A DNA stretch of 63,971 nucleotides, counting the filler, from an uncultured Methanosarcinales archaeon (GTDB lineage: Archaea > Nanobdellota > Nanobdellia > Woesearchaeales > UBA12501), in the NCBI GenBank assembly GCA_964397315.1. It is 7 parts of 4 records of this genome, joined end to end, with 100 filler letters (N's around TTAATTAATTAA, not from the genome) between each part and the next. Parts side by side here need not be neighbours in the genome. Positions count along the whole stretch, not along the records: positions 18,065 to 27,053 come from CAYNHV010000001.1; 6 more parts are not named here. One strand, 5' to 3'. Within the stretch, counting starts at the first letter, position 1; each line of letters starts with the position of its first letter. A program made the position numbers and the translations under genes. Positions 1 through 63,971 of the stretch are shown here, one piece after another. Under the pieces are notes generated by a model. That model was not told where the DNA came from and searched no databases. It saw nothing but the letters and a program-made list of their open reading frames with translations.

Positions 1-56
1 GAATAAGTTTTTTACGCCACCAGTCAAAGACTGGTGGAAAGCTCAGCTTCTAAAAC

Positions 57-230
57 CGCACAACTTCCAGCTTTTCTTTCTAATAAGCCCAACCCATAGT
101 TTTGCTCAAGTGCGCGCTATGGGCTTGTGGAGTTGGTGCTCTAAAGTTGTTGTTGGGGGCGGCTGGGCGGGACAAAACAATTGTAACTCTAAAGAGGGTG
201 GAGGCAAATTCTGGAAAGATTACCATTTTT
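57..230 (+). ncRNA. Copy 1 (core only, diverged) of dispersed structured-RNA-like element
   Basis: GCACAACTTCC (58-68), AATAAGCCC (82-90), GTGGAGTTGGTGC, GGCGGG and TTGTAACTCTAAAGAGGGTGG occur in the same order as in copies 2-4; boundaries approximate. Confidence 0.6.
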
Positions 231-313
231 GTTCCAACTAAGGATGGCTTTCTCACCCGCAATATGCTTTAATCCTCCAGAAACATTTAAAAACATGAAA
301 GGGCATTGCCTGC

Positions 314-1183
314 ATGATGGCAGCAGAAAAGAATCCTCTTGTCAGCGTGATAATACCAACGCACAACAGGCCCGCCTACCTTAGAAGGGCTATCGCTTCT
401 GTGCTGCGCCAGTCTTACAGCAGGATTGAAGTCATTGTGGTGGATGACAGCTCTGAAAAGAGAGCAAAGAATAACAACAAGAGGCTGGTAAAGCAGCTCA
501 AGGACAAAAGAATAAGATATCTTCCGAACAGCAGACAGCTGGGGGGAGCTGCCTCAAGAAACAAGGGAGTTGGGAAGTCAAAGGGAGAGCTCATAGCTTT
601 CCTGGATGATGATGACGAGTGGCTCAGGAGCAAGGTCAAAAAGCAGGTTGCGCTTTTCAGGAAATCAAAAGTGAGGAACCTTGGTGTTGTTTACTGCAAC
701 TTTGAGCTCATAGAATACCTCGGAGAGAGGACAGAGAAGCACAGGATAAGAGAAGGAAAAAAAGGCTATGTTCTGAGGGGCCTTCTTGACAGCTTTTGCG
801 TGGGCATAACATCAACAGTGATGGTAAAGCGGGATGTGCTTGAATGGATTGGGGGTTTTGATGAGAGGATGAAATCCTCGCAGGAGTATGACCTTTTCCT
901 GAGGATTGCGGATTATTATGGGTTTGATTTCGTGGACGAGTATCTGGTGAGAAAGCATGAGGACCTGAGCAGGGTGTCCACAGACTTCAGGAACAAGCTG
1001 CAGGGCCTTAACCGCTTCTTCTGGAAGCACAGGAGGAAATACAGGAGGTTTGGTATTGGATTCAGGCTAAAGAGCCTGTTGAGATGGGCGTTCCTTGACA
1101 TGGCCTACCTGATGGGCCTTGTGCTGGGCAACCGCGTTCTGAGGATGCTTAACAGGATTGTTGACATCAGGAGAAAAAGATGA
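314..1183 (+). CDS. Glycosyltransferase family 2
   Basis: VSVIIPTHNR, IVVDD, GAASRNKG, AFLDDDD, GGFDE motifs. Confidence 0.95.
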   Translation: MMAAEKNPLVSVIIPTHNRPAYLRRAIASVLRQSYSRIEVIVVDDSSEKRAKNNNKRLVKQLKDKRIRYLPNSRQLGGAASRNKGVGKSKGELIAFLDDDDEWLRSKVKKQVALFRKSKVRNLGVVYCNFELIEYLGERTEKHRIREGKKGYVLRGLLDSFCVGITSTVMVKRDVLEWIGGFDERMKSSQEYDLFLRIADYYGFDFVDEYLVRKHEDLSRVSTDFRNKLQGLNRFFWKHRRKYRRFGIGFRLKSLLRWAFLDMAYLMGLVLGNRVLRMLNRIVDIRRKR

Positions 1184-1194
1184 TCCAGAAGAGC

Positions 1195-2322
1195 CTATAG
1201 GTTAAGGTCAATGTTCTCCAGCCTCACAGCCTCGTAAAGCCTTGCTGAAAGCACGCTCATGTCTGTTGTGTTCCTCTCCATGAATCCTGTCCTTGTGCTG
1301 AAGTAATGATTCACCTGCTCTGAGGCCCACTTTGATATCTCGCTCTGCAGCTCTTTCCTGCTGATTTTCAGTCCTGAGTATCCTGCAAGGGCCTGAAAGG
1401 AATACGCTGCCTCAATCCCTGTTGGATTGAAGGCCCATGAGTATGAGTTCTTGCCTGATCTCAAGTCAAGAGGGTGATTCCTCCTGAGATACTCCAGCGG
1501 CTTTCTTATGAGGGATTTAAGCCTCCTGTCCTTCCACAGATTAAGGCCTTTATTGTTGTCATAAGCTATTGCGAATCCGTAAGTGTTGAATGCAAGGTAT
1601 CCCCTGCTCCTTTTGTAAGTAAAATTCCCGCTGCCCTTTGACCATTCAATAAACCTTATTAGCGCTTTTCTTATCCTGTGAGCAAGGCTGTCTCTCCTGA
1701 AGGTGTGCTCTATAAGGCCGGGCTCCAGGAACGTGACAATATTCGGAAGGTTTGAGAAGAATGATGAAGCGTCCTCAAGAAGTTTTTTGTTCTTCTTGAG
1801 CTTGGCTATGGTGAGGGCCATTGCCCCAAGCCAGAGCTGGTGGTTGAATGTCTCGTCTATTTTGCCGTCAGTTCCGTCAAGATTCTTTATGTGCCAGAGC
1901 TTCCTCTGCTTATTGAATTTGTGCATTGAGACAATCTCCTCAGCAAGGTCAAGATACTCCTTCTTCTTGAAGTCACTTCCTATGAAGATGAGGGGCTCTA
2001 TTGCCCACGCAGGCCCTATAGTGCCATTTACAGGGTCTGCCTTCCTTGACTTCCTCCTGCAGTGGAAGTTATATCCCTCTGGCCTGTTCTTCTTCAAAAG
2101 AAGAAAATCGCAGGCCTTAAGCGCCGCGTCCCTATACTTCTTGTCTCCTGATATCTTATAAGCCTTGTGCAGGAGCATGGCCACATGGGCTGTGTTCCTC
2201 ACAGGAGTCTCAGCATCATTCCAGGGCCCGTTGTGGCCTGGAGGGAAAGAGCCGTCCTTCTGCTGGATTGAGAGGTAATTGCCTGCAGACCTTAAGATGA
2301 CATCATGAATGTTCTGCTCCAT
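1195..2322 (-). CDS. aglQ: AglQ-like protein (archaeal glycosylation cluster)
   Basis: PPGHNGPW.D.ETPVRNT and TFNHQLW motifs resemble haloarchaeal AglQ; glycosylation context. Confidence 0.75.
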   Translation of the reverse strand: MEQNIHDVILRSAGNYLSIQQKDGSFPPGHNGPWNDAETPVRNTAHVAMLLHKAYKISGDKKYRDAALKACDFLLLKKNRPEGYNFHCRRKSRKADPVNGTIGPAWAIEPLIFIGSDFKKKEYLDLAEEIVSMHKFNKQRKLWHIKNLDGTDGKIDETFNHQLWLGAMALTIAKLKKNKKLLEDASSFFSNLPNIVTFLEPGLIEHTFRRDSLAHRIRKALIRFIEWSKGSGNFTYKRSRGYLAFNTYGFAIAYDNNKGLNLWKDRRLKSLIRKPLEYLRRNHPLDLRSGKNSYSWAFNPTGIEAAYSFQALAGYSGLKISRKELQSEISKWASEQVNHYFSTRTGFMERNTTDMSVLSARLYEAVRLENIDLNL

Positions 2323-2396
2323 AAGATAAGCCCACAGCCCAAGATTATTTAAATGTTTAGGATAGATTTATATAAAAAAAGGGATAAGTGCCTGCC

Positions 2397-3374
2397 ATGG
2401 CAAGAAAGCCGTCTATAAGCGTGTGCATACCCAACTACAATTATGGCAGATATCTTCCCCAAACTATTAATTCTGTCCTAAACCAGAAGTTCGGTGACTT
2501 TGAAGTCCTTGTTATTGACAACAGGTCAGAGGATAATTCTGTTGATGTTGTAAAAAGATTTGAAAAAAAGGACAAGAGAGTAAGGCTTATCATCAATGAG
2601 AGGAATGTTGGAATGGCAGGTAACTGGAACAAGTGCCTTGAACACGCTTCAGGTGAATTCCTTCTCATACTTAATGCAGATGATTTCCTGCATCCCGGCA
2701 TGCTGCAGAAGCTACACTCTGCAGCTCAAAAGCATAATGCTGACATAACCTTCTGCGACAGGATAAGGTATATAGAAGATAAGAACAGGTATTCAAAATC
2801 AAAGAGCTTATACAAGTCTTCAGGCATTATAAGCTATAAAAAAGTTATTAAAGACCTTTTTACAAGGAACAAGATGATAATGGTCGGCTCTTTCCTGGTG
2901 AAAAGAAAGATAATAAACACGCGATTCAATGAGAAATTCAGGCAGATAGGGGACATGACATGGCTGATGAAACTTCTCATAAGCCTCAGGAGAGATCCTC
3001 ATTACATAAAAAAGAGTATGCTGTACTTCAGGGTGCACTCAAGCAATATAGGCCTTCCTACAAATCCTGAAAAGTATGAAAGGATTCTGAGGGAGAGGGC
3101 CATGGAGTATGGGGAAATCAAAAATGCAAAAGGCTTCAGCAGGATGAAGTGGCTTTTCAGGCTCTACAAGCCAAGAAGGGATGTTGATCTTTTTATCCAG
3201 TTTGTTCTTGGGACGGGGGTGGTGCACCACAGAATAAAAGATATGCTCAGGAACTGGAGCTTGTGGATCAGTAAGTATTTCAATCCTCTCTATCTACCCA
3301 TATATCCCTGGGAGTTCATCTTCCTGGCATCAAGAACGCTGTTCAGGAAGATTGCAGAAAGAGGGTCTAAATGA
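2397..3374 (+). CDS. Glycosyltransferase family 2
   Basis: ISVCIPNYN, DNRSEDNS, NVGMAGNWN, LNADD. Confidence 0.93.
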   Translation: MARKPSISVCIPNYNYGRYLPQTINSVLNQKFGDFEVLVIDNRSEDNSVDVVKRFEKKDKRVRLIINERNVGMAGNWNKCLEHASGEFLLILNADDFLHPGMLQKLHSAAQKHNADITFCDRIRYIEDKNRYSKSKSLYKSSGIISYKKVIKDLFTRNKMIMVGSFLVKRKIINTRFNEKFRQIGDMTWLMKLLISLRRDPHYIKKSMLYFRVHSSNIGLPTNPEKYERILRERAMEYGEIKNAKGFSRMKWLFRLYKPRRDVDLFIQFVLGTGVVHHRIKDMLRNWSLWISKYFNPLYLPIYPWEFIFLASRTLFRKIAERGSK

Positions 3375-3396
3375 GCTATTTTGATATATATTCAGA

Positions 3397-4113
3397 TTAA
3401 TACTTAAATTCTTCCTCAAACCTTTTGAGGGATTCTGGAGTGCCGAATTCCCAAACCTCTGTGGAGTGGTCCAGCATTATTTTCTTTCCGGAGTTTATAA
3501 GCTCGTTGTAGGCGGGCCCCACATAAAATTCATTGTTGGTTGTTATGCCTTTTTCAATCATCCTTTCAGCTGCCCATACAAAGTCGCTTCCCTTGCTGAA
3601 GTGGTACATTCCTACTGTAGCATGGATTGAGATGGGCTTCTTCTCAGCAACCTCAACAACAAATCCGTTCTGGCCAGTTTTTGCATAGCTGAATCTTGGA
3701 TTGCGTGACTCAAATACTGTAATTATGCCGTCAATGTCCCTCTTTTGCAGGGTCTCCTGCAGGTCTGACCTGAAGAATGTGTCTGTGTTGAATATTATGA
3801 GGGGCTCTGGCTTGTTAATATGCTCTTTCGCCAGCAGTACAGTGCAGGCCTGCCCTCTTGTTACATTCTCAACAGGTATTATGATACAATTTGGGTATCT
3901 CTTTTTCAGTTCCTTGTCAATATTGTGCTCATCAATGTGCTCTTTCAGGCATATGAATATGAGGGTTTGCTTTTTCAGGTCAAGGAAATCAAAGCTTTTT
4001 AGCGCCCACTCAAACATTGGCCTGTCTTTGGCTTGAATCAGGGGCTTTGGGATGTTCCAGCCAGCCTCAAGAAATCTTCTCCCTTCTCCTGCTATTGGGA
4101 TTGCGATTATCAT
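3397..4113 (-). CDS. Nucleotidyltransferase-fold capsule biosynthesis protein
   Basis: IPIAGEGRRF..PKPLI, TRGQACTV, AEKKPIS, NNEFYV, FGTPE. Confidence 0.85.
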   Translation of the reverse strand: MIIAIPIAGEGRRFLEAGWNIPKPLIQAKDRPMFEWALKSFDFLDLKKQTLIFICLKEHIDEHNIDKELKKRYPNCIIIPVENVTRGQACTVLLAKEHINKPEPLIIFNTDTFFRSDLQETLQKRDIDGIITVFESRNPRFSYAKTGQNGFVVEVAEKKPISIHATVGMYHFSKGSDFVWAAERMIEKGITTNNEFYVGPAYNELINSGKKIMLDHSTEVWEFGTPESLKRFEEEFKY

Positions 4114-4472
4114 TTTTCTTTCGCCATCTTCTTGAGGAAGTTCTCATCTATCTTTTCCCAGTCCTCAAACCTTATTGACCTGTCACAGATGTAAATCTCA
4201 GCGTTGGGCCTGCCGAAAATGAGTTCATCATAGGGTATGTCATGCTTTTTCAGCCATTCCCGGGTTATGTCTCCAACTCTTTTTTCAACAAGAGAGACAT
4301 CACCATTGCAGGTTTTCATGTGCCTGGCTGAATGAATTATAATGTAGTGCCCCTTACTCTTGAGGTCCTTGATCTTTTCAACAGCCCCTTTTTTGGGCAT
4401 CACATCAGCGTAGCTCCCCCCTTCCTTCTTAAGCTCGCTTATTGTCCCGTCAAGATCAATCACTATTCTCAT
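4110..4472 (-). CDS. HAD-family capsule biosynthesis phosphatase (EcbF/BcbF-like)
   Basis: IDLDGT, HSARHM, IPYDELIFG; overlaps both neighbours. Confidence 0.85.
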   Translation of the reverse strand: MRIVIDLDGTISELKKEGGSYADVMPKKGAVEKIKDLKSKGHYIIIHSARHMKTCNGDVSLVEKRVGDITREWLKKHDIPYDELIFGRPNAEIYICDRSIRFEDWEKIDENFLKKMAKEK

Positions 4473-6096
4473 CAAGCACCTCATTGAGTATTCTTATGGC
4501 GTTCAGGTACATTGCGGTCTGCTTATCCCTGCTGTCATTGTGTAGAGGGATCATTGAGAGGAAGAGCAGGCCCTCTATAAATCTTACTGTTTTTAGGTCC
4601 CATCCATAGTCCTTTAACATGCTTGTGAAGATCTTTTTTATTTCTTCTGTGTTGCTGTTGGAGTATATCTCAAGCTTGTACTGTCCCTCTGCTTTTTTGC
4701 TGACGCTGAAAAGGTTGTTGATTATAAAATCATATTTCCCCTCCACAGAATGGAGGAGCTTTGCAAGATCATACCTTATATCCCCATGTATGCCCTCCCT
4801 GCCAAAGGAGCCTCTGGGGTCAACAAGCTTCATAACCCTGTTGTTCAGGTCATAAAGAATGTTCGGAAAGCACAGGTCGCCATGGATTATAGTGCAGTTC
4901 CTGGAATCATAAAGGCTGCCTGCAAATTCAAGTATTTGCTTCTCCAGGAGGGGATAATTTTTCATTTCAACCCCGTTTATTGAGATCCTCTCTTCTGAAA
5001 GAAGTCTCTTGAATTCCCTGTCCTGCTTCAGCTTTTCTGTCCTTCTTTTAGTCTTTTCAACATACATATCATCAAAATGCTTCCTGTCCAGTTTTCCCTT
5101 GTGGCTGCTGAATATCTCAATAACCTCAAATATGTGCCTGAAAACAGACCTCCACAAGTGCAGAGGAAGGTTCTCATAGACAAAATAGTCGCTTAAGGTT
5201 GTATAGCCATAATACTCCATCTTCACCCACATATCATTATCTTCTAATGAAAAGTCTATAACCCTGGGAGAGAGAACTTTCAGCTCTTTCGGAAGTGACA
5301 GGTACCAGTTTATCTCGTTCCTGAACTTGGACGATTTCCTGCTTTTCTTAGTGAGCACTCCAAGGACATCATCAACATCAATTGTGTTGAACTCCCTGGA
5401 CTGCAGCAGCCTCTTTTTTGACCTGTAATAATTATCTATGTTACCGCAGTCAAACCACTGCTCAACCCTTTCAGCATGGATTCTATGCTTGCTCATGTAG
5501 TAGTCCAGCGCAAGGCTTATCTCATACTTCCTTTCATCATCAGAGCTGATTGCGCGCTCAATACACTCAAAAAAGAAAGGCGCATCCCTCAAGTAATACA
5601 CGCCAATCAATGCATTAGGCTGCTTGTCATAGTTTTCAGGCTTGTCAATAAACCTGCTTACAGTCCCGTCAGGGCCAGCCTCCACAAGACACCACCTGCG
5701 ATGCTCATCTGTCTCAGAATAAAGCACAAAATCCCTTGACAAATCCATATCCTGCCTGAATATGGTATCGCCAAGAACAACAAGAAGATCGCCTGTCATC
5801 TCAAGCTTTTCAGCTGCTTTTATGGAGCAGGAAGGGCCTGCCATACTATCGGGCTCTGTGAACCTCACGCTCATCTTCCTGCTGTAAACCCTTTTTACGT
5901 AATCAACCAGCTTCTCCTTGTTCTCCTTCACCACCAGAATAACATCCGAAAAACCGCTCTCATAAAGGTAATCCAGAATCCACCCTATCACGGGCTTGCC
6001 ATTAAGGGGCACCATGGATATGTGAGTATTGACATCAAAAGGGACAATCTTGTTCCCGTCTGATTTCGCGCATGGTATTACAACAGTGGGTTTCAT
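4456..6096 (-). CDS. NTP-transferase-like domain fused to aminoglycoside/choline-kinase-like domain (capsule biosynthesis)
   Basis: N-terminal GDTI, DKP, WFDCG; C-terminal HGDLCFPNIL, LVDPRG, YDLAKL. Confidence 0.85.
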   Translation of the reverse strand: MKPTVVIPCAKSDGNKIVPFDVNTHISMVPLNGKPVIGWILDYLYESGFSDVILVVKENKEKLVDYVKRVYSRKMSVRFTEPDSMAGPSCSIKAAEKLEMTGDLLVVLGDTIFRQDMDLSRDFVLYSETDEHRRWCLVEAGPDGTVSRFIDKPENYDKQPNALIGVYYLRDAPFFFECIERAISSDDERKYEISLALDYYMSKHRIHAERVEQWFDCGNIDNYYRSKKRLLQSREFNTIDVDDVLGVLTKKSRKSSKFRNEINWYLSLPKELKVLSPRVIDFSLEDNDMWVKMEYYGYTTLSDYFVYENLPLHLWRSVFRHIFEVIEIFSSHKGKLDRKHFDDMYVEKTKRRTEKLKQDREFKRLLSEERISINGVEMKNYPLLEKQILEFAGSLYDSRNCTIIHGDLCFPNILYDLNNRVMKLVDPRGSFGREGIHGDIRYDLAKLLHSVEGKYDFIINNLFSVSKKAEGQYKLEIYSNSNTEEIKKIFTSMLKDYGWDLKTVRFIEGLLFLSMIPLHNDSRDKQTAMYLNAIRILNEVLDENSD

Positions 6097-6243
6097 CTGT
6101 TATGATATTCTGATGTTATTTTATAAATTTTTCTGCAAACCCCTTCTGTCGGCTCGCACGTTCCTGCAAAGAGGTCTCACAGGAGGATTAAACAGAGTAT
6201 GCCATTCAATAAATTTTTATAATCAGACAGGATTTTGACCTTA

Positions 6244-7632
6244 ATGGCAAAGAACATCTTCCTCATAACAATAGACGCCCTGAGGCCTGACCACCTGAAT
6301 TGTTATGGGTACAGGGAGAGGAAAACAAGCCCTTTCATGGACAGCCTTGCTGAGAAAGGGGCGTTGTTCAGGAACTGCTTCTCAACAGGCCCTTATACCT
6401 CTCCGTCATTCTGCTCTATTCTTGCGGGAATATACCCTCTGCAGCACGGCCATTTCATGCCGCTTCCGAATCAGGCTGTACTTGTGAGCGAGGCTCTGAA
6501 GAAAAAAGGCTACAGGACAATTGCAATTCACTCAAACCCATATCTTTCAAGATTCTTCGGCTACAGCAGGGGATTTGACATATTCAGGGAGTATGAGTCA
6601 AAGACTCCTGTCATGAGGCTGAGCCAGAAAATAACCAGGATTTTCGGGCCTGAGAGCCTTGTTTACAGGGCTTCTGCACTCCTGTTCCACAAACTGTTCT
6701 CCCCCATTCTCAGCAGGGTGAAGAGCAGGGATGTCAATGTGTCATACACAAGAGCTGAAAAGCTCAAAAGAGACACCCTGGATATACTGAAGAGCCAGAA
6801 GGCTGACAGGGTCTTCTGCTGGATGCATTTCATGGACACTCACGCACCTTACATGCCTCCGGAGAGCATTCTTGAGAGGAACAAGGCAGGCATGAAAAGA
6901 AAGAGGATTGAAGAGCTGAACAGGATGCAGGCAGCAGCAAAGAAAAACAGGGATACAAGAATCAGTAAAAAGAATCTTGAGGGCCTGAAGCTGTTGTATG
7001 ACAATGAGATAAGCTATGTGGACAGCCAGCTCAAGGACTTCTTCAAAAGCCTTCCTGAGAGGTACAGGAAGGACAGTGTTTTCATTATAACAGCTGACCA
7101 TGGGGAGGAGTTTTTTGAGCATGGCATGACAGACCATGAGGACCTGCCTTATGACGAGCTTTTGAGGGTTCCGCTTATAATCTATGGAAGGGATGTCAGG
7201 AAAAAGGGATACAATGGGCTTGTGAGCACAATAGACATTCCCAGCACGATACTGGACATTGCAAACGCAGAGAGGCCTGCCGGATACAAGGGAAAAAACC
7301 TTTTCAGGGAGAGCAGGGATTTTATCATTGGCCAGACCCTCATACAAAAGGAGGAAATAAAATATGCCTGGCATTCCCTCAGGGATGTGAAGTTCCAGAA
7401 GAGGAACTTTCACAGGCTGGACTTCTACAGGGACAGCAAGCACAAGGCAATGCTCTCTGAGAAGCGCAGTCTGATGTTTAACCTCAGAAAAGATCCGCTG
7501 GAGAAAAAGAACATTTATAATGACAAGGAGGCTGCGGGAATAAGGAAAAAGATAAAAGAAGAGGTTTCTGCCGGAGAAAAGGATATGATCAAGCAGGCAG
7601 TTGAAAGCTTAGCAGGAGATCCCAAGTTCTGA
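6244..7632 (+). CDS. Sulfatase-like alkaline phosphatase superfamily protein
   Basis: LITIDALRPD, YTSPSF, HFMDTHAPY, TADHGE, VPLI. Confidence 0.9.
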   Translation: MAKNIFLITIDALRPDHLNCYGYRERKTSPFMDSLAEKGALFRNCFSTGPYTSPSFCSILAGIYPLQHGHFMPLPNQAVLVSEALKKKGYRTIAIHSNPYLSRFFGYSRGFDIFREYESKTPVMRLSQKITRIFGPESLVYRASALLFHKLFSPILSRVKSRDVNVSYTRAEKLKRDTLDILKSQKADRVFCWMHFMDTHAPYMPPESILERNKAGMKRKRIEELNRMQAAAKKNRDTRISKKNLEGLKLLYDNEISYVDSQLKDFFKSLPERYRKDSVFIITADHGEEFFEHGMTDHEDLPYDELLRVPLIIYGRDVRKKGYNGLVSTIDIPSTILDIANAERPAGYKGKNLFRESRDFIIGQTLIQKEEIKYAWHSLRDVKFQKRNFHRLDFYRDSKHKAMLSEKRSLMFNLRKDPLEKKNIYNDKEAAGIRKKIKEEVSAGEKDMIKQAVESLAGDPKF

Positions 7633-7636
7633 AACT

Positions 7637-8920
7637 TCACATGTAGCCGAGATTCTTAAGCCTTTCTGCAACAATCTTTCTCTCTTTTTTACCTAGTTCG
7701 CTGCCCCTTGTTTTGTCTTTTGACTTGATTTTATTAAGTTTTTTTCTCATTTCTGAAGCCACATTATCCTTGTCCTTTAATATGTTCCTCGTCTCGTGAG
7801 GATCGTTCTTTAAGTCAAACAGGAATTCCTCATTACTATAATTGTCTGCCCTGCGGCCGTATTTGTACCTCTGGCCCCTTATTCCGTCTCTCATGACTTC
7901 TTTTTTTCCATCGCTCCGAACAACGGGAGCTAGTGCCACAACATCCTTGTTTTCTCTTTTGTAAGATGGAGGGAGGAGAGAATCGCCTGTTGACTTCTGC
8001 TTTGGAAAGCCCATATAATCAATCAGTGTGGGAAAAAGGTCTATCGTTCTTACATTACTCTTAACTGTCTTTTTTGGGAATCCTTTTCCGTGGAAAATGA
8101 GGGGCACGTTCATCAGAAAATCATAGATGTGATATGAGTGCCTGAGCCATTCCTCTGGCTTGCCGCCGTCCCTCATCATTTTCTTATCATTCTCAGTTAA
8201 CCTCTCGTCCAGTCTCTCGCCGTGATCCCCGGTTATGACAAGAACATCAGGGCCCAGTCTTTTCACGATATCCTCAGCAACAGTCTCAATGTGCTTTACG
8301 CTCTTGATGTATTTGGGCGAGTATTTTCCTCCTGACGGAGGGCTCGCTCTCCTGTACAGTCTCTGCACAGGCTTAAAAATGCCCGCTCTCCTGAGGAGGT
8401 TCACGGCAGAAAAGCTAAGCTTTTTCTTCAAAAGCCTTTTTCTTGAGCCTGTAAAGAGAGGATAGTGGGCTGCCCAGAAGTGAAGCATGACAAACCACGG
8501 CTTTCCTGACTTCCTGACCCTGCTTATTATCCTTTCCTTGGTTTTTCCATGGATAAAGTCAAACTTCCCCCTGTACTCATAAAGGTCAAATCCTTTTGAG
8601 ATACCTGTCTCCTTGACAAGGGGGCCTGTCACAAAAGCCATTGTTGAGTAGCCCCTGCTCCTGAAGATCTCAGGAAGGGTTTTTACATTGCCTGCCAGCT
8701 TTTTGTTCAGCACGCCATTAAGCCCGTTCTCAAAAGGGTATTTGCCTGTGAGGATGGAGCCAAAACTGGGGGTGGTGCAGGTTGCAACAGTCATTGTGTT
8801 TGGAAAGTAATAGCTGTTTTTTATAAGGCGTCTGAAATATCCTGACTTTGAATCAAGGCCGGAGAAAACATCCTCTCTCATGCAGTCAATGACTATAAAA
8901 AGCACATTTGGTTTTTTCAT
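7637..8920 (-). CDS. Sulfatase-like alkaline phosphatase superfamily protein
   Basis: IVIDCMRED, CTTPSF, GDHGE, FDLKNDPHE, RLKNLGY. Confidence 0.9.
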   Translation of the reverse strand: MKKPNVLFIVIDCMREDVFSGLDSKSGYFRRLIKNSYYFPNTMTVATCTTPSFGSILTGKYPFENGLNGVLNKKLAGNVKTLPEIFRSRGYSTMAFVTGPLVKETGISKGFDLYEYRGKFDFIHGKTKERIISRVRKSGKPWFVMLHFWAAHYPLFTGSRKRLLKKKLSFSAVNLLRRAGIFKPVQRLYRRASPPSGGKYSPKYIKSVKHIETVAEDIVKRLGPDVLVITGDHGERLDERLTENDKKMMRDGGKPEEWLRHSYHIYDFLMNVPLIFHGKGFPKKTVKSNVRTIDLFPTLIDYMGFPKQKSTGDSLLPPSYKRENKDVVALAPVVRSDGKKEVMRDGIRGQRYKYGRRADNYSNEEFLFDLKNDPHETRNILKDKDNVASEMRKKLNKIKSKDKTRGSELGKKERKIVAERLKNLGYM

Positions 8921-8980
8921 AGACTATAAAACCCTACGTATGATATATAAAGTTTTCGGGCGGATTGCCCAAAAGCAGTA

Positions 8981-10507
8981 TCAAATGTTTTTGCCCCTTA
9001 TCCTGTCAAACAGAAGGGTCCTTATTATATACTTTACCTCGCTTATCCTTACTGCCCTGAAGAGTATGACAAGTGCTGAATATGCAAGAAGGCCTGCTGC
9101 CAGCACAAGAGGGGCTTCTATGTACCACCTGTTTATCAAAAGAGCCTCTTTAACGAAGTAAAGGACAGCAGTAAAGATTATGCCTGCTATTATGCCTTTC
9201 ACCCAGCCAAGATAGGGCAGCCTTATCCTGTGCTTGTTTATCTCTACAGAGGACATGACAAGCACAAAGAGGTAGCATAGCATTGTGGTGAGTGAAGCCC
9301 CTACAGCGCCGTAAAGGGGTATCAGCAGGAAGTTCATTACAAGGTTTATGGAAGCTGCAATGAGCATGAACCTTGATACAATCCCTGGCTTTTCAAGCGC
9401 GTAAAAGAAGGAATTGTTTATCAGCGTAATGGTGAAGAAAAGATTGGCTATTGCGAGTATGGCCAGCTGGAGGCTGCCTGCCTCGTACGAGCTGCCGAAC
9501 AGCACCCTGAGCACAAGAGGGGAATAAAAGACCATTATCAGGGCAAGGGGTATCACCAGGACAAAGAAGTATTTCTGCACTATCTCATACATCCTCACTG
9601 CATCAGGCATTTTCTTTTTTGCTATCAAAGAGGCTGCCATGGGCGTCAGCACAAAGGCGAATGCCTGAGGGATTATCCTCATCGCCTCTGCTGTGGGGAC
9701 TGCTGTCTGGTAAATGCCCACTTCATGCAGTGTCCTAAAGAAGGAAAGCATCACAGTGTCTGTGTATGTGATTACCCTGCCTCCCACGAGTATGAGCAAC
9801 ACAGAGAAACCATAAGTGAGGGTCCTTTTGAAGAGCTTTCTGCTCCAAGCAGATTTAACACTTGTGAAATCCGGGAACAGTCTTCTCAGGAATATTATGG
9901 TGGAGCCTGCAAAAACAAGGAAAAATGAGATTATGTAGGAGAGTATTGCAGCGGTAACGCTGCTTGTCTTCATAAAGAGAAGAAGGGCGAATATCAGTAT
10001 GAGCGCGTTCTTTATGAAGTTTGACAGGGTGAAGTAGTGGGATCTCTCAAAGCCTATGAAAAGGAACTTGTAGAACCTTTCCATATTGTGGAGTATGAGA
10101 AGCACGGCAAAGAGTATTATGAGCATTGACGCTCCGCTCCTGTGGAAGTAGGCCTTTGAGAGGAAGCCTGAGAACATAACCATCAGTACAGCTATCAGAA
10201 GGGAGAGGCAAGTCTGGAAGACCAGGAGCATTCCTGTGAGGTTCTTTATGTCAGATTTCCTTTTTTTTGCCCTGAACTCTGCTATGAACTTTTGCATGGA
10301 CGAGGAAGTGCCCAGGTCAGCGAAAATCACAATCAGGCTTATCAAGGCTATTCCTGCATAGAAAAGCCCGTAATCATCCGCTCCCAGCTTTCTTGCGAAC
10401 AGTATCCTTATCAGGTAGCCCAGAAGAGATGCCAGCATTGCAAAAAAGAAGACAATCACAGCCTGATTCACTGCTTTGCGGGCGTAGCTCATTTTACTGC
10501 TTTCCAT
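8981..10507 (-). CDS. Wzx-type oligosaccharide flippase
   Basis: Many hydrophobic segments; ARKLG.DDYG, TDTVML, VGIY, LIPLYGAVGA. Confidence 0.92.
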   Translation of the reverse strand: MESSKMSYARKAVNQAVIVFFFAMLASLLGYLIRILFARKLGADDYGLFYAGIALISLIVIFADLGTSSSMQKFIAEFRAKKRKSDIKNLTGMLLVFQTCLSLLIAVLMVMFSGFLSKAYFHRSGASMLIILFAVLLILHNMERFYKFLFIGFERSHYFTLSNFIKNALILIFALLLFMKTSSVTAAILSYIISFFLVFAGSTIIFLRRLFPDFTSVKSAWSRKLFKRTLTYGFSVLLILVGGRVITYTDTVMLSFFRTLHEVGIYQTAVPTAEAMRIIPQAFAFVLTPMAASLIAKKKMPDAVRMYEIVQKYFFVLVIPLALIMVFYSPLVLRVLFGSSYEAGSLQLAILAIANLFFTITLINNSFFYALEKPGIVSRFMLIAASINLVMNFLLIPLYGAVGASLTTMLCYLFVLVMSSVEINKHRIRLPYLGWVKGIIAGIIFTAVLYFVKEALLINRWYIEAPLVLAAGLLAYSALVILFRAVRISEVKYIIRTLLFDRIRGKNI

Positions 10508-10564
10508 GAAAGAGACTATATAAAGTTTTTGCAGGAAAAAAATGGGATTGTGGGGGAGATAATG

Positions 10565-11030
10565 AGTTTATGATTATTATTCCTGATACTTCCCAGGGGA
10601 TTGATGAGCTTATAACTCCTGGTACTTCCCAGAGAGGATAATGGGTTTGCGATTATTATTCCTAGCACTTCACTCCCTTGGGAGGCTGATATTTTAGTTT
10701 TTACAGCTCCAGATTCCACCCACCCTTTCTGCAGAACCATCCCTCAGGTTTACACATTCCAAAACAGCACAATTCCCCGCTTCTCTCACCAATAAGCCCA
10801 CCCAATGATATGCTTAAAGTGCTCTGTGGAATTGGTGCGATTAGCATATTGAAGGGGGAGGAGGGATCTATCCATCTGTAACTGCGACTGGGGTGGAGGA
10901 GAACTCAGGAGAAATTCCCCTTTTTACAATGAGCAGTATCTTTAACTCATAAACAGGGCGGCGGCAAACTCTGTAGGAATAGGGATTTAATCACCTATTA
11001 GATCCTCTAAACAGGGCGCCTGCCGCCGAT
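10565..11030 (+). ncRNA. Copy 2 of dispersed structured-RNA-like element
   Basis: Core AATAAGCCCACCCAATGATATGCTTAAAGTGCTCTGTGGAATTGGTGCG from 10791; stem TATTCCTA (10657-10664)/TAGGAATA (10974-10981); boundaries approximate. Confidence 0.7.
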
Positions 11031-11050
11031 AAGCCTACCCAGCAACATGC

Positions 11051-11512
11051 TCAGGAGAGCAGGCTGACGAGCTGGGGGTCAGCCATAAAGCCCTCCTTTT
11101 TTATTTCCTCAAGCACAAAGTACTGCTCAGGAGACCTCACCTTGTACTTGTCCAGCCCCTCAACAAACTCATGAACCTCCTTGATGTTCCTGAACAATGC
11201 CTCTATCATGAAATCATAGCCGTTGTTTATCCTGTATACTGAATTGACAAGAGGCTCCTTGAGAAGGTATTCCCTGAATGCCTCCCTCTGGTCCTTTGGG
11301 ACTTTGAGCGCTATCTGCACCCTGACATCATAGCCGAGCTTTGAGAAATCCAGCAGGGCAGTGTGCTTCTGTATGAGGTCCTTCTCATACCTCTTTATCC
11401 TGTCAAATATTGTTGAGACAGGCATTCCTGTCTTTTTGCTCATGCTCGTGAGGTTCATCCTCGCGTTCTTCCTTAGGTGGGACAGTAGCACAAGTTCTTT
11501 TTTTTGTAGCAT
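11051..11512 (-). CDS. Lrp/AsnC family transcriptional regulator
   Basis: LRKNAR..LT.MSKKTG.PVSTI HTH, LDFSKLG; GGAGGTG RBS before ATG 11512. Confidence 0.92.
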   Translation of the reverse strand: MLQKKELVLLSHLRKNARMNLTSMSKKTGMPVSTIFDRIKRYEKDLIQKHTALLDFSKLGYDVRVQIALKVPKDQREAFREYLLKEPLVNSVYRINNGYDFMIEALFRNIKEVHEFVEGLDKYKVRSPEQYFVLEEIKKEGFMADPQLVSLLS

Positions 11513-11618
11513 TTGGAACACCTCCATTTTGTTCGGAATAACAACATTATAGGCAAAAGATTTATATATAACTAACCTCTATAAGTTATATAACTAATAT
11601 AACAGGTTGATATATAAG

Positions 11619-12366
11619 ATGAGAAGAAAGCTCGTGAAACAGGGCAGGAACGCCCTCACAATAACCCTCCCAGCCACCTGGACAAAGAAATTCGGCCTAA
11701 AGGCAGGGGATGAGGTTGAGATTGAGGAGGAAGGAAGGAGTGTGATAATTGGGGGGCAAGGGGAGGGCAGGCCAAGAAAAGCTTCAATAGACTCCACAAA
11801 AATAAGCGAAAGGGTTCTCAGATGGTTTCTGTCAGGCCTTCACAAAGGAGGTTGGGATGAGATAGAAATATTATTTGATAAAAAGGAGACTCTTGATGTA
11901 ATAGATGACCTGATAAAGAATCTCCTGATGGGATTCGCTGTTGTAGAGCAGACAGGCAGCAGATGCCTGCTGAAAAAGGTTTCTATGGACATGGACACAG
12001 AGTTTGACTCCATACTTAGGAGAGCCTTTCTCGTAACAATAGCTATGGGAGACAGCTGTATAAGCATGATAAGGGAAAACAAGCTGAAAGAGATGAAAGA
12101 TTTGATAAGTTTGGAAAAAACCAACAACCAGCTGACCAACTTCTGCGAGAGAATACTGAACAAGAAAGGATATAAGGACAATGACAAAACATGCTTTGTC
12201 TATGTGATAGCATGGAATCTGGAGAAAGTCTGCGATTATTACAAGTATGTATGCGAGTACCTTTCAGACAATCCTGATGCAGAAATCAAAGAGGACGTGC
12301 TTAAGATGATGGAGGAGGCAAACAACCAGATAAGAAGCTACAATTCCTTGTTTTCCAAATTCAAAG
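11619..12366 (+). CDS. phoU: AbrB-PhoU phosphate uptake regulator (3' truncated by contig end)
   Basis: RKLVKQG..ALTITLP..W...GLKAGDEV AbrB domain followed by PhoU helices (LEKVCD). Confidence 0.85.
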
Positions 12367-12466
12367 NNNNNNNNNNNNNNNNNNNNNNNNNNNNNNNNNN
12401 NNNNNNNNNNTTAATTAATTAANNNNNNNNNNNNNNNNNNNNNNNNNNNNNNNNNNNNNNNNNNNN
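12367..12466. other. Artificial contig linker
   Basis: N run, TTAATTAATTAA, N run. Confidence 0.99.
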
Positions 12467-12467
12467 T

Positions 12468-12665
12468 TTAGAGATTATATTTCAAAAAATTGGATTGAAA
12501 TTCTCAAAGGAATGGATTGGAAAAAAAGCAAGCAGCTATGAACTGCACAAGAAACCAGCCCATAAGGATTACAGGGATTATTATGACAAAACAACAAGAG
12601 AGCTTATCAGAAAAAGATACAAGGAGTATATAAGATGGTCTGGTTATAAATTCACCCGCTCCTGA
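12468..12665 (+). CDS. C-terminal fragment of sulfotransferase-family protein (5' truncated)
   Basis: Own translation ...HKDYRDYYDKTTRELIRKRYKEYIRWSGYKF resembles the Sulfotransfer_2 C-terminus. Confidence 0.65.
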   Translation, partial: LEIIFQKIGLKFSKEWIGKKASSYELHKKPAHKDYRDYYDKTTRELIRKRYKEYIRWSGYKFTRS

Positions 12666-13362
12666 CCTTCTCCTTCAGCTTCTCCACTATCAGCTCCCAG
12701 TCTGGCCTGTTGCTTGCGGGTATGTAGTGGTTTGCCGCGTCTGCTATCCGCCTTATCTCATTCCTGTCCATGTCCAGGGCATCTGCCAGCTTCTTTGGTA
12801 TTTCAGAGCTGTCATCAAGGAGGTAGTAGAGGTCATAGATGTCCTTTCCCTCCCTTCTTGTGAGGATGCAGTCTGTCTTGTGCCTTACAAACACGCTCTT
12901 CTCGTAAACTTCCAGCAGTGACGCGTCACCAGGCACGAACCCGTAGTTCACCACCTGCCTTGAGTGCTTTTCACTGATCTTTTTTGCTGTGAATTCCAGC
13001 CTTATCCTGTCCTTGTGGCCAAGGGGGTTGGTGTAGAAAAGGTCGTAGCGGATTGTTGATTTCATCAGCCTGGGCTTTCCCACTGAGTCAAAGATGTCAA
13101 TGCTCTTGACAATCCTGTCCGTGGTCTTTATCACTTCCCTCGCGCTGCCAGCAAAGTCAATGTCAAAGTCAAGGTCCTCTGAGAAGCGCATCTTTCCTGC
13201 TTTTTTGAGGTGTATCCTGTTTATTGCTGTGCCTCCCTTGAACACTATCCCTTCAGCGCCCTGCAGCGCTGCCAGTGTTTGGGTTATCATGCTGTCCTTG
13301 GCTACAAAGTTAAGCGATAGCTCATGCTTTGCAGCCTGCTGCCTCAGCTCCCTCAGGTTCAT
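12652..13362 (-). CDS. AbiEii/AbiGii nucleotidyltransferase toxin (type IV TA)
   Basis: FKGGTA, RFSEDLDF, KDIYDL; ATGA overlap with upstream antitoxin. Confidence 0.9.
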   Translation of the reverse strand: MNLRELRQQAAKHELSLNFVAKDSMITQTLAALQGAEGIVFKGGTAINRIHLKKAGKMRFSEDLDFDIDFAGSAREVIKTTDRIVKSIDIFDSVGKPRLMKSTIRYDLFYTNPLGHKDRIRLEFTAKKISEKHSRQVVNYGFVPGDASLLEVYEKSVFVRHKTDCILTRREGKDIYDLYYLLDDSSEIPKKLADALDMDRNEIRRIADAANHYIPASNRPDWELIVEKLKEKVRSG

Positions 13363-14123
13363 TGGTACCACCATGATAGTATTCTTTTCTCTCCAATGTT
13401 GTCCTGCACCTTCCACCTGCTGTCATAGGAGCTTTTCCTGCTGTTATGCTCCAGCTTTACAGGATGCTTAACATGCTGCAACAGCTCCCTGAAAACATAT
13501 GATGGTATTCTGCATCCTGTCTCTTTTTTCAGCATCTCAAGGACATAGCCTGCTTTCTGGGCTGCAGCATCAGGAGCGCCTGAAAAGGATTCCAGGAACT
13601 CCCCCCACTTAATCCTGCCTGCGTCGTGTATGGCTTTTGTAAGGATACTGTAACCCACATGCCTTATCCTGATGAAGCAGTCAAAGAAGGTCTTCTCAAG
13701 TGTTGAGACCATGATGCCATCCCTCTCCACAATACCATTATAGGGCCTTATAGGCATGTATTTCAGGGTGTAATCCCCCAGCCTGACCTTCATGTACCTG
13801 TCTCTTGTGAGTATGATTATTGTGAAATCCTCGTATTCTGTCAGCCCATGAATCTTCAGGGCTGAGTGCAGGCCTATGTAACCCTTGTGCAGCCTCAGGG
13901 CCAGCTTGTAGAAGCTGCCTGTCCTCTCAGGATTGTAGTAAACACCTTTCTTTGCCCTTTTAATGTATCCTTTACTGCAGAGGCTGTTCAGCAGCTTGAC
14001 CTTCCTGTTCTCACTTAGCTCAGGGAATACCTGGCCTGCCAGCTCTGTGCCTATTATTCCCTTGTTATTCAGGACATTCCAGAGTTTCTGCTCATCAGCT
14101 GTAAGATAGTTATTTTTACCCAT
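13359..14123 (-). CDS. AbiEi-like antitoxin / transcriptional regulator
   Basis: KGYIKRAKKGVY, YIGLHSALKIHGLT, STLEKTFFD. Confidence 0.85.
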   Translation of the reverse strand: MGKNNYLTADEQKLWNVLNNKGIIGTELAGQVFPELSENRKVKLLNSLCSKGYIKRAKKGVYYNPERTGSFYKLALRLHKGYIGLHSALKIHGLTEYEDFTIIILTRDRYMKVRLGDYTLKYMPIRPYNGIVERDGIMVSTLEKTFFDCFIRIRHVGYSILTKAIHDAGRIKWGEFLESFSGAPDAAAQKAGYVLEMLKKETGCRIPSYVFRELLQHVKHPVKLEHNSRKSSYDSRWKVQDNIGEKRILSWWYQ

Positions 14124-14236
14124 TTCCTGCAAATAGAGAGCATTTTCTATATAAATTTTTCTAAAACTTCAGGGGAAAGAGCCAAAACTCACATAACGCA
14201 CAAACCTTAAAAACCCCTTGCTCTCTCCATGGCCTC

Positions 14237-15238
14237 ATGGCCAGCTTTTTGACAATAACAAGCCTGCTGATAAGCTTTATTCTAGTCCTGATTCTTGTTC
14301 CCGGCTGGATCAGGAGCGCTGGAAAGTTCAGGCTCACAGGAAGGGATGTGCACAAGAGGGACAGAAGAAGTGTTGCAGAGGCAGGAGGTGTAATAGTCAT
14401 ATTAGGAGCTTTGGTGGGAATGTTCTATTACATCGGAATAAAGACCTTTGTCCAGCACTCAAACGGGTTCATGATCTACCTTCTCGCTGCAGTCTGCTCA
14501 ATACTCATTGCCCTTTTATTAGGCCTTGTTGATGACCTTCTGGAGTGGAGGAAAGGTCTCAGGCAGTGGCAGAAGATAGCACTCTCAATACTGATACCTA
14601 TTCCATTGATGGTTGTTAACTCAGGCCATCATGTCATGAACATACCATTCCTGGGCTCAGTTGATTTCGGAATACTCTACTCTCTTGTCATAGTTCCAAT
14701 AGGCATTGTGGGAGCATCCAATGGCTTCAATATGCTCGCAGGCCATAACGGTCTTGAGGCTGGAATGGGCGCTTTAATACTCTCAACCTTAGGCTTAATA
14801 GCATGGCTCTCAGGCAATGGCTGGGCTGCTGTAATAGCATTGTGCATTGCAGCATCTCTCATAGCTTTCCTTGTTTTCAACTTCCACCCTTCAAGCATAT
14901 TCCCTGGAGACTCAATGACATATCCTGTGGGAGCCTCAATAGCCATAGTTGCCATTCTGGCTGACATTGAGAAGTTTGCTGTAATACTCTTCATACCCTA
15001 TTTCATAGAGTTTTTACTGAAATCAAGAGGCAGGTTCGTGCATGACTGGACATTAGAGGTTCTGAAGGACAACTCCCTGAAGAACAAGTACAGGAGATGG
15101 TACTCGCTCCCTCATGCTGCAGCATACATCATAAGAAAAGCAAAGAAAAAGGCATTTGAGCATGAGATCGTGCTCTCAATATGGGCCTTTCAGGGTGTTT
15201 TTGCTGCTTTTGCAATAGCATATTACTTTATGGCATAA
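14237..15238 (+). CDS. aglH: UDP-GlcNAc:dolichyl-phosphate GlcNAc-1-phosphotransferase
   Basis: GRDVHK, AEAGG, GLVDD, FNMLAGHNGLE, IFPGD. Confidence 0.88.
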   Translation: MASFLTITSLLISFILVLILVPGWIRSAGKFRLTGRDVHKRDRRSVAEAGGVIVILGALVGMFYYIGIKTFVQHSNGFMIYLLAAVCSILIALLLGLVDDLLEWRKGLRQWQKIALSILIPIPLMVVNSGHHVMNIPFLGSVDFGILYSLVIVPIGIVGASNGFNMLAGHNGLEAGMGALILSTLGLIAWLSGNGWAAVIALCIAASLIAFLVFNFHPSSIFPGDSMTYPVGASIAIVAILADIEKFAVILFIPYFIEFLLKSRGRFVHDWTLEVLKDNSLKNKYRRWYSLPHAAAYIIRKAKKKAFEHEIVLSIWAFQGVFAAFAIAYYFMA

Positions 15239-15245
15239 GATGTTA

Positions 15246-15445
15246 TTAAAGAATAAATCTCATCAATCCCGGCTTTCTCAAAAGAACCCTTCCAATGAAC
15301 CTCTTTGGAAAGTCCATATCCCCTTTCTCTCTCAGGATATCTTTCACTTTACCATCATTTAGCTCTTTCAGCATAGACTCTTTTCTGCTGTCATTCAGGC
15401 CATCATTGCTGGCCTCACATTCTGTTACTTCTTCTGGTTTTAATG
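15246..15445 (-). pseudogene. Possible C-terminal remnant of a geranylgeranyl-reductase-like gene
   Basis: Own translation ...KDILREKGDMDFPKRFIGRVLLRKPGLMRFIL*; in-frame stop just upstream, no FAD domain. Confidence 0.35.
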
Positions 15446-15787
15446 CAAAGATTTAAACCCCTCATCCCTAAATGATGTGGTAAGAAAGAAACAGCTTCTG
15501 TGACATTCTTGTGACATATGTAACATTAATGTTTCCGGCAGATGCATACAGGGAATCGCAAAAAGTAGGCTTAACAGAGGCCGCCTGTGAATGCTTTTTT
15601 CTGGTGTTTGTGGTAGTATCCTATTTTTCCACTGGACAGGGGACCGTAATAAAATTTATAAATATCAAAATTTTATAAAAATACTCAGGAAAAAGGGGGC
15701 GATTAGCGGAAGCAGAGTAGGGGACAAGCCCTCTTTTCTGTTTCTGGCTGAATTTTTGAAAACCCTATGGGGAAGGAGAGGTAGAGA

Positions 15788-16162
15788 ATGAAAGGAGCAA
15801 CTGATGAAAGTGAGGAAGATCTGCAATCTGATGAAATAATAGCCAGATTGCAGAAACATTCAGAGGAGGACATCTATTTTGCAAAACCTGAATGGAGGGA
15901 GTGGATCAAGAAGAGGGAGTTTGACAAGTTTTTGCGTATCAAGGGAGCAAACATTCAGGAGATTTACAAGATCTTTCAGAAGGACAAGATCCTTTATGTC
16001 CGGCCTGCTAAAAAAGGCAGGCTTGCGGTCAGGGTCAAACATTCCTCAAATTATGATGTTGAGGTTTTTCTCAAGTTTGACAAGCCGGAAAAGGGCATGA
16101 TAGAAGTTTATACATATGTCAAAGAATCTAAGCAGCGCAGGAGGAAACAATTTTTCCAGTGA
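15788..16162 (+). CDS. Hypothetical protein, possible RelE/BrnT-like toxin
   Basis: Small basic beta-rich protein next to a DUF2283 gene; GAGGT RBS. Confidence 0.55.
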   Translation: MKGATDESEEDLQSDEIIARLQKHSEEDIYFAKPEWREWIKKREFDKFLRIKGANIQEIYKIFQKDKILYVRPAKKGRLAVRVKHSSNYDVEVFLKFDKPEKGMIEVYTYVKESKQRRRKQFFQ

Positions 16163-16490
16163 AATCTCTTCCTCCCAGGTCTGCAGTGACAGGCAGCTGG
16201 ATCTTTTCCTTTTCTTCCTTATAAACAAGCTGCACGAGTATAAAGATAATTTTTTCCTGGTGGTTGTATCTGAAGGTTGTGTCAACCCCCTCTAGGTTTT
16301 TGAGCACCTTTTTTGGAATGTTGAATGTGTCTGCGAAATCCAGAAATTCAAGACCGACCACCTCATTATTCTTATTAAAATCAATGATGCAGATGTCTCT
16401 ATCATTAATAGAGTGGTCTGTTCTAGCTCCTTTTTTTCTCAAAGAGAGAATGTCCACATCATCGTCATATTTGGCGCAGTGACTTCCCAT
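16128..16490 (-). CDS. DUF2283 domain protein
   Basis: YDDDVDIL...IIDFNKNNEVVGLEFLD. Confidence 0.85.
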   Translation of the reverse strand: MGSHCAKYDDDVDILSLRKKGARTDHSINDRDICIIDFNKNNEVVGLEFLDFADTFNIPKKVLKNLEGVDTTFRYNHQEKIIFILVQLVYKEEKEKIQLPVTADLGGRDFTGKIVSSCAA

Positions 16491-16663
16491 GTTCAACACC
16501 TTTTTAATGGGTTCTGCCCTCTCAAAACCCCCTGATTCCAGGTGAAGAAGGGCTGAGAGCTTTAAAAATCTTTCGTTTTGCAACGCTTTTTAGTATGTTT
16601 CTGGGGTTGTGAACCTTTTTTCAGGGAGGATAGAATCATTTTCTGCACCCTTTTTAAAGAAAT

Positions 16664-16724
16664 GGAATTATTGGCAATAAAATGCCAAAAAAGCAGGAAT
16701 TATTGGCAACAGAATACCAAAAAA
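16664..16724. promoter_or_regulatory. Tandem 32-bp-period palindromic operator-like repeat
   Basis: GGAATTATTGGCAA.A.AAT.CCAAAAAA twice, abutting the TTTATATA box of the AAA gene. Confidence 0.55.
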
Positions 16725-16754
16725 TTTATATATTCTATCATCCAAAACCATGGA

Positions 16755-17964
16755 ATGGACTACTCAAGGCTTAAGGATGCAAATCCCTGGTGGGAGGACA
16801 GGGAATTCATAGAGCAGGACATCCACCTGCTGAAGCTCAAAAAGCAGAGAGTAAGATGGAACTACAGGCTCATAGAATCCTTTGATGAGGGGATATACAG
16901 CGTTAGAGGCCCTAGGCAGGTGGGAAAGACCACCTGGATAAAACAGGCTATAAGGGATATCCTTGGATCAGACCAGCCCGGCAATGTGTTCTTCTACTCA
17001 TGCGATGACCTGCGGGACTTCAGGGAGCTCATGGAGGTCGTGGAGCTGTTTCTTGAGACATCTGATTCTGAAAGCAGGAGATATATATTCCTTGATGAGA
17101 TCCCTTATGTGGAGGAATGGCAGAGGGGCATAAAGCACCTCTGGGATTCAGGGAGATTAATGAACTGCTGCGTGGTGATTTCAGGCTCTCATTCCATTGA
17201 CATAAACAGGAGCATTGAGAGGCTTCCAGGAAGGGGTGATGAGGGCAAGAGGCATTTCGTGATGCTGCCCCTTACATTCCTTCAGTATCTCAGGGCCACA
17301 GGCAACGATCTCACATTCAAGGGAGATTTTGACAAGGATCTTGCAATGCTGAAGATTAATATGAGAACAGCCAGAAAGGCTTTCAGGGAGTACCTCATGA
17401 CAGGGGGTTTTCTCAGGAACATTAATGAGCTCCAGACCTCAGGCACCATATCCGACTCCTCATATGATGTTTACCTTAAGTGGATCATAGGAGATCTTGC
17501 AAGATGGGGGCTTAAGGAGAATTTCTCCAAACAGATGATAAGAAAAATTATAGAATCATACTCCAGTGAAATATCATGGTTCTCCCTCAGGTCAGGCACT
17601 GAAATAGAATCCCACCACACTGTGTCAAGATATGCCAATGCCCTGGAGGAGATGTTTGCTCTTGAGATTGTCTACAGGATGGACTACAACAAGAAGGTGG
17701 CTGACGCGCCAAGATCCAAGAAGATATACTTTTCAGACCCTTTCATCCTGTCAGCCTGCTACAAGTGGGCGTTTGGTTCAGAGAACCATTTCAGCGCCTA
17801 TCAGGAGTTTCTTGACTCCAGCATCCACAAGATATCAGAGGGGGTCGTGCTTAACCACCTCATAAGCATGCTGTACAGGAATACAAGCTCCAATATTTAC
17901 GACTACAAGGACATGGTATTCTACTGGACCAACAAGGCCAAGACAAAAGAGGTTGACTTTGTAT
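16755..17964 (+). CDS. AAA_14/DUF4143 ATP-binding protein (3' truncated)
   Basis: NPWW, GPRQVGKT, FLDEI, SGS, LPGR, KKIYFSD, EVDFV. Confidence 0.92.
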
Positions 17965-18064
17965 NNNNNNNNNNNNNNNNNNNNNNNNNNNNNNNNNNNN
18001 NNNNNNNNTTAATTAATTAANNNNNNNNNNNNNNNNNNNNNNNNNNNNNNNNNNNNNNNNNNNN
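17965..18064. other. Artificial contig linker
   Basis: N run, TTAATTAATTAA, N run. Confidence 0.99.
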
Positions 18065-18545
18065 AGGTATAACAAGGTCATGATCATTATTCCAGGTGAT
18101 TTCTGTAAGAGGGTATGCTTATTATTCCTGCTACTTCCCGCTAATCTGGTGAGATCATATCTAAGTTGGTAAATCCTGGTTACTCCCACCCTTAATACAC
18201 AACCGTCCGGCAAGTTAGTCTCTTCTGCAACAGTACAACTTTCCACTCCTGTCTCCAATAAGCCCTCCCAATCATATGCTTAAAGCGCTCTCTGTGGCTT
18301 GGTGCGCTAAGCATAATAAAGGGGTCTAATAATCCCAGACGAGCTTGCGAGTCGGGATTATTTTTAGGCGGGCAAAGCGATTGTAACTCTAAACAGGGTG
18401 GTGGTAACACCAGGAAGATTCATTATCTTTATACAACAACCGGGAGGAGTTAATAATATTAGATTGGAATGCTCTGTGTGCTGGGAACATCTGGAGGAAC
18501 TCCCATTTGTACAATGAATAACAGCATAATGAGTGTGCCATGTCT
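18065..18545 (+). ncRNA. Copy 3 of dispersed structured-RNA-like element
   Basis: Core AATAAGCCC at 18257; hairpin ATGCTT-AA-AGCGC...GCGCT-AAGCAT; stem 18174-18192 with 18395-18415; 5' end may be cut by contig edge. Confidence 0.7.
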
Positions 18546-18554
18546 TAGAATCCT

Positions 18555-20144
18555 TCAGTAATCCTCAAGGCTGATCTGGCCCTTTCTCTTTCTCTCGGGA
18601 ACCCTGGCCTTGTCAACATCCTGGCCCACCTGCTTCTTTATGTTGAATGCTGTCTTCCTGCCCATGAGGTGGGCGAGTGTTGTTATGTCAGAATTCTTGA
18701 CATCCTTAACATCCCTTATCCTGTTGTTGTAAAGCTTTCTCGCCCTCACCCTTCCCACTCCCTCAAGCCTCAGCAGGGGAAGCAGCTCCTCCCTGACTCC
18801 ATACCTTAGCCTCAGCCTTGTCTTTATCACCTTCTTTGTCACGTCCCTCTTTTTTGTCATCCTTGCAAGCTCTTCTGCAGCATACAGGAGCCAGTTCGCA
18901 AGCTCCCTCTTCACCCTTATCTCGCCGGGCCTTATGCTGTACTTCTCAAGAAGCTCCTCCTCATCCTTCTCCCCAATCCAGTCCTGGAAGAAGAGCGCTG
19001 TCTTGAAAGCATTGAGGAAATCATCATAGTCAGGATCATACAGTGAAGGCTCAAGCACAATAAGGCCTGACTCGTGCTCTGCAAGCTTCTCCTGAATGTC
19101 ATCATATTCTTTGGACCTGACCTTCAGCAGGGGCCTCAGCTCAATGCAGGAGGATATCATGTGAAGGAATGAGAACTCATCAGTCATCTTCTCAGAAGCC
19201 CTTTCCATTGCAATGAGCATGTTATGCGCTGTCAGAGGGTCAATGTAAAGCTCCGCAACCCGCTTTCCTATTCTTGTGGCCCTGAGCCAGGAGTCAGAAT
19301 CAAGCTCTGACGCGCTGACAAAACCGTCATTCTTTTCCTTTGATGACTCAACAAAGCCGTAGTCAATCAGGAGGCTGACCATCCTGCTGATTATGCCCCC
19401 CATTTTGTTCATGTCCTCATACTGGTATGCCCAGAATGTTTTTGAGAAGAAGCTCTCAAGCTCTTTCTCGCTTGCCGCAAATTCAGAGGCTATCAGAGAG
19501 AGGACATACGTTCTTAGCACCGGCTCAACAGCCAGCTTTGAGTATATGCTCTCTGTCTCTCCAAGAAGGTACCTTTCTTCTATCCTCTCCCTGTCCTTCT
19601 CGTCAGACGCAACAGCTATAGCCTCCCCCCATTTGTCAAAGCCGGGCCTTCCGCACCTTCCTGACATCTGCTGGTATTCAAGAACTGGAATCCAGTCAAG
19701 CCCGTGCCTTGTGTACCTCCTGAGATCCCTTATTATGACCCTGAATGCTGGGAGGTTAAGGCCAAAGGAAAGAGTTGGCGTGCACGCTATTATCCTTATC
19801 ATGCCTTTCCTGAAAGCGTTCTCAATAAGTGACTTCTGCTTCTGGGCCAGGCCTGCGTGGTGGAATGCAGTCCCCTTCTTCACGCATCTGGCAAGCCTCT
19901 CGCACTGCCTTGTCGGCTTCTGAAGCGCGTGAAGCACATCTTTTGAGAGTTCTTCAAGCCCTGTACGGCCTGCAAGGCTGTTCCTGCTCACCTTTGAGGC
20001 AATGTCCTCTGCAGCCTTCTCAGCCCCCCTCTTTGTGTTGACAAAAACTAAGGCCTGCTTCTGCCTCCTGATTGTGTCAAGCGACAGGTCTATTGCAGGG
20101 CTGTTTGTGGGATTCTTTATCTCAAGAATACCTGTTTTTGGCAT
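18555..20144 (-). CDS. hel308: Hel308/Ski2-like helicase lacking the N-terminal RecA1 (Walker A/DExH) domain
   Basis: AFHHAGL, CTPTLSFGLNLPA, QMSGRCGRPGFD, YIDP, GVGRVRARKLY; no GKT or DExH. Confidence 0.85.
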   Translation of the reverse strand: MPKTGILEIKNPTNSPAIDLSLDTIRRQKQALVFVNTKRGAEKAAEDIASKVSRNSLAGRTGLEELSKDVLHALQKPTRQCERLARCVKKGTAFHHAGLAQKQKSLIENAFRKGMIRIIACTPTLSFGLNLPAFRVIIRDLRRYTRHGLDWIPVLEYQQMSGRCGRPGFDKWGEAIAVASDEKDRERIEERYLLGETESIYSKLAVEPVLRTYVLSLIASEFAASEKELESFFSKTFWAYQYEDMNKMGGIISRMVSLLIDYGFVESSKEKNDGFVSASELDSDSWLRATRIGKRVAELYIDPLTAHNMLIAMERASEKMTDEFSFLHMISSCIELRPLLKVRSKEYDDIQEKLAEHESGLIVLEPSLYDPDYDDFLNAFKTALFFQDWIGEKDEEELLEKYSIRPGEIRVKRELANWLLYAAEELARMTKKRDVTKKVIKTRLRLRYGVREELLPLLRLEGVGRVRARKLYNNRIRDVKDVKNSDITTLAHLMGRKTAFNIKKQVGQDVDKARVPERKRKGQISLEDY

Positions 20145-20272
20145 AACAGGATTGAAATCTGCTTGTTTATATCTTTTTTCTATAAATGCTGATTTTATAC
20201 AAGATTACTATTAAAAAGTAATAAAAATAGATACTTTTAAATATAAGTGATATACCTCCCTCAGATGTTAAA

Positions 20273-20947
20273 ATGCAGATCATAAACCCGGGTGCAGAAG
20301 ACTATCATATACACAGCATCAACTTCTCTGACGGCCTCAACACAATAGACGAAATAACCTATTTTGCAGGCAAGTTTGGCCTGAAAAAGATAGCAATCAC
20401 TGACCACAGCCAGGCCCTGCTTGACAGCATAGGCTATTGTCGCAGGGGCGAGAGAACTCTTATCAACAGGTGGAAAAACATACTCAATGATGTTGAGGTC
20501 ATGTTTGGTGTTGAGGGAGACCTGCTGAATGAAGAGGGAGATGTGTGCAGCTATATTCAGGAAAAGGATTCCGGGCTGTTGATTCTTTCTGCCCACCCCG
20601 CGGTCTACAGCAGTCCCAGAGAGACAATAACCAAAGGTTACGTAAATGCAATCAAGAAGTTTTCTGATAAAATAGGATTTATAGGGCATCCATGCTCCAC
20701 ATATTTCAGTGATTTTGTAAATATCAGAGAAGTCGTGAAAGCTGCAAATGATTATGGGGTTGCGCTGGAAATGAACAGCTCAAATCTTGCTAATAATCGC
20801 ACCCACCTGGAAAACCTTGACCTCTTGCTGGACATGGCTGATAGGGTGTTTGTAAACAGCGATGCGCATACACTGGGTGAAATGAGGGATTCAAGAAGCT
20901 GCGCTTTTGATTATCTCAGGAAGAAAGGCGCTGATTCTAGGATATAA
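20273..20947 (+). CDS. PHP domain protein
   Basis: DYHIHS..SDG, ITDH, GHP, NSDAH. Confidence 0.9.
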   Translation: MQIINPGAEDYHIHSINFSDGLNTIDEITYFAGKFGLKKIAITDHSQALLDSIGYCRRGERTLINRWKNILNDVEVMFGVEGDLLNEEGDVCSYIQEKDSGLLILSAHPAVYSSPRETITKGYVNAIKKFSDKIGFIGHPCSTYFSDFVNIREVVKAANDYGVALEMNSSNLANNRTHLENLDLLLDMADRVFVNSDAHTLGEMRDSRSCAFDYLRKKGADSRI

Positions 20948-21012
20948 ACCTTGTATATAAAACATAAGACAAACCTGTTCATATGGAGTAGATAATCATG
21001 TCTTTCTAAAGC

Positions 21013-21504
21013 CTAAAGTTCAGGCTTTTTGCTGTTTCTGATTACCCCGTTCTCTATCAGCTTTTTGGTGGGCTCGCCTTTGATGAAAGTCTCATGGCAT
21101 TCCTCGGCCAGCACTCCTGTGGTGAAATCTACAGAAAACTTATCCTGCTTAAACAGCAGGGGGAGGTTCTCTTTGAAATACATGGCTCCGCTATTGTCAA
21201 GGTCTATGCCGCATACAACTTTTTTTATCCTGCTTAGAATACATGCGCCAAAACACATTGGGCAGGGCTCGTAGGTGGTGTATAAAACAGCTTTTCCCTT
21301 GTTCTCTCTTAATAAAGCTGTTGCCTGCTTTATAGCTGATATCTCAGCATGAGCAAGCTTGTCTTTTTTTGAGTAAACCTGGTTGTGTGCCCTGGCAATT
21401 ACATTATTGTTTAATACTATAACGCAGCCGATAGGCCAGTTTCCTTCTTGCAGAGCCTTCCTTGCTTCTTTTAAGGCTTCTTTCATGTAATATTCATCGT
21501 CCAT
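21013..21504 (-). CDS. TadA-like nucleoside deaminase
   Basis: HAE and EPCPMC zinc motifs. Confidence 0.9.
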   Translation of the reverse strand: MDDEYYMKEALKEARKALQEGNWPIGCVIVLNNNVIARAHNQVYSKKDKLAHAEISAIKQATALLRENKGKAVLYTTYEPCPMCFGACILSRIKKVVCGIDLDNSGAMYFKENLPLLFKQDKFSVDFTTGVLAEECHETFIKGEPTKKLIENGVIRNSKKPEL

Positions 21505-21647
21505 GCAATTTTCAATCAGATTAAGCTTATTAAATATTTTTCGGCATAAGGAGGAAGTGCCGGGGAGATTCTTGCTTCACTAGGATATCAGAAGTCAAAA
21601 AGGGAACCTAGCTTCACAAGCATGGGATTTGATTTTATAAAATTGAA

Positions 21648-21789
21648 TGGGCCCGCGGAGATTTGAACTCCGGACCGCACGATTATCAGTTTCACATCCT
21701 TATAGATTATTTCTAAAAGGAACGTGTGCTCCAATTGCCCAACAGTACGCTGTTAAGCGCAACCTATTGCCAGGCTAAGCTACGGGCCC
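21648..21789 (-). tRNA. tRNA-Ile(GAU) with two non-canonical introns (D-loop and 5' anticodon stem)
   Basis: GGGCCCG acceptor, CACG[..]A-CT-GAT-AA-TCGTG, CGGAG-TTCAAAT-CTCCG; 142 nt with two insertions of ~33-35 nt. Confidence 0.85.
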
Positions 21790-21793
21790 GAAA

Positions 21794-21887
21794 CGCCCCA
21801 GGGCAGACTCGAACTGCCGACCTCGCGGTTTCTCTCAGCTGAAAACAGGATAACAGCCGCGCGCTCCGCCTACTAAGCTACTGGGGC
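21794..21887 (-). tRNA. tRNA-Asn(GUU) with canonical 37/38 intron
   Basis: GCCCCAG acceptor, CGCGG-CT-GTT-A[~21 nt]A-CCGCG, TTCGAGT T-loop. Confidence 0.9.
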
Positions 21888-21935
21888 TTTGAAGCCAAAA
21901 AGACAGGGGTGTATTTAAATAGTTTTTGGTGATTC

Positions 21936-22028
21936 GGAGTTTGTCGCAAAATAAATTCACCATATTTAAACATTAAGCAAGGCTTTTAAATGGCATTTAT
22001 AGACTGTCCGAATTATGCGACAAACTCT
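21936..22028. mobile_element. 93-bp MITE with 12-bp TIRs and 8-9-bp target duplication
   Basis: GAGTTTGTCGCA (21937-21948)/TGCGACAAACTC (22016-22027), flanked by GGTGATTC on both sides. Confidence 0.75.
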
Positions 22029-22072
22029 GGTGATTCAAAAGCTTTAAATATGGCTTTTTGTAATACACTATT

Positions 22073-22261
22073 ATGAAGCCAAAAAGCGAAGTCTGCAGGG
22101 ATTGCGCGAGCTGGAAGCTCTTTGGAGAGAAGTGCTGGTTCTTCTGGGAGGACAAGAAGGAATGCTCCCAGTTCAGGGATGATGAGATGTCAGAGCCGAG
22201 GCACAGGAACACCAGGATTGACCTTGAGCAGATGCTGGAGGACCTTGTCTCAGAGAAATGA
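22073..22261 (+). CDS. Small Cys-rich hypothetical protein
   Basis: CxxC...CWFFW...C; TTTAAATA upstream. Confidence 0.7.
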   Translation: MKPKSEVCRDCASWKLFGEKCWFFWEDKKECSQFRDDEMSEPRHRNTRIDLEQMLEDLVSEK

Positions 22262-22297
22262 TAAAACTTTTTAAATACCCTTTTCTCTTATGCTGTA

Positions 22298-22951
22298 ATG
22301 GCCATAAACCAGATCTATTATGCAATATCTGCTGTCATAACACTTATCATAATTCTCCTTGCTTATTACAAGCTCTGGTTTCTGAGGAAGCCTGAAAGGA
22401 GCATACCTCCGGGCAGAAGCACTGTAGTATCTCCTGCAAACGGAAGGATATCAAGGATAATCAGGACAGGAAGCAGTGATGTCAAGCTGAGAAAAGGCCT
22501 CATCGGAAGGATCAGGACGATGACAAGAGACACTGCAAAAAACTCCTGGCTCATAACAATTGTGATGAACCCTTTCAATGTCCATTACCAGAGGGCTCCC
22601 TCGGAGTGCAGGATAATCTCAAGGACCTACAGGAAAGGAAAGCTCCTCAATGCAGTGTCAGGAGCAGGCAACATGAAGGCCACGCTTGAGAATGAGAAGA
22701 ACGAGATTCTCATGAGCACGGCTCTGGGCAGGATGAAGGTTATACAAGTGGCTGGGATGTTCGCGAGAAGGATAGAATGTTTTGCAGGGAAAAACCAAAA
22801 CATTAAAAAAGGCGGAATAATAGGGCTTATCAGGTTCGGCAGCCAGGTGTGCCTGGTGATACCCCGGACTTCAGGATTTAAAATCCTGGCTGAAGAAGGC
22901 CAGTATGTTGTTGACGGCGAGACAGTGATCGCTGAAAAAAAGGGAAAATGA
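22298..22951 (+). CDS. psd: Phosphatidylserine/archaetidylserine decarboxylase
   Basis: SPANG, VHYQRAP, ENEKN, QVAG..ARRI, IRFGSQV cleavage motif. Confidence 0.92.
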   Translation: MAINQIYYAISAVITLIIILLAYYKLWFLRKPERSIPPGRSTVVSPANGRISRIIRTGSSDVKLRKGLIGRIRTMTRDTAKNSWLITIVMNPFNVHYQRAPSECRIISRTYRKGKLLNAVSGAGNMKATLENEKNEILMSTALGRMKVIQVAGMFARRIECFAGKNQNIKKGGIIGLIRFGSQVCLVIPRTSGFKILAEEGQYVVDGETVIAEKKGK

Positions 22952-23469
22952 AGCTCAACAGGATAATGAAAACACCGGACCTTTTCTCTCTCCTAAATGC
23001 CGCTTTCGGAACGCTCTCAATAATATTCTCCCTGAAGAAAGGCTTTTTTGAGGCAGCCCTGTTCATGGTTATTGCTGTGGTGTTTGATTACCTTGACGGC
23101 ATGTTCGCGAGGAGGACAGGCAAGGCCCACGAGTTCGGAAAGGAGCTTGATTCATTATGCGATATCATATCATTCGGAGCAGCGCCTGCTGTTTTCGGGT
23201 TTGTTTACGCCGGCGCCTCCCTGGAGGGGCCTGCTGAGACCCTGCTTATGGTATCCATTGTTGTCTTTGTGCTTGGCGGGGCTCTCAGGCTGGCAAGGTT
23301 CAACATAACAAAAGCAAAGGGAGTGTTTGAGGGGATGCCTATAACACTCAACGGCATAATCCTGCCTGCAGCGTACATCGCAATGCTTCCCCCTGCTTAT
23401 TATTCTGCAGTTTACCTGGTGTCAGGCCTGCTTATGATAAGCTCTTTCAGGATAAAAAAGATACTCTGA
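22948..23469 (+). CDS. pssA: CDP-alcohol phosphatidyltransferase (archaetidylserine synthase)
   Basis: DYLDGMFAR...FGKELDSLCD..SFG, RLARFN, FEGMP. Confidence 0.92.
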   Translation: MKLNRIMKTPDLFSLLNAAFGTLSIIFSLKKGFFEAALFMVIAVVFDYLDGMFARRTGKAHEFGKELDSLCDIISFGAAPAVFGFVYAGASLEGPAETLLMVSIVVFVLGGALRLARFNITKAKGVFEGMPITLNGIILPAAYIAMLPPAYYSAVYLVSGLLMISSFRIKKIL

Positions 23470-23478
23470 GGTGATAAT

Positions 23479-23919
23479 ATGAACATGCTGACAGAAATTG
23501 TGCTGAACAAGGTTATCCTGTCATGCGTTGTGGTAATAGTCATTGCCCAGGCTGTGAAGCTGGGAATAAACTATTCAAGAAACAAGAGATGGAACCTTTC
23601 CCTGCTGCTTTCAACAGGAGGCATGCCTTCAGGACACTCTGCAGTTGTAGCGTCCCTTGGAACGGCAGTGTACCTTTCTGAGGGGGCTACATCACTCTTT
23701 GCTGTTGTGTTTGTGATAGCTGTCATAACAATCTACGACTCTTTGACAATAAGGAAGACAGTGGGGCATCACACCAGCATTCTCAACACAATACTGAGGG
23801 CTCTTAAGCTTCACAACAAGTATTCTGTCAGGGAGCTGACAGGGCACTCTTTCACGCAGGTCCTGGCAGGCATAGCCCTGGGCATTGCAGTGGCGCTTGG
23901 TGTCTTCAGCATACTTTAA
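23479..23919 (+). CDS. Divergent PAP2 family (DUF212) membrane protein
   Basis: TGGMPSGHSA, YD, GHS..QV. Confidence 0.9.
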   Translation: MNMLTEIVLNKVILSCVVVIVIAQAVKLGINYSRNKRWNLSLLLSTGGMPSGHSAVVASLGTAVYLSEGATSLFAVVFVIAVITIYDSLTIRKTVGHHTSILNTILRALKLHNKYSVRELTGHSFTQVLAGIALGIAVALGVFSIL

Positions 23920-23920
23920 A

Positions 23921-24490
23921 ATGGGGCCTGCAGAACTACTAATGCTCGCAGTCAAGTCCTTCTATTTCATGCTGCCGGCCTACACAGCAAACATATTCCC
24001 TGTCCTGTCAAGAGGGTTACTCAAATCGCTCTCAAGGCCTGTTGACTGCGGTATCAGGCTGAGGGGGAAGCCTCTTTTCGGCCCCCACAAGACGATAAGG
24101 GGGGTTGTTGTGGGCGTGGCTGCAGCGCTTATAACGTTCCAGGTCCAGAAAAGCATTTACGGCATTGACTTCTTCAGGAGCATAAGCATTGTTGATTACC
24201 ACTCAATGTATATCTCTTACTTTCTCCTGCCCGGCCTCGTTCTCGGCTGCGGCGCTCTGCTGGGTGACATGATTGAGAGCATGTTCAAGAGGCAGTTCAG
24301 CATAAATCCGGGAAAGAGCTGGATACCCTTTGACCAGATTGATTTCATCATAGGGGCTTTGCTTCTTATATCGCTGATATACATCCCCTCATGGAAGGTT
24401 ATTGTGATGCTGCTTGTCCTGACTCCGGCTCTTCACATAGCAACAAACCATCTAGCCTACTATCTTAAGCTGAAGAAAGAAAAGTGGTAG
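23921..24490 (+). CDS. carS: CDP-archaeol synthase
   Basis: LPAYTAN, PVD.G, GPHKT.RG, GD...S.FKRQ, DQIDF, LKKEKW. Confidence 0.92.
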   Translation: MGPAELLMLAVKSFYFMLPAYTANIFPVLSRGLLKSLSRPVDCGIRLRGKPLFGPHKTIRGVVVGVAAALITFQVQKSIYGIDFFRSISIVDYHSMYISYFLLPGLVLGCGALLGDMIESMFKRQFSINPGKSWIPFDQIDFIIGALLLISLIYIPSWKVIVMLLVLTPALHIATNHLAYYLKLKKEKW

Positions 24491-24937
24491 CGCAGTGACA
24501 AAGAATGAGATGTTTGACAGCAGTATGTAGGAGATCTGCTGCTTCCGGGTTCTCTTCTCGTTTTCCATTGCGCATATTGTTCCTGATGCAAGCCCCATTA
24601 TGAATATGAGCGAGGCTGCGAGGGTTACCACTCCGCTGAACTGGGAAAGCACACCCATTATCGCCCCTGCGAGAGGATATATTATTCTTATGTCCTCCAC
24701 TTCCCTCAGGAACCTGAAGTAGACCGCAACTCCTATCAGAACAATGATTCCTAAAGCCGGCTCCTGGATGTACAACAGAAGAAGCATGAGAAGCACGGTC
24801 ATGATGTCCTTGAGAGCCATGAAATACCTCCTGCCATCCTTGAGCTCCTCACTCGCAAGAACAGCCAGGATGAAGCCTCCTGCAAGGCCAAGGTATGCTA
24901 CAATGGACATAATCAGGTAATTCAGGAAGGTCACCAT
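24452..24937 (-). CDS. Hypothetical membrane protein
   Basis: Hydrophobic ORF coupled to the upstream dph2-like gene; EELKDG motif. Confidence 0.7.
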   Translation of the reverse strand: MVTFLNYLIMSIVAYLGLAGGFILAVLASEELKDGRRYFMALKDIMTVLLMLLLLYIQEPALGIIVLIGVAVYFRFLREVEDIRIIYPLAGAIMGVLSQFSGVVTLAASLIFIMGLASGTICAMENEKRTRKQQISYILLSNISFFVTALPLFFLQLKIVG

Positions 24938-25185
24938 TCTGAATGCCCCCATTGTATCAGAAGGTCAGGCTCAAGGTCCCCCATCTCAGGGATGTCGCAC
25001 GCCCCAAAACAGGTTTCAAGCCATATAACCGGCTCAGCAGATGTTTCCTCTCTTATGCTGTCAGCTATCTCCCCTGCCCTTGGCTTCAGGCCGTCAGGCA
25101 GCTGTATGCAGACGCTTCTGGCCTTGCTTTTCCTTATCTCAGAAACAGCATTCTCAATCTCCAGGTCATAATCTGTTCTTACCAT
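24931..25185 (-). CDS. Short Dph2-like protein (N-terminal domain only)
   Basis: IQLPDGLK, CFGACD, LIQWGHS; only 84 aa. Confidence 0.85.
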   Translation of the reverse strand: MVRTDYDLEIENAVSEIRKSKARSVCIQLPDGLKPRAGEIADSIREETSAEPVIWLETCFGACDIPEMGDLEPDLLIQWGHSEW

Positions 25186-25334
25186 GCTATATCAGGGTTT
25201 GAATCCTTCTCTTCCTTTTGAGTGTGGCTTCCTGCGTAACCGCAGGCTCCGCATATGTAATAGCCCTCATCCCCTCTCTGCACCCAGCTCATGTCTGTTG
25301 AGCCGCATTTCGGGCACTTGTTCACTGAGGTCAT
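25179..25334 (-). CDS. 51-aa zinc-ribbon protein (absent from ORF track)
   Basis: Own translation MTSVNKCPKCGSTDMSWVQRGDEGYYICGACGY...; overlaps both neighbours. Confidence 0.75.
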   Translation of the reverse strand: MTSVNKCPKCGSTDMSWVQRGDEGYYICGACGYAGSHTQKEEKDSNPDIAW

Positions 25335-25579
25335 TTTTCCGCAGCTGCAGCCTCATTGAGCTCTTTGAGGAACTTGCCAACATCAATGCCATGCGCGGCA
25401 GCTCCCTGCTCAACAGTCTCAAACTGGGCCACATGGCAGCCTATGCAGTGCATGCCGTGCCTGAACATGACTTCCGCAGTCTCAGGATACTTCTCAACAA
25501 CATCTCCTATTGGCATGTCCTTGCTTATCAGCTGCTTTCCTTCTTCTTTGCTCTTGTTTTCCTTGCTTTTTTCTGCCAT
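25331..25579 (-). CDS. DUF1858 domain protein
   Basis: ISKDMPIGDVV..YP, GMHCIGC, ETVEQ.A..HG. Confidence 0.9.
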   Translation of the reverse strand: MAEKSKENKSKEEGKQLISKDMPIGDVVEKYPETAEVMFRHGMHCIGCHVAQFETVEQGAAAHGIDVGKFLKELNEAAAAEK

Positions 25580-25627
25580 TTGGAAAAGGTTAGAAAGAGC
25601 ATTTTTAAAGGTTTTGATGGGTGAAGA

Positions 25628-25743
25628 CGCCCCCGCCGGGATTTGAACCCGAGTCTTCGCCTTACTCCCCTTGGTCGAGAGGGCGAAATGATTCTCCGGC
25701 AGGCCATATTATGCGGCATGTGGCCGGACTACACTACGGGGGC
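25628..25743 (-). tRNA. tRNA-Glu(CUC) with two introns (D-loop and 37/38)
   Basis: GCCCCCG acceptor, TCGCC-CT-CTC-G[13 nt]A-GGCGA, TTCAAAT; ~28-nt D-loop insertion. Confidence 0.85.
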
Positions 25744-25879
25744 AGTGATTATATCAGCTCTTTTTGGTCGTGGGATTTCCGAGCAAAGCGAGGAATATCC
25801 CACTTAGCGTTGCGTCCGAGGGGAGCGTAACCCGCTCCGGTAGCTACACTACGGGGGCAGTGATTATATCAGCTCTTTT
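25729..25879. repeat. 36-bp direct repeat (tRNA-Glu 5' end plus ferredoxin 3' end) flanking a 79-bp palindromic insert
   Basis: CTACACTACGGGGGCAGTGATTATATCAGCTCTTTT at 25729-25764 and 25844-25879. Confidence 0.9.
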
Positions 25880-26091
25880 CCGCCTTCCTTGTCCTCTTTT
25901 ATGTGGATCACATTCACAGGGCATCCCTGCGCTGCTCTCATGTTACATTCAAGCTCTTCCTCGCTTATGCTTGTCTTTTTTGGGGATGCCTTTCCATCAT
26001 CTTTCATCTCCCAGTTGTCCTCGCAGTTTGCAGCGCATGCTCCGCAGCCAATGCATCCTTCCCTATTCTGTTCTATCTTGTATTCTGCCAT
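25864..26091 (-). CDS. Ferredoxin (single 4Fe-4S cluster)
   Basis: CIGCGAC...C and CPVNVI. Confidence 0.93.
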   Translation of the reverse strand: MAEYKIEQNREGCIGCGACAANCEDNWEMKDDGKASPKKTSISEEELECNMRAAQGCPVNVIHIKEDKEGGKELI

Positions 26092-26116
26092 TGTTTCACT
26101 TCTTTTCTTTCTTCCA

Positions 26117-26204
26117 CGGGCCCGCAGGGATTTGAACCCCGGACCTTTCGGTCTCTCTTCAGAGTTAAGAGCCGAATGCTCTAGCCAGACTGAGCTACGA
26201 GCCC
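26117..26204 (-). tRNA. tRNA-Lys(CUU) with canonical intron
   Basis: TTCGG-CT-CTT-A[13 nt]A-CCGAA, TTCAAAT. Confidence 0.9.
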
Positions 26205-26241
26205 TTAAAATGCTTGAAACCGGATTTATTTATAAAATTTA

Positions 26242-26364
26242 TTGAAAATGGCTTTGCGCCATTTTCAAGACTAAAAATTTGACCATCTAAGATGCAAATC
26301 CGTTAATACCCCACCTTTAGGGTGTGGTTAGGATTTGCTTTATAAGATAATGGTCAAATTTTTA
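26242..26364. repeat. REP-like nested palindromes
   Basis: TTGAAAATGGC/GCCATTTTCAA hairpin, then TAAAAATTTGACCAT...ATGGTCAAATTTTTA enclosing GCAAATCC/GGATTTGC. Confidence 0.8.
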
Positions 26365-26367
26365 TTA

Positions 26368-26506
26368 TGCGGCTGCCGGGACTTTCGGCAGCTGGCATTC
26401 AACGAATGCCTGGCGTGGGATCCCTTGCAGGATCTGTGGGCCTTTCTGCTTCGAACCCGGGCACCTGCCTTGGGAGGGCAGTGTCATACCGCTAGACTAC
26501 AGCCGC
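26368..26506 (-). tRNA. tRNA-Gly(CCC) with ~68-nt T-loop intron (59/60)
   Basis: GCGGCTG acceptor, CTGCC-CT-CCC-AA-GGCAG, CCGGG-TTCGAA[68 nt]T-CCCGG. Confidence 0.88.
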
Positions 26507-26577
26507 ACAATAGGGTCAGTTTATGGTATGGTTATAAATCTTTTGATGAGAAATGCAGGTGATGCAAGAAAGAAAAC

Positions 26578-26835
26578 ACGCCGCGGCCCGGATACAGGAA
26601 CGAGCCTTTTGATTAAAGCCTCGGGAAAACTCAGGCAGCTCCTAGTGCTTGCGTACCGGAGCTCCCTTAGGATATATTTACAGAAACCGTTTTCAACATT
26701 GTTGATTCGGAGGATTCCGAGCGAAGCGAGGATATCCTCCTTAATGGCCGGATCAAGGAAGAAGACCCTTGTCGGGAAAACTCAGGCAGCTCCTAGTGCT
26801 TGCGTACCGGAGCTCCCTAACGCCGCGGCCCGGAT
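26578..26835. mobile_element. Small element bounded by a duplicated tRNA-Ser 3' end, with an internal 47-bp direct repeat
   Basis: ACGCCGCGGCCCGGAT at 26578 and 26820; identical 47-mers at 26621-26667 and 26772-26818. Confidence 0.7.
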
Positions 26836-26934
26836 TCGAACCGGGATATCCCGAAGGAAACCGGCTATTTTTGCTGAAAATCTATGATTTTCACCACTCA
26901 AGGCCGGCGCAGTACCAGATTGTGCCACCGCGGC
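26821..26934 (-). tRNA. tRNA-Ser(UGA) with canonical intron
   Basis: CCGGC-CT-TGA-G[~30 nt]A-GCCGG, long variable arm, TTCGAAT. Confidence 0.88.
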
Positions 26935-27053
26935 AATGGCAGTTGTGGAAACAGTGGGTTTTATAAAGCTTTTTATGGGGTCAGTATCTCCGAAGGGATT
27001 GTCAAACAAAAATATAGTTGAGCGGCTACCACCGGTGGAACACCGGATGGCAT

Positions 27054-27153
27054 NNNNNNNNNNNNNNNNNNNNNNNNNNNNNNNNNNNNNNNNNNNNTTA
27101 ATTAATTAANNNNNNNNNNNNNNNNNNNNNNNNNNNNNNNNNNNNNNNNNNNN
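27054..27153. other. Artificial contig linker
   Basis: N run, TTAATTAATTAA, N run. Confidence 0.99.
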
Positions 27154-27272
27154 GAAGAGGATATATAGCTTATTAAAAAAGCTTATGTCAGAGGGTTTCT
27201 GTAAAGCCAACCAAAGCATAAATTTAAATATGATTACTGGACTGAGCAGGGATTATTGCCAGCGCGTTTATT

Positions 27273-27377
27273 GGGCCAGTAGCTCAACCTGGATGCAATA
27301 GCAGGGGATTAGAGCGCCGCATTGGCTATTAACAACCAAAGATGCGGAGGCTTCGGGTTCAAATCCCGACTGGTCCA
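27273..27377 (+). tRNA. tRNA-Ala(GGC) with two short introns (D-loop and 37/38)
   Basis: G3:U70 acceptor GGGCCAG/CTGGTCC; BHB helices CCTG/CAGG and TTGG/CCAA. Confidence 0.85.
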
Positions 27378-27436
27378 TTCATTCAAAAGGAAAACATTAA
27401 AAAGCAGCAGGATACAAGCTTTAGAAGGGGGTACAG

Positions 27437-28084
27437 ATGATAAAAGCAATACTCTTTGACTTTTGGGGCACGCTTGTTGAGCAGGGCGTCTATCCCTCGC
27501 CTTTCAAGCAGGCCAGGTATCTCTTGAGGCTGAAGATGCCTTTTTCAGAGTTCGCCCCCAGGTTTGAGAAGGCTTTCATGCTCAACAAGCATGACAGCCT
27601 GTATGACGGGTTCAGGGAGGTTGCAAAAGAGTTTGGCGTGAATCCTCCTGATTTTGTTTATGACAAGCTTGTCGGGCTGTGGAATAAGAACAAGCTTCTT
27701 GCAAAGCCCTACACAGAGACAATGGATGCCCTCACCCATCTCAGCAGGAAATACACTCTGGCCATAGTGTCAAACACAGACTGCTTCTCAATAAATGAGA
27801 TTGTTGACAAGTATGACATGAGAAAATTCTTTGACGTGATCTCCCTCTCATACGAGACAGGCCTCCTGAAGACTGACAGGAAGATGTTCTCCAGCGTGCT
27901 TAAGAAGCTGAGGGTGAAAAAGGAGGAGGCTGTCATGGCAGGAGACAGCATGGAGTCTGACATAATAGGGGCAGAGCATGCAGGGGTGAAGGCAATTCTC
28001 GTGGACAGGAGAGACAAGAGGGATTACCCCAACAAGGTAAAGGGGCTTGATGAGATAGAGGACACTATTCAAAATCTAAAATGA
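27437..28084 (+). CDS. HAD family hydrolase
   Basis: LFDFWGTL, VSN, GLLK, GDS.ESDI.GA. Confidence 0.92.
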   Translation: MIKAILFDFWGTLVEQGVYPSPFKQARYLLRLKMPFSEFAPRFEKAFMLNKHDSLYDGFREVAKEFGVNPPDFVYDKLVGLWNKNKLLAKPYTETMDALTHLSRKYTLAIVSNTDCFSINEIVDKYDMRKFFDVISLSYETGLLKTDRKMFSSVLKKLRVKKEEAVMAGDSMESDIIGAEHAGVKAILVDRRDKRDYPNKVKGLDEIEDTIQNLK

Positions 28085-28638
28085 ACCTCTCTTTTGTCAC
28101 ATCAAACAGGCACAAGTATGAGGAAGTAAAGAGCATACTCTCCGCTTTTGGCATTGAGACTGAATGGGTCAATGAGGAATACAACGAACCCGGCGGGGAT
28201 GTTGACTTTGTGGCTGGTGAATCATCACGGATTCTGGCAGAGAGGCTTGGTAAGCCTGTCTGCGTTGATGACACAGGAGTCTATTTTGAGGCTTATCCAG
28301 GATTTCCGGGACCGCATCCCAAGTTTGTTTTTGACCGCATAGGTTATGAAGGCATAATGAGGCTTCTTGACGGCAAGTCCAGAAAGGCTTATTTCAGGAC
28401 TGCTGTGGGCTACTGCGAGCCAGGCAAAAAGCCTGTTGTGTTTGAGGGGGTCATGAACTGCACTATAGCAGGCCAGGTGTTTGACGAGGACAAGGATGTC
28501 ATGCCTTATGAGAGGATATTCATTCCAGAGGGAAAGAAAGGGCCCCTCTCCAGCCTTTCAAGGGATGAGAAGAACAGAATAAGCCATAGGTATGAAGCCT
28601 TCAGAAGGCTTGGGGAATTCCTGAATAAGAAGAAGTGA
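28081..28638 (+). CDS. rdgB: Non-canonical purine NTP pyrophosphatase (HAM1)
   Basis: TSN.HK..E, DDTG, FPGP, KNRISHR. Confidence 0.93.
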   Translation: MNLSFVTSNRHKYEEVKSILSAFGIETEWVNEEYNEPGGDVDFVAGESSRILAERLGKPVCVDDTGVYFEAYPGFPGPHPKFVFDRIGYEGIMRLLDGKSRKAYFRTAVGYCEPGKKPVVFEGVMNCTIAGQVFDEDKDVMPYERIFIPEGKKGPLSSLSRDEKNRISHRYEAFRRLGEFLNKKK

Positions 28639-28717
28639 TAATAGGTTCCGGCCAGACTGGACTACTTCCGGATTTCTCACCAAAAGACATATAAAGAATA
28701 GATTCATTGATAATCTT

Positions 28718-28849
28718 ATGATAAACTTAACAAAGAGCATGGACAGGATGCACATCTATATAGATGGTTTCCTTGTAGTGCTGCTGACAATCATACTGAC
28801 AATCATAACTTTCATGCTGATATTATGGCTCATAAAAGGTGTTAACTGA
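28718..28849 (+). CDS. 43-aa single-TM peptide (absent from ORF track)
   Basis: Hydrophobic stretch; TGATG overlap with next ORF. Confidence 0.45.
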   Translation: MINLTKSMDRMHIYIDGFLVVLLTIILTIITFMLILWLIKGVN

Positions 28850-29154
28850 TGAAAAGAAACACATATCTTAATATTATGTCAGCAGTGTCTCTTCTGCTGA
28901 AGATCGTGGGGTTAATCATTGGTATTACTGCTCTTTTCCTTATTGCATGGAAAGTTTTTGGAGCCAGCCCAACTTCTGATTCAGTGATAATTACTGTAAT
29001 ATCCCTTCTGACAGCGCTTATCTGCGCTAATATAGCACTGAATTTCAAAATGATGTATAAGATGGGCTGCATGGAAACAGATCTGAAACATATAAAGAAA
29101 ATGACTTATGCCATTGCAAGGAATCTAAGAAAGCACATCCAGCAAGGACATTAA
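28849..29154 (+). CDS. Hypothetical membrane protein
   Basis: Two TM segments and a helical tail. Confidence 0.65.
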   Translation: MKRNTYLNIMSAVSLLLKIVGLIIGITALFLIAWKVFGASPTSDSVIITVISLLTALICANIALNFKMMYKMGCMETDLKHIKKMTYAIARNLRKHIQQGH

Positions 29155-29189
29155 CAAACTTTTTATATCCTCCCTCTTCTTCACGAGTC

Positions 29190-29960
29190 ATGAAACAGGA
29201 AAGAGTGCAGTTTGAGAACAACAACAGCGAGGTTCTGCAGGGCATGCTGAGGGTGCCTGAGAGAGGCGGAAGCGGGGTTCCTGCAGTCATACTCTGCCAT
29301 GGGTTCAGGGCAAACAAGGACAGGGAGATAATGTTCAGCCTCTGGGACATGATATCCAGGCAGGGATTTGCGTGCCTGAGGTTTGACTTCTCATGCCACG
29401 GAGAGAGCCAGGGGGATTTCAGGAGGTTCACGATAACCCAGGCAGTGAAGGACCTCAAGGCTGCTTTTAACCTCATGGACAGGAGAGAAGAGACAGACAG
29501 CAAAAGGATAGGGATTGTGGGCTATGCTTTCGGCGGTCTGGTGAGTGTCCTGTTCTCAGCAGAACACAATAAAGTAAAGTCACTGGTTTCCATAAACTCA
29601 AAATACAGCACAGAACAGCTGATAAGCTCTTATTTCAGCGATTACCAGCAGAAGGAGTGGAAGGAAAAGGGTTACATAAGGTTTCATGACTTCAGGGAGC
29701 TGGGAGTGGAATTTCTTGAGGACTCCAGAAAGCATGACGTGCTCGGCTCTGTAAAGAATCTGGGCTGTCCTTTCATGGCAGTGCATGGCACCCATGACTC
29801 AGCAACCCCCTTTGAGAGTGCAAGAGAGCTGTTTAACCATGCTAAAGAGCCGAAAAGGCTTGAGCTTGTTGACAATGCAGACCATCATTTCACTGACGCA
29901 GAGCACAGGCAGCAGCTGATTGACGCTGTCTCCCAGCAGCTACAGGCCACAATGCGCTGA
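29190..29960 (+). CDS. Alpha/beta hydrolase fold protein (nucleophile Ser replaced by Ala)
   Basis: CHGF, RFDFSCHGES.G, GYAFGG, HGTHD, ADHHF. Confidence 0.88.
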   Translation: MKQERVQFENNNSEVLQGMLRVPERGGSGVPAVILCHGFRANKDREIMFSLWDMISRQGFACLRFDFSCHGESQGDFRRFTITQAVKDLKAAFNLMDRREETDSKRIGIVGYAFGGLVSVLFSAEHNKVKSLVSINSKYSTEQLISSYFSDYQQKEWKEKGYIRFHDFRELGVEFLEDSRKHDVLGSVKNLGCPFMAVHGTHDSATPFESARELFNHAKEPKRLELVDNADHHFTDAEHRQQLIDAVSQQLQATMR

Positions 29961-30066
29961 AGAAGCTGGTAAATCTGTTTTTCTTCTCCTGAAAAGGGCC
30001 TGCGCCATCGGAAATATTCAGAAATATTTAAAAACAAAGCCATATATGAAAGCCTAAAAGAGGTGT

Positions 30067-30774
30067 ATGATGGGAGCTCTAAAGACAGCAGTAAAGGTTT
30101 TTGGTGTTTTCACCCTTCTGCTCCTTATTGCCATCTCTGCAGTTGGTTTTATGGCTGTTTCTGATGCAAGGGAGTTCTCCAGGAGGCTTCCTTCAGAGCC
30201 CAACGCATTCCTTCTTGCTGATGAAGGAGAGGTTCTCGCAGGCGCAAGAAACCTCATGCATGAGGAATCACCTTCTCCAATGAAAGCAGAGGCTGTGGAA
30301 TCCTACGAGAATTACATTTCTCAGAATGATTATGAGTCAATGGTGGGGGATAATTACAGGGTGTTTGTGGTGAGCTTTGACACTTTCAACAGCCTTGACA
30401 ACAATACTAAAATTGGGGATGCAGGCGCAACAATTACAGTGAAGAAAGCAAAAACACTTCTAAAAGCAGAATCCTCCAGGAAGAAGCTGATTGAGGACGC
30501 GCTGAGCAGCAAGGCTGTTCCAGAGGGTTATGAAGAGCAGGCAAGGAAAATGGCTGAGGACAGGATACCCTCTGAAAGCGAGCTAAGGTCAAGCCTTTTC
30601 CTTCTTCTGCTGAGCGCTTATGCTGACTTAGAGGGCCCCTCATTCATAATCAGCGGATACAGGGAGGGTAGCATTGAGGTCTACCCAAAGACCATGCTTT
30701 TCAGAGTCCTTAAAATAATCCCTGAGCCGGCCATAAACGCCGTGGAAGCGGGAATGTCAGGGGAGGGAGCATAA
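30067..30774 (+). CDS. Hypothetical membrane-anchored protein
   Basis: N-terminal TM; GAGGTG RBS; coupled to next gene. Confidence 0.75.
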   Translation: MMGALKTAVKVFGVFTLLLLIAISAVGFMAVSDAREFSRRLPSEPNAFLLADEGEVLAGARNLMHEESPSPMKAEAVESYENYISQNDYESMVGDNYRVFVVSFDTFNSLDNNTKIGDAGATITVKKAKTLLKAESSRKKLIEDALSSKAVPEGYEEQARKMAEDRIPSESELRSSLFLLLLSAYADLEGPSFIISGYREGSIEVYPKTMLFRVLKIIPEPAINAVEAGMSGEGA

Positions 30775-30775
30775 A

Positions 30776-33502
30776 ATGAGAAAATGCATTCTGCTGGCGG
30801 TTTTTTTGCTGTGCATGGTTCCTTCAGCGCTTGCAGCAGGGAACAGAACTTCAGAGCTTTCCAGGACTTTTTACTCAGGAGATACTTTCAAGCTGGATGA
30901 TGATATTTATACTGTGGACGTTAACTCTTATGAGGAGATAATAATAAGGTTCAATGACCAGTTTGTGGTGGTGAGGAACGGCTCATGCTCAATGAGGGGG
31001 TTGACATATGAGTTCTGCGCTGATGACATAGGATTTGATTTTAGCAATAAAAAGAAGGAAGTTGACCTGTCGGTTTACTCTTACAAGCCGGATATTGCGG
31101 TGACAAGGACAGTGTCAAAGTCAGACCCTCTCGTGGGAGAGACAATCAATGTCAGCGTCACCCTGGAGAACCAGGGAGCAAGGAAGGCCTCCAATGTCAC
31201 CTACACAGATACTTTCCCTCCAGATATGAATGTTTCAATACCAATATCACAGCCAGGAGTTTATGTGCAGAGGAACAGGAAGGTGAAGCTGGCAAACGGC
31301 TCAACAGCGAGGATGCACACTGTATTCTGGCAGGGAGAGATGATAATCGATGATTCCACAAGCTTCCTGTACAGGCTGACACCCCTCAAGCAGGCAGACC
31401 ACTCCTTCAGCGCCAATGTGCACTACATGAAAGGGCTTGAGGAGGTTGATGAGGAGACAGACAGCTTTGACATAAAGGCAGAGCCGTATCTGGTAATGAA
31501 GACAAACCTTATTGACGTTGGATACAAAGTCCCTGCGGGAAGGACAGACGTGAAAACATGGGAGACAAAAGACCCTCTCCTGGGAGAGCACATGCTGTTT
31601 GTGGTGGACATAGTCAACAGATACAAGGACAACAACTCAATAAACATGTCAGAACTAAGGATTCATTTTCCGCCGGGCATAAGGTATGAAAGAGAAGCCA
31701 CGCTTAGGGTCTACGACAACGCCTCTGACGCAAATTCCTCATATCTCACAGGAGGGGTAAGGCTTAACAGGGTGAGCGACACCCTCTATAACTGGTCAGG
31801 AAAGGTCATCAAGGATGGAAAGACATTTGTGATGAAGGTCAGGGCAGTCAAAAAGGGAACTCACAGGATAAGGGTGGCTGCAGACATAAGGAAAGGGAAT
31901 CTTCCCGAGATATATGATTATTCCGCCACACAGAGCGTTGAGGTGACAGGAAAAGAGATAGAAATAGAGAGCAATTTTGCTGACGGAGACTCCTTCAATG
32001 CAGGGCAGGAGAAATATTTTACCCTCTACCTTGCCAATCCCAACACTTACGCCAACTTCACTGACATCAACGTGACAATGGACATTCCATGGTCCGACAT
32101 CAGGAAGAAGCACATCAGCCTGGTAGAGGATTCCAATTACAAGGACGTGCTCAACAAGAATATTGTCATGCCTGATGTTTCAGTTCCCACACCTCTCAAG
32201 TTTTATGTGAATGTGAGCTACAGGACGCAGTTCGGGAAGAGGATGAACAAGACATTCAAGAGAGGCATAACAGTCCAGCCAGTGCCTGACTTTGATGTTA
32301 TACATGAGATTGGCGGCAAACAGGTGCTCAACTCAGGCAGCATGGAAGTGGACCACAGGGAGAAAGAGGTTGTCCTAAGGATAGACAGCAACGCTGAGGA
32401 AGACCTGAATAGCGTCACAGTAAGAGAGGTCTACAACAGCACCCTCAACCCCTCAGGAGGCCTATCAACAAAGCTGATAACCCTCAGAAAGGGCAGGATG
32501 AATGACGTGTTCAAGTATAAGATAAACCCTCCTGACAGCAACATGAGGAAGAATTACACTCTCACAACATACGTGGCCTACAGGATAGGCAACCACACCT
32601 ACAACCACTCACTTGATGCCGTTCTGACAGTTAAGCCTAAGATGATGGACATCAGAATAATAAAGGAGCTTTTTGAAAGCACTCTGGCAAGAGGCCAGAC
32701 AGCGCATTTCTCTTACAGGATAAAAAACACAGAGAACGAGCCCATAAACAACATAACCATCCACTTCCCGCTCCAGCGCGAGACAGATGTTGTCGGCGCG
32801 AGAGAATTTGTCATAGACTCGCTGAAGCCGGGAGAGACTGCTGTGGTGAACAATGAGGAGAGAGTAAGAGTAAAGAAGAACGGGACTCTCAGCTTCAAGA
32901 AGACCAATGTCACATTCAGGGACGAAGCAGGCAACATATTCAATGACACCTCCAACATAGTGAGAGATGAGGTTGAGGATGGGATTCTTGAATCGCCTGC
33001 AATCTTCATGAACAAGAGCGCGCCCTCTAATGTCACAGAGGGAGAGCAGTTTGAGGTGGAGCTTATTGTGAAAAACAAGGGAGGCATGCCTGCTTACGTG
33101 ACTGTGAGGTATCCCAGGCCGTGGTACACAAGGGAGTACACATTCAGGGCCCTTCCAGGCTCGGAAAGAAGAATAGTGTACAACACAACAGTGAGAGAGG
33201 CGGGCCTGCTCAACCTTCCTGACAACATAGCAAACCACTCATATAAGGGATTCCAGTATTACACAGTCCCAAACAAGGCTGAGCTCTACTCCAACCCCAA
33301 GAAGGAGCCTGAGCCTGTTAAAGAAGAGGAGGAAAAGGAGAAGAGGGGGGTGAATGAGACAGGAAAAGAGCAGAAAGAGGGGAAGGTGTTCAACATAAAA
33401 TATTTATATCTCGCGGTCTTCATTGTCCTTGTCTGCCTTGCAATACTTTATGTGATAAGAAGACCAAAGAAAAAAAAGGGATTTGAATTCCTGGAGGAAT
33501 AA
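30776..33502 (+). CDS. Large surface protein with Ig-like (S-layer COG1361-like) domains
   Basis: Signal peptide, V.VTLEN.G-type beta-sandwich repeats, many N-x-S/T sequons, C-terminal TM with basic tail. Confidence 0.8.
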   Translation: MRKCILLAVFLLCMVPSALAAGNRTSELSRTFYSGDTFKLDDDIYTVDVNSYEEIIIRFNDQFVVVRNGSCSMRGLTYEFCADDIGFDFSNKKKEVDLSVYSYKPDIAVTRTVSKSDPLVGETINVSVTLENQGARKASNVTYTDTFPPDMNVSIPISQPGVYVQRNRKVKLANGSTARMHTVFWQGEMIIDDSTSFLYRLTPLKQADHSFSANVHYMKGLEEVDEETDSFDIKAEPYLVMKTNLIDVGYKVPAGRTDVKTWETKDPLLGEHMLFVVDIVNRYKDNNSINMSELRIHFPPGIRYEREATLRVYDNASDANSSYLTGGVRLNRVSDTLYNWSGKVIKDGKTFVMKVRAVKKGTHRIRVAADIRKGNLPEIYDYSATQSVEVTGKEIEIESNFADGDSFNAGQEKYFTLYLANPNTYANFTDINVTMDIPWSDIRKKHISLVEDSNYKDVLNKNIVMPDVSVPTPLKFYVNVSYRTQFGKRMNKTFKRGITVQPVPDFDVIHEIGGKQVLNSGSMEVDHREKEVVLRIDSNAEEDLNSVTVREVYNSTLNPSGGLSTKLITLRKGRMNDVFKYKINPPDSNMRKNYTLTTYVAYRIGNHTYNHSLDAVLTVKPKMMDIRIIKELFESTLARGQTAHFSYRIKNTENEPINNITIHFPLQRETDVVGAREFVIDSLKPGETAVVNNEERVRVKKNGTLSFKKTNVTFRDEAGNIFNDTSNIVRDEVEDGILESPAIFMNKSAPSNVTEGEQFEVELIVKNKGGMPAYVTVRYPRPWYTREYTFRALPGSERRIVYNTTVREAGLLNLPDNIANHSYKGFQYYTVPNKAELYSNPKKEPEPVKEEEEKEKRGVNETGKEQKEGKVFNIKYLYLAVFIVLVCLAILYVIRRPKKKKGFEFLEE

Positions 33503-33503
33503 A

Positions 33504-34031
33504 ATGGCATTTTTAGACAAGCTCAAGTTCTGGAAAAGCGGTGACGAGCCCCTGAAGCCTCTTGGAGGTGAAGGAGGCGGCTTTGGAGGGGAGACAGCAG
33601 GCGCTTCCCAGGGAGCAGGAGGCACAGGAACAGACAGCGCAGGAGGAGGGGGAGACTCTGCCCCGGGCCTTGGTGGAACAGGAAGCCTTGGAGAGATGCC
33701 CGGAGCAGGCTCAGGAGAGGGGCAGCCCCAGCAGAGCTACCCACAGCAACAGCCCCAGAATCCTGCAGGAGCACCAGCTGACTCTGACCTTTCCCTTAGA
33801 GGGCCGAGCTATGAAAAGCCGCCTGAATCAGGTGACTTGAGGCACGCTCCCCTGTCTCCTGCTGAGAGGCAGCAGCCCCAGCAAGGCAGCTCAGGCCAAG
33901 TATCTCATGACGCAGAAGTGCTTTCAGCCAAGCTTGACGCGATAAAAGCCAACATTGAAAGCATAAACCACAGGCTTGAGTCAATAGAGAGGGTTGTGAT
34001 GAACCAGGAGAGGAGAAGGGTGCAGTGGTAG
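33504..34031 (+). CDS. Low-complexity hypothetical protein with C-terminal coiled coil
   Basis: MAFLDKLKFWK start after GGAGG; G/Q/P-rich; LSAKLDAIKA..ESINHRL. Confidence 0.75.
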   Translation: MAFLDKLKFWKSGDEPLKPLGGEGGGFGGETAGASQGAGGTGTDSAGGGGDSAPGLGGTGSLGEMPGAGSGEGQPQQSYPQQQPQNPAGAPADSDLSLRGPSYEKPPESGDLRHAPLSPAERQQPQQGSSGQVSHDAEVLSAKLDAIKANIESINHRLESIERVVMNQERRRVQW

Positions 34032-34039
34032 CCTGCTGC

Positions 34040-35116
34040 CTAATACTCCCGGTTTATTAGGAAGTCAGAGATTCCAATCAGAAAGTCTTTTCCCTCTTCT
34101 CTCAGCTCAGCTTTTTCCAATGACCTCCTTGCTCTGGTTATAAGGTCTTCTGCAAGCTTTCTGGAATAATCCAGGGAGCCTGTCTCAGTTATTATCTTCC
34201 TGACTTTTTCTATCTCATCTTTTGAAATGCCCTTTTTTCCAAGAGCATCAAGCAGGATGTTTTTCTCCTCTTCGCTGCACTTCTCAAATGCCTTGACAAT
34301 CAGCAGTGTTATCTTGCCCTCCTTCAGGTCAGAGCCCACAGGCTTGCCCAGCTTCTTCTCATCACCAAACATGCCCAGAATGTCATCCTGTATCTGAAAC
34401 GCCTGGCCAAGAGGAGCTGCAAATTCGTTCAGGGCCTTAAGGTCCGATTCCCCTGCTCCTGCAAGCACAGCCCCCATGTGAAGCGGACCCTCCACAGTGT
34501 ATGATGCTGTCTTGTACTTATTTACCTTCATGACATCCTCTTCCGTGACTTTGTGAACAGGCCTGCTGTATATCATGGTCTCAAGCAGCCAGCCGTATTC
34601 TGTCTTAAGGGCAGCCTCATGATATTTTCTGAGAGAGGAATTTACCCTGGCTGCATCAAATCCTGAGAGCAGGAGCGCCTCATTTGCCAGAGAGTTCTGC
34701 ATGTCAGCGGCAACAATAGCTATGCTCTCTCCGAATCTTTTTGGAGATATGCTCTTAAGATGACCGTATCTGTTCTCATAAACCTTGTGAAGCGTAGGGC
34801 CGCCCCTCCTGAGCTCGTCCTGGTCAAGAACATCATCATGTATCAGAAAAAAACCTTCCATAAGCTCAACAGCAAGCGAGGAGCGAATGAGATCCTGCTC
34901 GTCATCAGGTTCTGCAAAGCATTTGTAGCCATGCATCATCAGTGCAGGCCTTATCCTCTTGCCTCCCCTGAGGTTGAATTCCTTCAGGTTCTTCATCAGC
35001 TCAGCAGCAGAGCTGTCAACCTTTTCCGCCTCTTTTATCTTCCTGTCAAAGAATTCAGACAGCGCAGAGTCTATCCTCTGCTTGTAGTCCCTCAGCTTTT
35101 CCATTGCGCCTGCCAT
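34040..35116 (-). CDS. idsA: Polyprenyl (geranylgeranyl) diphosphate synthase
   Basis: GGKRIRP, LIHDDVLD.D..RRG, KT, FQIQDD, GSDLKEGK. Confidence 0.93.
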   Translation of the reverse strand: MAGAMEKLRDYKQRIDSALSEFFDRKIKEAEKVDSSAAELMKNLKEFNLRGGKRIRPALMMHGYKCFAEPDDEQDLIRSSLAVELMEGFFLIHDDVLDQDELRRGGPTLHKVYENRYGHLKSISPKRFGESIAIVAADMQNSLANEALLLSGFDAARVNSSLRKYHEAALKTEYGWLLETMIYSRPVHKVTEEDVMKVNKYKTASYTVEGPLHMGAVLAGAGESDLKALNEFAAPLGQAFQIQDDILGMFGDEKKLGKPVGSDLKEGKITLLIVKAFEKCSEEEKNILLDALGKKGISKDEIEKVRKIITETGSLDYSRKLAEDLITRARRSLEKAELREEGKDFLIGISDFLINREY

Positions 35117-35214
35117 GCACGTCTCTTGCCTGCTTCTGTTTAAATTTTTTCCGATTTTTTGGGATGCGGAATTGCAATAAAATTATAAATGAAAACAGAA
35201 TCCTCTCCCTTATA

Positions 35215-35655
35215 ATGGCTATGTGCAGAAACAGGGCGGGATGCACCTTTAAGGGAGTTGCGCTTCTGGTTCTTGTAATTGACATCATAACCAAGATGCT
35301 CGCCAGGAGGCATCAGCCCTCAGGATCCGGAGTCATCAGCATAGACTACACAACCAACACAGGCGCGGCATTCGGCATGATGAAAGAGGGGAATGTGCTG
35401 CTGATTATGATATCCATTGCTGTCCTGGCTGCCATAATCTATATGATGTTCTTCAGCAGGAAAAGGCCTTCAATGGGAACTGCTGTTTTCCTGGGCCTGC
35501 TGGCCGGAGGCGCGCTGGGAAACCTCCTTGACAGGATTTTCTTTGGGTTTGTGACTGACTTCATCAGCTTCAGCTTCTGGCCTGCCTTTAACGTGGCTGA
35601 CATTGCCATAACAACCGGTGTTATAGGCCTGGTTGTGATAATAATGAAAGAATAG
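35215..35655 (+). CDS. lspA: Signal peptidase II
   Basis: NTGAAFG, GNLLDR, VTDF, FNVAD. Confidence 0.9.
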   Translation: MAMCRNRAGCTFKGVALLVLVIDIITKMLARRHQPSGSGVISIDYTTNTGAAFGMMKEGNVLLIMISIAVLAAIIYMMFFSRKRPSMGTAVFLGLLAGGALGNLLDRIFFGFVTDFISFSFWPAFNVADIAITTGVIGLVVIIMKE

Positions 35656-35661
35656 TGTTTT

Positions 35662-36003
35662 TCAGAACTCCTCGCTTTCCTCAAGCCCCTTGAGATAGCC
35701 CTTCTTCTTCAGCCAGTCAACCTGGGACGGCCTGTACTTGAAAAGAACATCGCCCTTGCCCTTGTCATACTCCCAGGGCTCAACGATTATTATGTCACCC
35801 TCCCTTATCCAGAGCCTTCTCTTGAGCCTGCCCGGAATGCGGCAGATGCGGGTCTTTCCGTCAAAGCACCTGACAGACATCCTGCTTCCTCCGAGGCGCT
35901 GCTCAACAACACCAAAGCTCTGCTTTCCCCTGGGAAGCTTGATCCTGCTTATCTCCTGCTGGATCTTCTCCTGCCTTGCCTGCTCTTCCTTCTTCTTGCT
36001 CAT
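35662..36003 (-). CDS. eif1a: Translation initiation factor aIF-1A
   Basis: V.C.DGKTRICRIPG.LK.RLWIREGD. Confidence 0.95.
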   Translation of the reverse strand: MSKKKEEQARQEKIQQEISRIKLPRGKQSFGVVEQRLGGSRMSVRCFDGKTRICRIPGRLKRRLWIREGDIIIVEPWEYDKGKGDVLFKYRPSQVDWLKKKGYLKGLEESEEF

Positions 36004-36056
36004 GAAACACATAAAAAAAGAGGGGGTTTATAAGGGTTTTGGTGGTATAAGGAGTA

Positions 36057-38405
36057 TTAAACACAGCCCCTTATACTTTCTTCTAAACTTCTCCTGCTTC
36101 CAGTATGATAAAAATCACTGAGAAACTCTTGTATGACATTTTTCTTAGAAGGAAGTGAATGCTTTCTTTTTTTCTTAGATCTTCTTTTCTTTTCTCCAAC
36201 CATAGTATCCATCTTCCATGCCAAAGAATTCTTTTTTAAAGGTTCTACACCTGGTTGTGATATCTTCTTCAATCCAGCAAGATAAACTCTGAATTTAGAG
36301 TCTCTAGCTTTATAGAAACCAGAAAATGGTAATACATCAAAACCAAGGCTTTCTAAACCTTTATGGAATTTTTTAAGGTTATTAGATGATATCACAGTAT
36401 AAGGCAAGGTAATCAGGGAATAGCCTCCTGTATCCAAAACTCTATTCATCTCCCTTAATATTGCTTCTCTTTCATTTATCCCACCATCTTTTTGTGCAGA
36501 ATCTAATCTAGTCATATGTAATGCAAGAGAACAAACAGCTAAATCAAATGAATTGTCTGCAAAAGGTAATTGATGCATTGCTCCCTGAACAGATTCATTT
36601 CCAGGTACCACTTTCCCTTCATCCTCAAGTATTTGACCTGCCTTTAGCATATAGTTGCTCAAGTCTAAGTTTGTCACTGGTTCATTTATTACTCTTGATA
36701 AGGAAAACGGTCCAGAGGCAACATCCAGCTTTCTTTCCAGACCATGACTCTCTTGCAAGATATTAACTGCTTGCCCATAAAGACTTGCAGTGTTTCCTGC
36801 ATAATAACCCTCCCAATAAGCAGCATATAATTTTGCCACATACTCCGCTTCCTGAGGATATTTACTATAGTGGGCCATTATTTTGTTAAATCCTTTCCCT
36901 CTCAAAAGGCCCATATGCAAATCCATGCCCCTGATTGGGCTTCTAACTAAAGGAGCTATATGTTTTGATTTCCTTATTTTGCCATTCTTAATTTCATCCA
37001 AGTCTTCCTTTGTCAGCAATAATGGTTTATCCAGAAGATACTCAATAATCCTTTCTTTATCCTGGAGCAATCGTTCCATGCCTTCCGTGACTACTGGAAT
37101 CATGTCTAGATGAGGCATCACTGTGTAAGCATTCACAGACTCTTTATCTATTTCTCCTATTCTCTGCGATCTCCTGTTTCTTTGTTTAAAAGCTGCTGAA
37201 TCATAAGGAAGAGTCAAATGGAAGATATCCGTAGCAGCAGTTAAATCCACACCCTCATCCATGACAGTTGTTGCAATTAAAACCTTGCATTCTGGGTCTT
37301 CCTGGAATCTTCTTCTGGTCTCTTCTCTCTTGCTTAAACCGCCATTATTACTGTTTGAAGTAACCTCTTTATCAATAACTACAGCACCATAATCAGCATA
37401 CCTTCTCTTTAGTCTATTTGTCACACCTTTCCTGAGGTTTGAGAACATAAGTACTTTTCCGCCATTAGAAGTGATTTTATCTATTTTGTCATCTAAAGCA
37501 TCATAGGTGCAGGAATCCATTCTTCCAGATTTAGAAGCCAGTCTCGATTTAAGAAAATCAGGATTAACTAGATTGGGGTCTATGGATGCTTTTATTAACT
37601 GAATTAATTTTGTTGATGGTTTGATATCATCATTGTTGTGGATTGCCATGTAAACATCAGCATGGTCTCCTGTTAACTCTGTTTCAAGATGACTTTGATT
37701 AAGCTTTGGAAATTTATCAGGCAGATATTCCTCAGCCTTTCTTCTTATCATCCTATCCCCTATAAGAGCCCTTCTTACAAATTCGGGATCGCTCCTAAAG
37801 AGGGTGTAAAAACCACTTAAAGCAGCTCTGGTATTGTCTGGATCCAAAGGAAAGCTTTCATTATCCAATAAACTCAACAACATATAGATATCAGGAATAG
37901 TGTTTGGAATTGGTGTTCCAGATAATATGGAGAGGTAATCCACTGAATCAAAGAGTTCCTTCACGCCTCTGCTTCTCGTAGAAGCGGGATTTTTAGCATT
38001 ATGAGCTTCATCAAGGATTCCATACTGAAAATCTAATTTTCTTAAATTATCAATTTTATGTTCATTGCGGCCATAGCGAGACAGAGTGGGGTAACCTACA
38101 ATAATAAAATTATAATCTTCTGCATCTTTTATATCTTGGTCGTAGGAAGTGCATTGTATCTTCTTAATCTTGTTCTTGCCTCCATCATCATACCATATTC
38201 CAATTTCATCTTCCCAATGGTCTGCTACAGAGGCCGGGCAGACAATCAACGTTCTGCCAGTGTATCCTTCTTGCCTGTGGACAGCTTTTGCTCCAATAAT
38301 AGATTCAGCGCACTTGCCCAAGCCCATATCATCAGCTATCAAGATTCTCTTTTTATCTACAAGATCTTTTACAGCTTCCATTTGATAAGCTCTTAACTCA
38401 GGCAT
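36057..38405 (-). CDS. SNF2-type helicase fused to C-terminal class I SAM methyltransferase
   Basis: ADDMGLGK, DEAH, LSGTP, EGVDL, QR..R..RIG; LDVASGP, LPFADNSFD, LALH, RVL..GG. Confidence 0.85.
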   Translation of the reverse strand: MPELRAYQMEAVKDLVDKKRILIADDMGLGKCAESIIGAKAVHRQEGYTGRTLIVCPASVADHWEDEIGIWYDDGGKNKIKKIQCTSYDQDIKDAEDYNFIIVGYPTLSRYGRNEHKIDNLRKLDFQYGILDEAHNAKNPASTRSRGVKELFDSVDYLSILSGTPIPNTIPDIYMLLSLLDNESFPLDPDNTRAALSGFYTLFRSDPEFVRRALIGDRMIRRKAEEYLPDKFPKLNQSHLETELTGDHADVYMAIHNNDDIKPSTKLIQLIKASIDPNLVNPDFLKSRLASKSGRMDSCTYDALDDKIDKITSNGGKVLMFSNLRKGVTNRLKRRYADYGAVVIDKEVTSNSNNGGLSKREETRRRFQEDPECKVLIATTVMDEGVDLTAATDIFHLTLPYDSAAFKQRNRRSQRIGEIDKESVNAYTVMPHLDMIPVVTEGMERLLQDKERIIEYLLDKPLLLTKEDLDEIKNGKIRKSKHIAPLVRSPIRGMDLHMGLLRGKGFNKIMAHYSKYPQEAEYVAKLYAAYWEGYYAGNTASLYGQAVNILQESHGLERKLDVASGPFSLSRVINEPVTNLDLSNYMLKAGQILEDEGKVVPGNESVQGAMHQLPFADNSFDLAVCSLALHMTRLDSAQKDGGINEREAILREMNRVLDTGGYSLITLPYTVISSNNLKKFHKGLESLGFDVLPFSGFYKARDSKFRVYLAGLKKISQPGVEPLKKNSLAWKMDTMVGEKKRRSKKKRKHSLPSKKNVIQEFLSDFYHTGSRRSLEESIRGCV

Positions 38406-39847
38406 TCCAACTCCCTCCCAAGCTCTAAAACATCCTTATAATGCTGAGACAAACCCTGATACAACTCACTCTTTCTACCTTCGTAACTATCAGCCAGTTT
38501 ATCAATATTCTTGATGGTGCCCTCAGGATCCTCATTAAACACGGGGCCATAGGTATACCTCAACAACCTGACAAGCCTGTCCTCCAAAGCAAGAGTAACA
38601 TTCCCTTCAGGTATGACATCTATTGCTTGTCCAATTAAGATAGGGATAATTCCATTACCTTCCAAGGTAAAATCTCCAAGATAAGCTCCAAGATTAGTAA
38701 GGCCGCTCCTTATTACTTTATAAACTTCATCAGTATTCTCTTCAAGAAACTTATGAATGTCCTTCTCATCCCCGAACTTATCTCTATAAATATCCATGAT
38801 TACCTTTTCCATGTCCATCCCTTGACCGTTCAAAGTAATGGCCGCTGCAGCAAGAGTTGCTGCTGCTTCATCATTCTTGAGAAAGTCAATGAATTGATGG
38901 TTGGAGGTTATTTGATCATAGCCCATTTTTTCTCTTACAGCAAGAAGACCATCATGATGAAGGTACATGGCATTGATTAAGCTATATTTCTTCATTTTAC
39001 GAAGTTCTGCTGTCTCTGGGAAATGGCCTAAAATTTTAATCAATCTATTAATTTCATTTTCAACATACCCCCAATCTTTGCCAAAGCCGTTTTTTTTCTT
39101 TAATTCTTTATAACCCATCCTTTTTCTTACCTCGTTTATCCCATCATGATAATTTCCTATAGCTCCAGCCAAACTTATGGGTAATTCTTCATATTTAGGA
39201 AAACGACCTAATTTTTTAATAAGATTTTTTATTTTACTTTCCACATTATTCCAATCTTTAAGGCTGCCTTTTTTTGCTATTAATGGTTCATAACGCATTC
39301 TTTCTCTAACTTCAAAATAGCTGCCGTGATATCTATAGATAGCATTAATAAGAGGGACTTCATTTTTTTGTAGATAACTAGAAGATGGAAAATGCCCAAT
39401 ATCTTTTGTTATTTTTTTCAATTCTCTTTCAACATTTTTAAATTTTTTAAAGCTATTTGATTGATTTTCACCTAGTCTTTTTCTAACCTTTTTAAGTCCA
39501 CCATGGTGGTTATATATTGCAGTTCTTAAATCGCGTCGACCTAAAGCATCAAAGTCTTTAAATTTAGGGTATCTCCCCAATGTTTCTTTTATATCACACA
39601 CCTCTTTTTTGATATATTCCCAGTCCTTGTTTTGTGTTTTTGTTGCTTTGTTTGGTTCTTCGTGACCCATATTTTTTATCACTCTGTTACATCCTCCATG
39701 ATATCTATTTATCGCATTATATAAGCTAGATGCCTTAAGATAGAGTAGCTCTTTCTTGTTTGGGAAGTGGCCTAACACTTCAATTATTTTATTCATTTCC
39801 CTTTCAACATTATCCCAAATTCGCCAATATCCCCTCGGCTTCCTCAT
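38393..39847 (-). CDS. Protein with five ~60-aa helical repeats plus unique C-terminal domain
   Basis: Repeat W..VE.E...I...LG.FP...EL......L..AI..YH.G...VR..MG. Confidence 0.8.
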   Translation of the reverse strand: MRKPRGYWRIWDNVEREMNKIIEVLGHFPNKKELLYLKASSLYNAINRYHGGCNRVIKNMGHEEPNKATKTQNKDWEYIKKEVCDIKETLGRYPKFKDFDALGRRDLRTAIYNHHGGLKKVRKRLGENQSNSFKKFKNVERELKKITKDIGHFPSSSYLQKNEVPLINAIYRYHGSYFEVRERMRYEPLIAKKGSLKDWNNVESKIKNLIKKLGRFPKYEELPISLAGAIGNYHDGINEVRKRMGYKELKKKNGFGKDWGYVENEINRLIKILGHFPETAELRKMKKYSLINAMYLHHDGLLAVREKMGYDQITSNHQFIDFLKNDEAAATLAAAAITLNGQGMDMEKVIMDIYRDKFGDEKDIHKFLEENTDEVYKVIRSGLTNLGAYLGDFTLEGNGIIPILIGQAIDVIPEGNVTLALEDRLVRLLRYTYGPVFNEDPEGTIKNIDKLADSYEGRKSELYQGLSQHYKDVLELGRELECLS

Positions 39848-39865
39848 TTTCCACCTTCAAATTGT

Positions 39866-40324
39866 TCATTTTATAGAGAAATAGCCAAGACAGTTGTCAG
39901 AACCATCTCTAATCCTTTTAGCCTGTGAAGGATCTGCTGCTTTACCATTGATTTTTAGATGTTCTCCCAGAAGCATCCCATCCAAACCGTTTAGATCTAA
40001 GAAATCTGTAATCTTGCCAGCACCTTCAACTACGCCATCATGAAATGCAACTGCTCTTATTTCCACGCATGAAGGGTATGCTCTTCTGTCTGTTGCTATG
40101 TTGAGTAATTCACTGCCCCTATAAGGCATCAAGAACAATGTTCCAGGAGCATACAGCATTCCCTCCCTGGAGGGGGTTATGTTGCCTCCTTCATAAGCTC
40201 CAACCTGCACTATTTGCCCAGAAGTAACTCCTATCTCACTCTCTCTTGATAACTGCCTGCCTAACAAATCTACAGCCACTTCAACGGCGTCTCTTGAAAA
40301 AAATTGCCTATAATTACTTACCAT
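39866..40324 (-). CDS. Degenerate 3-methyladenine DNA glycosylase (Mpg/AAG fold)
   Basis: FFSRDAVEVA.DLLG, G.IV...AY.G, PG, LNI, IRA, G.GK; start uncertain (40348 alternative). Confidence 0.75.
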   Translation of the reverse strand: MVSNYRQFFSRDAVEVAVDLLGRQLSRESEIGVTSGQIVQVGAYEGGNITPSREGMLYAPGTLFLMPYRGSELLNIATDRRAYPSCVEIRAVAFHDGVVEGAGKITDFLDLNGLDGMLLGEHLKINGKAADPSQAKRIRDGSDNCLGYFSIK

Positions 40325-40399
40325 CAGAGGGAGTATTTTAAAGGACATTTATAAAGCTTTCGGTTTGTCACTACTCTAAAATAGAGAAATAAAGGGAAT

Positions 40400-42298
40400 T
40401 TACTCTTTAGCCCCAACCTCCTCCCTCATCTCCTCCAAAAACTCCTCAACCTTCTTCTCGCCGTGCACCTTGTTGTCCCTTGTCCTTATGTTGACTGTTC
40501 CTGCCTTCTGCTCATTATCCCCCACTACCAGTATGTAGTTGATCTGCTGCAGCTGCGCGTCCCTCACCTTCTTTGATGTTGATTCTGCCCTCATGTCAGT
40601 CTCAACCCTTATTCCCGCGTCAAAAAGCTTCTTCCTCACCTCCTCCGCGTAATCATGGTGCCTGTCCGCTATTGGCAGCACTGCTGCCTGCACAGGGCTC
40701 AACCATAGGGGGAACTTTCCTGCGTAATGCTCAATCAATATGCCGATAAACCTTTCAAAAGAGCCGAGGATTGCCCGGTGTATCATCACAGGAGTCTTTT
40801 TTGTTCCGTCCTTTGCCTCATAAGTTGCATCAAACCTCTTGGGCATTGAGAAGTCAACCTGTATCGTGCCGCACTGCCAGTTCCTCCCTATCGCGTCCTT
40901 GATGTTGAACTCTATCTTTGGCCCATAGAATGCGCCCTCTCCCTCTTTTATCCCGTAATTCACCTTTCTCTTCTTTAGGGCGTTCTTCAGCGCTTTGGTG
41001 GCCTTCTCCCATGCCTCATCAGAGCCTATGTGCTTGTCAGGCTTTGTGGCAATGTAAGTCCCCACCTCATTGAAGCCGAACATCCTGTAAAGGTCAACAG
41101 CATAATCAACCATGTCAATTATCTCATCCTCAACCTGCTCCTCTGTGCAGAAGGAATGCGCGTCATCCTGCGTGAAGGCCCTCACCCTGAACAGTCCTGA
41201 CAAGACTCCTGAGAGCTCGTGCCTGTGCACGTATCCGAACTCAGCCCTCCTGAGGGGCAGCTCCCTGTATGAGTGTATTCTGGTTTTGTATATCAGCAGG
41301 CCGCCGGGGCAGTTCATGGGCTTCACTGCAAACTCCCTGTTGTCAATCTTTGTGAAGTACATGTCATCCTTGAAATTGTCCCAGTGGCCTGAAACCTTCC
41401 AAAGTGAGGAGTCAAGTATTGAGGGAGTCATTATCTCTGTGTATCCTCTTTCCCTGTTCTTTTTCCTGGCCAGGCTGAAAAGCTCCTGGAATATCACCAT
41501 GCCCTTTGGGTGCCAGAATGGCATTCCCGGAGCCTCGTCATGGAATGAGAAAAGGTCAAGCTGTTTTCCTATCTTCCTGTGATCCCTCTTTTCTGCCTCT
41601 TCCATCAGCCTGGTGTATTCCTTGAGCTCTTTCTGGGTGTAGAATGATATACCATAGATCCTCTGCAGCTGCGTGTTCCTGGCATCGCCTTTCCAGTACG
41701 CTCCTGCAAGCTTTGTAAGCTTAAACGCCTTTATCATTCCTGTTGAGGGAAGGTGAGGGCCCCTGCAGAGGTCTACGAAATCCCCCTGCTTGTAGGCGGA
41801 GATGCTGCCTTCCATCTCGTTTATCATCTCAATCTTGAACCTGTTGTCCCTGAAAAGCTCAAGAGCCTGCTTTTTAGTGAGCTCAATCCTCTCAAAAGGC
41901 TTATCCTTGTTTATTATCTCCTGCATCCTCTTCTCTATCTTCTTCAGGTCATCAGGATGGAATGGAGGGTGGTCAAAATCATAGTAGAATCCCTCCTCAA
42001 CAACAGGGCCTATGGTGGGCTTTGCCTCAGGAAAGAGCGAAACAACAGCTTCTGCAAGGACATGGGCTGTTGAGTGCCTCAGGATATCAAGAGACTCCCT
42101 GTCTCTTGTGGTTATTATCCTCAGAGAGGAGTCCTTGTCAACAGGCCTGCTAAGATCAACCATCTCGCTGTCAAGGTAGGCTGCAACCGCCTCCTTTGCC
42201 AGCCTCGGGCCTACTGACTCTGCAATCCGCCTTATGGAGGTTCCTTTTTCAAATTTCTTTCCTGAATTGTCAGGGAAGGTTACCTTTATCTCAGCCAT
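40400..42298 (-). CDS. thrS: Threonine--tRNA ligase (bacterial type with TGS and editing domains)
   Basis: HSTAH, DLCRGPH, RDHRK, KPMNCP, FTQDDAH, IHRAILGS. Confidence 0.97.
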   Translation of the reverse strand: MAEIKVTFPDNSGKKFEKGTSIRRIAESVGPRLAKEAVAAYLDSEMVDLSRPVDKDSSLRIITTRDRESLDILRHSTAHVLAEAVVSLFPEAKPTIGPVVEEGFYYDFDHPPFHPDDLKKIEKRMQEIINKDKPFERIELTKKQALELFRDNRFKIEMINEMEGSISAYKQGDFVDLCRGPHLPSTGMIKAFKLTKLAGAYWKGDARNTQLQRIYGISFYTQKELKEYTRLMEEAEKRDHRKIGKQLDLFSFHDEAPGMPFWHPKGMVIFQELFSLARKKNRERGYTEIMTPSILDSSLWKVSGHWDNFKDDMYFTKIDNREFAVKPMNCPGGLLIYKTRIHSYRELPLRRAEFGYVHRHELSGVLSGLFRVRAFTQDDAHSFCTEEQVEDEIIDMVDYAVDLYRMFGFNEVGTYIATKPDKHIGSDEAWEKATKALKNALKKRKVNYGIKEGEGAFYGPKIEFNIKDAIGRNWQCGTIQVDFSMPKRFDATYEAKDGTKKTPVMIHRAILGSFERFIGILIEHYAGKFPLWLSPVQAAVLPIADRHHDYAEEVRKKLFDAGIRVETDMRAESTSKKVRDAQLQQINYILVVGDNEQKAGTVNIRTRDNKVHGEKKVEEFLEEMREEVGAKE

Positions 42299-42344
42299 GC
42301 AGTCCCCCTAATATATTTTATATATAAAGGTTGCTGTATTAGAG

Positions 42345-42830
42345 TGGTGTTTAGACACGCCATGGGTGTTGTGCAGAGGGCGTGCAAATTAATAAAGCTG
42401 ATAAATGTTCTGGTGTTGCCAGTTCCCAGAGCATTATATAAAATTTCTAAGTCCTCCTGACACTGCCTCCACGCTGTTTATTAGTTCTAAGAATGATGCT
42501 CGTCTTAAAAGAGGGAATCCTCCTGATTTCTCCACCGCCCCAGTCGCAGTTACATCTGGATAAATCCCGCCCCCCGCCCCCTCACACATGCTTAGCGCAC
42601 CAACTCCACAGAGCGCTTTAAGCAAATCATTGGGTGGGCTTATTAGGGGCAGGAGAGTGTAGTTGTGCGGAGACAGAATCAGATAACCAGAGGGTGGTTC
42701 TGGAGTAAGGGAGGGAAGCATCAGGAGTTACTAACCTAAATCTCATCTCACCAGATTGGAGGGAATTACCAGGAGTTATAAGCATAAGCCAAAACTCACA
42801 AAAGGGATTGCCAGGATTTGCAGCAGTTTA
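42345..42830 (-). ncRNA. Copy 4 of dispersed structured-RNA-like element
   Basis: Minus strand reads AATAAGCCCACCCAATGATTTGCTTAAAGCGCTCTGTGGAGTTGGTGCGCTAAGCAT (core starts 42644); CTCCTGAT/ATCAGGAG and CTCCTGGTA/TGTCAGGAG stems; TTTATAA ~25 nt upstream. Confidence 0.7.
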
Positions 42831-42879
42831 AGGCTGAGTTTCCATAACATTTATAAAAAACAGGGATTTTTTCATTTCC

Positions 42880-45609
42880 ATGGAAAGAGGGGGTACTGGT
42901 TTCAGGTTCTCAATCATACTGATTATATTAGTTATCCTGCTGTTCTTCTCGCGGATTGCCGGCCTTGTCACGGACTTCTGGTGGTTTGACTCTCTCGGAT
43001 TCTCAGGAATATTCCTCATAAGCCTGAAGGCAAAGATTCTTTTATTCGCTGCAACAGCAGTGTTCTTCTTCGCCTTTATAATGGCGAACCTGTGGATATC
43101 CTCGCGTTTCTCAGAATCAGCAATATCCCTCAGGCTGAAGGCGGTAATTGCGGCAGTCATTGCGGTTTTTGCGGGTCTTGCAGCCTATCCAAAGTGGCTT
43201 GCTCTGCTTCAGTACCTCAACCAGGTTAATTTCAACATAGCTGATCCCGTGTTCATGAGGGATGTCTCCTTTTACGTGTTCTCGCTTCCATTTTATATCA
43301 TAGTGTGGAAGCTGCTGCTGGCCTGCCTGATAACAGCCATAATAGCCACAGCAATAGATTACTTCCAGGCGTCCCTCTCAAACATTGTGAAGCAGAAGGC
43401 AGAGATGAAGCCCCAGACTCCCTCAGGGGAGGTCCCCTCAGTGACAATAAAAAGCATAATGCCAAAGGCAAGGAACAAGGCCCTCGCGCATCTTGCTGTT
43501 CTCGGCGCAGTATTCTTCGGGCTGCTGGCCTTCAGGCATTACATCTCCAGGTACTCAATAATGTACTCAGAGAAAGGAATAGTTGTGGGAGCGGGATACA
43601 CTGATGTGGTGGCTGTGCTTCCGGCAATAAAGCTGCTGATGGTGCTCGCCCTGGCAATATCAGTGCTGTTCATCTTCTGGGTTCTTTATATCTCAAAGCA
43701 CAGGGAGGTGAGGAAAAAGCACGTGATACCCTATGCAATAGGGGCTTACGCGCTTGTTTTCATAATCGGCCTTGCCTTCATTCCCGGGCTGATACAATCG
43801 CTCAAGGTTTCTCCTAATGAAATAAATCTTGAGAAGCAGTACATAAAGCACAACATAAACTTCACAAGAATAGCCTACGGGCTTGATGACATTGAAGAGA
43901 AAGATTTTGATGTTGAGCTGGGCCTGGATCCCCAGAAACTCTCAGAAGCCTCTGAGACCCTTGACAATGTGAGGGTGCTTGACTGGAGGCCCCTCACCCA
44001 GACTTACAAGCAGACGCAGGAGATAAGGCTCTATTATGACCTTTCAGGCATTGACATAGACAGGTACAATATTGACGGAAAGTACACAGAGGTCATGCTG
44101 TCCCCGCGGGAGCTCAAGCAGGAGAATATAGCTGACAATGCAAAGACATGGGTCAACCTTCACATGATATACACGCACGGCTACGGCCTTGTGATGAGCC
44201 CTGTCAACAATGTGACAGAAGAGGGACTCCCAAATTATTTCATCAAGGACATCCCCCCGTCGTACACTGTTGAGGAGGAGAGCATAAGGATAGACAATCC
44301 TCAAATCTACTATGGAGAGCAGGACAACAACTTTGTTCTTGTTGACACTAAAACAAGAGAGTTTGATTACCCAAAAGGTGATGAGAATGAGTACACGCAC
44401 CACGAGGGGGATGGGGGAGTGGAGCTAAGCAGCTTCTTCAGGAAACTCCTCATGGCAATAAGGTTCAGTGACATTAAGATACTCCTCTCGTCTGACGTGA
44501 CAGATGAGAGCAGGATAATGTTTATGAGGAGCATCCAGAAAAGAATCTCAAAGATAACTCCCTTCCTCCTGCTTGATGAGGATCCTTACCTGGTTGTGAG
44601 CGACGGAAAGCTTTACTGGATACAGGATGCTTACACTGTGACTGACAAGTTCCCCTATTCAGAAAAAGCTGACTCAAGGTCAGGCATAAACTACATAAGG
44701 AACTCTGTAAAGGTTGTGGTTGACGCGTACAATGGTGATGTAACCTATTATGTTGCTGACAAGGAAGATTCCATTATACAGACTTACGCCAGGATATTCC
44801 CGCAGGAGTTTAAGTCATTAAGCTCAATGCCTGAGGGGTTGAGAAAGCACATAAGATATCCTGAGGGCCTGTTCTCCCTGCAGTCAAAGATATACATGAC
44901 ATACCACATGAGCGACCCCACAGTGTTCTACAACAAGGAGGATGCGTGGGAGGTACCTAATGAGATATACGGGACAGGTCAGCGGGTGCAGATGGAGCCG
45001 TACTACGTGATTCTCAACCTTCCCGGAGAGGATGAGGCTGAGTTCGTGCTCATGATCCCTTTCACTCCCACAAGAAAGGACAACATGATAGCGTGGATGG
45101 CCGCAAGGTCTGACGGGGATGATTACGGCAAGCTGCTGGTTTACAATTTCCCCAAGGACAAGCTTGTCTACGGCCCCTCGCAGGTTGAGGCAAAGTTTGA
45201 TCAGGACTCTGAAATATCCCAGCAGCTGACACTGTGGTCGCAGAGAGGGTCCAGGATTACCAGAGGAAACCTCCTTGTAATACCAATAGAGGAGAGCATA
45301 CTTTACATAGAGCCGCTCTACCTTGCGTCAGAGCAGGGAGAGCTTCCCCAGATGAAAAGGGTGCTTGTTTCAGACGGAGAGCGTGTTGTCATGGAAGAGA
45401 CGCTTGACCAGTCTCTTGAGGCCCTGTTCGGAAAGAAGAAAGAGAAGCCTTCTGATACCGGAGAGAAAAGATTAAGGGAGGATATGATAAAAGAGGCAGG
45501 AGAGCATTACGAATCAATACTGGATGCAATGGAGAACAATGACTGGCAGGGTTTCGGAGAAAGCTTTGACAAGCTCGGCAATGTTCTTGAAGAGCTGAAA
45601 AGAGGGTGA
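42880..45609 (+). CDS. UPF0182 family membrane protein
   Basis: WFDSLG, DPVF..D.SFY.F.LP, YTHGYG, NYIRNSVK, YGP.Q, RGNLLVIP. Confidence 0.93.
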   Translation: MERGGTGFRFSIILIILVILLFFSRIAGLVTDFWWFDSLGFSGIFLISLKAKILLFAATAVFFFAFIMANLWISSRFSESAISLRLKAVIAAVIAVFAGLAAYPKWLALLQYLNQVNFNIADPVFMRDVSFYVFSLPFYIIVWKLLLACLITAIIATAIDYFQASLSNIVKQKAEMKPQTPSGEVPSVTIKSIMPKARNKALAHLAVLGAVFFGLLAFRHYISRYSIMYSEKGIVVGAGYTDVVAVLPAIKLLMVLALAISVLFIFWVLYISKHREVRKKHVIPYAIGAYALVFIIGLAFIPGLIQSLKVSPNEINLEKQYIKHNINFTRIAYGLDDIEEKDFDVELGLDPQKLSEASETLDNVRVLDWRPLTQTYKQTQEIRLYYDLSGIDIDRYNIDGKYTEVMLSPRELKQENIADNAKTWVNLHMIYTHGYGLVMSPVNNVTEEGLPNYFIKDIPPSYTVEEESIRIDNPQIYYGEQDNNFVLVDTKTREFDYPKGDENEYTHHEGDGGVELSSFFRKLLMAIRFSDIKILLSSDVTDESRIMFMRSIQKRISKITPFLLLDEDPYLVVSDGKLYWIQDAYTVTDKFPYSEKADSRSGINYIRNSVKVVVDAYNGDVTYYVADKEDSIIQTYARIFPQEFKSLSSMPEGLRKHIRYPEGLFSLQSKIYMTYHMSDPTVFYNKEDAWEVPNEIYGTGQRVQMEPYYVILNLPGEDEAEFVLMIPFTPTRKDNMIAWMAARSDGDDYGKLLVYNFPKDKLVYGPSQVEAKFDQDSEISQQLTLWSQRGSRITRGNLLVIPIEESILYIEPLYLASEQGELPQMKRVLVSDGERVVMEETLDQSLEALFGKKKEKPSDTGEKRLREDMIKEAGEHYESILDAMENNDWQGFGESFDKLGNVLEELKRG

Positions 45610-45645
45610 TGCAGCTTCAGTTTAAGTGTTTCTTTAGAAAAAGGA

Positions 45646-46254
45646 TTATAAGGATTTCTTCTTGTGCCTGCCCCTGCCCTCAACAAGAGACATCCTGTCA
45701 AGAACAAGCGATGAGCTGCGCGCGTGCTCTGCGTATGATTCAACTGCTGTTCTAAAGCAGTCCTCTGCTATTGTGTAATGCTTTGACTCAAGGGCCTGCT
45801 TAAGGAGGTGCAGGTCAACTGCCTTGTCTTCCACCTTGTCGGACATGAAGCTGAGCCCGAAATCTATGAAATTAAGTCTGTTGTTCATGTCAAGCATCAT
45901 GTTTGACGTTGTCAAGTCACCGTGTATTATGCTCCTGTTGTGAAGCTCAGCTATTCTCCTTCCAATTTCCCTGCTGAACTCCTCCTTTTTCTCCTCAAGA
46001 GTGTCCTTCAGCAGCCTGCCTCCTATCTGCTGCATCCTTATTTCCATGCTCTTGTCGTCAAACTCTGTAATCCTGGGGCTTGGGAAGTCAGCTGCAGCAA
46101 GCCTTTCAAGAATTCTTGCCTCCTGCCTGGTCCTCTGCTTTCTCAAAAAGTTGTCTATGAGGGGATGGCGATATGACTTCTCAAACCTCTGCTTGAGAAT
46201 GCTTCCATTATCCTTAAAGAGCCTTGCCTCGGCTCCCTGGGCTATCTGCTCCAT
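45646..46254 (-). CDS. bud32: KEOPS kinase Bud32
   Basis: QGAEA, K.YRHP, RT..EA, HGDLTTSN, IDFGL, EDKAVDL, RGR. Confidence 0.95.
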   Translation of the reverse strand: MEQIAQGAEARLFKDNGSILKQRFEKSYRHPLIDNFLRKQRTRQEARILERLAAADFPSPRITEFDDKSMEIRMQQIGGRLLKDTLEEKKEEFSREIGRRIAELHNRSIIHGDLTTSNMMLDMNNRLNFIDFGLSFMSDKVEDKAVDLHLLKQALESKHYTIAEDCFRTAVESYAEHARSSSLVLDRMSLVEGRGRHKKKSL

Positions 46255-46311
46255 GGGTTAGAGAGCTAAATCGTTATATTTAAAAATCTTGCCCTTTTCC
46301 CTGCATTTTAC

Positions 46312-46499
46312 AGCCCCGTAGTCTAGCGGTCAGCTGCAGCAGCAAGCGAGCAAGCTGGCGCCCGCAGAAGGATCTTTGGCTCTGGTGAGCGAAGTGCCTG
46401 AACTTCGCTCAGGGAGACCAAAGGACCACGGTTCGAAATGGGCTGAGCAGGCTGAGCATAAAAGCGGCACGCTCTCCCACGCACTTCCGTGCGGGGCTA
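46312..46499 (+). tRNA. tRNA-Gln(CUG) with three introns
   Basis: A1:U72 acceptor AGCCCCG/CGGGGCT; removing 46332-46367, 46386-46416 and 46438-46485 leaves a 73-nt cloverleaf. Confidence 0.85.
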
Positions 46500-46618
46500 T
46501 TTTTCACCACTCTCTTTTTCTCACCTCTGCTTTCTTTTCCTCATCTCTGCTATGCCCCCTCCTTTGTCATGCCCTGCCTTACCTCAAATTTAAAAGTGAC
46601 CTCCCATTCATGTATATA

Positions 46619-47956
46619 ATGGCTGAAAAACGCGTTCAGAAATTCATAAGAAACCCAAAAAGGGCCCTGTTCACGCTTGCATGGCCGATTCTCATGGGCA
46701 TGTTTGTGCAGACAATGTACAACATAGTGGATACTGCATTCGTTGGCAGGCTGGGCGCTGACTCAATAGCAGCCCTCACCTTTGCATTCCCTGTTTTCTT
46801 CTTCTTTATAGCAATGACAGCAGGAGTAGGAGCTGGGATAAGCTCAAGGGTGGCAAGGTTTATGGGTGAGAACAGGAGGCGGGATGCTGAAAGCACCTCA
46901 TCTCATGGCATAATAATAGCCCTCCTGCTTGCGCTGGTGCTTTTTGCAGCAGGATACCCTCTTGCAGAGGGCATACTATCCATTGTGGGAGCTGAGGGCA
47001 ATGTGCTTGAGCTTTCAACAGCATACCTGAGGATAATCCTTTCAGGAATGTTCTTCATGTTTCCTGCTTTTGCGATCAATTATACTTTCCAGGGGCAGGG
47101 AGACACAAAGACACCCATGAAGATACATGCAGGCACCCTCCTCCTCAACATAATCCTGGATCCTGTGTTCATATATGTCCTGGGCTATGGGGTTAAGGGA
47201 GCTGCGATGGCAACTGTCCTGTCTTTCATGACAGGCCTGGCCGCATTTTCGTTCTTCATCAGAAGGGCCAGAGTAAGGCCGAGGTTGAGGGGGCTGCGCA
47301 TCTCGCTGCTCAGGTTCTATGAGATAATGAAAGTTGGCATTCCCGCGGCCCTGATGATGCTGATAATGTCATTCTACTTCACCCTGCTGAACAATGTCAT
47401 GGCCCGCTTCGGAACTGATTATGTGGCTGCTTTCGGGATGTCAGCAAGGCTGGAAAGCCTTGCAATAATGCCAATAGTGGCTTTCTCTCTTGCGCTTCTC
47501 GCCCTGGTGGGAATGTTCTACGGAGCAGGAAAGTACATGCTGCTCAAGAACACAATACTCTACACCATGAAGCTGGCAGTGCTTGCAAGCGCGGGAATAG
47601 GGGCTTTGATATTCATCTTCACTGACATGTTCTTCAGGATATTCACAGAGAACCTCTTCCTTATAGGGCTGGGCTCTGCCTACATGAAGATCAATGTTTT
47701 CACTCTCCCCCTGATAGCCATCAGCATAACAGTGAGCAGGGCCCTGCAGGGCATGGGGATGGGCATGCCCGGCCTTGTCATCAACATTGTGAGGGTTTTT
47801 GTGGTTTCAATACCCCTGGCTTACATATTTGTGTTCCTGGCAGACATGGGATACCTGTCTGTTGCAGTGGCAATGGTACTTGGGGCCCTGGTGGCTGTTT
47901 CTGTGGCTCTCACATGGCTGAAGGTCATAATAGGAAGGTGCGAGAGAAAGGCTTAG
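46619..47956 (+). CDS. MATE family efflux transporter
   Basis: YNIVDT.FVG.LG, GDTKTPM, NIILDP, GAA.AT; start moved past the tRNA. Confidence 0.93.
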   Translation: MAEKRVQKFIRNPKRALFTLAWPILMGMFVQTMYNIVDTAFVGRLGADSIAALTFAFPVFFFFIAMTAGVGAGISSRVARFMGENRRRDAESTSSHGIIIALLLALVLFAAGYPLAEGILSIVGAEGNVLELSTAYLRIILSGMFFMFPAFAINYTFQGQGDTKTPMKIHAGTLLLNIILDPVFIYVLGYGVKGAAMATVLSFMTGLAAFSFFIRRARVRPRLRGLRISLLRFYEIMKVGIPAALMMLIMSFYFTLLNNVMARFGTDYVAAFGMSARLESLAIMPIVAFSLALLALVGMFYGAGKYMLLKNTILYTMKLAVLASAGIGALIFIFTDMFFRIFTENLFLIGLGSAYMKINVFTLPLIAISITVSRALQGMGMGMPGLVINIVRVFVVSIPLAYIFVFLADMGYLSVAVAMVLGALVAVSVALTWLKVIIGRCERKA

Positions 47957-48060
47957 AGAGAAAAGATTAGCTTCAAACCAGATGGAAGCTTAAATAATAT
48001 TTAAATACCCTCTCCCCTTACCATTAGAAAAGGCATTAAAAGAGGCAATTGAAGGTGATA

Positions 48061-48684
48061 ATGATGAGAAACATGATATTTTGCGCGATGATTGCTGCCC
48101 TGCTGCTGGCAGCAGGCTGCAGCAATGGAGAAGCCGATGATACAAGCAAAGGAGATATAAACAGTTTTGAGGAGTGTGTTGAGGCAGGAAACCCTGTGAT
48201 GGAGTCCTATCCGAGACAGTGCAGGGCAGACAGCAGGGTATTTGTTGAGGAAGTGAATGATACAGAAGGCCCCTCAGAGCATTACTGCACTGAAGAGGAG
48301 AAGGCAGCTGACTTCTGCACTATGCATTATGATCCTGTCTGCGGTGATAATGGGAAGATTTACAGCAACGGATGCGTGGCCTGCTCCAGCGGGGAGATAG
48401 AGAGCTACACTCCGGGAGAGTGCGGGGAGAGCGGGGAAATCAGAAATGAGAAATCCTTTCTTGATTATGAGGGGGCGGCAGCAATAGCTGCTGAAAGCGA
48501 GTGCACAGAGAAGGGGAGCTTGACAGAAAGCTATAATTACAACAATAACAGCAGGACGTGGTGGATAGACCTTGACATGAAGGAGGAGTTTGCAAAGGAA
48601 GGCTGCAATCCTGCCTGCGTTGTCCATGAAGAGACGCGGAACGCGACAATAAACTGGAGATGCACAGGCCTGGTGAGTGAATGA
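48061..48684 (+). CDS. Cys-rich lipoprotein with Kazal-like domain
   Basis: Lipobox LLAAGC; SFEEC..AGNPVMESYPRQC; CTMHYDPVCG...YSN.C.AC. Confidence 0.8.
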   Translation: MMRNMIFCAMIAALLLAAGCSNGEADDTSKGDINSFEECVEAGNPVMESYPRQCRADSRVFVEEVNDTEGPSEHYCTEEEKAADFCTMHYDPVCGDNGKIYSNGCVACSSGEIESYTPGECGESGEIRNEKSFLDYEGAAAIAAESECTEKGSLTESYNYNNNSRTWWIDLDMKEEFAKEGCNPACVVHEETRNATINWRCTGLVSE

Positions 48685-48738
48685 ATCGTGGGCTGAAGTA
48701 TAGCAGAATAATTATGATAAAAGAGGCAAAATGGAGGG

Positions 48739-49632
48739 ATGAGAATGGCAATTGGAAATCAGCTGAAGAGGATTAAGGATAACTGGCTGCTTGTGCTGCT
48801 GGTGATAGTGCTGGCTCTTGGGGTCGTGGCATCAGGCAGCATGGTCAGCCTCATAGGAGGAGCAACGTACAAGACAGCGCAGGGCATGACAGCAATGCCT
48901 GAAGCTGCAATGAATTCAATGGCTTACAGGGGAGGAGTATACCCCCAGCCAACAGAGGACTTCGCGCCTGAGACAGAGGAGAGGAAGATAACAAAGACAG
49001 CGCAGCTCTCCTCAGAGGTTGAGAGAGACGACTTCAAGAAAGAGGAGTCAAGGCTTAAGGCAATAGTGGAGTCAAGCGACTCTTTTATTCTAAGCGAGAA
49101 TGTTGACAGGGTAGGCGAGGGCTGGAAAGGGTATTATCACGGCTATTACAGGATAAAGGTTGAGGCTGACAAGTATGATTCTGTCATAACCCAGCTCAAG
49201 GATATAGGAGAGGTGCAGTCTTTTAACGAGAATGCTGTTGACGTGACAGGAAGATACACAGACCTCAATGTTGAGCTTGAGGCAGAGAAGGACAAGCTCC
49301 AGAGGTACAAGGACCTTTACAGCCAGGCAGAGAACATAGAGGACAGGATAGACCTTACTGACAGGATAGCCAGGCAGGAAAGGACTGTCAAATACCTGGA
49401 GGATGCAGTGGAGAACATTGACAAGAGAGTCACCTACTCAACCATAACAGTGACACTTACTGAGGAGAAGTCAGGATTTTACGGCCTCAGGTTTGTCAAG
49501 CTATCAGAGCTCGCAGCAGGATTTGTCAAGAGCCTGAAAAGCCTGCTTGTATTTGTGGCATACATACTGCCCTGGGTGATAGCACTGCTCTTAATCTTGC
49601 TCGCGGTAAGGAAAGCCAGGGCAAGAAAGTAG
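48739..49632 (+). CDS. DUF4349 domain protein
   Basis: RKITKTA.L, DVT..Y.D, V.YSTI.V.L.E, terminal TMs. Confidence 0.85.
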   Translation: MRMAIGNQLKRIKDNWLLVLLVIVLALGVVASGSMVSLIGGATYKTAQGMTAMPEAAMNSMAYRGGVYPQPTEDFAPETEERKITKTAQLSSEVERDDFKKEESRLKAIVESSDSFILSENVDRVGEGWKGYYHGYYRIKVEADKYDSVITQLKDIGEVQSFNENAVDVTGRYTDLNVELEAEKDKLQRYKDLYSQAENIEDRIDLTDRIARQERTVKYLEDAVENIDKRVTYSTITVTLTEEKSGFYGLRFVKLSELAAGFVKSLKSLLVFVAYILPWVIALLLILLAVRKARARK

Positions 49633-49678
49633 GCCTACAGTAAACTTTTTATTTTTCTTCTTTTCTTTCCTTATTCTC

Positions 49679-50011
49679 ATGATAACCTGCAAGGACTGCA
49701 ACGGCGACTGCTGCAGGAAGCTCGCGGTCCAGATTGACACCCCAAAGACAAAGAGGGATTTTGAGGACATAAAATGGTATCTCTACCATGAGGGAATCTC
49801 TGTCTACATTGACAATGAGGGTGACTGGCTTGTGCAGCTTCCCAGCAGGTGCACGCATCTGAAGAGGGACGGGAAGTGTGCAATATACGAGAGAAGGCCC
49901 CCTGTGTGCAGGGAGGCTAAAGTAAGCGAATGCGAGAGGAACATTAAGGAGACAAGGGTGTTGTTCTCAAAGCCTGAGGATATTGAAAAGTACCTTAAGA
50001 AAAAGAGATAA
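49679..50011 (+). CDS. YkgJ family cysteine cluster protein
   Basis: C..C.G.CC, C..L....C.IYE.RP..CR. Confidence 0.92.
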   Translation: MITCKDCNGDCCRKLAVQIDTPKTKRDFEDIKWYLYHEGISVYIDNEGDWLVQLPSRCTHLKRDGKCAIYERRPPVCREAKVSECERNIKETRVLFSKPEDIEKYLKKKR

Positions 50012-50013
50012 TC

Positions 50014-50319
50014 CTAATAATAATCTCCGTGCCCCTCTGGCTCTTTTTTGCCAAAGAACGGCCTGTCATAATCGTATCTCCTGTAGTGCGAAGGCAAGTC
50101 CTGCGCTGTCCTGTACACATCCCCCATTGCAGAAGGGTCTTCTTTTGCATTGTAAAGGTTGACTGACCCTGTCAGGTAAGCTCCCTTAGGGTTAAGATGC
50201 CTGGAGTTTGAGAGGTCTGTCTGGGAGAGCTCTGCGTTCCTGAAGTCAGCTCCCTCAAGGTTCGCGCCTGACATGTCAGCCTCCTCAATCCTAGCATACG
50301 AGAAATTAGCTCTGCTCAG
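50014..50319 (-). CDS. Pentapeptide repeat protein (5' truncated)
   Basis: ANFSY ARIEE ADMSG ANLEG ADFRN AELSQ. Confidence 0.8.
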   Translation of the reverse strand: MSRANFSYARIEEADMSGANLEGADFRNAELSQTDLSNSRHLNPKGAYLTGSVNLYNAKEDPSAMGDVYRTAQDLPSHYRRYDYDRPFFGKKEPEGHGDYY

Positions 50320-50419
50320 NNNNNNNNNNNNNNNNNNNNNNNNNNNNNNNNNNNNNNNNNNNNTTAATTAATTAANNNNNNNNNNNNNNNNNNNNNNNNN
50401 NNNNNNNNNNNNNNNNNNN
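50320..50419. other. Artificial contig linker
   Basis: N run, TTAATTAATTAA, N run. Confidence 0.99.
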
Positions 50420-50530
50420 CTAAGAAAATATGGAATATTTTCTGTTGTTGCAGTTTTCGGCTTTGTGGAAATAATAATTCAGAGATGGCATGGCATAACC
50501 TCACCTCTGTTCAGGCTGCTCAGCCGGTTC

Positions 50531-51478
50531 TCAGCCCCACAATGGCAGGAGAAAGAATACCTTGAATGCAGCATAGGCAAAAAACAGGGTGATGAGCACG
50601 ACAGCCTCCCACCTGAAAAGCTTGTGCTTCCAGTAGAAGAAAAAGAGAACTATAAGAGAAAGCAGGAACCAGACTGGAATGTCATAGAAGAGCAGGTACT
50701 TGTCCACAGTGTAGCCTGATATTCCAGCCCCTATGCCAAGAGCCAGCAGGGGGTTTGTGATGTTGGAGCCCACCAAAGTCCCCAAGGAGATGTCATTAGC
50801 TTTCCTGAGTATCCCCACAAGAGCTGTGGTTAGTTCAGGCAGGCCAGTCCCTATTCCTATTATGAGGGTTCCAATAAATGACTCAGCCACGCCCCAGTTC
50901 CTGGAGAGAAACACCGCCTTGTCAACAACAATATCAGCGCAGAACAGGAGCATGCCTATTCCCAGCGCGATGAGAACAAAATCCTTGATGTAATTGGTCT
51001 GAAAGGGATTTTTCTCAAGAATCTTTTCATTTTTTCCAAGATAAGCAATATAGATGATGTAGAGCACTGCAAGCACAGCTCCTTCAATCCTGCCTATGTA
51101 TCCTCCAAGTGAGAACAGCCAAATCAGGACTATGCCTCCAAGCATGACAGGATAATCCCTCTTCATTATTGTCTCAGAAGATCTTATGGTCAAAAGCAAG
51201 CCCACAATACCCACTATGAATGATATCTGGAAAAGGTTTGAGCCAACATTTGTTCCAACAGCAATGCCTGATGTCTCCATCCCCTTGAGTATGTCAATGC
51301 TGGAGATGACATGAGTGGCTATCTCAGGAAGTGAAGTGCCTATTGAGAGTACGGTCAGGCCCATGAATGCTCCTGATATGTTAAGAGACTTTGCGACCCT
51401 CTGGGATGAGTTGATCACCAGGTCAGCGCCTAACCACAACCCTATGATTCCCAGCACCATCAGAATGAAGCTAATCAT
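50531..51478 (-). CDS. Calcium/sodium antiporter (CaCA family)
   Basis: GTSLPE/GTGLPE and GSN alpha repeats. Confidence 0.93.
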   Translation of the reverse strand: MISFILMVLGIIGLWLGADLVINSSQRVAKSLNISGAFMGLTVLSIGTSLPEIATHVISSIDILKGMETSGIAVGTNVGSNLFQISFIVGIVGLLLTIRSSETIMKRDYPVMLGGIVLIWLFSLGGYIGRIEGAVLAVLYIIYIAYLGKNEKILEKNPFQTNYIKDFVLIALGIGMLLFCADIVVDKAVFLSRNWGVAESFIGTLIIGIGTGLPELTTALVGILRKANDISLGTLVGSNITNPLLALGIGAGISGYTVDKYLLFYDIPVWFLLSLIVLFFFYWKHKLFRWEAVVLITLFFAYAAFKVFFLLPLWG

Positions 51479-51499
51479 TTTAATTTCCCGGTTCAGCCT

Positions 51500-51599
51500 N
51501 NNNNNNNNNNNNNNNNNNNNNNNNNNNNNNNNNNNNNNNNNNNTTAATTAATTAANNNNNNNNNNNNNNNNNNNNNNNNNNNNNNNNNNNNNNNNNNNN
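51500..51599. other. Artificial contig linker
   Basis: N run, TTAATTAATTAA, N run. Confidence 0.99.
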
Positions 51600-51988
51600 G
51601 CACAAAGGAGGCGGGAGAGATAAAGCTCCTGAAATCATCAAAGATACAGGACGGCATTGTGAGAATCACCTTTGTGGCCGGAAAGGCTGCTAAAGCTGAA
51701 GAAAAGGCAGAAGAGGATGTTATTAAAAAGGCTGCCGCGATACTGGGCTGCGATCCTGACCAGGTGCCTTGCAGGGCAGAAGAGCTTTTCAAGCTGTGGA
51801 AAAAGGTGGTTAAGAAAAAGAAGAGTGTTGATTCAACCCAGCTGTGCTCAGAAGAAAGGTCAGAAGGAGACCTCATCGCGCAGACAGCAGAGATACTCAA
51901 GACCCAGCCGGAGAACATAACCAACACATTAAGCAGGTTCAGGAGGGAGCTGGAGGGGGCTGCTGGAAAAGGAAAACAGAAGCCCTGA
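51600..51988 (+). CDS. alaS: Alanine--tRNA ligase C-terminal fragment (5' truncated)
   Basis: TKEAGEIKLLKSSKIQDGIVRITFVAG matches end of archaeal AlaRS editing domain. Confidence 0.8.
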
Positions 51989-52065
51989 AAGCACAATATT
52001 TATATACCTATATATCATTTCTGTATATAATAAAGGGCATTGAGCCCGCACTCCGAGGGGTTGGA

Positions 52066-52200
52066 ATGGATTTTCTGACAGAAAAGATCGTCAAGTGCGC
52101 AGTCTGCGGAAAAGAGTTTCTTGCTATCGGAGATACCAATGATGACGAGACCTACTTCTGCTCTGCTGAATGCAGCGAAAGGTTTGAGGAGAATAAGTGA
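52066..52200 (+). CDS. 44-aa zinc-binding (TRASH-like) protein
   Basis: CAVCGKEF...YFCSAEC; GAGGGG RBS. Confidence 0.7.
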   Translation: MDFLTEKIVKCAVCGKEFLAIGDTNDDETYFCSAECSERFEENK

Positions 52201-52257
52201 GAAAATGAGGGCTGTGAGGAGTAAACTTTATTTAACCCCTCCCTTCTCAGGCATTGC

Positions 52258-53274
52258 ATGAAGAGGCATCTTGAAAAGCGCTATGAGGCCCTCAAGTACA
52301 ACAGGAACTTTGAGAAGCTCAATGTAGAGTTCCTTATCGTAACTCTTGCAGAGAATATTGAGTATATCATTCTTGTCCTGACCGCCCTGGGCCTGCTCGG
52401 CCTGGCAAGCTTTGACCTTGACCCCAACCATTTCCCCAGGCTGGGGCTGGAGCAGCAGTGGGCTTACATGAAGTCAGTGAGCTACAACCCTTTCATAATA
52501 TACGCGCATTTCATCTGGGTGTTCTTCCTCATAACAAAGGGTTTCGCGCTCGGATTCTTCAACACCATAAAGTCAGCATCCTATACTGCGCTTGCCACAG
52601 CTTTTTTGATAGTGAACATCTGGCTTGCGTATTCAAAGCTGAGATATGGCTACTCCAGCAGCACTGCAAAAAGACATAATGTGTTCCTGGACATGCTCAA
52701 GAAGTACCTTTACACCTCAACACTCATAGAGAGGTCCTTGTGGACGTTGTTTTTCATAGACCTGATGGTTTTCCTCACTTCGCCGAGCAGGACAGAGATA
52801 TACTTCCTGCTGGGGCTTTACGCGCTCATACTGAGCGTCAAGCTCGTACCAGGACTGTCAAGAGCAATAATCTCTCTCTCAAGAAAGCTTGAGAAGACAT
52901 TCATCAGGGACAGGTATGTCCAGATAGGTGTTGCTCTTGTTGATATCGTTCTTGTTTACTTTGACAGCACAAGCCTTTTCACCCTCCTGGCCATGGTGAT
53001 AACATACAACCTCGTGGCCCAGCTTGTTTTCAAGTTCCTGAAGGGCGCTAAGCCGGCGCTGAAGGTTGCGTATTACGCGTTCAACCTCGGCATATTCATA
53101 TTCTTCGGCAGCCTTATAGCAGTGTACCTTATCTCCTATGCTGTCGTGCTCGTAGCGCAGAGCCCGCTCATAGCAGCGTATTACTACAAGAAGAAGCGAA
53201 TGCTGCCCACCTGGGCTATGGAAGTCGTTAATGGAGCCTTTATAGTGGTGTTCATACATATGATATTCTTTTAA
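52258..53274 (+). CDS. Hypothetical polytopic membrane protein
   Basis: Long ORF with about nine hydrophobic segments. Confidence 0.75.
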   Translation: MKRHLEKRYEALKYNRNFEKLNVEFLIVTLAENIEYIILVLTALGLLGLASFDLDPNHFPRLGLEQQWAYMKSVSYNPFIIYAHFIWVFFLITKGFALGFFNTIKSASYTALATAFLIVNIWLAYSKLRYGYSSSTAKRHNVFLDMLKKYLYTSTLIERSLWTLFFIDLMVFLTSPSRTEIYFLLGLYALILSVKLVPGLSRAIISLSRKLEKTFIRDRYVQIGVALVDIVLVYFDSTSLFTLLAMVITYNLVAQLVFKFLKGAKPALKVAYYAFNLGIFIFFGSLIAVYLISYAVVLVAQSPLIAAYYYKKKRMLPTWAMEVVNGAFIVVFIHMIFF

Positions 53275-53369
53275 GCCAAATAGCCGCGGGGAAAGGCGGA
53301 TAAACAGCCTCCTAAAAGGCTGTCTCAGCATTTTCACAGGCTACTCAAGATTCATAAAGTATAACATGC

Positions 53370-54605
53370 TTAACATGGAGCCTCCTTCCTGGAGGTGATA
53401 AACCCTGTCAGTTTCCTCTGCTCCTTCATGCTCTTCAGCAGCCAGCTCTTCCTGATGATGCTGTCCAGCTCATAGCCGAACTTCTTCTTCACAAGCTGCT
53501 TCGCGTAATTGAGCATAAGCTCTTTTGAGCCAAACTCAAGGGGCCTTGACTGCAGGGCCTTTCTCGTGGCTTCCCTCACGACCCACACGCCGAGCGGAGC
53601 CCAGTACTCTCCTGTTATGAACCTGAGGCACAAACAACTTCCATGCCTCCTGATCTCTTTCAGCTTCTCTGCAACAGCAAGCCTTGCAGCGTAATAGCCT
53701 CCGGCTGTCTCATGCGCGTACTCCTTCCTGCCGCTGCAGCCCTCGTAATTGGTGGCAAAAGGCCATTCATAGTCAGCTCCCCCAACATATGTCTCAAACA
53801 GCTCATATGACCAGACATCAGGAAAGAAGAGTATGATATAATAATTGCCCAGGTGGCCTCCGAAATAAGCAAGGTATCCTGTCTCAGGATACTGCTTTTC
53901 CTTGACCTCTTTCAGCAGGCTCTTACATACATGGTCGTCAACTGCTGTTATGCTCCACCTAGTGGGAACAAGCTTCTTGTTTTTTCTCAGCCCGAGAGTG
54001 CCTGCGCTGAGTATCCTGGTAAGGTAATGCTCGTCATAGCCCTTGCTGTAGAGGGTGTTCACAGCTTCATTCGCCCTTATATCATCATCAACAACCTTTT
54101 CCACCTTCAGGGGTATGGAGGGATTCTCTGTTATCTGGGCCCTTTTCAAGCCAACCCTCGGCCCATAGGGTGCTGTCTCCTGTCCGAAGTTAAGAGAGAA
54201 GCGGGGCTTCTTCTCAAGATTTATTTCCATGTCAACAGGCTTGACTGCCATCGCAACCTCTTTTCCCATCTCAAGAAGCTTTTCTGACTTTCTGGCGTCT
54301 GTAACTTCAGCCCTGAACTGGGAGTTGACAAGCTGGCTTCTCAACCCTATTATCCTGTTGATATCATATCCATCCCTGCTCCACAAGAGAGGGTCATCAT
54401 GGTCTTTGTACTCTTCAACATTGAGAAAGCCGACGTTGAGCCTTGGATATCCGTAGTGGCCCACAAAAACATTAGGGGACTCGCCGAAATAATCCTGCTT
54501 TGCGCTTGTATTTACCTTCTTCTGCGCTGCTATCTTGGCCTGCAAAGGGCAGAATGTCCTGCCGCAGAACAGCCTTCCCTTGCATCTGAGGCATCTTATG
54601 TTCAT
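53370..54605 (-). CDS. nreA: Nre family DNA repair protein
   Basis: C..CKG...CG...CP, LVPTRWSITAVD, GGYYA, PLGVW.VRE, PIP box QRKLTGF. Confidence 0.93.
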   Translation of the reverse strand: MNIRCLRCKGRLFCGRTFCPLQAKIAAQKKVNTSAKQDYFGESPNVFVGHYGYPRLNVGFLNVEEYKDHDDPLLWSRDGYDINRIIGLRSQLVNSQFRAEVTDARKSEKLLEMGKEVAMAVKPVDMEINLEKKPRFSLNFGQETAPYGPRVGLKRAQITENPSIPLKVEKVVDDDIRANEAVNTLYSKGYDEHYLTRILSAGTLGLRKNKKLVPTRWSITAVDDHVCKSLLKEVKEKQYPETGYLAYFGGHLGNYYIILFFPDVWSYELFETYVGGADYEWPFATNYEGCSGRKEYAHETAGGYYAARLAVAEKLKEIRRHGSCLCLRFITGEYWAPLGVWVVREATRKALQSRPLEFGSKELMLNYAKQLVKKKFGYELDSIIRKSWLLKSMKEQRKLTGFITSRKEAPC

Positions 54606-54714
54606 GGTTCCCCCGCTATTAAAGTTGAGGGTTTAGAATAAAAAGGTTTTGATTGGATGACCGGAATATCCAATCATACTGTAACAAAAATCCGCAGCTC
54701 ACGGTTAATAGGCT

Positions 54715-54855
54715 AAAGGTTTCAAAAAGCTAAGCTTTTTGGAACACCAAAAATGAAGATTTTTGATTCCCACGGCTTTAAGCAGCCGCTTTTGGCAGGC
54801 GGATTTTGGAACTTTTAAAAGCTTCCATCTCCGCACTAAAGTGCGGAGCTTCCGG
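54715..54855. repeat. Cluster of short REP-like hairpins
   Basis: CAAAAAGC/GCTTTTTG, CAAAAAT/ATTTTTG, CTCCGCAC/GTGCGGAG. Confidence 0.6.
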
Positions 54856-54857
54856 CT

Positions 54858-55027
54858 TGTCAAAAACCACCGGTCAGAGACCGGTGGCATGAAGCGAAAG
54901 CTTCATTCTCATTCTTTATTGACCTGTGGTTTTTGAGCATGCTCAGAAATATACCCTCTGCGGATATGCCTTTGTGGACTTTGTCCACTGGTTAAATAAA
55001 CCAGTGGTATATTTCTGACATATTAAA
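54858..55027 (+). mobile_element. 170-bp composite MITE/REP-like element, copy A
   Basis: Reverse complement of 62572-62741; two units with TIRs TCAAAAACCAC/GTGGTTTTTGA and TCAGAAATATACC/GGTATATTTCTGA joined at GAGCATGCTC. Confidence 0.85.
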
Positions 55028-55052
55028 AGTAAAACTGCCAGGGCAGGAGCGT

Positions 55053-55613
55053 TCAGAACATGATTATGCTGTATGCTGCAAGCATTGAGACAATTGCAGG
55101 CAGTGTCATGTCACCCAGCCACAAAGGGAGTATGAGTTTCCTGAACCTGTAGCCTGTCAGGGCCAGGCCTCCTGTAAGCACATTGTTCGGGAAAGGCGTG
55201 AAAGCCACATAGGCATACACTATAAGTGGCATGAGCCTGGGCCTTTTTTCAATTCTCCTGAGCAGCTTGTCAAGCCTCTTTTTGGAAGACTCTGAAAAGA
55301 GGATTCTCAGCTTCCTGCCAAAAAGGAAGAAGAAGCTGTCGCCTATGGTCAGTCCTATTCCCGCTATTATTCCGAGTGAGACAGGATTCATGCCACCTGC
55401 AGCAAAAGTGCCTAGGGCAGGATATATGGAGAAAGTGGTAAGGGATGATAATGCGCCGAACACAGCGAGCAGGAAAACAGCAAGGTGGGTTTCCCCCACC
55501 CCAAGTGTGGAAACAAGCTCTTTAGGCCCTATGAAAACAATAAGGGAGGTCCAGAAGACTATGAAGGCGAGCATTGCAAAGAATATGATGTATCTCCTCG
55601 TGTTCCTCTCCAT
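55053..55613 (-). CDS. DedA/VTT-like membrane protein
   Basis: G.G.T.GD...F..GR and TPFPN motifs. Confidence 0.7.
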   Translation of the reverse strand: MERNTRRYIIFFAMLAFIVFWTSLIVFIGPKELVSTLGVGETHLAVFLLAVFGALSSLTTFSIYPALGTFAAGGMNPVSLGIIAGIGLTIGDSFFFLFGRKLRILFSESSKKRLDKLLRRIEKRPRLMPLIVYAYVAFTPFPNNVLTGGLALTGYRFRKLILPLWLGDMTLPAIVSMLAAYSIIMF

Positions 55614-55721
55614 GAGAGCAGCCAGGACAAGATAATATAAATAATTTGCCTGTAATAATTTCTTTTGATGGGTGTCCTGCAGAGAAAAAGAAAATGGAAA
55701 AACAATAAAAGAGTTAAAAGC

Positions 55722-57698
55722 TCAGATGAACAAGGGCACGAAAACAAGAGCCACGATGGTCATCAGCTTTATGAGGATGTTGATGCTCGGCCCTGAAGTG
55801 TCCTTGAAGGGATCTCCGACAGTGTCTCCGACAACAGCTGCCTTGTGCGCGTCTGAGCCCTTTCCGCCGTGATGGCCCTCCTCAATGTACTTCTTTGCAT
55901 TGTCCCATGAGCCTCCTGCATTGGCCATGAAGACAGCCATGAGGAATCCGGTCACAAGCGCTCCTGCGAGCAGGCCGCCGAGAGCTTCAGGCCCGAGGAA
56001 TATCCCCACCACAATCGGCATCAGGACAGTCACAACACCAGGTATTACCATCTCCCTCAGGGCAGCTGCAGTGCTTATGTCCACGCACCTCTCATAGTCA
56101 GGCTTTGCCTTTCCTTTCATAAGCCCCTTTATGCTCTTGAACTGCCGCCTTACCTCCTCAACCATGTCAAATGCAGCCTTCCCCACTGCCTCCATGGACA
56201 GGGCAGAGAAAAAGAAAGGCATCATTGCGCCGAGGAAAAGCCCTATTATAACAGAGGGAGTGCCTATGTCAATAACAGAGAGGTTTGTGACCTGCGTGTA
56301 GCTCACAAACAATGCGAGAGCTGTGAGGGCTGCAGAGCCTATTGCAAATCCCTTTCCTATTGCAGCTGTTGTGTTGCCGACAGCATCAAGCCCTTCTGCC
56401 TTCTTTCTTATGTCCTTGCCCAGCCCCGCCATCTCTGCGATACCTGCTGCATTATCCGCAACAGGCCCGTAAGTGTCTGTTGCAAGCGTTATTCCTAGCG
56501 TGCTGAGCATTCCCACTGCTGATATTGCTATGCCGTAAAGCCCGCCGAACTTATAGGCGAGAAGTATTGCAGCGCATACAGCCGCCACAGGGATTATTGT
56601 GCTGAGCATTCCGTTGGAAAGCCCCTGTATGATGTTGGTGGCAGCGCCTGTCTCTGACGCCCTTGCAATCTTCTGCGCGGGCTTCCTGTCATTCGCTGTG
56701 TAATACTCTGTGGAGAGGCCTATCACTATTCCTGCCACAAGGCCTGCAAGAGCTGCGTAGAACACTCCGAGCTCTCCCATGTAATACCATATTATTCCAA
56801 GAGAGAGTATCACCATTGTTATTGAGCTGGCGAAAATTCCCTTGTTGAGGGCTGAATGCACCCTTGATTTCTTCTTTGTCCTCACAAAGAAAGTGCCGAC
56901 TACTGAGGAGATTATTCCTGCTGCAGCAAGCACAAGAGGCAGAAGCACGGGATTTCCTTTTGCAGCTGAAAGTGTTGTTCCGATGACCATGGCAGCTATT
57001 ATTGAGTCAACATAGCTCTCAAAAAGGTCTGCTCCCATTCCGGCAACATCCCCCACATTGTCTCCCACATTGTCAGCGATGACTGCGGGATTTCTCGGAT
57101 CATCCTCTGGTATTCCTGCCTCTAACTTTCCGACAAGGTCAGCTCCCACGTCAGCTGCCTTGGTGTATATGCCGCCTCCGACCCTTGCGAAGAGGGCTAT
57201 GGATGATGCTCCAAAGCCGAAGCCGTATATTATGCTCGGCTCGCCGAATACAAGGTAGAGGACTGCCACGCCGAGAAGGCCGAGCCCCACAACACTCATT
57301 CCCATCACAGCTCCTGATGAGAATGCTATTCCGAGGCCCTCGTTGAGGGATTTCTTGACGCCCCATGCTGTCCTTGCGTTTGCTTTTGTCGCTATCCTCA
57401 TTCCTATGTTGCCTGCAAGGCCGGAGAATATTCCTCCCACAATGAATGCTATAGCCAGCTTGTGGCCCTCTGGTATGACAAGCCAGAGCACGAGGGCAAC
57501 CACGACCATGAATATAGCGAGAAACTTGTACTCCTTGTTGAGAAATGTCATTGCCCCCTTGTGAATCATGTCAGAAAGATCTTTTGTCCTGCTGTTGCCC
57601 GGGCTTTTTTTCATCAGCCTCCAGGCAGTTATGCCTGCAAACAACAAAGCAAGAACACTTATAGCAATTGTCACCTGAACTTCGTACATCCAACACAC
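55722..57698 (-). CDS. hppA: Membrane-bound Na+/H+-translocating pyrophosphatase (K+-dependent type)
   Basis: [35 protein letters not shown]. Confidence 0.96.
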
Positions 57699-57830
57699 CC
57701 CCTTAAGCGATTATTTTAATGATGGAAGCAAAAGAAAACAGCATATTTATAAATATTACGGTAAAAATATTAGGGTGTATAATTCGGAAATTAGTTCTCA
57801 CTTCTGCAGGATATAGGTCATTTTTAAAGT

Positions 57831-57930
57831 NNNNNNNNNNNNNNNNNNNNNNNNNNNNNNNNNNNNNNNNNNNNTTAATTAATTAANNNNNNNNNNNNNN
57901 NNNNNNNNNNNNNNNNNNNNNNNNNNNNNN
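57831..57930. other. Artificial contig linker
   Basis: N run, TTAATTAATTAA, N run. Confidence 0.99.
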
Positions 57931-58030
57931 GTTTTGAAACCTTTATGTTTCAGTTAGGCGATTGCTCGGATTTTTATGATTTTTTTGTTGTTTTTTCTTA
58001 ATTACCTCTTTACAACCTGTCTTCACACCC

Positions 58031-59008
58031 TCACTCTTTCCTCTCTTCAGAGCCCGCAAGCGCGAACCTGCTCAGAAGAGCCTCTGCCTGTATGTACTCA
58101 TCACTTCCCTCTGATATCCTGAATTCCGCCTCGCCGCAGGCAGACACCAGCTCCATCTTCTTCCTGTTTTCCAGGTCCAGGTCCAGGATCTCTTTCTGGA
58201 TCTGCTTCACCAAGTCAGCCCCGCTGAGCCCGTACTTGAGCATTATGTCAAGAAGCTTATTCCTTGCCTCAACAAACTTGTTTTCCAGTGCCAGCTTAAG
58301 AACATCCTTCACGTCAGCAGGCTTTGCTGCTGAAGCCATTGAGAACACCAGCTCCTCATCAATGCTCTTTGATATCACAGCGCAGCTCTGCATTATGTTC
58401 TCCAGCTTTCTGCAGTCCCCTTCTGAAACCTTGTATAATGCCTCCTTTGCCTTGTCGTCAATATCCAGCCCCTCCTCTTTTGATATCCTCTCTATTATCC
58501 CTGTTATCTCCTCCTTTTCCAGAGGCCTGAACCTGAATATGGCACATCTTGACTGTATGGGGTCTATTATCTTGGACGAGTAGTTGGCAGCGAGTATGAA
58601 CCTACAGGTTTGCGTGTAATTCTCCATTGTCCTTCTTAATGCCTGCTGGGCCTCTCTGGTGAGGGCATCGCATTCGTCAAGGTATATTATCTTGAAAGGA
58701 ACTTCGCCGATTGACCTTGTCCTGGCGAAATCCTTCACCTTGTGCCTTATGACATCAATGCCTCTCTCGTCGCTTGCGTTAAGCTCAAGAAAATTGGAGT
58801 GCCATCCCTCTCTGAAAAGCTGTTTTGCGATAACAAGCGCAAGGGTTGTCTTTCCTATGCCCGGCGGGCCGGCAAAAAGAAGATGGGGCAGGTTTCTCCC
58901 CTTAACCATGGCCTCTACCTTGCTCACAACATCCTTCTGGCCCCTCACTTCTGAGAACTTTGACGGCCTGTACTTCTCTGTCCATATCACTGATTTATCA
59001 TCCGGCAT
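58031..59008 (-). CDS. rfcS: Replication factor C small subunit
   Basis: WTEKYRP, GPPGIGKT, ELNASDERG, QSRC. Confidence 0.96.
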   Translation of the reverse strand: MPDDKSVIWTEKYRPSKFSEVRGQKDVVSKVEAMVKGRNLPHLLFAGPPGIGKTTLALVIAKQLFREGWHSNFLELNASDERGIDVIRHKVKDFARTRSIGEVPFKIIYLDECDALTREAQQALRRTMENYTQTCRFILAANYSSKIIDPIQSRCAIFRFRPLEKEEITGIIERISKEEGLDIDDKAKEALYKVSEGDCRKLENIMQSCAVISKSIDEELVFSMASAAKPADVKDVLKLALENKFVEARNKLLDIMLKYGLSGADLVKQIQKEILDLDLENRKKMELVSACGEAEFRISEGSDEYIQAEALLSRFALAGSEERKE

Positions 59009-59053
59009 AGCGCAAAAGTAACCCGACTAGTATAAAAATTTAACTAAGAAGCT

Positions 59054-59317
59054 CTAAACAATATCTTCCTCTGCTATGACCATGAAGTCCCCCACGGCTA
59101 TCACTGCAGAAAAAGGGATTAGGATCTTTCCTTCCTTGTCTTTCTCAAGCTCAAGCTTCTGAGTGTATTGGGTGGGGTTTGAAAGCACCATGTGGATGAG
59201 CTCTCCGCTCTTTGTCTCAAATATGATGTCTCCGACCTCTCCGAACCTCCTCCCTGTCTTGCTGACTATTGTTTTCCCTATAATCTCCTTGCCGAACTTC
59301 TTTTCTTCTTCAGCCAT
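59054..59317 (-). CDS. PRC-barrel domain protein
   Basis: IGK.IV...G..FGEV.D, IPFSAV.AVGD. Confidence 0.88.
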   Translation of the reverse strand: MAEEEKKFGKEIIGKTIVSKTGRRFGEVGDIIFETKSGELIHMVLSNPTQYTQKLELEKDKEGKILIPFSAVIAVGDFMVIAEEDIV

Positions 59318-59363
59318 GGTATCACCGACCACCTCAATAGGCATATATAAAGTTAATTTATAT

Positions 59364-60242
59364 TTAAATCTTTTGTTTTTGCGGAATACCCTGCTCAGAG
59401 CCTCCGAAAACCTCATTTATCCTTGATTTGATGAATGCCTCGTCATGACACTGGCTCTTCAGCCCGCAGGTGTCGCATTTCCTGCTGTTTCTGCAAAAGC
59501 AGGGGGGCTTTCTTGATGCCAGAATCTCTCTTGTTCTCCTTGCAACACTCTTCACCTCCATCTCATTAAAGGGATTCTTCGGGACATTGACCGCCCTTCC
59601 TGAATCAAGATAGACTATCCTTCCGCTGGAAACCTCCCTCTCCTTCTCCCCGAGCATCAGCATATATGCGGTAAGCTGAAGTCTGTGGGATGGCCATGCC
59701 CCCTCTGAAGGGCACTTGCCTGTCTTAAGCTCTACCGGAACTATATGGCTATCATGCACCTCTATCCTGTCAACGATACCTCTTATGCCGAGAGAGGATG
59801 ATTCAATGTTGAATTCAGATATCATCTTTGGCGTGAGCCTGTCCCAAAGCTCAACTCCAGTAAGCCCTGTTTTTTCCATAAATGCCGCTACATTCTTGGC
59901 CCGCTCTTCTGCTTCTGCGGCAACAGAGGATTCCATGCCCCTTATGACCTCATCTTCAGGGATTTCAAACTGCCCTGTCATGCTCCTGTTTTCCTTCACA
60001 GTCCTGTAAAGTATGCTCCTGTATTTCTCCCTGTACAAGGCGAGAAGACTCTCAAATGAAAGACTTTCAGAGATTCCTGTGACTATCTCCTCCTCTGTAT
60101 TGTTAAGGCACTCAAAAACCCTGTGTCTCAGGCTTCCAAGAACAAGACACGGCTTTGGAGGCTCCTTCAGCTTCAGGGCATACTGGAGATAGACTTTTCT
60201 CGGGCAGTAAAGATAACCTGATAGCATGGACACGCTTAACAT
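59364..60242 (-). CDS. cas4: Solo Cas4 family nuclease
   Basis: YCPR, G.VD, ELKTG, QL.AY, C..C....C Fe-S ligands; no other cas genes or array nearby. Confidence 0.88.
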   Translation of the reverse strand: MLSVSMLSGYLYCPRKVYLQYALKLKEPPKPCLVLGSLRHRVFECLNNTEEEIVTGISESLSFESLLALYREKYRSILYRTVKENRSMTGQFEIPEDEVIRGMESSVAAEAEERAKNVAAFMEKTGLTGVELWDRLTPKMISEFNIESSSLGIRGIVDRIEVHDSHIVPVELKTGKCPSEGAWPSHRLQLTAYMLMLGEKEREVSSGRIVYLDSGRAVNVPKNPFNEMEVKSVARRTREILASRKPPCFCRNSRKCDTCGLKSQCHDEAFIKSRINEVFGGSEQGIPQKQKI

Positions 60243-60441
60243 AAAAACCCCCTCCTGCATCCTGTTTATATATTTTTCTGCAACACATGTCCAGTGAATC
60301 CAACAGAACAGGCTCCTCGGGGAACCCAGATCATATGCTGCCCTAATGCATGTTATGGACAGGGTAACAAACCCCTATTCTGGAGAAGACAGTTTACAGC
60401 TCCAAAACATTTAAAAACACAAAGCATTGGTGCGAGGGATA

Positions 60442-61518
60442 ATGAAAGCATCAGAAAGAATGGACATCATAAGACAGGTGGGAGAGGAGATAGTCACAGA
60501 AGAGGACCTGAAGAAACTGCTTGAGTCAAAGAAGAATCCTGTTGCATATGACGGGTTTGAGCCCTCAGGCCACCTGCACATAGCCCAGGGAGTGATGAGG
60601 GCCATAAACGTCAACAAGATGATAAGGGCGGGCTGCAAATTCAAGATGTGGGTGGCGGACTGGTTCGCCTGGGCAAACAACAAGATGGGGGGAGATCTGG
60701 AAAGGATACAAACAGTGGGCAAGTACCAGATGGAGGTGTGGAAAGCCTGCGGTATGGACACTGAAAACATTGAATTCCTGTGGACAAGCGATGCTGTCAG
60801 GGGAGACGACTATTGGAAGATTGTGATGGACGTGGCCCGCAACACCACAATAAAAAGGCTTCTCAGGTGCTCACAGATAATGGGGAGGACAGAGGCAGAG
60901 GCTCAGCAGGGCTCCCAGGCATTGTATCCCATGATGCAGTGCGCTGACATATTCTACCTCAAGGCAGACATCTGCCAGCTGGGCATGGACCAGAGGAAGG
61001 TAAACATGCTTGCGAGAGAGGTCGGGCCAAAGCTCGGATACTGGAAGCCTGTTGTGGTCAGCCACCACATGCTCATGGGCCTCGGCAAGCCGGCATCCTC
61101 AGAGAACGACCCTGTTGAGAGGGCCATTGACTTGAAAATGTCAAAGTCAAAGCCGGACTCTGCAATATTCATGACAGACTCCGAAGAGGACATAAAACGC
61201 AAGCTCAACAAGGCCTACTGCCCTGAAAAACAGACAAAGGACAATCCCTTGCTTGAATACTGCAAATACCTCATATTTGAGAGGTTTGACGAGATGAAGG
61301 TTGAGAGGCCTGAAAAATTCGGGGGCGAAATCAGTTTCTCAGGCTATCAGGAGCTGGAGGAATCATTTGCAAAGGGAGAGCTTCATCCGATGGACCTCAA
61401 GCAGGCAGCTGCATCCTACATAAACGAGCTCATAAATCCGGTGAGGGAGCACTTCCGCAAGAACAAGAAAGCCAGGGACCTTCTTGAGCAGGTAAAATCA
61501 TTTCAAGTGACAAGATGA
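60442..61518 (+). CDS. tyrS: Tyrosine--tRNA ligase (archaeal/eukaryotic type)
   Basis: YDGFEPSG..HIAQ, YP.MQ..D, GMDQRK, KMSKS. Confidence 0.96.
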   Translation: MKASERMDIIRQVGEEIVTEEDLKKLLESKKNPVAYDGFEPSGHLHIAQGVMRAINVNKMIRAGCKFKMWVADWFAWANNKMGGDLERIQTVGKYQMEVWKACGMDTENIEFLWTSDAVRGDDYWKIVMDVARNTTIKRLLRCSQIMGRTEAEAQQGSQALYPMMQCADIFYLKADICQLGMDQRKVNMLAREVGPKLGYWKPVVVSHHMLMGLGKPASSENDPVERAIDLKMSKSKPDSAIFMTDSEEDIKRKLNKAYCPEKQTKDNPLLEYCKYLIFERFDEMKVERPEKFGGEISFSGYQELEESFAKGELHPMDLKQAAASYINELINPVREHFRKNKKARDLLEQVKSFQVTR

Positions 61519-62576
61519 GAAAAAAAAGAAAGGAGTTGAGAAAGCACGCAAAAAAGAGGAAGCTCCAATGCATCATTCTCTTTAATCTCGGCATGGATCC
61601 TGACCCTAATTTTCTCTACCTTACAGGATATGATGGATACGGCTGTCTCATAATGCTCAAGGACAGGGAAATACTTCTTGTCCCCCCTATGGAGTATGAA
61701 AGGGCAAGGAAGACAGTTAAAGGGGCAAGCGTAAAAGTGTACAGGAAGGACTTCTGGACCAACCTGAGAAGGCACTGCAGGAGCAGGACAGTGGGCCTGG
61801 ATTATACCTCAGTGACCATGTCCTTCATTAAGGTATTGAGAAAAGAGCTGAAGAAAAGAAAATTTGTGGACGCTTCCTCTGTCCTGCTGGAGCTGAGGGC
61901 TGTTAAGACCGAGAAGGAGATAAGGCTGCTGAAAAAGGCCTGCTCAATAAGTGACAGCATACTTGAAGGCTGCTTCAGGAAATTCGGCAGTTTCAGGACA
62001 GAGAGGGATGTTGCAAGATATCTTGAGGTTGAGACAGCAAAGAGAGACTGCCAGCTTGCATTTCCCCCTATTGTTGCTTCTGGCTCAGGGGCTGCGGAGC
62101 CCCACCACTCCCCACAGAACGTGGGGCTGAAAAAAGGATTTTGCATCATAGATTTCGGGGTCAAGCACAAGGGTTATCACTCAGACACAACAAGGACAAT
62201 ATACCTGGGCACTCCATCACAGAAGGATAAAGAGCTCTACAATTTCATGAGAACCGCGCAGGAGGAGGTTGTCAAGTCAGTGAAGCCCGGGCAGAAATGC
62301 AGGGATATCTACTCTCTCATGCTGGAAAAGCTCGGAAGATACTCGGGGAATTTCATACACTCTCTCGGCCACGGCGTCGGGGTCAGAATACATGAGCTGC
62401 CTGACTTCAAGCCGAAATCAAAATCCGTTATGGAGGAGAACATGGTATTCACCCTTGAGCCGGGGATATATTTCAGGAACAGGCTCGGGATAAGAATAGA
62501 GGACACAATCCTTCTCAGAGAAAAGCCCGTAATCCTGACAAAAACCTCCAGAAAGCTAAGAACAATAAAGATTTAA
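61515..62576 (+). CDS. Xaa-Pro peptidase (M24)
   Basis: DFG, SDTTRT, HSLGHGVG, EPGIY, GIRIED. Confidence 0.93.
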   Translation: MRKKRKELRKHAKKRKLQCIILFNLGMDPDPNFLYLTGYDGYGCLIMLKDREILLVPPMEYERARKTVKGASVKVYRKDFWTNLRRHCRSRTVGLDYTSVTMSFIKVLRKELKKRKFVDASSVLLELRAVKTEKEIRLLKKACSISDSILEGCFRKFGSFRTERDVARYLEVETAKRDCQLAFPPIVASGSGAAEPHHSPQNVGLKKGFCIIDFGVKHKGYHSDTTRTIYLGTPSQKDKELYNFMRTAQEEVVKSVKPGQKCRDIYSLMLEKLGRYSGNFIHSLGHGVGVRIHELPDFKPKSKSVMEENMVFTLEPGIYFRNRLGIRIEDTILLREKPVILTKTSRKLRTIKI

Positions 62577-62741
62577 TATGTCAGAAATATACCACTGGTT
62601 TATTTAACCAGTGGACAAAGTCCACAAAGGCATATCCGCAGAGGGTATATTTCTGAGCATGCTCAAAAACCACAGGTCAATAAAGAATGAGAATGAAGCT
62701 TTCGCTTCATGCCACCGGTCTCTGACCGGTGGTTTTTGACA
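62572..62741 (-). mobile_element. 170-bp composite MITE/REP-like element, copy B
   Basis: Reverse-complement copy of 54858-55027. Confidence 0.85.
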
Positions 62742-62802
62742 TTCTTCGTAAAAAACGGGCCGTGGGATGAGCTGCACTTGGGGGCTGTCAAGATAAGAAT
62801 AT

Positions 62803-63876
62803 TCAGGAGTAGACATTCCACTTTCCGTTCTTCATCACAAGCTTGCCGTCAAAATATATTTTACCGCCTTTTCTCATGTCCTTTATCATATCCCAGTGTA
62901 TGGCTGACTTGTTCTCCCCTCCTGTCTCCGGAAAGGCCATGCCAAGGGCAAGATGTATTGTGCCGCCTATCTTCTCGTCAAAAAGTATCTGCTTCACGTG
63001 CTTTTTTATGTTGTAATTAAGGCCGATGCCGAACTCTCCCGCGTATTTCGCTCCGGCATCTGTCCTTATCATTGTCTTGAGCAGCCTCTCGTTCTTCTCA
63101 GCAGTTGCTTTCACTACCTTTCCCTTCCTGAACTCAAGCCTTATGCCCCTGACTTCTGCGCCTGACCTTATTGCAGGGAAAGAGTACTTGATGAAGCCCT
63201 CTACCGAGTTCTTAACCGGCTCTGTGAACACCTCTCCGTCAGGCATATTGTGGGTTCCTGCGCATTTCACTGCTTTCTTTCCTTTTATGGAAAAGCTCAG
63301 CTGGGTGTCCTCATGCTCTATCCTCACCCTGTCTGTCTTGTTGAGCAGGTTCATGAGCTTCTGCTGCTTCTTTACTTCTTTCTTCCAGTCCTTCAGGGCT
63401 GCCTTAAACACAAAATCCTCAAACTCCTCAAGGCTCATTTCCGCATCCTGAGCAAGCGAGTTGGTTGGGTATTCAAATATCACCCAATTGTTCTTTTTCA
63501 TCACAGTATCCTGTATCCTCTTCACAGCCTTGCTTCTCATTGAAAGCTTCTTTGGATTTATGTTTGAGAACTCCCGGGTGTTGTATTCTGACCCGATGGA
63601 TATCCACGCGTCTGTGTTTTTAGCCTCAAAAAGTGCTATTTTAGGCAGGCTTTTAAGCTGCTCATCTTTTGCAATCCTGTAATACGCATAGGAGAAGCCC
63701 TGCTCGCTGCATCTTACTCTTGGGAACGCCCCTTTCTTCAGAATCCTCTTGTATATCTCAAGAGCCAGCTCTCTGGCCTCAGGCCCGTAGCTGAGCTGCA
63801 CCACATCCCCTTTTTTTATCCTGACTGAATAATCAGTGAATATCCCTGCCAGCCTCTTTAACCTTGGGTCAGTCAT
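62803..63876 (-). CDS. Aminopeptidase (M29, AmpS/AmpT)
   Basis: NMPDGEVF, GEFGIG, LFDEK, HLALG, SAIHWD. Confidence 0.94.
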   Translation of the reverse strand: MTDPRLKRLAGIFTDYSVRIKKGDVVQLSYGPEARELALEIYKRILKKGAFPRVRCSEQGFSYAYYRIAKDEQLKSLPKIALFEAKNTDAWISIGSEYNTREFSNINPKKLSMRSKAVKRIQDTVMKKNNWVIFEYPTNSLAQDAEMSLEEFEDFVFKAALKDWKKEVKKQQKLMNLLNKTDRVRIEHEDTQLSFSIKGKKAVKCAGTHNMPDGEVFTEPVKNSVEGFIKYSFPAIRSGAEVRGIRLEFRKGKVVKATAEKNERLLKTMIRTDAGAKYAGEFGIGLNYNIKKHVKQILFDEKIGGTIHLALGMAFPETGGENKSAIHWDMIKDMRKGGKIYFDGKLVMKNGKWNVYS

Positions 63877-63971
63877 GCAGTCCAGGTGGAAGCACCCTTA
63901 TTTAAAGCTTGCCTTATCTCAGTATCTCCGAAAGCAAATGATTTCTAAAAAGTAGTTTCAAAAACCGAAAA

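What the first reader, a model, noticed from the sequence alone, without database searches (positions are those of the whole stretch)
10565..11030. Candidate multi-copy large structured ncRNA family (four diverged copies in 64 kb)
Seen: four intergenic regions on three contigs (57-230 +, 10565-11030 +, 18065-18545 +, 42345-42830 -) share ordered motifs G(C/T)ACAA..., AATAAGCCC.CCCA, TGCT.AA.G.GC...GTGG...TTGGTGC, a G-rich tract and TGTAACT...GGG(T/C)GG. No reading frame is shared (copy 2 frameshifts against copy 4; the opposite strand has stops). The copies are too diverged for recent transposition, and I see no TIRs or TSDs. Copies 2 and 4 start shortly after a TATA-like box. Inference: a paralogous family of independently transcribed ~450-480-nt RNAs. 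I do not recognise it as RNase P, SRP, rRNA or a group I/II intron.
Basis: partly seen in the sequence, partly recalled or inferred. Interest (0 to 1): 0.9.

Follow-up and report, generated by a model that had tools for sequence, protein, structure and literature searches.

The report
Dispersed structured non-coding repeat, archaeal
Four diverged copies of a roughly 330-500-base non-coding element sit between unrelated genes of an uncultivated archaeon and share a conserved rod-like fold on one strand, so it is probably a new family of structured RNA or mobile repeat, but nothing here shows that it is transcribed or what it does.

Summary
Four copies lie on three of the seven contigs in the window. 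Pairwise BLAST E-values run from 3e-46 to 2.5e-6, and identity is 74-84% over the alignable parts. All four share invariant blocks: AATAAGCCC, TTGGTGC and TGTAACT. No reading frame is shared. No Rfam family matches any copy.

An RNAalifold consensus fold beats column-shuffled alignments on the sense strand: z -4.3 for four copies (0/200) and z -5.7 for three full-length copies (0/100). The antisense strand scores lower, at -1.7 and -3.9. Pair-by-pair covariation with four sequences is weak. Single-sequence stability is unremarkable.

The TATA-like boxes beside copies 2 and 4 are equally well placed for the divergent protein genes. No relatives were found outside the window, so I could test neither distribution nor transcription.

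My best reading, at about 0.45, is a new family of structured RNA-encoding repeats. A MITE-like DNA repeat with no RNA function is the main rival. Interest is moderate.

The parts
1..235 (+). Copy c1, truncated at its 5' side by the start of the window/contig. Core motifs: GCACAAC 58-64, AATAAGCCC 82-90, TTGGTGC 133-139, TGTAACT 182-188, 3' arm 195-215, T5 run 226-230.
   Evidence: CM R1 124 bits
10556..11047 (+). Copy c2, whole element (the finding's own coordinates are 10565-11030). It lies between the start of a Polysacc_synt gene (minus strand, 8981-10507) and the stop of an AsnC-type regulator gene (minus strand, 11051-11527).
10577..10673 (+). c2 5' arm modules: three direct repeats of TWAYTCCTGGTACTTCCC at 10577-10594, 10613-10630 and 10656-10673, spaced 36 and 43 nt apart.
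   Evidence: 6 hits in the window against 0.18 expected, all inside the copies
10700..10927 (+). c2 core unit, closed by helix P1. P1 5' strand 10708-10726; GCACAAT 10767-10773; P3 5' 10781-10787; AATAAGCCC 10791-10799; P5 hairpin 10811-10846 with loop TCTGTGGAATTGGT; G tract (P4/P3 3' strands) 10854-10866; TGTAACT 10877-10883; P1 3' strand 10890-10910; T5 run 10921-10925.
10957..11041 (+). c2 tail. It holds a second 3' arm module (10957-10978), a third degenerate one (11008-11023) and a partial repeat of the core start (GATAAGCCTACCCA, 11028-11041).
18066..18530 (+). Copy c3, beginning at a contig start. Core 18163-18436. A copy-specific 44-nt insertion (18325-18368) in the G tract folds into a self-contained hairpin. 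The second 3' arm module is at 18477-18498.
   Evidence: insertion hairpin z -3.25, 1/200
42340..42835 (-). Copy c4, whole element, between the start of a UPF0182 gene (plus strand, 42880) and the start of the ThrRS gene (minus strand, 42298). 5' arm modules at 42819-42804, 42778-42761 and 42730-42713. Core 42740-42505. 3' arm modules at 42539-42518 and 42473-42452.
10517..10524 (.). TATA-like box TATATAAA next to c2. It is about 26 nt upstream of the element's 5' end on the plus strand, and about 28 nt upstream of the in-frame ATG at 10492 of the minus-strand gene.
   Evidence: direct reading; ORF
42850..42859 (.). TATA-like box (TTTTTATAAA on the minus strand) next to c4. It is about 26 nt from the element's 5' end on the minus strand, and about 26 nt from the ATG at 42880 of the plus-strand UPF0182 gene.
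   Evidence: direct reading; ORF

Best explanation
This is a family of dispersed non-coding elements whose sense-strand transcript folds into a conserved, interrupted rod.

The fold (shown): a pyrimidine-rich 5' arm (..TCCTGRT..TTCCCWCCC) pairs with a G-rich 3' arm (GGGYGGWGG..YCAGGA) to form closing helix P1. Inside it, a CU-rich strand and GCCCACC pair with a G tract (P3, P4). An apical hairpin (P5: TGCTTA-AA-GCGC / GCGC-TAAGCA) carries the loop TCTGTGGAGTTGGT. The invariant blocks AATAA(GCCC), GCACAAC, TTGGTGC and TGTAACT lie mostly in unpaired or loop positions. A T-run follows P1.

Inferred, not shown: the ~230-330-nt core is the functional unit and acts as an RNA, most probably as a scaffold whose invariant loops bind a protein or another nucleic acid. 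I also infer that the family multiplied by mobilisation or duplication into intergenic DNA. The extra 5' and 3' arm modules would then be degenerate duplications of the P1 strands.

Transcription, RNA ends, partners and function are all untested.
For: 1. Conserved consensus fold. RNAalifold energy on the sense strand is -26.64 kcal/mol against -11.3 +/- 3.6 for column-shuffled alignments: z -4.3, 0 of 200. For the three full-length copies z is -5.7, 0 of 100.

2. Strand asymmetry. Antisense z is only -1.7 (14 of 200 shuffles as good) and -3.9. Consensus energy is -26.6 against -16.4 kcal/mol. Single-sequence core z is lower on the sense strand in 4 of 4 copies. When the two halves are aligned as plain DNA, mismatches that G-U pairing would rescue on the sense strand outnumber those rescued on the antisense strand, 23 to 8.

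3. Uneven conservation. Three invariant runs of 9, 7 and 7 nt lie inside an element that is otherwise 74-84% identical (4 of 10,000 permutations). The interior is more conserved than the ends. That is the reverse of what transposase-bound ends would give.

4. Indels. The c3-specific 44-nt insertion is a self-contained hairpin (z -3.25).

5. P1, P3/P4 and P5 also appear in the independent single-sequence MFE folds of c2, c3 and c4.

6. Six pairs show double changes that keep pairing. These include C-G to U-A in a possible pseudoknot between GCACAAC and GTTGGTGC.

7. It is not coding. Its orientation is not tied to the neighbouring genes, which argues against a UTR role.
Against: - Covariation is not significant with four sequences. 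Five double-change pairs against 3.1 +/- 1.4 (86 of 500 shuffles reach it). With the pseudoknot added, 6 against 3.6 +/- 1.4 (38 of 500), and covariation score 0.193 against 0.149 +/- 0.019 (8 of 500).
- Single-sequence stability is ordinary. Full length: z -0.98 and -1.90. Cores: -0.68 to -2.85.
- The antisense strand of the full-length alignment is also significant (z -3.9), as a DNA-level inverted repeat would be.
- c1 fits several helices poorly. Most 'not paired' cells in P1 and P5 are c1, and its P5 region folds differently. P5 is weak in c2.
- The outer helix P0 pairs in different registers in c3 than in c2 and c4.
- The column-shuffle test ignores dinucleotide content, and the G-rich/CU-rich arms pair promiscuously.
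- There is no evidence of a dedicated promoter. The T-run is only 3 T in c3.
- No relative outside this window could be examined.
Confidence: 0.45

Rival explanations
1. It is a MITE-like, non-autonomous mobile DNA element, or another dispersed DNA repeat, with no function as RNA. Under this reading the arm modules are repeated binding sites for a transposase or recombinase in inverted orientation at the two sides. The fold is then a by-product of those inverted repeats.
For: - The copies sit in intergenic DNA between unrelated housekeeping genes, in either orientation.
- There are 3-4 direct 5' modules and 2-3 3' modules that are roughly their reverse complement.
- Both strands of the full-length alignment give a significant consensus fold.
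- Two of the four copies touch the start of a contig or of the window. This would fit assembly breaks at a repeat.
- Four copies in 64 kb suggests a high copy number.
Against: - No terminal inverted repeats or target duplications were recognisable.
- The halves align poorly as a DNA palindrome: 275 matches, 77 mismatches and many gaps.
- The interior is more conserved than the ends.
- Copy-specific changes that keep pairing, and the G-U excess, are not expected for protein-binding sites.
- None of the 62 ORFs scanned matched a transposase, integrase, TnpB, IscB or RT family.
- Copies are 16-26% diverged.
Confidence: 0.28
2. It is an orphan guide-RNA scaffold of a transposon-encoded RNA-guided nuclease (omega-RNA or HEARO-like, IS200/IS605 superfamily). 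The nuclease gene would lie elsewhere in the genome. This would explain a multi-copy, structured, TIR-less and TSD-less element.
For: - The combination of features fits: multi-copy, hundreds of nucleotides, structured, no TIR or TSD, intergenic. That HEARO/omega-RNAs behave this way is from my own knowledge.
- A search listing showed that archaeal IS200/IS605 omega-RNAs are under study (PMC12558985, listing). A term search inside that paper found none of my terms.
Against: - No Rfam match at E up to 10 in any of the four copies. I recall, without having checked, that Rfam holds HEARO and IS605-orfB models.
- No TnpB, IscB or TnpA ORF was found next to any copy or anywhere in the 64 kb.
- No conserved target motif was seen at the fuzzy ends.
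Confidence: 0.1
3. It is a DNA-level regulatory or architectural region. Arrays of a protein-binding site (TTCCTGGTAYTTCCC and its complement) would flank a conserved core and act on chromatin or on neighbouring promoters.
For: - The modules recur at 36-48-bp spacing and only inside the copies.
- c2 and c4 abut promoters of divergent genes.
- The invariant blocks could be protein-binding sites.
Against: - The strand asymmetry of the fold and the G-U excess have no meaning for duplex DNA.
- The neighbouring genes share no function.
- c2 and c3 lie at the 3' ends of convergent genes.
Confidence: 0.08
4. It is a decayed protein-coding gene or a small-protein gene.
For: One copy (c4) has a 95-aa ORF on the sense strand.
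Against: - Stops occur in every frame of c1-c3, and the copies differ by indels that are not multiples of three.
- The ORF has no relative other than itself among proteins of 52-167 aa.
Confidence: 0.02

Closest known systems
HEARO / IscB omega-RNA and TnpB omega-RNA (IS200/IS605 superfamily)
   Same: Hundreds of nucleotides long, structured, many dispersed intergenic copies per genome, no TIRs or TSDs, found in archaea as well as bacteria. These properties are from my own knowledge. The archaeal omega-RNA paper PMC12558985 was seen only as a search listing and a term search.
   Different: No Rfam hit. No nuclease or transposase ORF adjacent or anywhere in the window. The repeated arm modules are not a known omega-RNA feature (recalled).
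Prokaryotic MITEs and ERIC/RU-type imperfect palindromic intergenic repeats
   Same: Short, non-coding, dispersed in intergenic DNA, able to fold back. Reviews seen only as search listings: PMC10969869, PMC3184786, PMC2759123.
   Different: No recognisable TIR or TSD. A weak DNA palindrome. The interior is more conserved than the ends. At 330-500 bp it is longer than ERIC-type units. Copies are 16-26% diverged.
Large 'ornate' bacterial ncRNAs (OLE, GOLLD, ROOL, raiA)
   Same: Several hundred nucleotides, with helices interspersed with highly conserved unpaired nucleotides and no known function at discovery. Abstracts seen in the listing.
   Different: Those families are bacterial or phage-borne and usually have one or few copies (recalled). 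There is no sequence or structure match here (Rfam calls). The fold here is a simple interrupted rod with one branch at most.
6S-type or viroid-like rod-shaped RNAs
   Same: An interrupted rod with conserved internal loops.
   Different: A resemblance of shape only. There is no sequence match, these are DNA-encoded multi-copy loci, and no archaeal 6S is known (recalled).

Membership tests
Any Rfam 15 family (includes RNase P, SRP and group I/II introns; HEARO and IS605-orfB motifs as I recall) | Covariance-model score at or above the family's gathering threshold | tested here: not met
   The whole window at gathering threshold gave only 4 tRNA hits. Permissive scans of each copy: c2 had 4 hits, all E >= 1. 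c4 had 2 hits, E >= 4.6. c3 had 0 hits. c1's best hit was 20.4 bits against a gathering score of 75 for a vertebrate lncRNA model.
Structured ncRNA (generic) | Consensus secondary structure conserved beyond chance | tested here: met
   Alifold z -4.3 (0/200) and -5.7 (0/100) on the sense strand. Antisense z -1.7 and -3.9.
Structured ncRNA (generic) | Statistically supported compensatory base-pair changes | tested here: inconclusive
   Only 4 sequences. 5-6 double-change pairs against 3.1-3.6 +/- 1.4 in shuffles (86/500 and 38/500). Covariation score reached by 22/500 and 8/500 shuffles.
Structured ncRNA (generic) | Own promoter and terminator; a discrete transcript | not testable with these tools
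   The TATA boxes beside c2 and c4 are shared in position with divergent genes. T-runs of 5, 5, 3 and 4 T follow P1. No expression data are available. The promoter/terminator scanner covers bacterial signals only.
MITE | Terminal inverted repeats | tested here: not met
   No terminal IR was found. The only inverted repeats are internal arm modules of 10-22 nt at 71-92% complementarity. The palindrome alignment is weak. Caveat: the element ends are fuzzy.
MITE | Target-site duplication | tested here: inconclusive
   None was seen by eye at the approximate ends. The boundaries cannot be fixed to the base with four diverged copies.
MITE | Small, non-coding, multi-copy, intergenic | tested here: met
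MITE | Autonomous partner with matching ends | tested here: not met
   None of the 62 ORFs scanned matched a transposase or integrase family. 14 of the 52 had no family at E <= 1e-5. Only 64 kb of the genome was available.
IS200/IS605 omega-RNA / HEARO | Adjacent or genome-encoded TnpB, IscB or IsrB, and a scaffold matching known models | tested here: not met
   No such ORF in the window and no Rfam match. The rest of the genome was not available.
Protein-coding gene | Shared open reading frame | tested here: not met
   Six-frame translations of all copies. The c4 ORF has no relatives.

The most novel reading that the evidence does not exclude
This is a previously undescribed class of large structured RNA native to an uncultivated archaeal lineage, present in many paralogous copies. 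It would be an interrupted rod whose invariant single-stranded blocks are the working parts. One specific possibility is that the invariant loop UUGGUGC, which is complementary to a GCACCA tRNA 3' end and alternatively to the element's own GCACAAC, recognises a nucleic-acid partner, so that the RNA acts as a guide or sensor. One copy lies directly upstream of the ThrRS gene and in the same orientation.
Probability: 0.3. Interest if true: 0.7.

Novelty: new member of a known kind. Interest (0 to 1): 0.5.

Why it matters
Very few large structured non-coding RNAs are known from archaea beyond the universal ones. If this family is transcribed and structured as modelled, it would add one, and its multi-copy state would make comparative analysis easy once more genomes can be searched. 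If it is instead a mobile repeat, it would be an unusual one: no TIRs, and a core more conserved than its ends. It would also help explain assembly breaks in genomes of this lineage. Either way the four regions should not be annotated as protein-coding or left as anonymous spacer.

Tried and rejected
- **Known RNA families.** Rfam at gathering threshold on the whole window and permissive scans on each copy gave nothing.
- **Relatives elsewhere.** It returned four bacterial loci that are chance matches: nhmmer gave nothing at the pattern sites, and CM R1 scored at most 7.2 bits there (best anywhere 15.1 bits, E 0.018). The source genome itself is not in that collection. Phage and plasmid collections gave no match. 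A protein search with the c4 ORF, hoping for spurious ORF calls in related elements, returned only the window's own sequence; it covered 52-167 aa only, and shorter and longer proteins were not searched.
- **More copies in the window.** None were found by HMM or CM. The other long intergenic gaps (15239-15787, 21505-22297, 54606-55052) are unrelated.
- **Coding.** Rejected.
- **C/D-box, K-turn, G-quadruplex, origin (ORB), CRISPR leader, T-box-like and type III antitoxin repeat readings.** I considered these by eye. They were dropped because the motifs are not conserved across copies or the required neighbours are absent. These comparisons rest on recalled consensus features, not on tool tests.
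- **A resemblance of one c2 module to the 7SL/Alu sequence.** It is not shared by c3 or c4, and I treated it as coincidence (recalled comparison).
- **Bacterial promoter and terminator scans.** Uninformative.
- **The first covariance model.** At 296 positions it exceeded the time limit, so a 140-position core model was used instead.
- **Literature.** Five searches found no description of this element. They covered only the held open-access and bioRxiv text. No supplements were read.

Full report
**What is there**

The window is seven contigs joined by N-spacers. Gene content is archaeal: CDP-archaeol synthase, eIF-1A, RFC, Nre and a Hel308-type helicase domain. All four Rfam tRNA hits are 88-114 nt long, so they carry introns.

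Four homologous non-coding stretches lie at these positions:
- c1: 1-~235 (+)
- c2: ~10556-11047 (+)
- c3: 18066-~18530 (+)
- c4: ~42835-42340 (-)

Pairwise BLASTN E-values are 3e-46 (c2-c4), 1e-33 (c3-c4), 3e-21 (c2-c3) and 2e-7 to 2.5e-6 for the truncated c1. Local identity is 74-84%, and the longest alignable stretch is about 325 nt (c2 10642-10966 against c4 42791-42464). A profile HMM and a covariance model run without filters find no fifth copy in the 64 kb.

**Anatomy**

On the sense strand each full copy has four parts.

1. Three or four direct repeats of a pyrimidine-rich module, TWAYTCCTGGTACTTCCC, at 36-48-nt spacing. The search found 6 hits against 0.18 expected, all inside the copies.
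2. A core with the invariant blocks GCACAAC, AATAAGCCC, TTGGTGC and TGTAACT, a hairpin, and a G tract.
3. Two or three G-rich modules, GGYGG..AA..YCAGGAGGA, that are roughly the reverse complement of the 5' modules. The search found 6 hits against 0.37 expected. The first of them is followed by a T-run.
4. A variable tail that in c2 and c4 repeats bits of the core start.

Of the 267 columns shared by all four copies, 90 are invariant, with runs of 9, 7 and 7. Such clustering arose in 4 of 10,000 permutations. So the conservation is patchy, and the interior is better kept than the ends.

**Not coding, not a known RNA**

All six frames of c1-c3 carry stops, and the copies differ by indels that break any frame. 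The single 95-aa ORF in c4 has no relative other than itself among proteins of 52-167 aa in a 5.8-billion-protein set.

Rfam 15 gives only tRNAs at gathering thresholds. Permissive scans of each copy give nothing credible. The best hit is 20.4 bits against a threshold of 75, for a vertebrate lncRNA model.

**Structure: evidence for**

RNAalifold on the four-copy alignment gives a nested rod:
- P1 pairs the last 5' module with the first 3' module.
- P2 is a small local hairpin.
- P3 and P4 pair the CU-rich strand and GCCCACC with the G tract.
- P5 is the apical hairpin.

The consensus energy is -26.64 kcal/mol on the sense strand and -16.42 on the antisense strand (coordinates per copy).

I compared this with alignments whose columns were shuffled within gap and conservation classes:

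| Alignment | Sense z | Antisense z |
|---|---|---|
| Four copies | -4.3 (0 of 200) | -1.7 (14 of 200) |
| Three full-length copies (534 columns) | -5.7 (0 of 100) | -3.9 (0 of 100) |

Other points in favour:
- The same helices appear in the independent MFE folds of c2, c3 and c4.
- I aligned the 5' half of each copy to the reverse complement of its 3' half as plain DNA. Mismatches tolerated as G-U on the sense strand outnumbered those tolerated on the antisense strand, 23 to 8. My one-sided binomial gives about 0.005, but the cells are not independent and the alignments are gappy.
- The 44-nt insertion peculiar to c3 is a self-contained hairpin (z -3.25), as expansion segments in structured RNAs are.
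- GCACAAC can pair with GTTGGTGC in the P5 loop. c2 has U-A where c1 and c4 have C-G, and c3 breaks that pair.

**Structure: evidence against**

- Counted pair by pair, covariation is weak. There are 5 double-change pairs against 3.1 +/- 1.4 in shuffles (86 of 500 reach it). With the pseudoknot added there are 6 against 3.6 +/- 1.4 (38 of 500), and the covariation score is 0.193 against 0.149 +/- 0.019 (8 of 500). Four related sequences cannot settle this.
- Thermodynamic stability of single copies is ordinary: z -0.98 and -1.90 for full length, and -0.68 to -2.85 for cores.
- c1 breaks many P1 and P5 pairs, and its P5 region folds differently. P5 is weak in c2.
- The outer helix P0 uses different registers in c3.
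- The arms are G-rich against CU-rich, which pairs easily in many registers.

**Transcription signals**

TATA-like boxes do precede c2 (10517-10524) and c4 (42859-42850) at about 26 nt from the elements' 5' ends. The same boxes lie about 28 nt upstream of the in-frame ATG at 10492 of the minus-strand Polysacc_synt gene. They also lie about 26 nt upstream of the ATG at 42880 of the plus-strand UPF0182 gene (reading). This is the spacing expected for leaderless archaeal mRNAs, by established knowledge of archaeal promoters. They therefore cannot be assigned to the element.

T-runs of 5, 5, 3 and 4 T follow P1 in c1, c2, c3 and c4. The available promoter and terminator scanner covers bacterial signals only and was uninformative.

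**Context**

The neighbours are unrelated housekeeping genes: GT2, Polysacc_synt, an AsnC-type regulator, a Hel308-like helicase, ThrRS and UPF0182. Orientation relative to them varies:
- c1 and c4 lie upstream of co-directional genes.
- c2 and c3 face the 3' ends of convergent genes.

A UTR role is therefore unlikely. None of the 62 ORFs scanned matches a transposase, integrase, reverse transcriptase, TnpB or IscB family. Two copies touch a contig or window start. This would fit assembly breaks at a repeat but is not proof.

**Relatives**

They are chance matches. The source genome itself is not in that set, so this says little about distribution. Phage and plasmid collections gave nothing. 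Five literature searches found no description. The papers named in this report were seen as listings or abstracts only, apart from a term search in PMC12558985.

**Verdict**

This is a real, non-coding family unknown to Rfam, with a conserved sense-biased fold. Independent transcription, the stated length and RNA function are not shown.

I put about 0.45 on a structured RNA family, whatever its mode of spread. I put about 0.28 on a MITE-like DNA repeat without RNA function, and about 0.1 on an orphan omega-RNA-type scaffold. About 0.08 goes to a DNA-level binding array, and about 0.02 to a decayed or small-protein gene.

It is best filed as a new member of a known kind: dispersed structured intergenic repeats or ncRNA families. 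Interest is moderate. It would rise if transcription and covariation are confirmed in more genomes.

Noticed in passing
window 12367-12466, 17965-18064, 27054-27153, 50320-50419, 51500-51599, 57831-57930: The window is a concatenation of seven contigs joined by N44-ttaattaatta-N44 spacers. One contig is only 1,080 bases (50420-51499).
   Followed up: yes
window 21794-21887 (-), 26117-26204 (-), 26821-26934 (-), 27273-27377 (+): All four Rfam tRNA hits are 88-114 nt long, so they carry introns. ARAGORN found only two of them and mis-typed both. By eye, a further tRNA-like 3' half with a long interruption may lie at about 21640-21790 (-).
   Followed up: partly
window 54606-55052: This 447-base intergenic region is packed with short near-perfect hairpins. 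Examples are CCACCGGTC/GACCGGTGG, CCACTGGTT/AACCAGTGG, TGATTGGAT/ATCCAATCA and a 13-nt perfect pair 50 nt apart. It is unrelated to the repeat family and has no Rfam hit at gathering threshold.
   Followed up: partly
window 36057-39847 (-): An SNF2-type helicase is fused to a methyltransferase domain (782 aa). It is followed by a 484-aa protein whose only Pfam match is a 'homing endonuclease associated repeat'. This may be a defence or mobile module, about 2.5 kb from copy c4.
   Followed up: no
window 12652-14132 (-): An AbiEii-type nucleotidyltransferase toxin gene overlaps an upstream 257-aa ORF that has no Pfam match. This is probably a type IV toxin-antitoxin pair.
   Followed up: no
window 35104-35655 (+) and 48049-48684 (+): A signal peptidase II (lipoprotein signal peptidase) homologue and a protein with a Kazal-type protease-inhibitor domain are both uncommon in archaea, as far as I recall.
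   Followed up: no
window 10645-10658 (-), 12228-12241 (-), 18327-18340 (+): The stem sequence of the c3-specific hairpin insertion (TAATAATCCCAGAC) has two near matches elsewhere: 3 hits against 0.51 expected, and 2 of 100 shuffles reached 3. This is probably chance.
   Followed up: partly

Follow-up and report, generated by a model that had tools for sequence, protein, structure and literature searches.

A mosaic intergenic DNA repeat of BOX-like architecture with variable-number arm modules in a putative Woesearchaeota-type archaeon

Introduction

The REPs, BIMEs, and REPINs of proteobacteria are GC-rich palindromic hairpins that are mobilised by RAYT Y1 transposases, and the Neisseria intergenic mosaic elements (NIMEs) are built on short inverted repeats of the dRS3/RS type. 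Repeated subterminal binding sites exist for some transposases. The boxB unit of BOX elements is roughly 45 nt long. BOX elements are described from Streptococcus pneumoniae and S. suis as an ordered series of boxA, n tandem copies of boxB, and boxC, with extra box types in S. suis (PMC3049150). According to that report, BOX has no proven transposase and about half of its insertions are common to all strains; NIMEs are mentioned there as well (PMC3049150).

The stretch of DNA analysed here (63,971 nt, hereafter the window) consists of pieces of a 61-contig, 1.47-Mb draft genome (G000, 93% complete), joined by N runs with TTAATTAATTAA linkers. We take the host to be a DPANN, Woesearchaeota-type archaeon. 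DPANN genomes are very small and gene-dense, and the literature that we searched held no description of the present mosaic family or of another composite intergenic repeat in DPANN archaea. The original prediction held that the arms of a repeated element at 10570-10730 are built from degenerate modules whose number varies, with unrelated sequence between them, and that these modules either bind protein or oligomerise, or form a repeat-spacer array that is processed into guides.

Results

Recurrent modules in the arms of the element

Copy 2 of the mosaic element (window 10558-11050, plus strand) lies in a 543-nt intergenic gap (10508-11050), where it fills the space between a Polysacc_synt (Wzx-type) gene (8981-10507, minus strand), whose start faces the element, and an Lrp/AsnC regulator gene (11051-11527, minus strand), whose stop faces it. 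The region 10570-10730 corresponds to its 5' arm, and the four 21-mers quoted for this arm were all found there (10574-10594, 10610-10630, 10653-10673, and 10701-10721). A 5' weight matrix was derived from the innermost modules of 66 copies, copy 2 excluded. In copy 2 it scored at 10576, 10612, 10655, and 10703; successive modules are 36, 43, and 48 nt apart, and the distance from the last of them to the core motif is 86 nt. All four modules are on the plus strand. The first, which is the outermost at matrix level (10576-10595), contains TCCWGRTWCYTCCC with 0 mismatches at 10581-10594, and the second (10612-10631) and the fourth, innermost one (10703-10722) were detected both by the matrix and by a mismatch search with TCCWGRTWCYTCCC. 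The third (10655-10674), a degenerate TCCTAGCACTTCAC, was detected by the matrix and missed at ≤2 mismatches, its unit at 10660 being too degenerate for TCCWGRTWCYTCCC. At this threshold the window contained 14 matches to TCCWGRTWCYTCCC versus 6.37 ± 2.46 expected, a number reached in 0 of 100 shuffles, and all seven matches at ≤1 mismatch fell inside copies 2, 3, and 4. Tandem Repeats Finder reported no array at 10400-11150 because the units are less than ~70% alike. The motif also recurred over the larger set of copies: genome-wide, the 5' matrix gave 186 matches of at least 14 bits versus 10 in a reversed-genome control, and the 3'-arm unit gave 140 such matches versus 9. The repeated arm units of the original prediction are thus real and above chance.

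The core anchor of copy 2, CCAATAAGCCCACC, is located at 10789-10802 (plus strand), and the innermost 5' module is always 85-87 nt ahead of the core motif. The 3' arm was expected to hold two to three units. The 3' matrix assigned two of them on the plus strand, at 10888-10913 (of the GGGGTGGAGGAGAACTCAGGAG type, with TGTAACTG just before it) and at 10953-10978 (of the AAACAGGGCGGCGGCAAACTCTG type), and a third, partial one was found at ~11007. A second, partial core-like motif on the plus strand, CCGATAAGCCTACC, at 11026-11039 adjoins the Lrp/AsnC stop codon. In the region 11026-11062, this partial core-like motif (GATAAGCCTACCCAGCAACATGCTCAGG) overlaps the last Lrp/AsnC codons, and the nucleotide match of the gene to its G001 and G004 counterparts does not extend over the last ~7 codons.

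Three further copies are present in the window. Copy 1 (1-260, plus strand) is cut off by the contig start and shows the core motif at 80 and a 3' module at 193. Copy 3 (18068-18500, plus strand) and copy 4 (42440-42830, minus strand, between two divergent promoters) both read as two 5' modules, the core, and two 3' modules, plus one degenerate outer module; the three units predicted for each of them thus correspond to two matrix-level modules and one that was recognised as degenerate by eye. Copy 3 additionally holds a short remnant of a nested hairpin module, TAATCCCAGACG...GTCGGGATTATTTTTAGG, at 18330-18368 (plus strand). At copies 2 and 4, the TATA-like boxes of the neighbouring genes sit outside the element.

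Some features of the surrounding DNA may be recorded here. A surface-polysaccharide block, from a glycosyltransferase gene to the Wzx-type gene, lies between copies 1 and 2 (1-10534) and is common to contig C5 of the genome G007 with 75-80% identity; in both genomes it is flanked by elements at both ends. The Wzx-type gene had no match in the four same-genus genomes searched, and the block may be a transferred island. At the two loci that were compared (10508-11050 and 42296-42871), gene order differs from that of related genomes exactly at the element-bearing gap, and contig ends of the G000 assembly often fall inside elements. Rfam identified only tRNAs in the window at gathering level, four of them with lengths of 88-114 nt. 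Introns are present in tRNA genes of G000, and ARAGORN called two intron-bearing tRNA genes at 26117-26204 and 21794-21887 as 'tRNA-Stop (tta)' and undetermined; these odd calls are probably intron-containing archaeal tRNAs misread by the program, not suppressors.

Ordered blocks of variable number

BLAST with copy 2 detected 72 cores in G000, and a sequence-only covariance model of the core built from 63 copies (R1) gave 81 core matches at about 76 loci. The element totals 38 kb, or 2.6% of the genome, and all G000 loci are intergenic. Its architecture is evident: 79 of the 79 loci with at least two features read (5' module)n, core, (3' module)m on one strand. Some loci hold two elements head to tail, joined via a fixed linker. 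Unit number was counted at 43 complete single-core loci away from contig ends and varied among the copies in both arms, as the original prediction had stated, with n ranging from 1 to 7 and m from 0 to 3. There were seven loci with one 5' module, 18 with two, 8 with three, 6 with four, 3 with five, and 1 with seven, while 3' modules numbered zero at 7 loci, one at 17, two at 15, and three at 4.

The 5' unit is ~45 nt long and begins with a 20-nt module, for which 199 modules gave the consensus nATAAYTCCWGGTRCTTCCC. The spacing of successive 5' modules clusters at 41-42 nt (34 cases), 45 nt (33), and 48 nt (21). Still weaker module copies are often found upstream of the first scored module, and the 5' arm fades out without a sharp end. 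The core of ~170 nt contains the invariant islands CACAACT, AATAAGCCCnCCC, ATGCTTAA, and GGGGG. It is followed by zero to three G-rich 3' units, some of which contain hairpins. For each block there are a few alternative versions, which the copies combine in different ways.

Mosaicism and rearrangement inside the element

The sequence between the modules proved to be shared among copies rather than unrelated. As many as 94 of the 109 inter-module segments matched another copy at ≥80% and all 109 did so at ≥70%, versus 1 and 11 of 109, respectively, in the shuffled-segment control. The segments fall into about ten recurring classes, some of which are letter-identical in a dozen copies and some of which nearly always adjoin the innermost module. 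One version of a 25-nt segment is letter-identical in many copies and is nearly always found in the unit adjoining the innermost module. Pairwise identity over the 2145 pairs of 66 copies had a median of 0.64 and a maximum of 0.92, with no pair at ≥0.95. Mosaicism was also evident in the association between sites: normalised mutual information was 0.259 for sites 1-5 nt apart and only 0.070 for sites 121-220 nt apart, compared with 0.064-0.073 after permutation, and linkage fell to background within about 100 nt. Since linkage decays to the permuted level, alleles ~100 nt apart in one copy are independent, a pattern expected from repeated short-tract exchange or from modular assembly.

A hairpin in the 3' arm, GGGATT-loop-AATCCC, is present in 17 copies with identical flanks, and its 11-nt loop is in the flip orientation in 8 of them and in the flop orientation in 9; examples are found at C1:97438 and C1:128195 of G000. 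The loop looks as if it had been inverted by recombination or template switching. In addition, a module of ~180 nt with five hairpins is present in 7 copies at one fixed site, between GGAG and GGCGGGA, at C1:38499-38684 (L123:60-245) of G000 and in 6 further copies. Identity among the inserts is 95.6-98.9%, while their host copies differ up to the junction, and 2 of the 7 share the same internal deletion. The hairpins are near-perfect and have loops of 4 nt, the predicted energy being -81 kcal/mol over 220 nt, and the module had no Rfam match. Of the 17 family genomes, 5 contain sub-modules of the hairpin string. Their identity of 78-91% is above that of the neighbouring genes, and they range wider than the mosaic element itself. 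The flip/flop hairpin and the fixed-site hairpin insert show directly that DNA-level rearrangement takes place inside the element. Another idea, that the 5' units are internally deleted mini-elements, was rejected, as their tails aligned with the remainder of the element no better than shuffled ones did (3.8% above the shuffled 95th percentile).

It is probable that the family is a composite, non-coding, lineage-specific intergenic DNA repeat of the BOX/BIME/NIME kind that is shaped and maintained by recombination at the DNA level. We infer the recombination mechanism from the patterns described above; contigs of three metagenome DNA runs, compared over 8000-12366, break inside the repeat and showed no joint and no variant in length or presence at copy 2. 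The family would persist and diversify as DNA: unequal or slipped recombination would add or remove arm units, dispersed copies would swap short tracts and so shuffle the block versions, and smaller hairpin modules would be inserted into fixed sites. Copy number would have risen in G000.

Distribution, conserved positions, and a possible host function

The distribution of the element is clearly restricted. Among the 17 genomes of the family, R1 gave 81 matches in G000, 12 in G007, and none in the other 15, including four of the same genus; nor did it give any, with stricter filters, in 150 further genomes sampled from the order. A pattern scan of the genomes of 185,579 species gave 5 loci in one further Woesearchaeota MAG record and three single matches in bacteria. 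For two of these bacterial loci, agreement with the model was limited to the surroundings of the pattern (12.5 and 15.8 bits), and the third gave no match. Metagenome contigs yielded 8 pattern matches, all of which fit the model only around the pattern (10.8-15.2 bits), and viral contigs yielded 0.

The G007 copies have the same layout as those of G000. Of eight G007 loci, seven have a recognisable flanking gene in G000, and in six of these seven the G000 homologue is located 23-333 nt from an element, window copies 1 and 2 included. The positional partners are not nearest relatives (rank 30-71 of 72, identity 0.49-0.64), with flanking genes at 75-85%. The gap upstream of a shared membrane-protein gene contains an element in G000, and in G001 and G007 it is ~130-150 nt long and, by eye, element-free. 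Element remnants were not detected near homologous flanks in same-genus genomes even with filters off, and no exact filled/empty pair could be aligned because gene order is broken at each locus examined. The picture is that of an old family, whose places persist while its sequence is continually reshuffled and whose copy number is about seven times higher in G000.

Stable positions and invariant islands in copies that are otherwise ~60% alike would also fit a host function. According to this alternative, the modules would be putative site arrays for a lineage-specific DNA-binding protein and the copies would be retained at constant positions in the chromosome for their usefulness, be it in chromatin organisation, in insulation, in the control of recombination, or the like. 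Several observations are consistent with it. The 5' module has near-invariant positions (TC..G.T.CTTCCC; C in 97-98% at four positions and T in 94-95% at two, over 199 modules), and the modules, located on one side of the core, repeat strictly in direct orientation. In the core anchor, ATAAGCC is shared without change by 63 of 63 aligned copies, the same islands recur in G007, and 6 of 7 G007 loci are positionally shared. When the 5' arms of six copies were folded on the element strand, z was -2.02, +0.99, -0.39, -0.02, -0.72, and -0.25, so that five of the six arms were without an unusual fold (-0.72 to +0.99). The arms are therefore sequence modules and not hairpin arrays, and the ordinary single-strand fold of these five suits sequence-specific recognition better than hairpins. 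It is plausible from the sequence features that the modules serve for protein binding or oligomerisation, and we would infer any protein recognition from the same features.

The orientation of the loci was examined with respect to neighbouring genes and to each other. Among 54 loci with both flanks called (crude ORF calls), the neighbouring genes were opposite/opposite at 15, same/same at 15, divergent at 15, and convergent at 9. The element thus shows no preferred orientation towards genes. A role as a fixed-orientation promoter or 5'-UTR was rejected, since downstream genes were co-oriented in 35 cases and opposite in 30 (genome-wide, crude ORF calls). In favour of a host function, 9 of 9 element loci on the 155-kb contig C1, including window copies 1-3, point in the same direction. 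However, when a tie of orientation to replication was considered, the run test over adjacent loci of all contigs was not significant (28 same versus 15 different, p = 0.066), and orientation of the G000 loci correlated neither with GC skew nor with gene-strand bias.

Other findings also speak against a host function. No candidate binding protein was identified, and the absence of the element from 15 of the 16 other family genomes and from the 150 sampled in the order means that no general cellular role need be assumed. Parts are lost in single copies: 7 of 43 loci lack a 3' module, and the G007 copy upstream of a wzx-like gene lacks the core motif. That positional partners are not the closest relatives is likewise unfavourable. 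We therefore regard a host cis-element as an unlikely explanation that nevertheless deserves consideration. A more specific and rather more doubtful proposal is a clade-private chromosomal system, in which a lineage-specific protein would be recruited to arrays of directly repeated 20-nt sites and oligomerise there, at about 76 fixed intergenic places kept across two genera, while the sequence between the islands would be reshuffled and module number would tune site strength.

No support for a conserved RNA fold

The elements could instead be expressed non-coding RNAs or RNA-level cis-regulators, the islands forming a scaffold and the variable cassettes providing specificity. Conserved islands combined with variable segments, as in guide-type RNAs, and clear hairpins in some blocks are in line with this, and the plus strand of whole copy 2 had a somewhat more favourable fold than its shuffled versions (z = -2.67, with 2 of 100 shuffles as good), which the minus strand had not (z = -0.94). 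Comparison among copies argues the other way. RNAalifold returned no consensus pair from 63 aligned cores. For 27 candidate pairs, chosen by eye and from the alifold run, covariation was 0.045 versus 0.043 after shuffling, with 134 of 500 shuffles as high; pairs changed on both sides numbered 4 versus 4.7 expected, and one-sided changes break pairs. A search of Rfam with copy 2 and 20 cores gave nothing meaningful even at E up to 1-5. Moreover, the variable segments are shared among copies rather than unique, and the orientation of the element is independent of the neighbouring genes. Nothing supports a conserved RNA fold, and function as RNA is improbable. Pairing between the arms, as an RNA stem or as terminal inverted repeats, was also rejected: a rough complementarity is apparent between the innermost 5' module and the first one of the 3' arm, yet the two vary independently, and the 5' matrix misses the opposite strand of the 3' arm.

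Search for a mobilising enzyme

We also considered a classical MITE, that is, a deletion derivative moved in trans by a transposase that would recognise the arm modules as multiple sites. The elements are multi-copy, intergenic, and non-coding, one of the two carrier genomes has about seven times as many as the other, and some transposases do use repeated subterminal sites. A Woesearchaeal genome, maybe of another organism, is placed among the most MITE-dense archaea, with 105 per Mb, in a bulk MITE census, which was the closest publication that the literature searches gave (PMC11602168). The hallmarks of such an element were, however, not found. On the opposite strand of the 3' arm, the 5' matrix reached 8 bits in only 1 of 76 copies, and the arms are therefore not terminal inverted repeats. 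When the 5' boundaries of 59 loci were lined up, neither a target duplication nor a common, sharp end was seen. Near-identical copies are absent (none at ≥95%), and the outer 5' modules are more degenerate than the innermost ones (mean matrix score of 20.4 versus 23.7 bits), which is the opposite of what a transposon terminus needs.

The Y1 transposase of G000 did not match either. It is encoded by a single IS200-type gene (136 aa, C20:6959-7306, L019:1462-1872), which is flanked by the hairpins CGACCTTTAGGTCG and CCCCAACCTTTAGGTTGGGG, unrelated to the mosaic element. An ORF adjoining this gene resembles a DDE transposase when read by eye. No TnpB-type domain was found in G000, and about 1.5 kb of DNA around the Y1 gene of either G000 or G007 gave no match to the mosaic modules. 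G007 has one Y1 gene, and so do three of 15 element-free relatives. An IS200/RAYT-like Y1 transposase was rejected as the mobiliser, its ends being unrelated and its phyletic match weak (2 of 2 carriers versus 3 of 15 non-carriers). Among the Y1 and TnpB-type candidates of G000, there was thus no mobilising enzyme with matching ends. If the element is mobile at all, movement as a classical MITE is very unlikely.

A CRISPR-like array whose spacers are processed into guides, as also proposed originally, can be dismissed with near certainty on sequence grounds: short repeats are indeed interspersed with other sequence at fairly even spacing, but the recurrence of the inter-module segments (94 of 109 at ≥80%, 109 of 109 at ≥70%) removes the repeat-spacer reading in that unique spacers are lacking, the repeats are degenerate rather than near-identical and give no Tandem Repeats Finder array, the period of 41-48 nt is short, only 1-7 units each are spread over about 76 loci, cas1 was not found in G000 (PF01867, 0 matches; 93% complete), and the element, whose inter-module sequence was to be compared with viral and mobile DNA, had no match in phages, plasmids, or viral contigs.

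Discussion

The family described here offers a compact natural case of probable short-tract recombination between dispersed repeats, of variable-number arm modules, and of hairpin modules inserted at one particular site. The commitment of 2.6% of a small genome to one non-coding repeat family is unlike the compactness of DPANN genomes. Element copies coincide with contig breaks and gene-order differences, which matters for assembly and for genome comparison. If it is true that the modules bind protein, the family would represent a new archaeal chromosome-organising or regulatory system.

When tested against what defines MITEs, REP/BIME-RAYT systems, CRISPR arrays, and structured RNAs, the element fell outside all four by the features examined. 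With MITEs it shares that it is short, non-coding, multi-copy, and mostly intergenic, but a search for terminal inverted repeats, target duplications, and near-identical recent copies gave none. The likeness to BIMEs, REPs, and REPINs is closer and includes mosaic motif combinations, intergenic location, lineage specificity, abundance, and hairpin blocks in both orientations. However, the arm modules are not palindromic hairpins and no GTAG-type tag was seen, and the Y1 gene of G000, unlike that of a REP/REPIN-RAYT system, is of the IS200 type, with unrelated hairpins and no modules nearby. As in NIMEs, the mosaic arrays between genes consist of a short conserved repeat in alternation with longer segments, which belong to a limited set of families, whereas the short repeats of Neisseria are inverted, those of the mosaic element are direct, and the latter has a long unique core.

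BOX differs in that its variable module stands between two terminal boxes that are inverted-repeat-like and pair in the predicted RNA fold. The mosaic element has a constant core, and its variable modules lie outside this core as arms. Neither arm is an inverted copy of the other, the inner 5' and first 3' modules do not covary, and a consensus fold has no support. Since the hosts are an archaeon and streptococci, the two are likened by architecture, and sequence homology is not expected. In architecture the agreement is broad. The mosaic element has ordered box types with a tandem module of variable number (79 of 79 loci, n = 1-7), and like BOX it is composite, non-coding, and intergenic, with ordered boxes of which one is a variable-number tandem (PMC3049150). 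Both are without a proven mobilising enzyme, many insertions of both are stable in place, and in both systems further box variants are present in a related lineage (PMC3049150).

Follow-up and report, generated by a model that had tools for sequence, protein, structure and literature searches.

The window analyzed here, a stretch of 63,971 nt, contains four diverged copies (C1 to C4) of a non-coding repeat family ~300-480 nt in length, in which a central core is flanked by arms built from inverted units. A genuine inner inverted repeat closes the core in each of the three full copies, and C3 and C4 have a genuine second layer as well. An initial annotation of C3, the copy under study, had gone further and proposed that nested long-range stems with compensatory changes give the element a rod-like fold, a defined strand, and selection on RNA structure. 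That proposal is partly supported, and selection for a rod-shaped RNA is not shown by the present data. Our tentative explanation is that the family represents a lineage-specific, non-coding, interspersed mosaic repeat of a Woesearchaeota-like (DPANN) genome that is MITE-like without being canonical. The principal alternative, that the copies are paralogous genes for a structured non-coding RNA, transcribed from the AATAAGCCC strand (hereafter the element strand) and with their function in the core hairpin and unpaired motifs, is possible but doubtful. The two readings are not exclusive since a selfish repeat can be transcribed, and this element may well be.

Copies of the family and their anatomy

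The window consists of seven contigs joined by N44-TTAATTAATTAA-N44 linkers. These linkers put stop codons in all six frames, so any feature that crosses one is artificial. The first base after one of the spacers is the start of C3 (18065/18066); because C3 begins directly after the spacer, its left side is cut by the contig start. The abutment of C3 on a contig start and of C1 on the window start is in keeping with a mosaic repeat, as a family of this kind would break assemblies and seems to have done so at 18066. The host is archaeal and Woesearchaeota-like (DPANN); the window contains four tRNA genes that are probably intron-bearing, and its ORFs include a Hel308-type helicase, CDP-archaeol synthase, Nre, and RFC. 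The ThrRS has its named relatives in Woesearchaeota/Nanoarchaeota genomes, at identities of 81% (partial), 76%, and then <70%.

All four copies are intergenic (between ORFs), three on the plus strand and one on the minus strand, and their pairwise identity is 70-75% over 200-343 nt (Table 1). The density of four copies in 63,443 non-N bases corresponds to ~63 per Mb. This density, the intergenic position, and the occurrence on both strands argue for a mosaic repeat; such a density, combined with a variable number of modules, would be unusual for host RNA genes. The sequence AATAAGCCC occurs four times in the window compared with 0.65 expected, and a longer core pattern matched the same four places and no shuffle. 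No further copies were found in the window with an nhmmer profile of the four copies (next match, E = 0.0026) or with a covariance model of the core run with filters off (next match, 16.4 bits, E = 0.047, inside a gene). A core-like stretch beside C2 may, on a weak match, be a decayed copy; it overlaps the 3' end of an Lrp/AsnC-type ORF (11051-11527, minus strand).

Table 1. Positions of the repeat copies, the parts of C3, and other features in the window
Feature	Position	Strand	Remarks
C1	1-~300	+	Most diverged; left arm cut by window start; nhmmer E = 1e-67; covariance model 74.8 bits
C2	10556-11035	+	Four left-arm units; one right-arm module more than C1/C3
C3 (copy under study)	18066-18545	+	nhmmer E = 5e-123; left side cut by contig start
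C4	42399-42868	-	Between the starts of a UPF0182 gene and the ThrRS gene; nhmmer E = 3e-124
Possible second-core remnant (GATAAGCCTACCCA..ATGCT) beside C2	11023-11082	+	blastn E = 0.025; covariance model 11.7 bits, E = 0.8
C3 left-arm unit, third (outer) layer	18080-18111	+	Duplex with 18476-18511; z −1.91 (41/1000) on both strands
C3 left-arm unit, second layer	18114-18145	+	Duplex with 18434-18469; z −2.19 (27/1000), other strand −0.24
C3 inner left-arm unit	18166-18197	+	Contains 18174-18192; duplex −29.1 kcal/mol, 0/1000
Core start, AATAAGCCC	18257-18265	+	Invariant in 4/4 copies
Core hairpin	18276-18314	+	ATGCTTA-AA-GCGC / loop with conserved GTGG..TTGGTGC / GCGC-TAAGCAT
C3-specific insertion	18325-18368	+	Forms its own self-contained, near-perfect hairpin
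TGTAACT	18382-18388	+	Invariant in 4/4 copies; between core and right arm
C3 inner right-arm unit	18389-18424	+	Contains 18395-18415
C3 right-arm unit, second layer	18434-18469	+	
C3 right-arm unit, third layer	18476-18511	+	82% identity over 28 nt to tail of C2 inner right unit
Spacer before C3	17965-18064		N44-TTAATTAATTAA-N44, not biological
Linker spacers	12367-12466, 17965-18064, 27054-27153, 50320-50419, 51500-51599, 57831-57930		Non-biological sequence
tRNA genes, 88-114 nt (Rfam)	21794-21887, 26117-26204, 26821-26934, 27273-27377	-, -, -, +	

Each copy is organized around a core of ~75 nt that comprises AATAAGCCC, a hairpin, a G-run, and TGTAACT. Core identity is 85-93% among C2, C3, and C4, compared with ~50-80% for the arms. 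A core better conserved than the arms and ends is the opposite of what a canonical MITE displays and is as expected for an RNA gene; the conserved unpaired motifs (AATAAG, TGTAACT, and loop GTGG..TTGGTGC) also fit RNA. In the core hairpin (helix 7), 9 of 14 pairs are invariant. Against the RNA reading, C1 is without the family's core hairpin. C3 and C1 each carry a private insertion. The C3 insertion, whose self-contained hairpin fits RNA, lies inside the core's closing helix and supplies most of the negative z of the C3 core on both strands. The C1 insertion (10 nt, 112-121) forms a CCCATAG/CTATGGG hairpin beside its apparent template and looks like an inverted local copy.

The left arm contains two to four degenerate units of ~25 nt (..ATTCCTGnTACTTCCC..) in direct order, 56-62% pyrimidine, followed by a spacer before the core. 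Right-arm units (..GGGyGGnGG..CAGGA..) approximate the left units in reverse complement, stand in inverted order, and are 52-57% purine. The number of modules varies between copies, as expected for a mosaic repeat: the C2 left arm includes a direct duplication (35 nt at 83%, E = 4e-6), and C2 and C4, unlike C1 and C3, have an additional module of ~66 nt after TGTAACT. The inner right unit of C3 matches two right units of C4 about equally (66% and 68% identity, both E = 0.003), so that the correspondence is ambiguous. With unit numbers that vary in this way, neither orthology nor descent fixes which units pair. Tandem Repeats Finder called no arrays of arm units in C2, C3, or C4, and blastn found no inverted match between the arms at E below 0.05. 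The inner right unit is followed by a T-run of T5, T5, T3, and T4 in C1 to C4, respectively; the runs of C1, C2, and C4 (three of four copies) fit RNA.

Pairing between the arms

All of the strings quoted in the initial annotation were present at the places it gave or implied. In C3, these are the arms TCCTGGTTACTCCCACCCT (18174-18192) and AGGGTGGTGGTAACACCAGGA (18395-18415). In C4, read on the minus strand, they are an inner stem of CTCCTGAT (42720-42727) with ATCAGGAG (42520-42527), and an outer stem of CTCCTGGTA (42767-42775) and CCTCCA (42757-42762) with TGGAGG (42466-42471) and TGTCAGGAG (42454-42462). The C2 stems are CCACCC (10716-10725) with GGGTGG (10891-10896) and TATTCCTA (10657-10664) with TAGGAATA (10974-10981).

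We folded each left unit against its right unit (~32-36 nt) and scored the duplex against 1000 controls in which both units were mononucleotide-shuffled. Unit limits were set by eye on the repeat motif, a choice that may favor pairing, and the C1 pair was tested only with a truncated left end. On the element strand, the inner pair of C3 was matched or exceeded by 0/1000 shuffles, followed by the second layer of C4 (3/1000), the inner pairs of C2 (10/1000) and C4 (12/1000), and the second (27/1000) and third (41/1000) layers of C3. The remaining four of the ten arm pairs were at shuffle level: C1 inner (161/1000), C2 second (TATTCCTA/TAGGAATA; 361/1000), C2 third (373/1000), and C4 third (378/1000). 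The idea that the arms pair within every copy therefore held for the inner stems of C2, C3, and C4 and the second layer of C3 and C4, but not for these four pairs. By chance, a perfect complement between arms of 250 nt and 200 nt is expected 0.76 times for an 8-mer and 12 times for a 6-mer; neither the C2 stem TATTCCTA/TAGGAATA nor the 6-mers exceed chance.

That the inner stems beat shuffles on the element strand in all three full copies is consistent with RNA genes. The best stem, the inner pair of C3, is just as strong on one strand as on the other (−29.1 and −28.9 kcal/mol), as a DNA inverted repeat should be; this argues for a mosaic repeat and also suits a DNA module bound by protein.

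The arms of a given copy are not specially fitted to each other. Cognate arms had a mean of −19.9 kcal/mol compared with −18.5 kcal/mol for foreign arms of the same layer, and 42/216 within-layer permutations were as good (141/216 on the opposite strand). Shuffling arms across layers gave p = 0.003, which shows only that the inner units pair best. The interchangeability of arms between copies supports the mosaic repeat, in which the arms would be inverted copies of one low-complexity unit (C-runs versus G-runs, TCCTGR versus YCAGGA). With both arms built from one such unit, any left unit would pair fairly well with any right unit, and nested stems with occasional "compensated" positions would arise from this pairing without RNA selection. 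Nested stems and a single compensated pair are, for arms of this composition, no proof of selection on RNA structure.

Fold stability, strand, and covariation

A rod was recovered in the minimum-free-energy folds of C3 and C4 but not in that of C2, where the left arm pairs with itself. The 480 nt of C3 folded at −132.2 kcal/mol compared with −125.7 ± 6.7 kcal/mol for shuffles (z −0.97, 13/100), and the opposite strand behaved similarly (z −0.94, 18/100). We also paired whole arms with each other, using 100 dinucleotide shuffles of each arm as the control. The z values for C1 to C4 were +0.28, −0.60, −2.09 (4/100), and −1.55 (6/100) on the element strand and −1.38, −0.25, −0.56, and −1.27 on the opposite strand. 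Fisher-combined p values of 0.04 and 0.08 do not represent independent tests because the copies are homologous. The core alone gave z of −0.97, +0.29, −1.83, and −0.18 for C1 to C4 (other strand: −0.24, +1.07, −2.21, and −2.14), which argues against RNA genes. The core together with the inner stem, at −0.53, −2.65, −1.74, and −1.93 versus +0.79, −3.02, −0.82, and −1.02 on the other strand, is more favorable to them. Thus neither the whole element nor the core, with or without its inner stem, has more than a marginal excess of stability over dinucleotide shuffles. The initial annotation had named stems no better than shuffled controls as a refutation of its proposal; this outcome applies to the whole rod but not to the inner stems.

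The claim that the strand could be read from the outer C4 stem was examined in several ways. By direct reading, this stem does require two G·U pairs. As an argument for one strand, this proved weak. Folding with Watson-Crick pairs only and typing the symmetric mismatches yielded five of G·U type versus two of A·C type (p = 0.45), and nine cognate duplexes contained 22 G·U pairs on the element strand versus 14 on the other (p = 0.24). Restricting the count to the six stems that had beaten shuffles, a post hoc choice, gave 14 versus 4 (p = 0.03), a count that favors RNA genes. Paired z values for the ten arm pairs favored the element strand in six, the other strand in three, and neither in one (Wilcoxon p = 0.13); the six are a point against a mosaic repeat. 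RNAalifold with default settings also favored the element strand (−55.3 versus −46.2 kcal/mol; structure conservation index, 0.55 versus 0.47), as RNA genes would lead one to expect, but under the RIBOSUM model, the strands scored alike (−137.6 and −135.8). The data lean toward the AATAAGCCC strand, and a strand preference is not established.

The RNAalifold analysis used C2, C3, and C4, with the truncated C1 left out. The reported change between TCCTGA:TCAGGA and TCCTGG:CCAGGA is real (alignment columns 75/306) and appears as AU in two copies and GC in one. Selection on RNA structure did not emerge from the same alignment: the −55.3 kcal/mol is the sum of −59.2 for folding and +3.9 for covariation, a penalty. 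Of the 19 pairs in the inner long-range helix, 10 are unvarying and 7 are disrupted in one copy or more; the other two are a one-sided change and a compensated pair. In favor of RNA genes, 5/60 pairs changed on both sides compared with 2.0 expected (7/500 shuffles). On the RNAalifold structure, 88.8% of pairing cells were occupied by pairs compared with 85.1% in shuffles (0/500). At least some of these figures, the double changes among them, are inflated, because the three sequences counted had also served to predict the structure and because helix 5 aligns the private insertion of C3. A rod without thermodynamic or covariation excess is what a mosaic repeat would produce.

Origin of the family and its surroundings

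As a mosaic repeat, the family would be selfish DNA whose spread or persistence does not depend on terminal inverted repeats. The conserved core would be a site required in cis, unit number would change through duplication and loss, and the arms would be inherited inverted sub-repeats rather than helices maintained by compensatory evolution. Like MITEs, the repeat is short, non-coding, multi-copy, intergenic, lineage-specific, and foldable into a long imperfect hairpin. Unlike them, it has no terminal inverted repeat common to the copies, its center is its best conserved part, and neither a target duplication nor a transposase was found in the window. Shuffles matched the best terminal inverted repeats of C1 to C4 in 102/300, 141/300, 129/300, and 17/300 cases; the best terminal match of C4 (12/13 bases) is borderline, and the best end candidates of C2 and C4 are different sequences. 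Target-site duplications were not consistent, with a 3-bp (C2) and a 2-bp (C4) repeat beside unrelated candidate ends, and C1 and C3 cut on the left. A Pfam scan of 57 window ORFs detected no transposase, reverse transcriptase, or TnpB. These three observations speak against a canonical MITE and also weigh against the mosaic repeat, as does the fact that no empty site was seen; mobility is putative. PMC11602168 reports a Woesearchaea genome with 105 MITEs per Mb, one of the richest among archaea, which makes elements of this kind more probable a priori in the lineage.

Database searches were largely negative. At the gathering score, Rfam matched only four tRNAs in the whole window; at E up to 10, it had 0 matches to C3 and 2 irrelevant matches to C4 (E = 3.2 and 7.4). 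The core pattern occurred at four loci in GTDB species-representative genomes, all bacterial; we regard these as chance matches because they have nothing in common beyond the pattern. C4 had no match among plasmids and phages in the distant mode of blastn, and a limited literature search found no description of such an element. The lack of an Rfam match, an orphan ORF in C4, and the lack of a relative in GTDB species genomes by core pattern are consistent with a lineage-specific mosaic repeat, and the lack of an Rfam match even at E = 10 counts against RNA genes.

The bacterial mosaic repeats BOX, BIME/REP, and ERIC and the foldback elements of eukaryotes are modular, vary in sub-unit number, and have opposite arms that can pair. 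They are often co-transcribed with neighboring genes and are known from bacteria or eukaryotes. The present repeat resembles them in its apparent modularity, variable unit number, and pairable arms; it differs in its ~75-nt hairpin core between the arms, and no sequence relation was found. DPANN genomes are small, and ~60 copies per Mb would fill a visible share of the intergenic DNA. If the family is selfish DNA, it is of a non-canonical type, with no common end repeats and a conserved center, and its route of spreading would be of interest.

Were the copies RNA genes, the inner arm pair, and perhaps the second layer, would close the core into a long helix, and the T-run after the inner right unit would end the transcript. 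The complete copies, C2 and C4, adjoin gene starts at 10507 and 42880, and direct reading revealed TATA-like boxes just outside their left ends (10516-10525 and 42851-42862). These boxes cannot be assigned to the element because they are common to the divergently transcribed gene starts, and no promoter is common to the copies, which is a point against RNA genes. The likeness to rod-like or long-stem RNAs in Rfam lies in the core with conserved unpaired motifs and in the long-range helices of the predicted C3 and C4 folds; the difference is that no Rfam family matches and that stability and covariation are not significant here. We consider it unlikely that the copies form an undescribed family of structured RNAs of Woesearchaeota, with an invariant AAUAAG, GUGG..UUGGUGC, and UGUAACU core in a long helix of freely drifting sequence and a role either as a trans-acting RNA maintained in many copies or as the RNA component of a mobile element that is moved or guided through RNA. 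DPANN has very few known lineage-specific structured RNAs, and such a family would join them.

Two further readings are less probable than RNA genes. One is a protein-bound DNA module. The flanking units would then be inverted arrays of binding sites for a regulator, a recombinase, or a factor in replication or segregation, and the core would be the site of action. With units in direct order to the left of a conserved core and in inverted order to its right, the architecture recalls transposon ends and attP arms, which carry several binding sites, and both complete copies lie beside gene starts. We nevertheless regard this module as improbable: conservation of the units between copies is poor, contrary to expectation for sites of a single protein, no candidate recombinase is nearby, and four copies in 64 kb are too many for origins or dif-like sites.

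The other reading concerns only the compensated change, which a single mutational event in the DNA could explain: template switching or conversion between the inverted arms, for example, would copy one arm onto the other and keep pairing without selection. The inner helix has only one clean double change, and the perfect hairpin made by the C1 insertion beside its template and the near-perfect private hairpin of C3 resemble products of such events. PMC8794818 describes template switching that creates and maintains hairpins. We give this origin little credence here, because the arms are ~220 nt apart, which is far for a local template switch, and the history is not reconstructable from four copies.

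Several specific identities were also discarded. A 95-aa ORF lies over C4, and a protein search with it returned only itself among 11 candidates. The core has an open frame that shifts between copies through a 1-nt indel, and by direct reading, no frame is common to the copies. A K-turn at the base of the core hairpin would need a GA/GA arrangement that direct reading finds in C4, partly in C2, and not in C1 or C3. TGATGA, as in a box C/D RNA, is present only in C2, and the bulges of the inner stem misfit a bulge-helix-bulge processing site. The size and core motifs are wrong for an integron attC site, and for a replication origin, the copies are too many and the core is not AT-rich.

Several neighboring features of the window were noted. 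The four tRNA genes are probably intron-bearing, given their length; ARAGORN detected two of the four and misread the anticodons. Near the end of one contig, an ORF with a MazE/AbrB-like antitoxin domain (11607-12366, plus strand) runs into the contig end, and an AbiEii-type nucleotidyltransferase toxin ORF is located at 12652-13416 (minus strand). A fusion of an SNF2-type helicase with a SAM methyltransferase domain (36057-38405, minus strand) is followed by a protein with a homing-endonuclease-associated repeat (38393-39847, minus strand), and the two may be a restriction or defense-like pair. The window also encodes lipoprotein signal peptidase II (Peptidase_A8; 35104-35655, plus strand) and a protein with a Kazal-type inhibitor domain (48049-48684, plus strand), both seemingly uncommon in archaea. 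Finally, two adjacent direct repeats of 29 nt (GGAATTATTGGCAA.A.AAT.CCAAAAAA; 16664-16724), 90% identical and each with a small palindrome, sit near the start of an AAA_14/DUF4143 ATPase ORF.

What the first reader, a model, noticed from the sequence alone, without database searches (positions are those of the whole stretch)
36057..40348. AT-rich three-gene island: Mpg-like protein, five-repeat protein and SNF2-methyltransferase fusion
Seen: three co-directional coupled genes (18-bp gap, 13-bp overlap), visibly more AT-rich than the flanks, between thrS and aIF-1A. Established: SNF2 ATPases occur in DISARM and Zorya-type defence systems, and DNA glycosylases can be antiviral. I know of no described system with this combination. 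Inference: a horizontally acquired defence or base-modification module (modified-base sensor, DNA-binding repeat protein, translocase-methyltransferase).
Basis: partly seen in the sequence, partly recalled or inferred. Interest (0 to 1): 0.75.

Follow-up and report, generated by a model that had tools for sequence, protein, structure and literature searches.

The report
Acquired archaeal SNF2-methyltransferase three-gene module
A foreign-looking three-gene insert in an archaeal chromosome encodes a DNA motor fused to a methyltransferase, a partner protein with DNA-binding repeats and a stripped-down DNA-repair-like protein, a recurring but apparently undescribed gene set that may mark or police DNA.

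Summary
Three co-directional minus-strand genes (18-bp gap, 13-bp overlap) lie between thrS and aIF-1A. Their GC3 is 0.31-0.34, against 0.56 ± 0.06 for 56 other ORFs.

It matches no known defence system: PADLOC and NCBIfam give only generic SNF2 hits far below cut-offs.

The SNF2-methyltransferase fusion belongs to a family of about 92 full-length relatives. The five that carry organism names are all Nanoarchaeota-type DPANN archaea.

The middle protein is an adaptor: a variable DNA-binding repeat array plus a conserved C-terminal domain found in at least 93 clusters.

Adaptor and fusion recur together: 7 of 10 clusters checked share a contig, and adjacency is shown twice. A modelled complex passed its controls (0.64 against 0.00).

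The Mpg-like protein is a 150-aa mini-AAG. It lacks the catalytic glutamate and is linked only in a subset.

The methyltransferase is class I, with Rrp8/Bud23-like resemblance, and lacks the amino-methyltransferase motif.

Best reading: a horizontally acquired, adaptor-targeted, ATP-driven methylation module. Whether it serves defence or epigenetic control is unresolved.

The parts
39866..40348 (-). Mini-AAG (Mpg-like) gene. It is 160 aa as an ORF and probably 152 aa from Met9 (ATG at 40324).
   Evidence: Pfam Pur_DNA_glyco 44.2 bits, profile positions 1-100 of 181. TIGR00567 scores 42.4 against a cut-off of 116. Forty relatives of 148-192 aa were found. The family profile aligns to human AAG at E = 5e-10. 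The column of catalytic E125 holds G in 22, A in 3 and R in 1 of 26 sequences, and there is a 10-residue deletion where AAG has the loop that I recall carries H136.
40349..40355 (-). TATA-like box (TTTATAA) in the thrS/mini-AAG spacer. It is the candidate promoter of the three-gene operon.
   Evidence: Read directly from the sequence. It lies about 28 nt upstream of the Met9 ATG. Its function is inferred, not tested.
38915..39841 (-). Adaptor gene, N-terminal array of five ~60-aa HNH-endonuclease-associated repeats (residues 3-311).
   Evidence: Pfam HNH_repeat 34.9 bits. Motif G[HR][FY]P at residues 26, 91, 151, 214 and 274. DNA repeat family D1. The model is all-helical, with five repeated four-helix units.
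38396..38914 (-). Adaptor gene, conserved C-terminal helical domain (CTD, residues 312-484), with no Pfam family.
   Evidence: 111 proteins at E<=1e-3 and 93 at E<=1e-10 among 1.84 billion representatives. In 87 proteins with a near-complete CTD it sits at the C-terminal end (median 1 residue after it, maximum 206), behind a variable N-terminal part of 0-668 aa. No PDB match by sequence or fold. It is predicted to dock on the N-terminus of the SNF2-methyltransferase.
36996..38405 (-). SNF2-methyltransferase gene, SNF2 ATPase core (residues 1-470).
   Evidence: SNF2-rel_dom 96.7 bits and Helicase_C 48.6 bits. Motifs GKC30, DEAH132, SGT162 and QRNRR408 are present. K31, D132, E133, H135, G163, T164, Q408, R412 and R415 are invariant in 46 relatives. 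The closest solved sequence is the Sulfolobus SNF2/Rad54-like ATPase 1z63, E = 3e-20. An SD-like GGGAGGGAG lies 6-14 nt upstream of the ATG, inside the end of the adaptor gene.
36057..36995 (-). SNF2-methyltransferase gene, C-terminal class I SAM methyltransferase region with a basic tail (residues 471-782, plus stop codon).
   Evidence: Methyltransf_11 52.2 bits; Methyltransf_8 (Rrp8 family) 25.6 bits, below its cut-off of 27. SAM motif LDVASGP at residue 560, with D561 and G565 invariant. No (D/N/S)PP(Y/F/W) motif. The model has pLDDT 89.8. Its best TM-score is to the nucleomethylin/RRP8 methyltransferase domain 2zfu_B (TM 0.78 by target), with Bud23 and many other class I methyltransferases at similar E-values.

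Best explanation
The island is a horizontally acquired copy of a conserved but apparently undescribed module.

Shown:
- The core of the module is a two-protein pair.
- One member is an SNF2-type dsDNA-dependent ATPase fused to a class I SAM methyltransferase.
- The other is an adaptor. Its N-terminal part differs between relatives: HNH-associated repeats here, tandem HTH-type matches in most others. Its conserved C-terminal domain is predicted in silico to dock on the N-terminus of the ATPase.

Inferred mechanism:
- The adaptor reads a DNA sequence and recruits the enzyme.
- ATP hydrolysis by the SNF2 motor moves along or distorts the duplex, so that a base is presented to the methyltransferase. 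This is how the SNF2 domain works in fungal Dnmt5.
- The methyl group goes onto a nucleobase, possibly a purine ring nitrogen. The nearest relatives of the domain are Rrp8 and Bud23, which I recall as m1A and m7G rRNA methyltransferases.

The third gene, present here and in a subset of relatives, encodes a minimised alkyladenine-glycosylase fold. It keeps the residues that I recall as DNA-contacting and base-discriminating in AAG, but it has lost the catalytic glutamate. I infer that it flips out and inspects the same base, acting as a reader or as a non-canonical excision effector.

Most likely role: restriction-modification-like self-marking or another epigenetic control, which would explain why the set travels as a unit. 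Defence is the leading guess, not a demonstrated function.
For: Foreign origin:
- GC3 is 0.31-0.34 against 0.559 ± 0.057, and GC drops to 0.30-0.39 exactly over the three genes.

Family:
- Of 96 relatives at 30-60% identity, 92 keep both helicase and methyltransferase domains.
- The 5 named ones are Nanoarchaeia, Nanoarchaeota or Pacearchaeota.
- ATPase motifs and SAM motif I are invariant in 46 sequences.

Pair linkage:
- Of 10 adaptor-CTD clusters looked up, 7 share source and exact contig length with an SNF2-methyltransferase relative (8276 twice, 140035, 9303, 113465, 13081, 106185).
- One pair has consecutive accessions, HLC55649.1 and HLC55650.1.
- One pair has abutting same-strand coordinates, 2454..4796 and 4789..6033, an 8-bp overlap in the same order as here.
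- In the window the pair overlaps by 13 bp, with an SD-like sequence upstream of the second start.

Binding:
- The complex model scored 0.64 (runs 0.64, 0.63, 0.67), and the best of 3 controls scored 0.00.
- That mark was reached by 116 of 157 solved complexes and 2 of 215 mismatched pairs. These counts hold only roughly, because my own alignments were used.
- Runs agree in at least 64% of contacts, and the partner pLDDT is at least 55.
- The interface is SNF2 residues 1-16, 37-44 and 215-227 with adaptor residues 423-441 and 469-484.
- No similar solved complex exists to copy from.

Adaptor variability (79 CTD proteins scanned):
- 38 have Pfam HTH-type matches in the part before the CTD, many of them at several places along that part.
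- 8 match HNH_repeat.
- 27 have no Pfam match.
- One 8.3-kb contig length is shared by two adaptor paralogues and one enzyme.

Mini-AAG linkage:
- It shares contigs with the enzyme at lengths 7341, 19241 and 113465, and with an adaptor at 3294.

Precedents:
- Dnmt5 couples SNF2 ATP hydrolysis to DNA methylation (abstracts seen in the listing).
- PabI-family restriction glycosylases sit next to methyltransferases (PMC10273834, passages).
Against: - No nuclease or other recognised effector is present in the island.
- PADLOC finds nothing for two of the three proteins, and only generic SNF2 hits for the third.
- The methyltransferase belongs to a class whose characterised members act on small molecules, RNA or proteins. 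It has no DNA amino-methyltransferase motif. Its fold matches are not discriminating, since dozens of class I enzymes score at similar E-values.
- The mini-AAG lacks the catalytic glutamate, so excision is doubtful.
- The mini-AAG's linkage is partial. Only 3 of the 13 relatives on contigs of at least 5 kb match an enzyme contig in the list I had. The Tara locus and the Nanoarchaeia locus show no detected mini-AAG.
- A family this large and divergent could equally be a vertically inherited housekeeping function of its lineage.
- The complex result is a model.
- No defence genes lie next to the island; its flanks are housekeeping genes.
Confidence: 0.4

Rival explanations
1. The machine is the same, but its role is not defence. 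It would be a lineage-typical chromatin or epigenetic regulator. The adaptor targets the SNF2-methyltransferase to chosen loci, to remodel DNA-protein complexes and methylate DNA or a chromatin protein. The copy here was merely acquired by transfer.
For: - The family is large and divergent, with both catalytic domains conserved.
- There is no nuclease or other effector.
- The core pair often occurs without a detected mini-AAG.
- The SNF2 part resembles chromatin remodellers and the Sulfolobus Rad54-like ATPase.
- The best structural match, nucleomethylin, is recalled as a chromatin-associated protein in eukaryotes (for the match).
Against: - Transfer of the complete three-gene set into a foreign chromosome as a compact unit is more typical of self-contained, selfish or defence modules.
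- Adaptor DNA-binding arrays vary strongly between relatives, and two paralogues occur at one locus. That resembles specificity subunits.
Confidence: 0.27
2. The methyltransferase acts on RNA (rRNA or tRNA), and the ATPase remodels an RNA-protein particle. The DNA-related neighbours would then be unrelated to its function.
For: - The nearest relatives of the methyltransferase domain are rRNA methyltransferases. The Rrp8 family model scores 25.6 bits, and the fold matches include nucleomethylin and Bud23.
- The island sits between two translation genes.
Against: - SNF2-family motors are dsDNA translocases (established knowledge).
- The conserved partner carries DNA-binding HTH or HNH-associated repeats and is predicted to dock on the enzyme.
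- The flanking translation genes have host composition, whereas the island does not, so the position is an insertion site and not an operon context.
- The Rrp8 Pfam score is below its cut-off.
Confidence: 0.12
3. The island is a remnant of a virus, plasmid or other mobile element, and its three genes do not work together.
For: - The composition is foreign.
- The best PHROG hit for the SNF2 part is the phage DNA helicase family phrog_62, at 200.6 bits.
- HNH-associated repeats are typical of phage homing endonucleases (Pfam description).
Against: - The region shows no integrase, transposase, flanking direct repeat or nearby tRNA gene.
- No phage or plasmid record covers at least 80% of the fusion: 0 of 486 matching phage records and 0 of 469 matching plasmid records.
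- The genes recur together on other contigs, and the pair is predicted to bind.
- All three ORFs are intact, with conserved motifs.
Confidence: 0.07
4. It is a divergent member of a known SNF2-containing defence system (DISARM, Zorya or Dpd).
For: PADLOC lists ZorD, DrmD and DpdE models for the SNF2 part, the best at 88.4 bits.
Against: - NCBIfam equivalog scores are far below their cut-offs: DrmD 78.5 against 610, ZorD 43.4 against 1500, DpdE 62.8 against 500.
- The hits cover only the generic ATPase core.
- None of the partner genes of those systems is present.
Confidence: 0.03

Closest known systems
Type I (and single-chain Type ISP) restriction-modification enzymes
   Same: They combine an ATP-driven dsDNA translocase with a methyltransferase. 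DNA sequence choice is delegated to a module with variable recognition parts and a conserved part that holds it on the enzyme. The adaptor CTD docking modelled and the variable arrays fit that layout.
   Different: - The motor here is SNF2-type, not HsdR-type.
- No nuclease domain is present.
- The methyltransferase lacks the NPPY-type motif of N6-adenine enzymes.
- The adaptor is built of tandem HTH or HNH-associated repeats, not HsdS target-recognition domains.
DISARM class 1 (DrmD SNF2 helicase with DrmMI methyltransferase)
   Same: An SNF2-family ATPase and a methyltransferase are genetically coupled in a horizontally mobile module.
   Different: - Here the two are fused in one chain.
- DrmA, DrmB and DrmC are absent.
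- The DrmD model scores 78.5 against a cut-off of 610.
- The methyltransferase class differs.
Fungal Dnmt5 (SNF2 ATPase fused to a cytosine-5 DNA methyltransferase)
   Same: A single polypeptide joins an SNF2 ATPase to a methyltransferase. In Dnmt5, ATP hydrolysis is required for methylation independently of nucleosomes (abstracts seen in the listing). This is the best mechanistic precedent.
   Different: - Dnmt5 is eukaryotic and carries a C5-cytosine methyltransferase domain in a different domain order.
- It has no separate repeat adaptor and no AAG-like partner.
- Here the methyltransferase is a Methyltransf_11 class I domain.
Human AAG / bacterial Mpg (alkyladenine or 3-methyladenine DNA glycosylase, Pfam PF02245)
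   Same: - The N-terminal half of the fold is shared: the profile matches AAG at E = 5e-10.
- Kept are the counterparts of Y127 (Y52), N169 (N83) and R182 (R98), as read.
- AAG residue numbers and their roles are recalled, not taken from a call.
   Different: - Catalytic E125 is replaced by G, A or R in all 26 aligned relatives.
- There is a 10-residue deletion where the loop that I recall carries H136 lies.
- The recalled wedge residue Y162 is replaced by an invariant Arg, and Y159 by an invariant Met.
- The C-terminal half is shortened, to about 150 aa in total.
- The TIGR00567 score is 42.4 against a cut-off of 116.
PabI-family restriction glycosylase systems
   Same: These are restriction-modification logic in which a base-excising enzyme is paired with a methyltransferase, including in hyperthermophilic archaea (PMC10273834, passages).
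   Different: - The glycosylase fold is unrelated (HALFPIPE against AAG-like).
- The PabI system has no ATPase and no adaptor.
- PabI enzymes are catalytically competent, whereas the mini-AAG lacks the known catalytic residue.
Rrp8/nucleomethylin and Bud23 rRNA methyltransferases
   Same: They are the closest fold matches for the methyltransferase region: 2zfu_B with TM 0.78 by target and rmsd 3.7, and 4qtt (Bud23-Trm112). There is also a weak Methyltransf_8 match.
   Different: - The Pfam score is below its cut-off (25.6 against 27).
- Many other class I methyltransferases score similarly.
- Those enzymes are not fused to SNF2 motors and act on rRNA.

Membership tests
SNF2 family ATPases | SNF2-related N-lobe and Helicase_C lobe above the Pfam cut-offs | tested here: met
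   SNF2-rel_dom scores 96.7 against 24.9, and Helicase_C scores 48.6 against 23.5.
SNF2 family ATPases | Intact ATPase motifs I, II, III and VI | tested here: met
   GKC30, DEAH132, SGT162 and QRNRR408 are present. The key residues are invariant in 46 relatives.
Class I SAM methyltransferases (Methyltransf_11) | Pfam domain above its cut-off, with SAM-binding motif I | tested here: met
   The domain scores 52.2 against 21.2. LDVASGP is present, with D561 and G565 invariant. The modelled Rossmann fold has pLDDT 89.8.
DNA N6-adenine / N4-cytosine methyltransferases (as in Type I, ISP, DISARM and BREX) | Catalytic motif IV, (D/N/S)PP(Y/F/W) | tested here: not met
   No such motif occurs anywhere in the 782-aa protein. 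No N6_Mtase-type Pfam hit was found.
Rrp8 / nucleomethylin methyltransferases (Pfam Methyltransf_8) | Pfam score at or above the gathering cut-off | tested here: not met
   The score is 25.6 against 27. The fold match to 2zfu_B is the best by TM-score but is not discriminating.
AAG/Mpg 3-methyladenine DNA glycosylases | Pfam Pur_DNA_glyco domain above its cut-off | tested here: met
   The score is 44.2 against 27, but only profile positions 1-100 of 181 are matched.
AAG/Mpg 3-methyladenine DNA glycosylases | NCBIfam subfamily/equivalog score | tested here: not met
   TIGR00567 scores 42.4 against 116.35. The equivalog models score 18.6-34.3 against cut-offs of 182-272.
AAG/Mpg 3-methyladenine DNA glycosylases | Catalytic glutamate (human E125; its role is recalled) | tested here: not met
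   The profile aligns ETGAY to ETEAY, and to ETQAY in the chain 1ewn. I recall that entry as the E125Q mutant. The column holds G in 22, A in 3 and R in 1 of 26 relatives.
AAG/Mpg 3-methyladenine DNA glycosylases | Base-excision activity | not testable with these tools
   This needs a glycosylase assay on alkylated and normal DNA.
DISARM | DrmD equivalog score, and presence of DrmA, DrmB and DrmC | tested here: not met
   DrmD scores 78.5 against 610. The other two island proteins have 0 PADLOC families, and the flanks are housekeeping genes.
Zorya | ZorD equivalog score, and presence of ZorA and ZorB | tested here: not met
   ZorD scores 43.4 against 1500. The PADLOC ZorD hit of 88.4 bits covers only the ATPase core. 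No ZorA/B-like genes were found among the 48 window proteins scanned.
Dpd (7-deazaguanine DNA modification) | DpdE equivalog score | tested here: not met
   The score is 62.8 against 500.
HNH homing endonucleases | An HNH nuclease domain accompanying the HNH-associated repeats | tested here: not met
   Only the repeat family PF18780 (34.9 against 26) is found in the 484-aa protein. No nuclease domain is present.
Type I restriction-modification (architecture) | A separate specificity subunit held on the methyltransferase by a conserved region | tested here: inconclusive
   The layout is analogous: variable arrays plus a conserved CTD, and docking is modelled at 0.64 against a best control of 0.00. 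No homology to HsdS was detected.

The most novel reading that the evidence does not exclude
The module is a writer-reader system for a ring-nitrogen-methylated purine (such as m1A, m3A or m7G) in archaeal DNA.

- A repeat-array adaptor chooses the sequence.
- An SNF2 motor exposes the base.
- An Rrp8/Bud23-like domain writes the mark.
- A catalytically disarmed alkylpurine-glycosylase fold reads it.

This would be a new kind of epigenetic or immune mark. It would use chemistry that is otherwise known only as RNA modification or as DNA damage. Its modular, possibly re-targetable DNA-binding adaptors would be a further new feature.
Probability: 0.12. Interest if true: 0.9.

Novelty: new variant of a known kind. 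Interest (0 to 1): 0.62.

Why it matters
If the pair works as proposed, it is a prokaryotic counterpart of ATP-dependent, SNF2-coupled methylation, which has so far been characterised in eukaryotic Dnmt5.

It would also be a new layout for translocase-methyltransferase systems, with three unusual features:
- a separate repeat-array specificity protein;
- a methyltransferase class not known to act on DNA;
- in some loci, an alkylpurine-glycosylase fold that has lost its catalytic residue.

A 2026 survey reports that restriction-modification and CRISPR systems are under-represented in DPANN archaea (PMC12988326, passages). An unrecognised marking or defence module in these lineages would help fill that gap.

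The variable tandem DNA-binding repeats attached to a constant docking domain also make the adaptor an attractive object for studying, and perhaps re-using, modular DNA recognition.

Tried and rejected
It returned 80 bacterial loci at 23-32% identity and no orthologue. I used none of them. I therefore could not read the DNA around any relative, and neighbourhood evidence had to come from contig lengths, one accession pair and one coordinate pair.
2. PADLOC, NCBIfam and PHROGs found no system-level match. The mini-AAG and the adaptor have no PADLOC or PHROG family.
3. tblastn of the fusion against the phage and plasmid collections gave 486 and 469 records. All matched only the ATPase part at 28% identity or less, and none covered at least 80% of the query.
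4. The fold search of the adaptor model against PDB gave 0 matches at E<=0.001. The listed hits were unrelated helical repeat proteins with TM of 0.2 or less.
5. The ESM Atlas had no usable hit for the adaptor CTD.
6. The BFVD fold search of the methyltransferase model returned only generic class I methyltransferases.
7. I looked for signs of mobility. There are no convincing flanking direct or inverted repeats, no tRNA gene within 8 kb and no integrase or transposase among the 48 window proteins scanned.
8. The sigma-70 promoter and terminator scan is not informative for an archaeon (16 promoter-like sites against 13.0 ± 3.1 expected), so I ignored it.
9. Two of the three cluster look-ups gave no usable accession pair. 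The first gave accessions for a single pair only.
10. Literature searches and passages of PMC12988326 and PMC10273834 turned up no description of this fusion, the adaptor family or the mini-AAG family. Supplements were not opened.
11. The host lineage of the window could not be determined with the searches left.
Occurrence of the module in viral or metagenomic contigs therefore stayed unchecked.

Full report
**Observation.** One search lists three minus-strand ORFs: 39866-40348 (160 aa), 38393-39847 (484 aa) and 36057-38405 (782 aa). They are separated by an 18-bp gap and a 13-bp overlap. They lie between ThrRS (40400-42298) and aIF-1A (35662-36012), both also on the minus strand (Pfam).

- GC falls to 0.30-0.39 exactly over the three genes, against 0.46-0.52 on either side.
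- GC3 is 0.307, 0.307 and 0.342. Fifty-six other ORFs of the window average 0.559 with sd 0.057, which places the three genes at -4.5, -4.5 and -3.8 sd.
- The island is the lowest-GC 4.3-kb stretch of the 64-kb window.

The rest of the window is an ordinary archaeal chromosome. It encodes CDP-archaeol synthase, Nre, RFC, H+-pyrophosphatase, tRNA synthetases and glycosyltransferases. I found no integrase, transposase, flanking repeat or nearby tRNA gene. The nearest tRNA gene is about 8.7 kb away.

**Operon signals, read from the sequence.**

- A TATA-like TTTATAA (40349-40355) lies in the 51-bp thrS/first-gene spacer, about 28 nt upstream of the second ATG (40324). The relatives begin at that second ATG.
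- The third gene's ATG is preceded by GGGAGGGAG inside the end of the second gene.
- A second TATA-like element (36027-36033) precedes aIF-1A.

The function of these elements is inferred only.

**The SNF2-methyltransferase (782 aa).**

- Residues 1-470 are an SNF2 ATPase. SNF2-rel_dom scores 96.7 bits and Helicase_C 48.6 bits. Motifs GKC30, DEAH132, SGT162 and QRNRR408 are intact.
- The closest solved sequence is the Sulfolobus SNF2/Rad54-like ATPase 1z63 (E = 3e-20).
- Residues about 555-720 are a class I SAM methyltransferase (Methyltransf_11, 52.2 bits). A lysine/arginine-rich tail follows.
- There is no (D/N/S)PP(Y/F/W) motif and no DNA-methyltransferase Pfam family.
- A model of residues 471-782, built with 46 aligned relatives, has pLDDT 89.8. 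Its PDB matches are class I methyltransferases at similar E-values.
- The best TM-score is to the methyltransferase domain of nucleomethylin/RRP8 (2zfu_B; 0.78 by target, rmsd 3.7). Bud23 is also among the top hits.
- Pfam's Rrp8 family model scores 25.6 bits, just under its cut-off of 27.

The substrate class is therefore not settled. The resemblance to purine-N rRNA methyltransferases is a lead, not a membership.

**Known systems.**

- PADLOC gives only ATPase-core hits, the best being ZorD at 88.4 bits.
- NCBIfam equivalog scores are far below their cut-offs: DrmD 78.5 against 610, ZorD 43.4 against 1500, DpdE 62.8 against 500.
- The other two proteins have no PADLOC or PHROG family.
- No phage record (0 of 486 matching) and no plasmid record (0 of 469 matching) covers at least 80% of the fusion.

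**The fusion is a family.**

- Among 8000 scored candidates, the 96 best non-self proteins (30-60% identity) include 92 that keep both helicase and methyltransferase Pfam domains at about 700-840 aa. The four exceptions are 460-593 aa and look like fragments.
- Only five carry an organism name, and all five are Nanoarchaeia, Nanoarchaeota or Pacearchaeota. The label "DPANN-type" rests on those five.
- In an alignment of 46, the ATPase motif residues and SAM motif I are invariant.
- In a quick tree of 47 rows that I picked by hand from the 96 to span the identity range, the window's protein is sister to P0009 (SH-aLRT 98). It lies inside a 27-row clade (support 95) that contains every case of partner linkage described below.
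- The more distant 13-row clade was not examined for partners.

**The middle protein is an adaptor.**

- Residues 3-311 are five ~60-aa HNH-endonuclease-associated repeats. No nuclease domain is present.
- Residues 312-484 form a helical C-terminal domain (CTD) with no Pfam, PDB-sequence, PDB-fold or Atlas match.
- The word-indexed search found only 13 relatives. The exhaustive search with the CTD alone found 111 proteins at E<=1e-3, 93 at E<=1e-10 and 67 at E<=1e-30 (these counts include the window's own protein).
- In 87 proteins with a near-complete CTD, the domain sits at the very C-terminus (median 1 residue after it). The N-terminal part before it is 0-668 aa, median 243.
- I scanned 79 of the 110 non-self hits, leaving out short fragments and the weakest hits:
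  - 38 have Pfam HTH-type matches (HTH_23, HTH_28, HTH_50 and the like), many at several places along the N-terminal part. The three printed HTH-type sequences (P0179, P0183, P0185) show tandem ~55-aa repeats.
  - 8 match HNH_repeat, five of them above its cut-off.
  - 6 have single odd or weak hits.
  - 27 have none.

The constant part is thus the CTD, and the variable part is the region before it, which in most scanned relatives carries DNA-binding-type domains.

**Co-occurrence.** I could not read DNA around any relative. The evidence is therefore indirect.

- Of 10 CTD clusters looked up, 7 share source and exact contig length with an SNF2-methyltransferase relative:
  - P0179 and P0183 with P0003 (8276);
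  - P0181 with P0031 (140035);
  - P0182 with P0019 (9303);
  - P0185 with P0005 (113465);
  - P0187 with P0008 (13081);
  - P0288 with P0017 (106185).
- Two clusters (contigs of 3128 and 5308 bp) matched nothing. One matched a mini-AAG contig instead (P0287 with P0138, 3294).
- Adjacency is shown twice. P0126 and P0023 have consecutive accessions. P0288 and P0017 have same-strand coordinates 4789..6033 and 2454..4796, an 8-bp overlap in the same order as in the window.
- The 8276-bp contig length is shared by two adaptor paralogues and one enzyme.
- P0244 (301 aa) joins an SNF2 N-terminal part to the latter half of a CTD. I read it as a chimera or rearrangement, and give it no weight.

**Binding test.** I folded the full enzyme (alignment of 46 rows) with adaptor residues 312-484 (alignment of 5 rows).

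- The score was 0.64 (runs 0.64, 0.63, 0.67), and the best of three controls scored 0.00.
- That mark was reached by 116 of 157 solved complexes and 2 of 215 mismatched pairs. These counts hold only roughly, because my own alignments were used.
- Runs agree in at least 64% of contacts, and the partner pLDDT is at least 55.
- The interface joins the last helices of the adaptor (423-441 and 469-484, the most conserved stretch) to the first residues of the enzyme (1-16, 37-44, 215-227).
- No similar complex is solved, so the pass is not likely to come from memory.

The model supports binding; it does not show it.

**The first gene is a mini-AAG.**

- Forty relatives of 148-192 aa all carry PF02245. 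None has an nr name.
- The family profile aligns to human AAG at E = 5e-10.
- The column of the catalytic glutamate holds Gly in 22, Ala in 3 and Arg in 1 of 26 relatives. The match to the chain 1ewn, which reads Q at that column and which I recall as the E125Q mutant, fixes the column as E125.
- A 10-residue stretch of AAG is deleted. I recall that this stretch holds H136.
- By my reading of the alignments, Y162 corresponds to an invariant Arg and Y159 to an invariant Met. Y127, N169 and R182 have conserved counterparts (Y52, N83, R98).
- The C-terminal half of the fold is shortened and ends in an invariant Asn-Cys.
- The roles of the AAG residues are recalled from the literature, not taken from a call.

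The protein keeps a base-flipping, DNA-contacting surface but not the known chemistry.

Its linkage to the pair is real but partial. It shares contigs with the enzyme at 7341, 19241 and 113465. The 113465 contig also holds an adaptor, so all three genes are there, as in the window. It shares a contig with an adaptor at 3294. However, only 3 of the 13 relatives on contigs of at least 5 kb match an enzyme contig in my list. The two loci with proven pair adjacency also show no detected mini-AAG.

**Mechanism.**

Shown:
- a foreign three-gene unit;
- a conserved adaptor/enzyme pair with intact ATPase and SAM motifs;
- variable DNA-binding-type N-terminal regions on a constant docking domain;
- in-silico support for docking.

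Inferred:
- The adaptor selects DNA sites and recruits the enzyme.
- The SNF2 motor uses ATP to translocate or distort the duplex so that the methyltransferase can reach a base. Dnmt5 does this (abstracts in the listing).
- The mini-AAG, where present, flips and inspects the target base.

The layout resembles Type I restriction-modification: specificity subunit, methyltransferase and translocase. The pairing of a methyltransferase with a glycosylase-fold protein recalls PabI restriction glycosylases (PMC10273834, passages).

Several points weigh against a defence role:
- No nuclease is present.
- The methyltransferase class is not known to act on DNA.
- The mini-AAG has lost its catalytic residue.
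- No defence genes are adjacent.
- The size and divergence of the family would also fit a lineage-typical housekeeping function.

I therefore hold the machine-level reading with moderate confidence and the defence role with less.

**Novelty.** Ten literature searches and passages of two papers found no description of the fusion, the adaptor family or the mini-AAG family. Supplements were not opened, and subscription journals are not covered. The parts belong to known domain families, and the logic resembles known translocase-methyltransferase systems. The combination and the adaptor are new. I rate it a new variant of a known kind.

**Left open.**

- The DNA neighbourhoods of relatives are unread.
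- The host lineage and the donor are unknown.
- The methyl acceptor is unknown.

Noticed in passing
window 11607-14132: A MazE-like antitoxin-domain protein (11607-12422, +), an AbiEii-type nucleotidyltransferase toxin (12652-13416, -) and an adjacent unassigned ORF (13359-14132, -). This is a likely AbiE-type toxin-antitoxin or abortive-infection pair, more than 20 kb from the island.
   Followed up: no
window 21794-21887, 26117-26204, 26821-26934, 27273-27377: Four tRNA genes of 88-114 nt by Rfam, presumably intron-containing. ARAGORN found only two of them and misread their anticodons as 'gtta' and as a stop-reading 'tta'. Long ORFs under table 11 argue against stop-codon reassignment.
   Followed up: partly
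window, six mostly intergenic sites between about 12.3 kb and 57.9 kb: Six pairs of 44-base runs of N, each pair separated by 12 bases (528 N in all). They look like masked copies of a roughly 100-bp element. None lies in or next to the island.
   Followed up: no
window 28849-29154: A small ORF (101 aa) with GC3 0.382 and no Pfam match. It is the only other strong compositional outlier among the 59 ORFs listed.
   Followed up: no
window 35104-35655: A signal peptidase II (lipoprotein signal peptidase, Peptidase_A8, 114.6 bits) in an archaeal chromosome. It lies just beyond aIF-1A.
   Followed up: no
window 36001-36033: aIF-1A has two in-frame ATGs (36012 and 36003). A TATA-like CTTATAAA (36027-36034) lies about 27 nt upstream of the second. 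This suggests a leaderless transcript starting at 36003 and a promoter of its own downstream of the island.
   Followed up: partly
protein P0244 (relative, not in the window): A 301-aa protein in which the first ~173 residues of an SNF2-methyltransferase are joined directly to the latter half of an adaptor CTD. It may be an assembly chimera or a rearranged locus.
   Followed up: partly
proteins P0179, P0183, P0003 (relatives, contig length 8276): Two adaptor paralogues (594 and 651 aa, each with a long run of tandem HTH-type repeats) appear to share one 8.3-kb contig with a single SNF2-methyltransferase. This resembles multiple specificity genes at one restriction-modification locus.
   Followed up: partly
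window 33483-34031: A 182-aa Gly/Pro/Gln-rich low-complexity ORF with unusually high GC (0.57) and no Pfam family. It lies directly after a 908-aa DUF11/CARDB surface protein.
   Followed up: no
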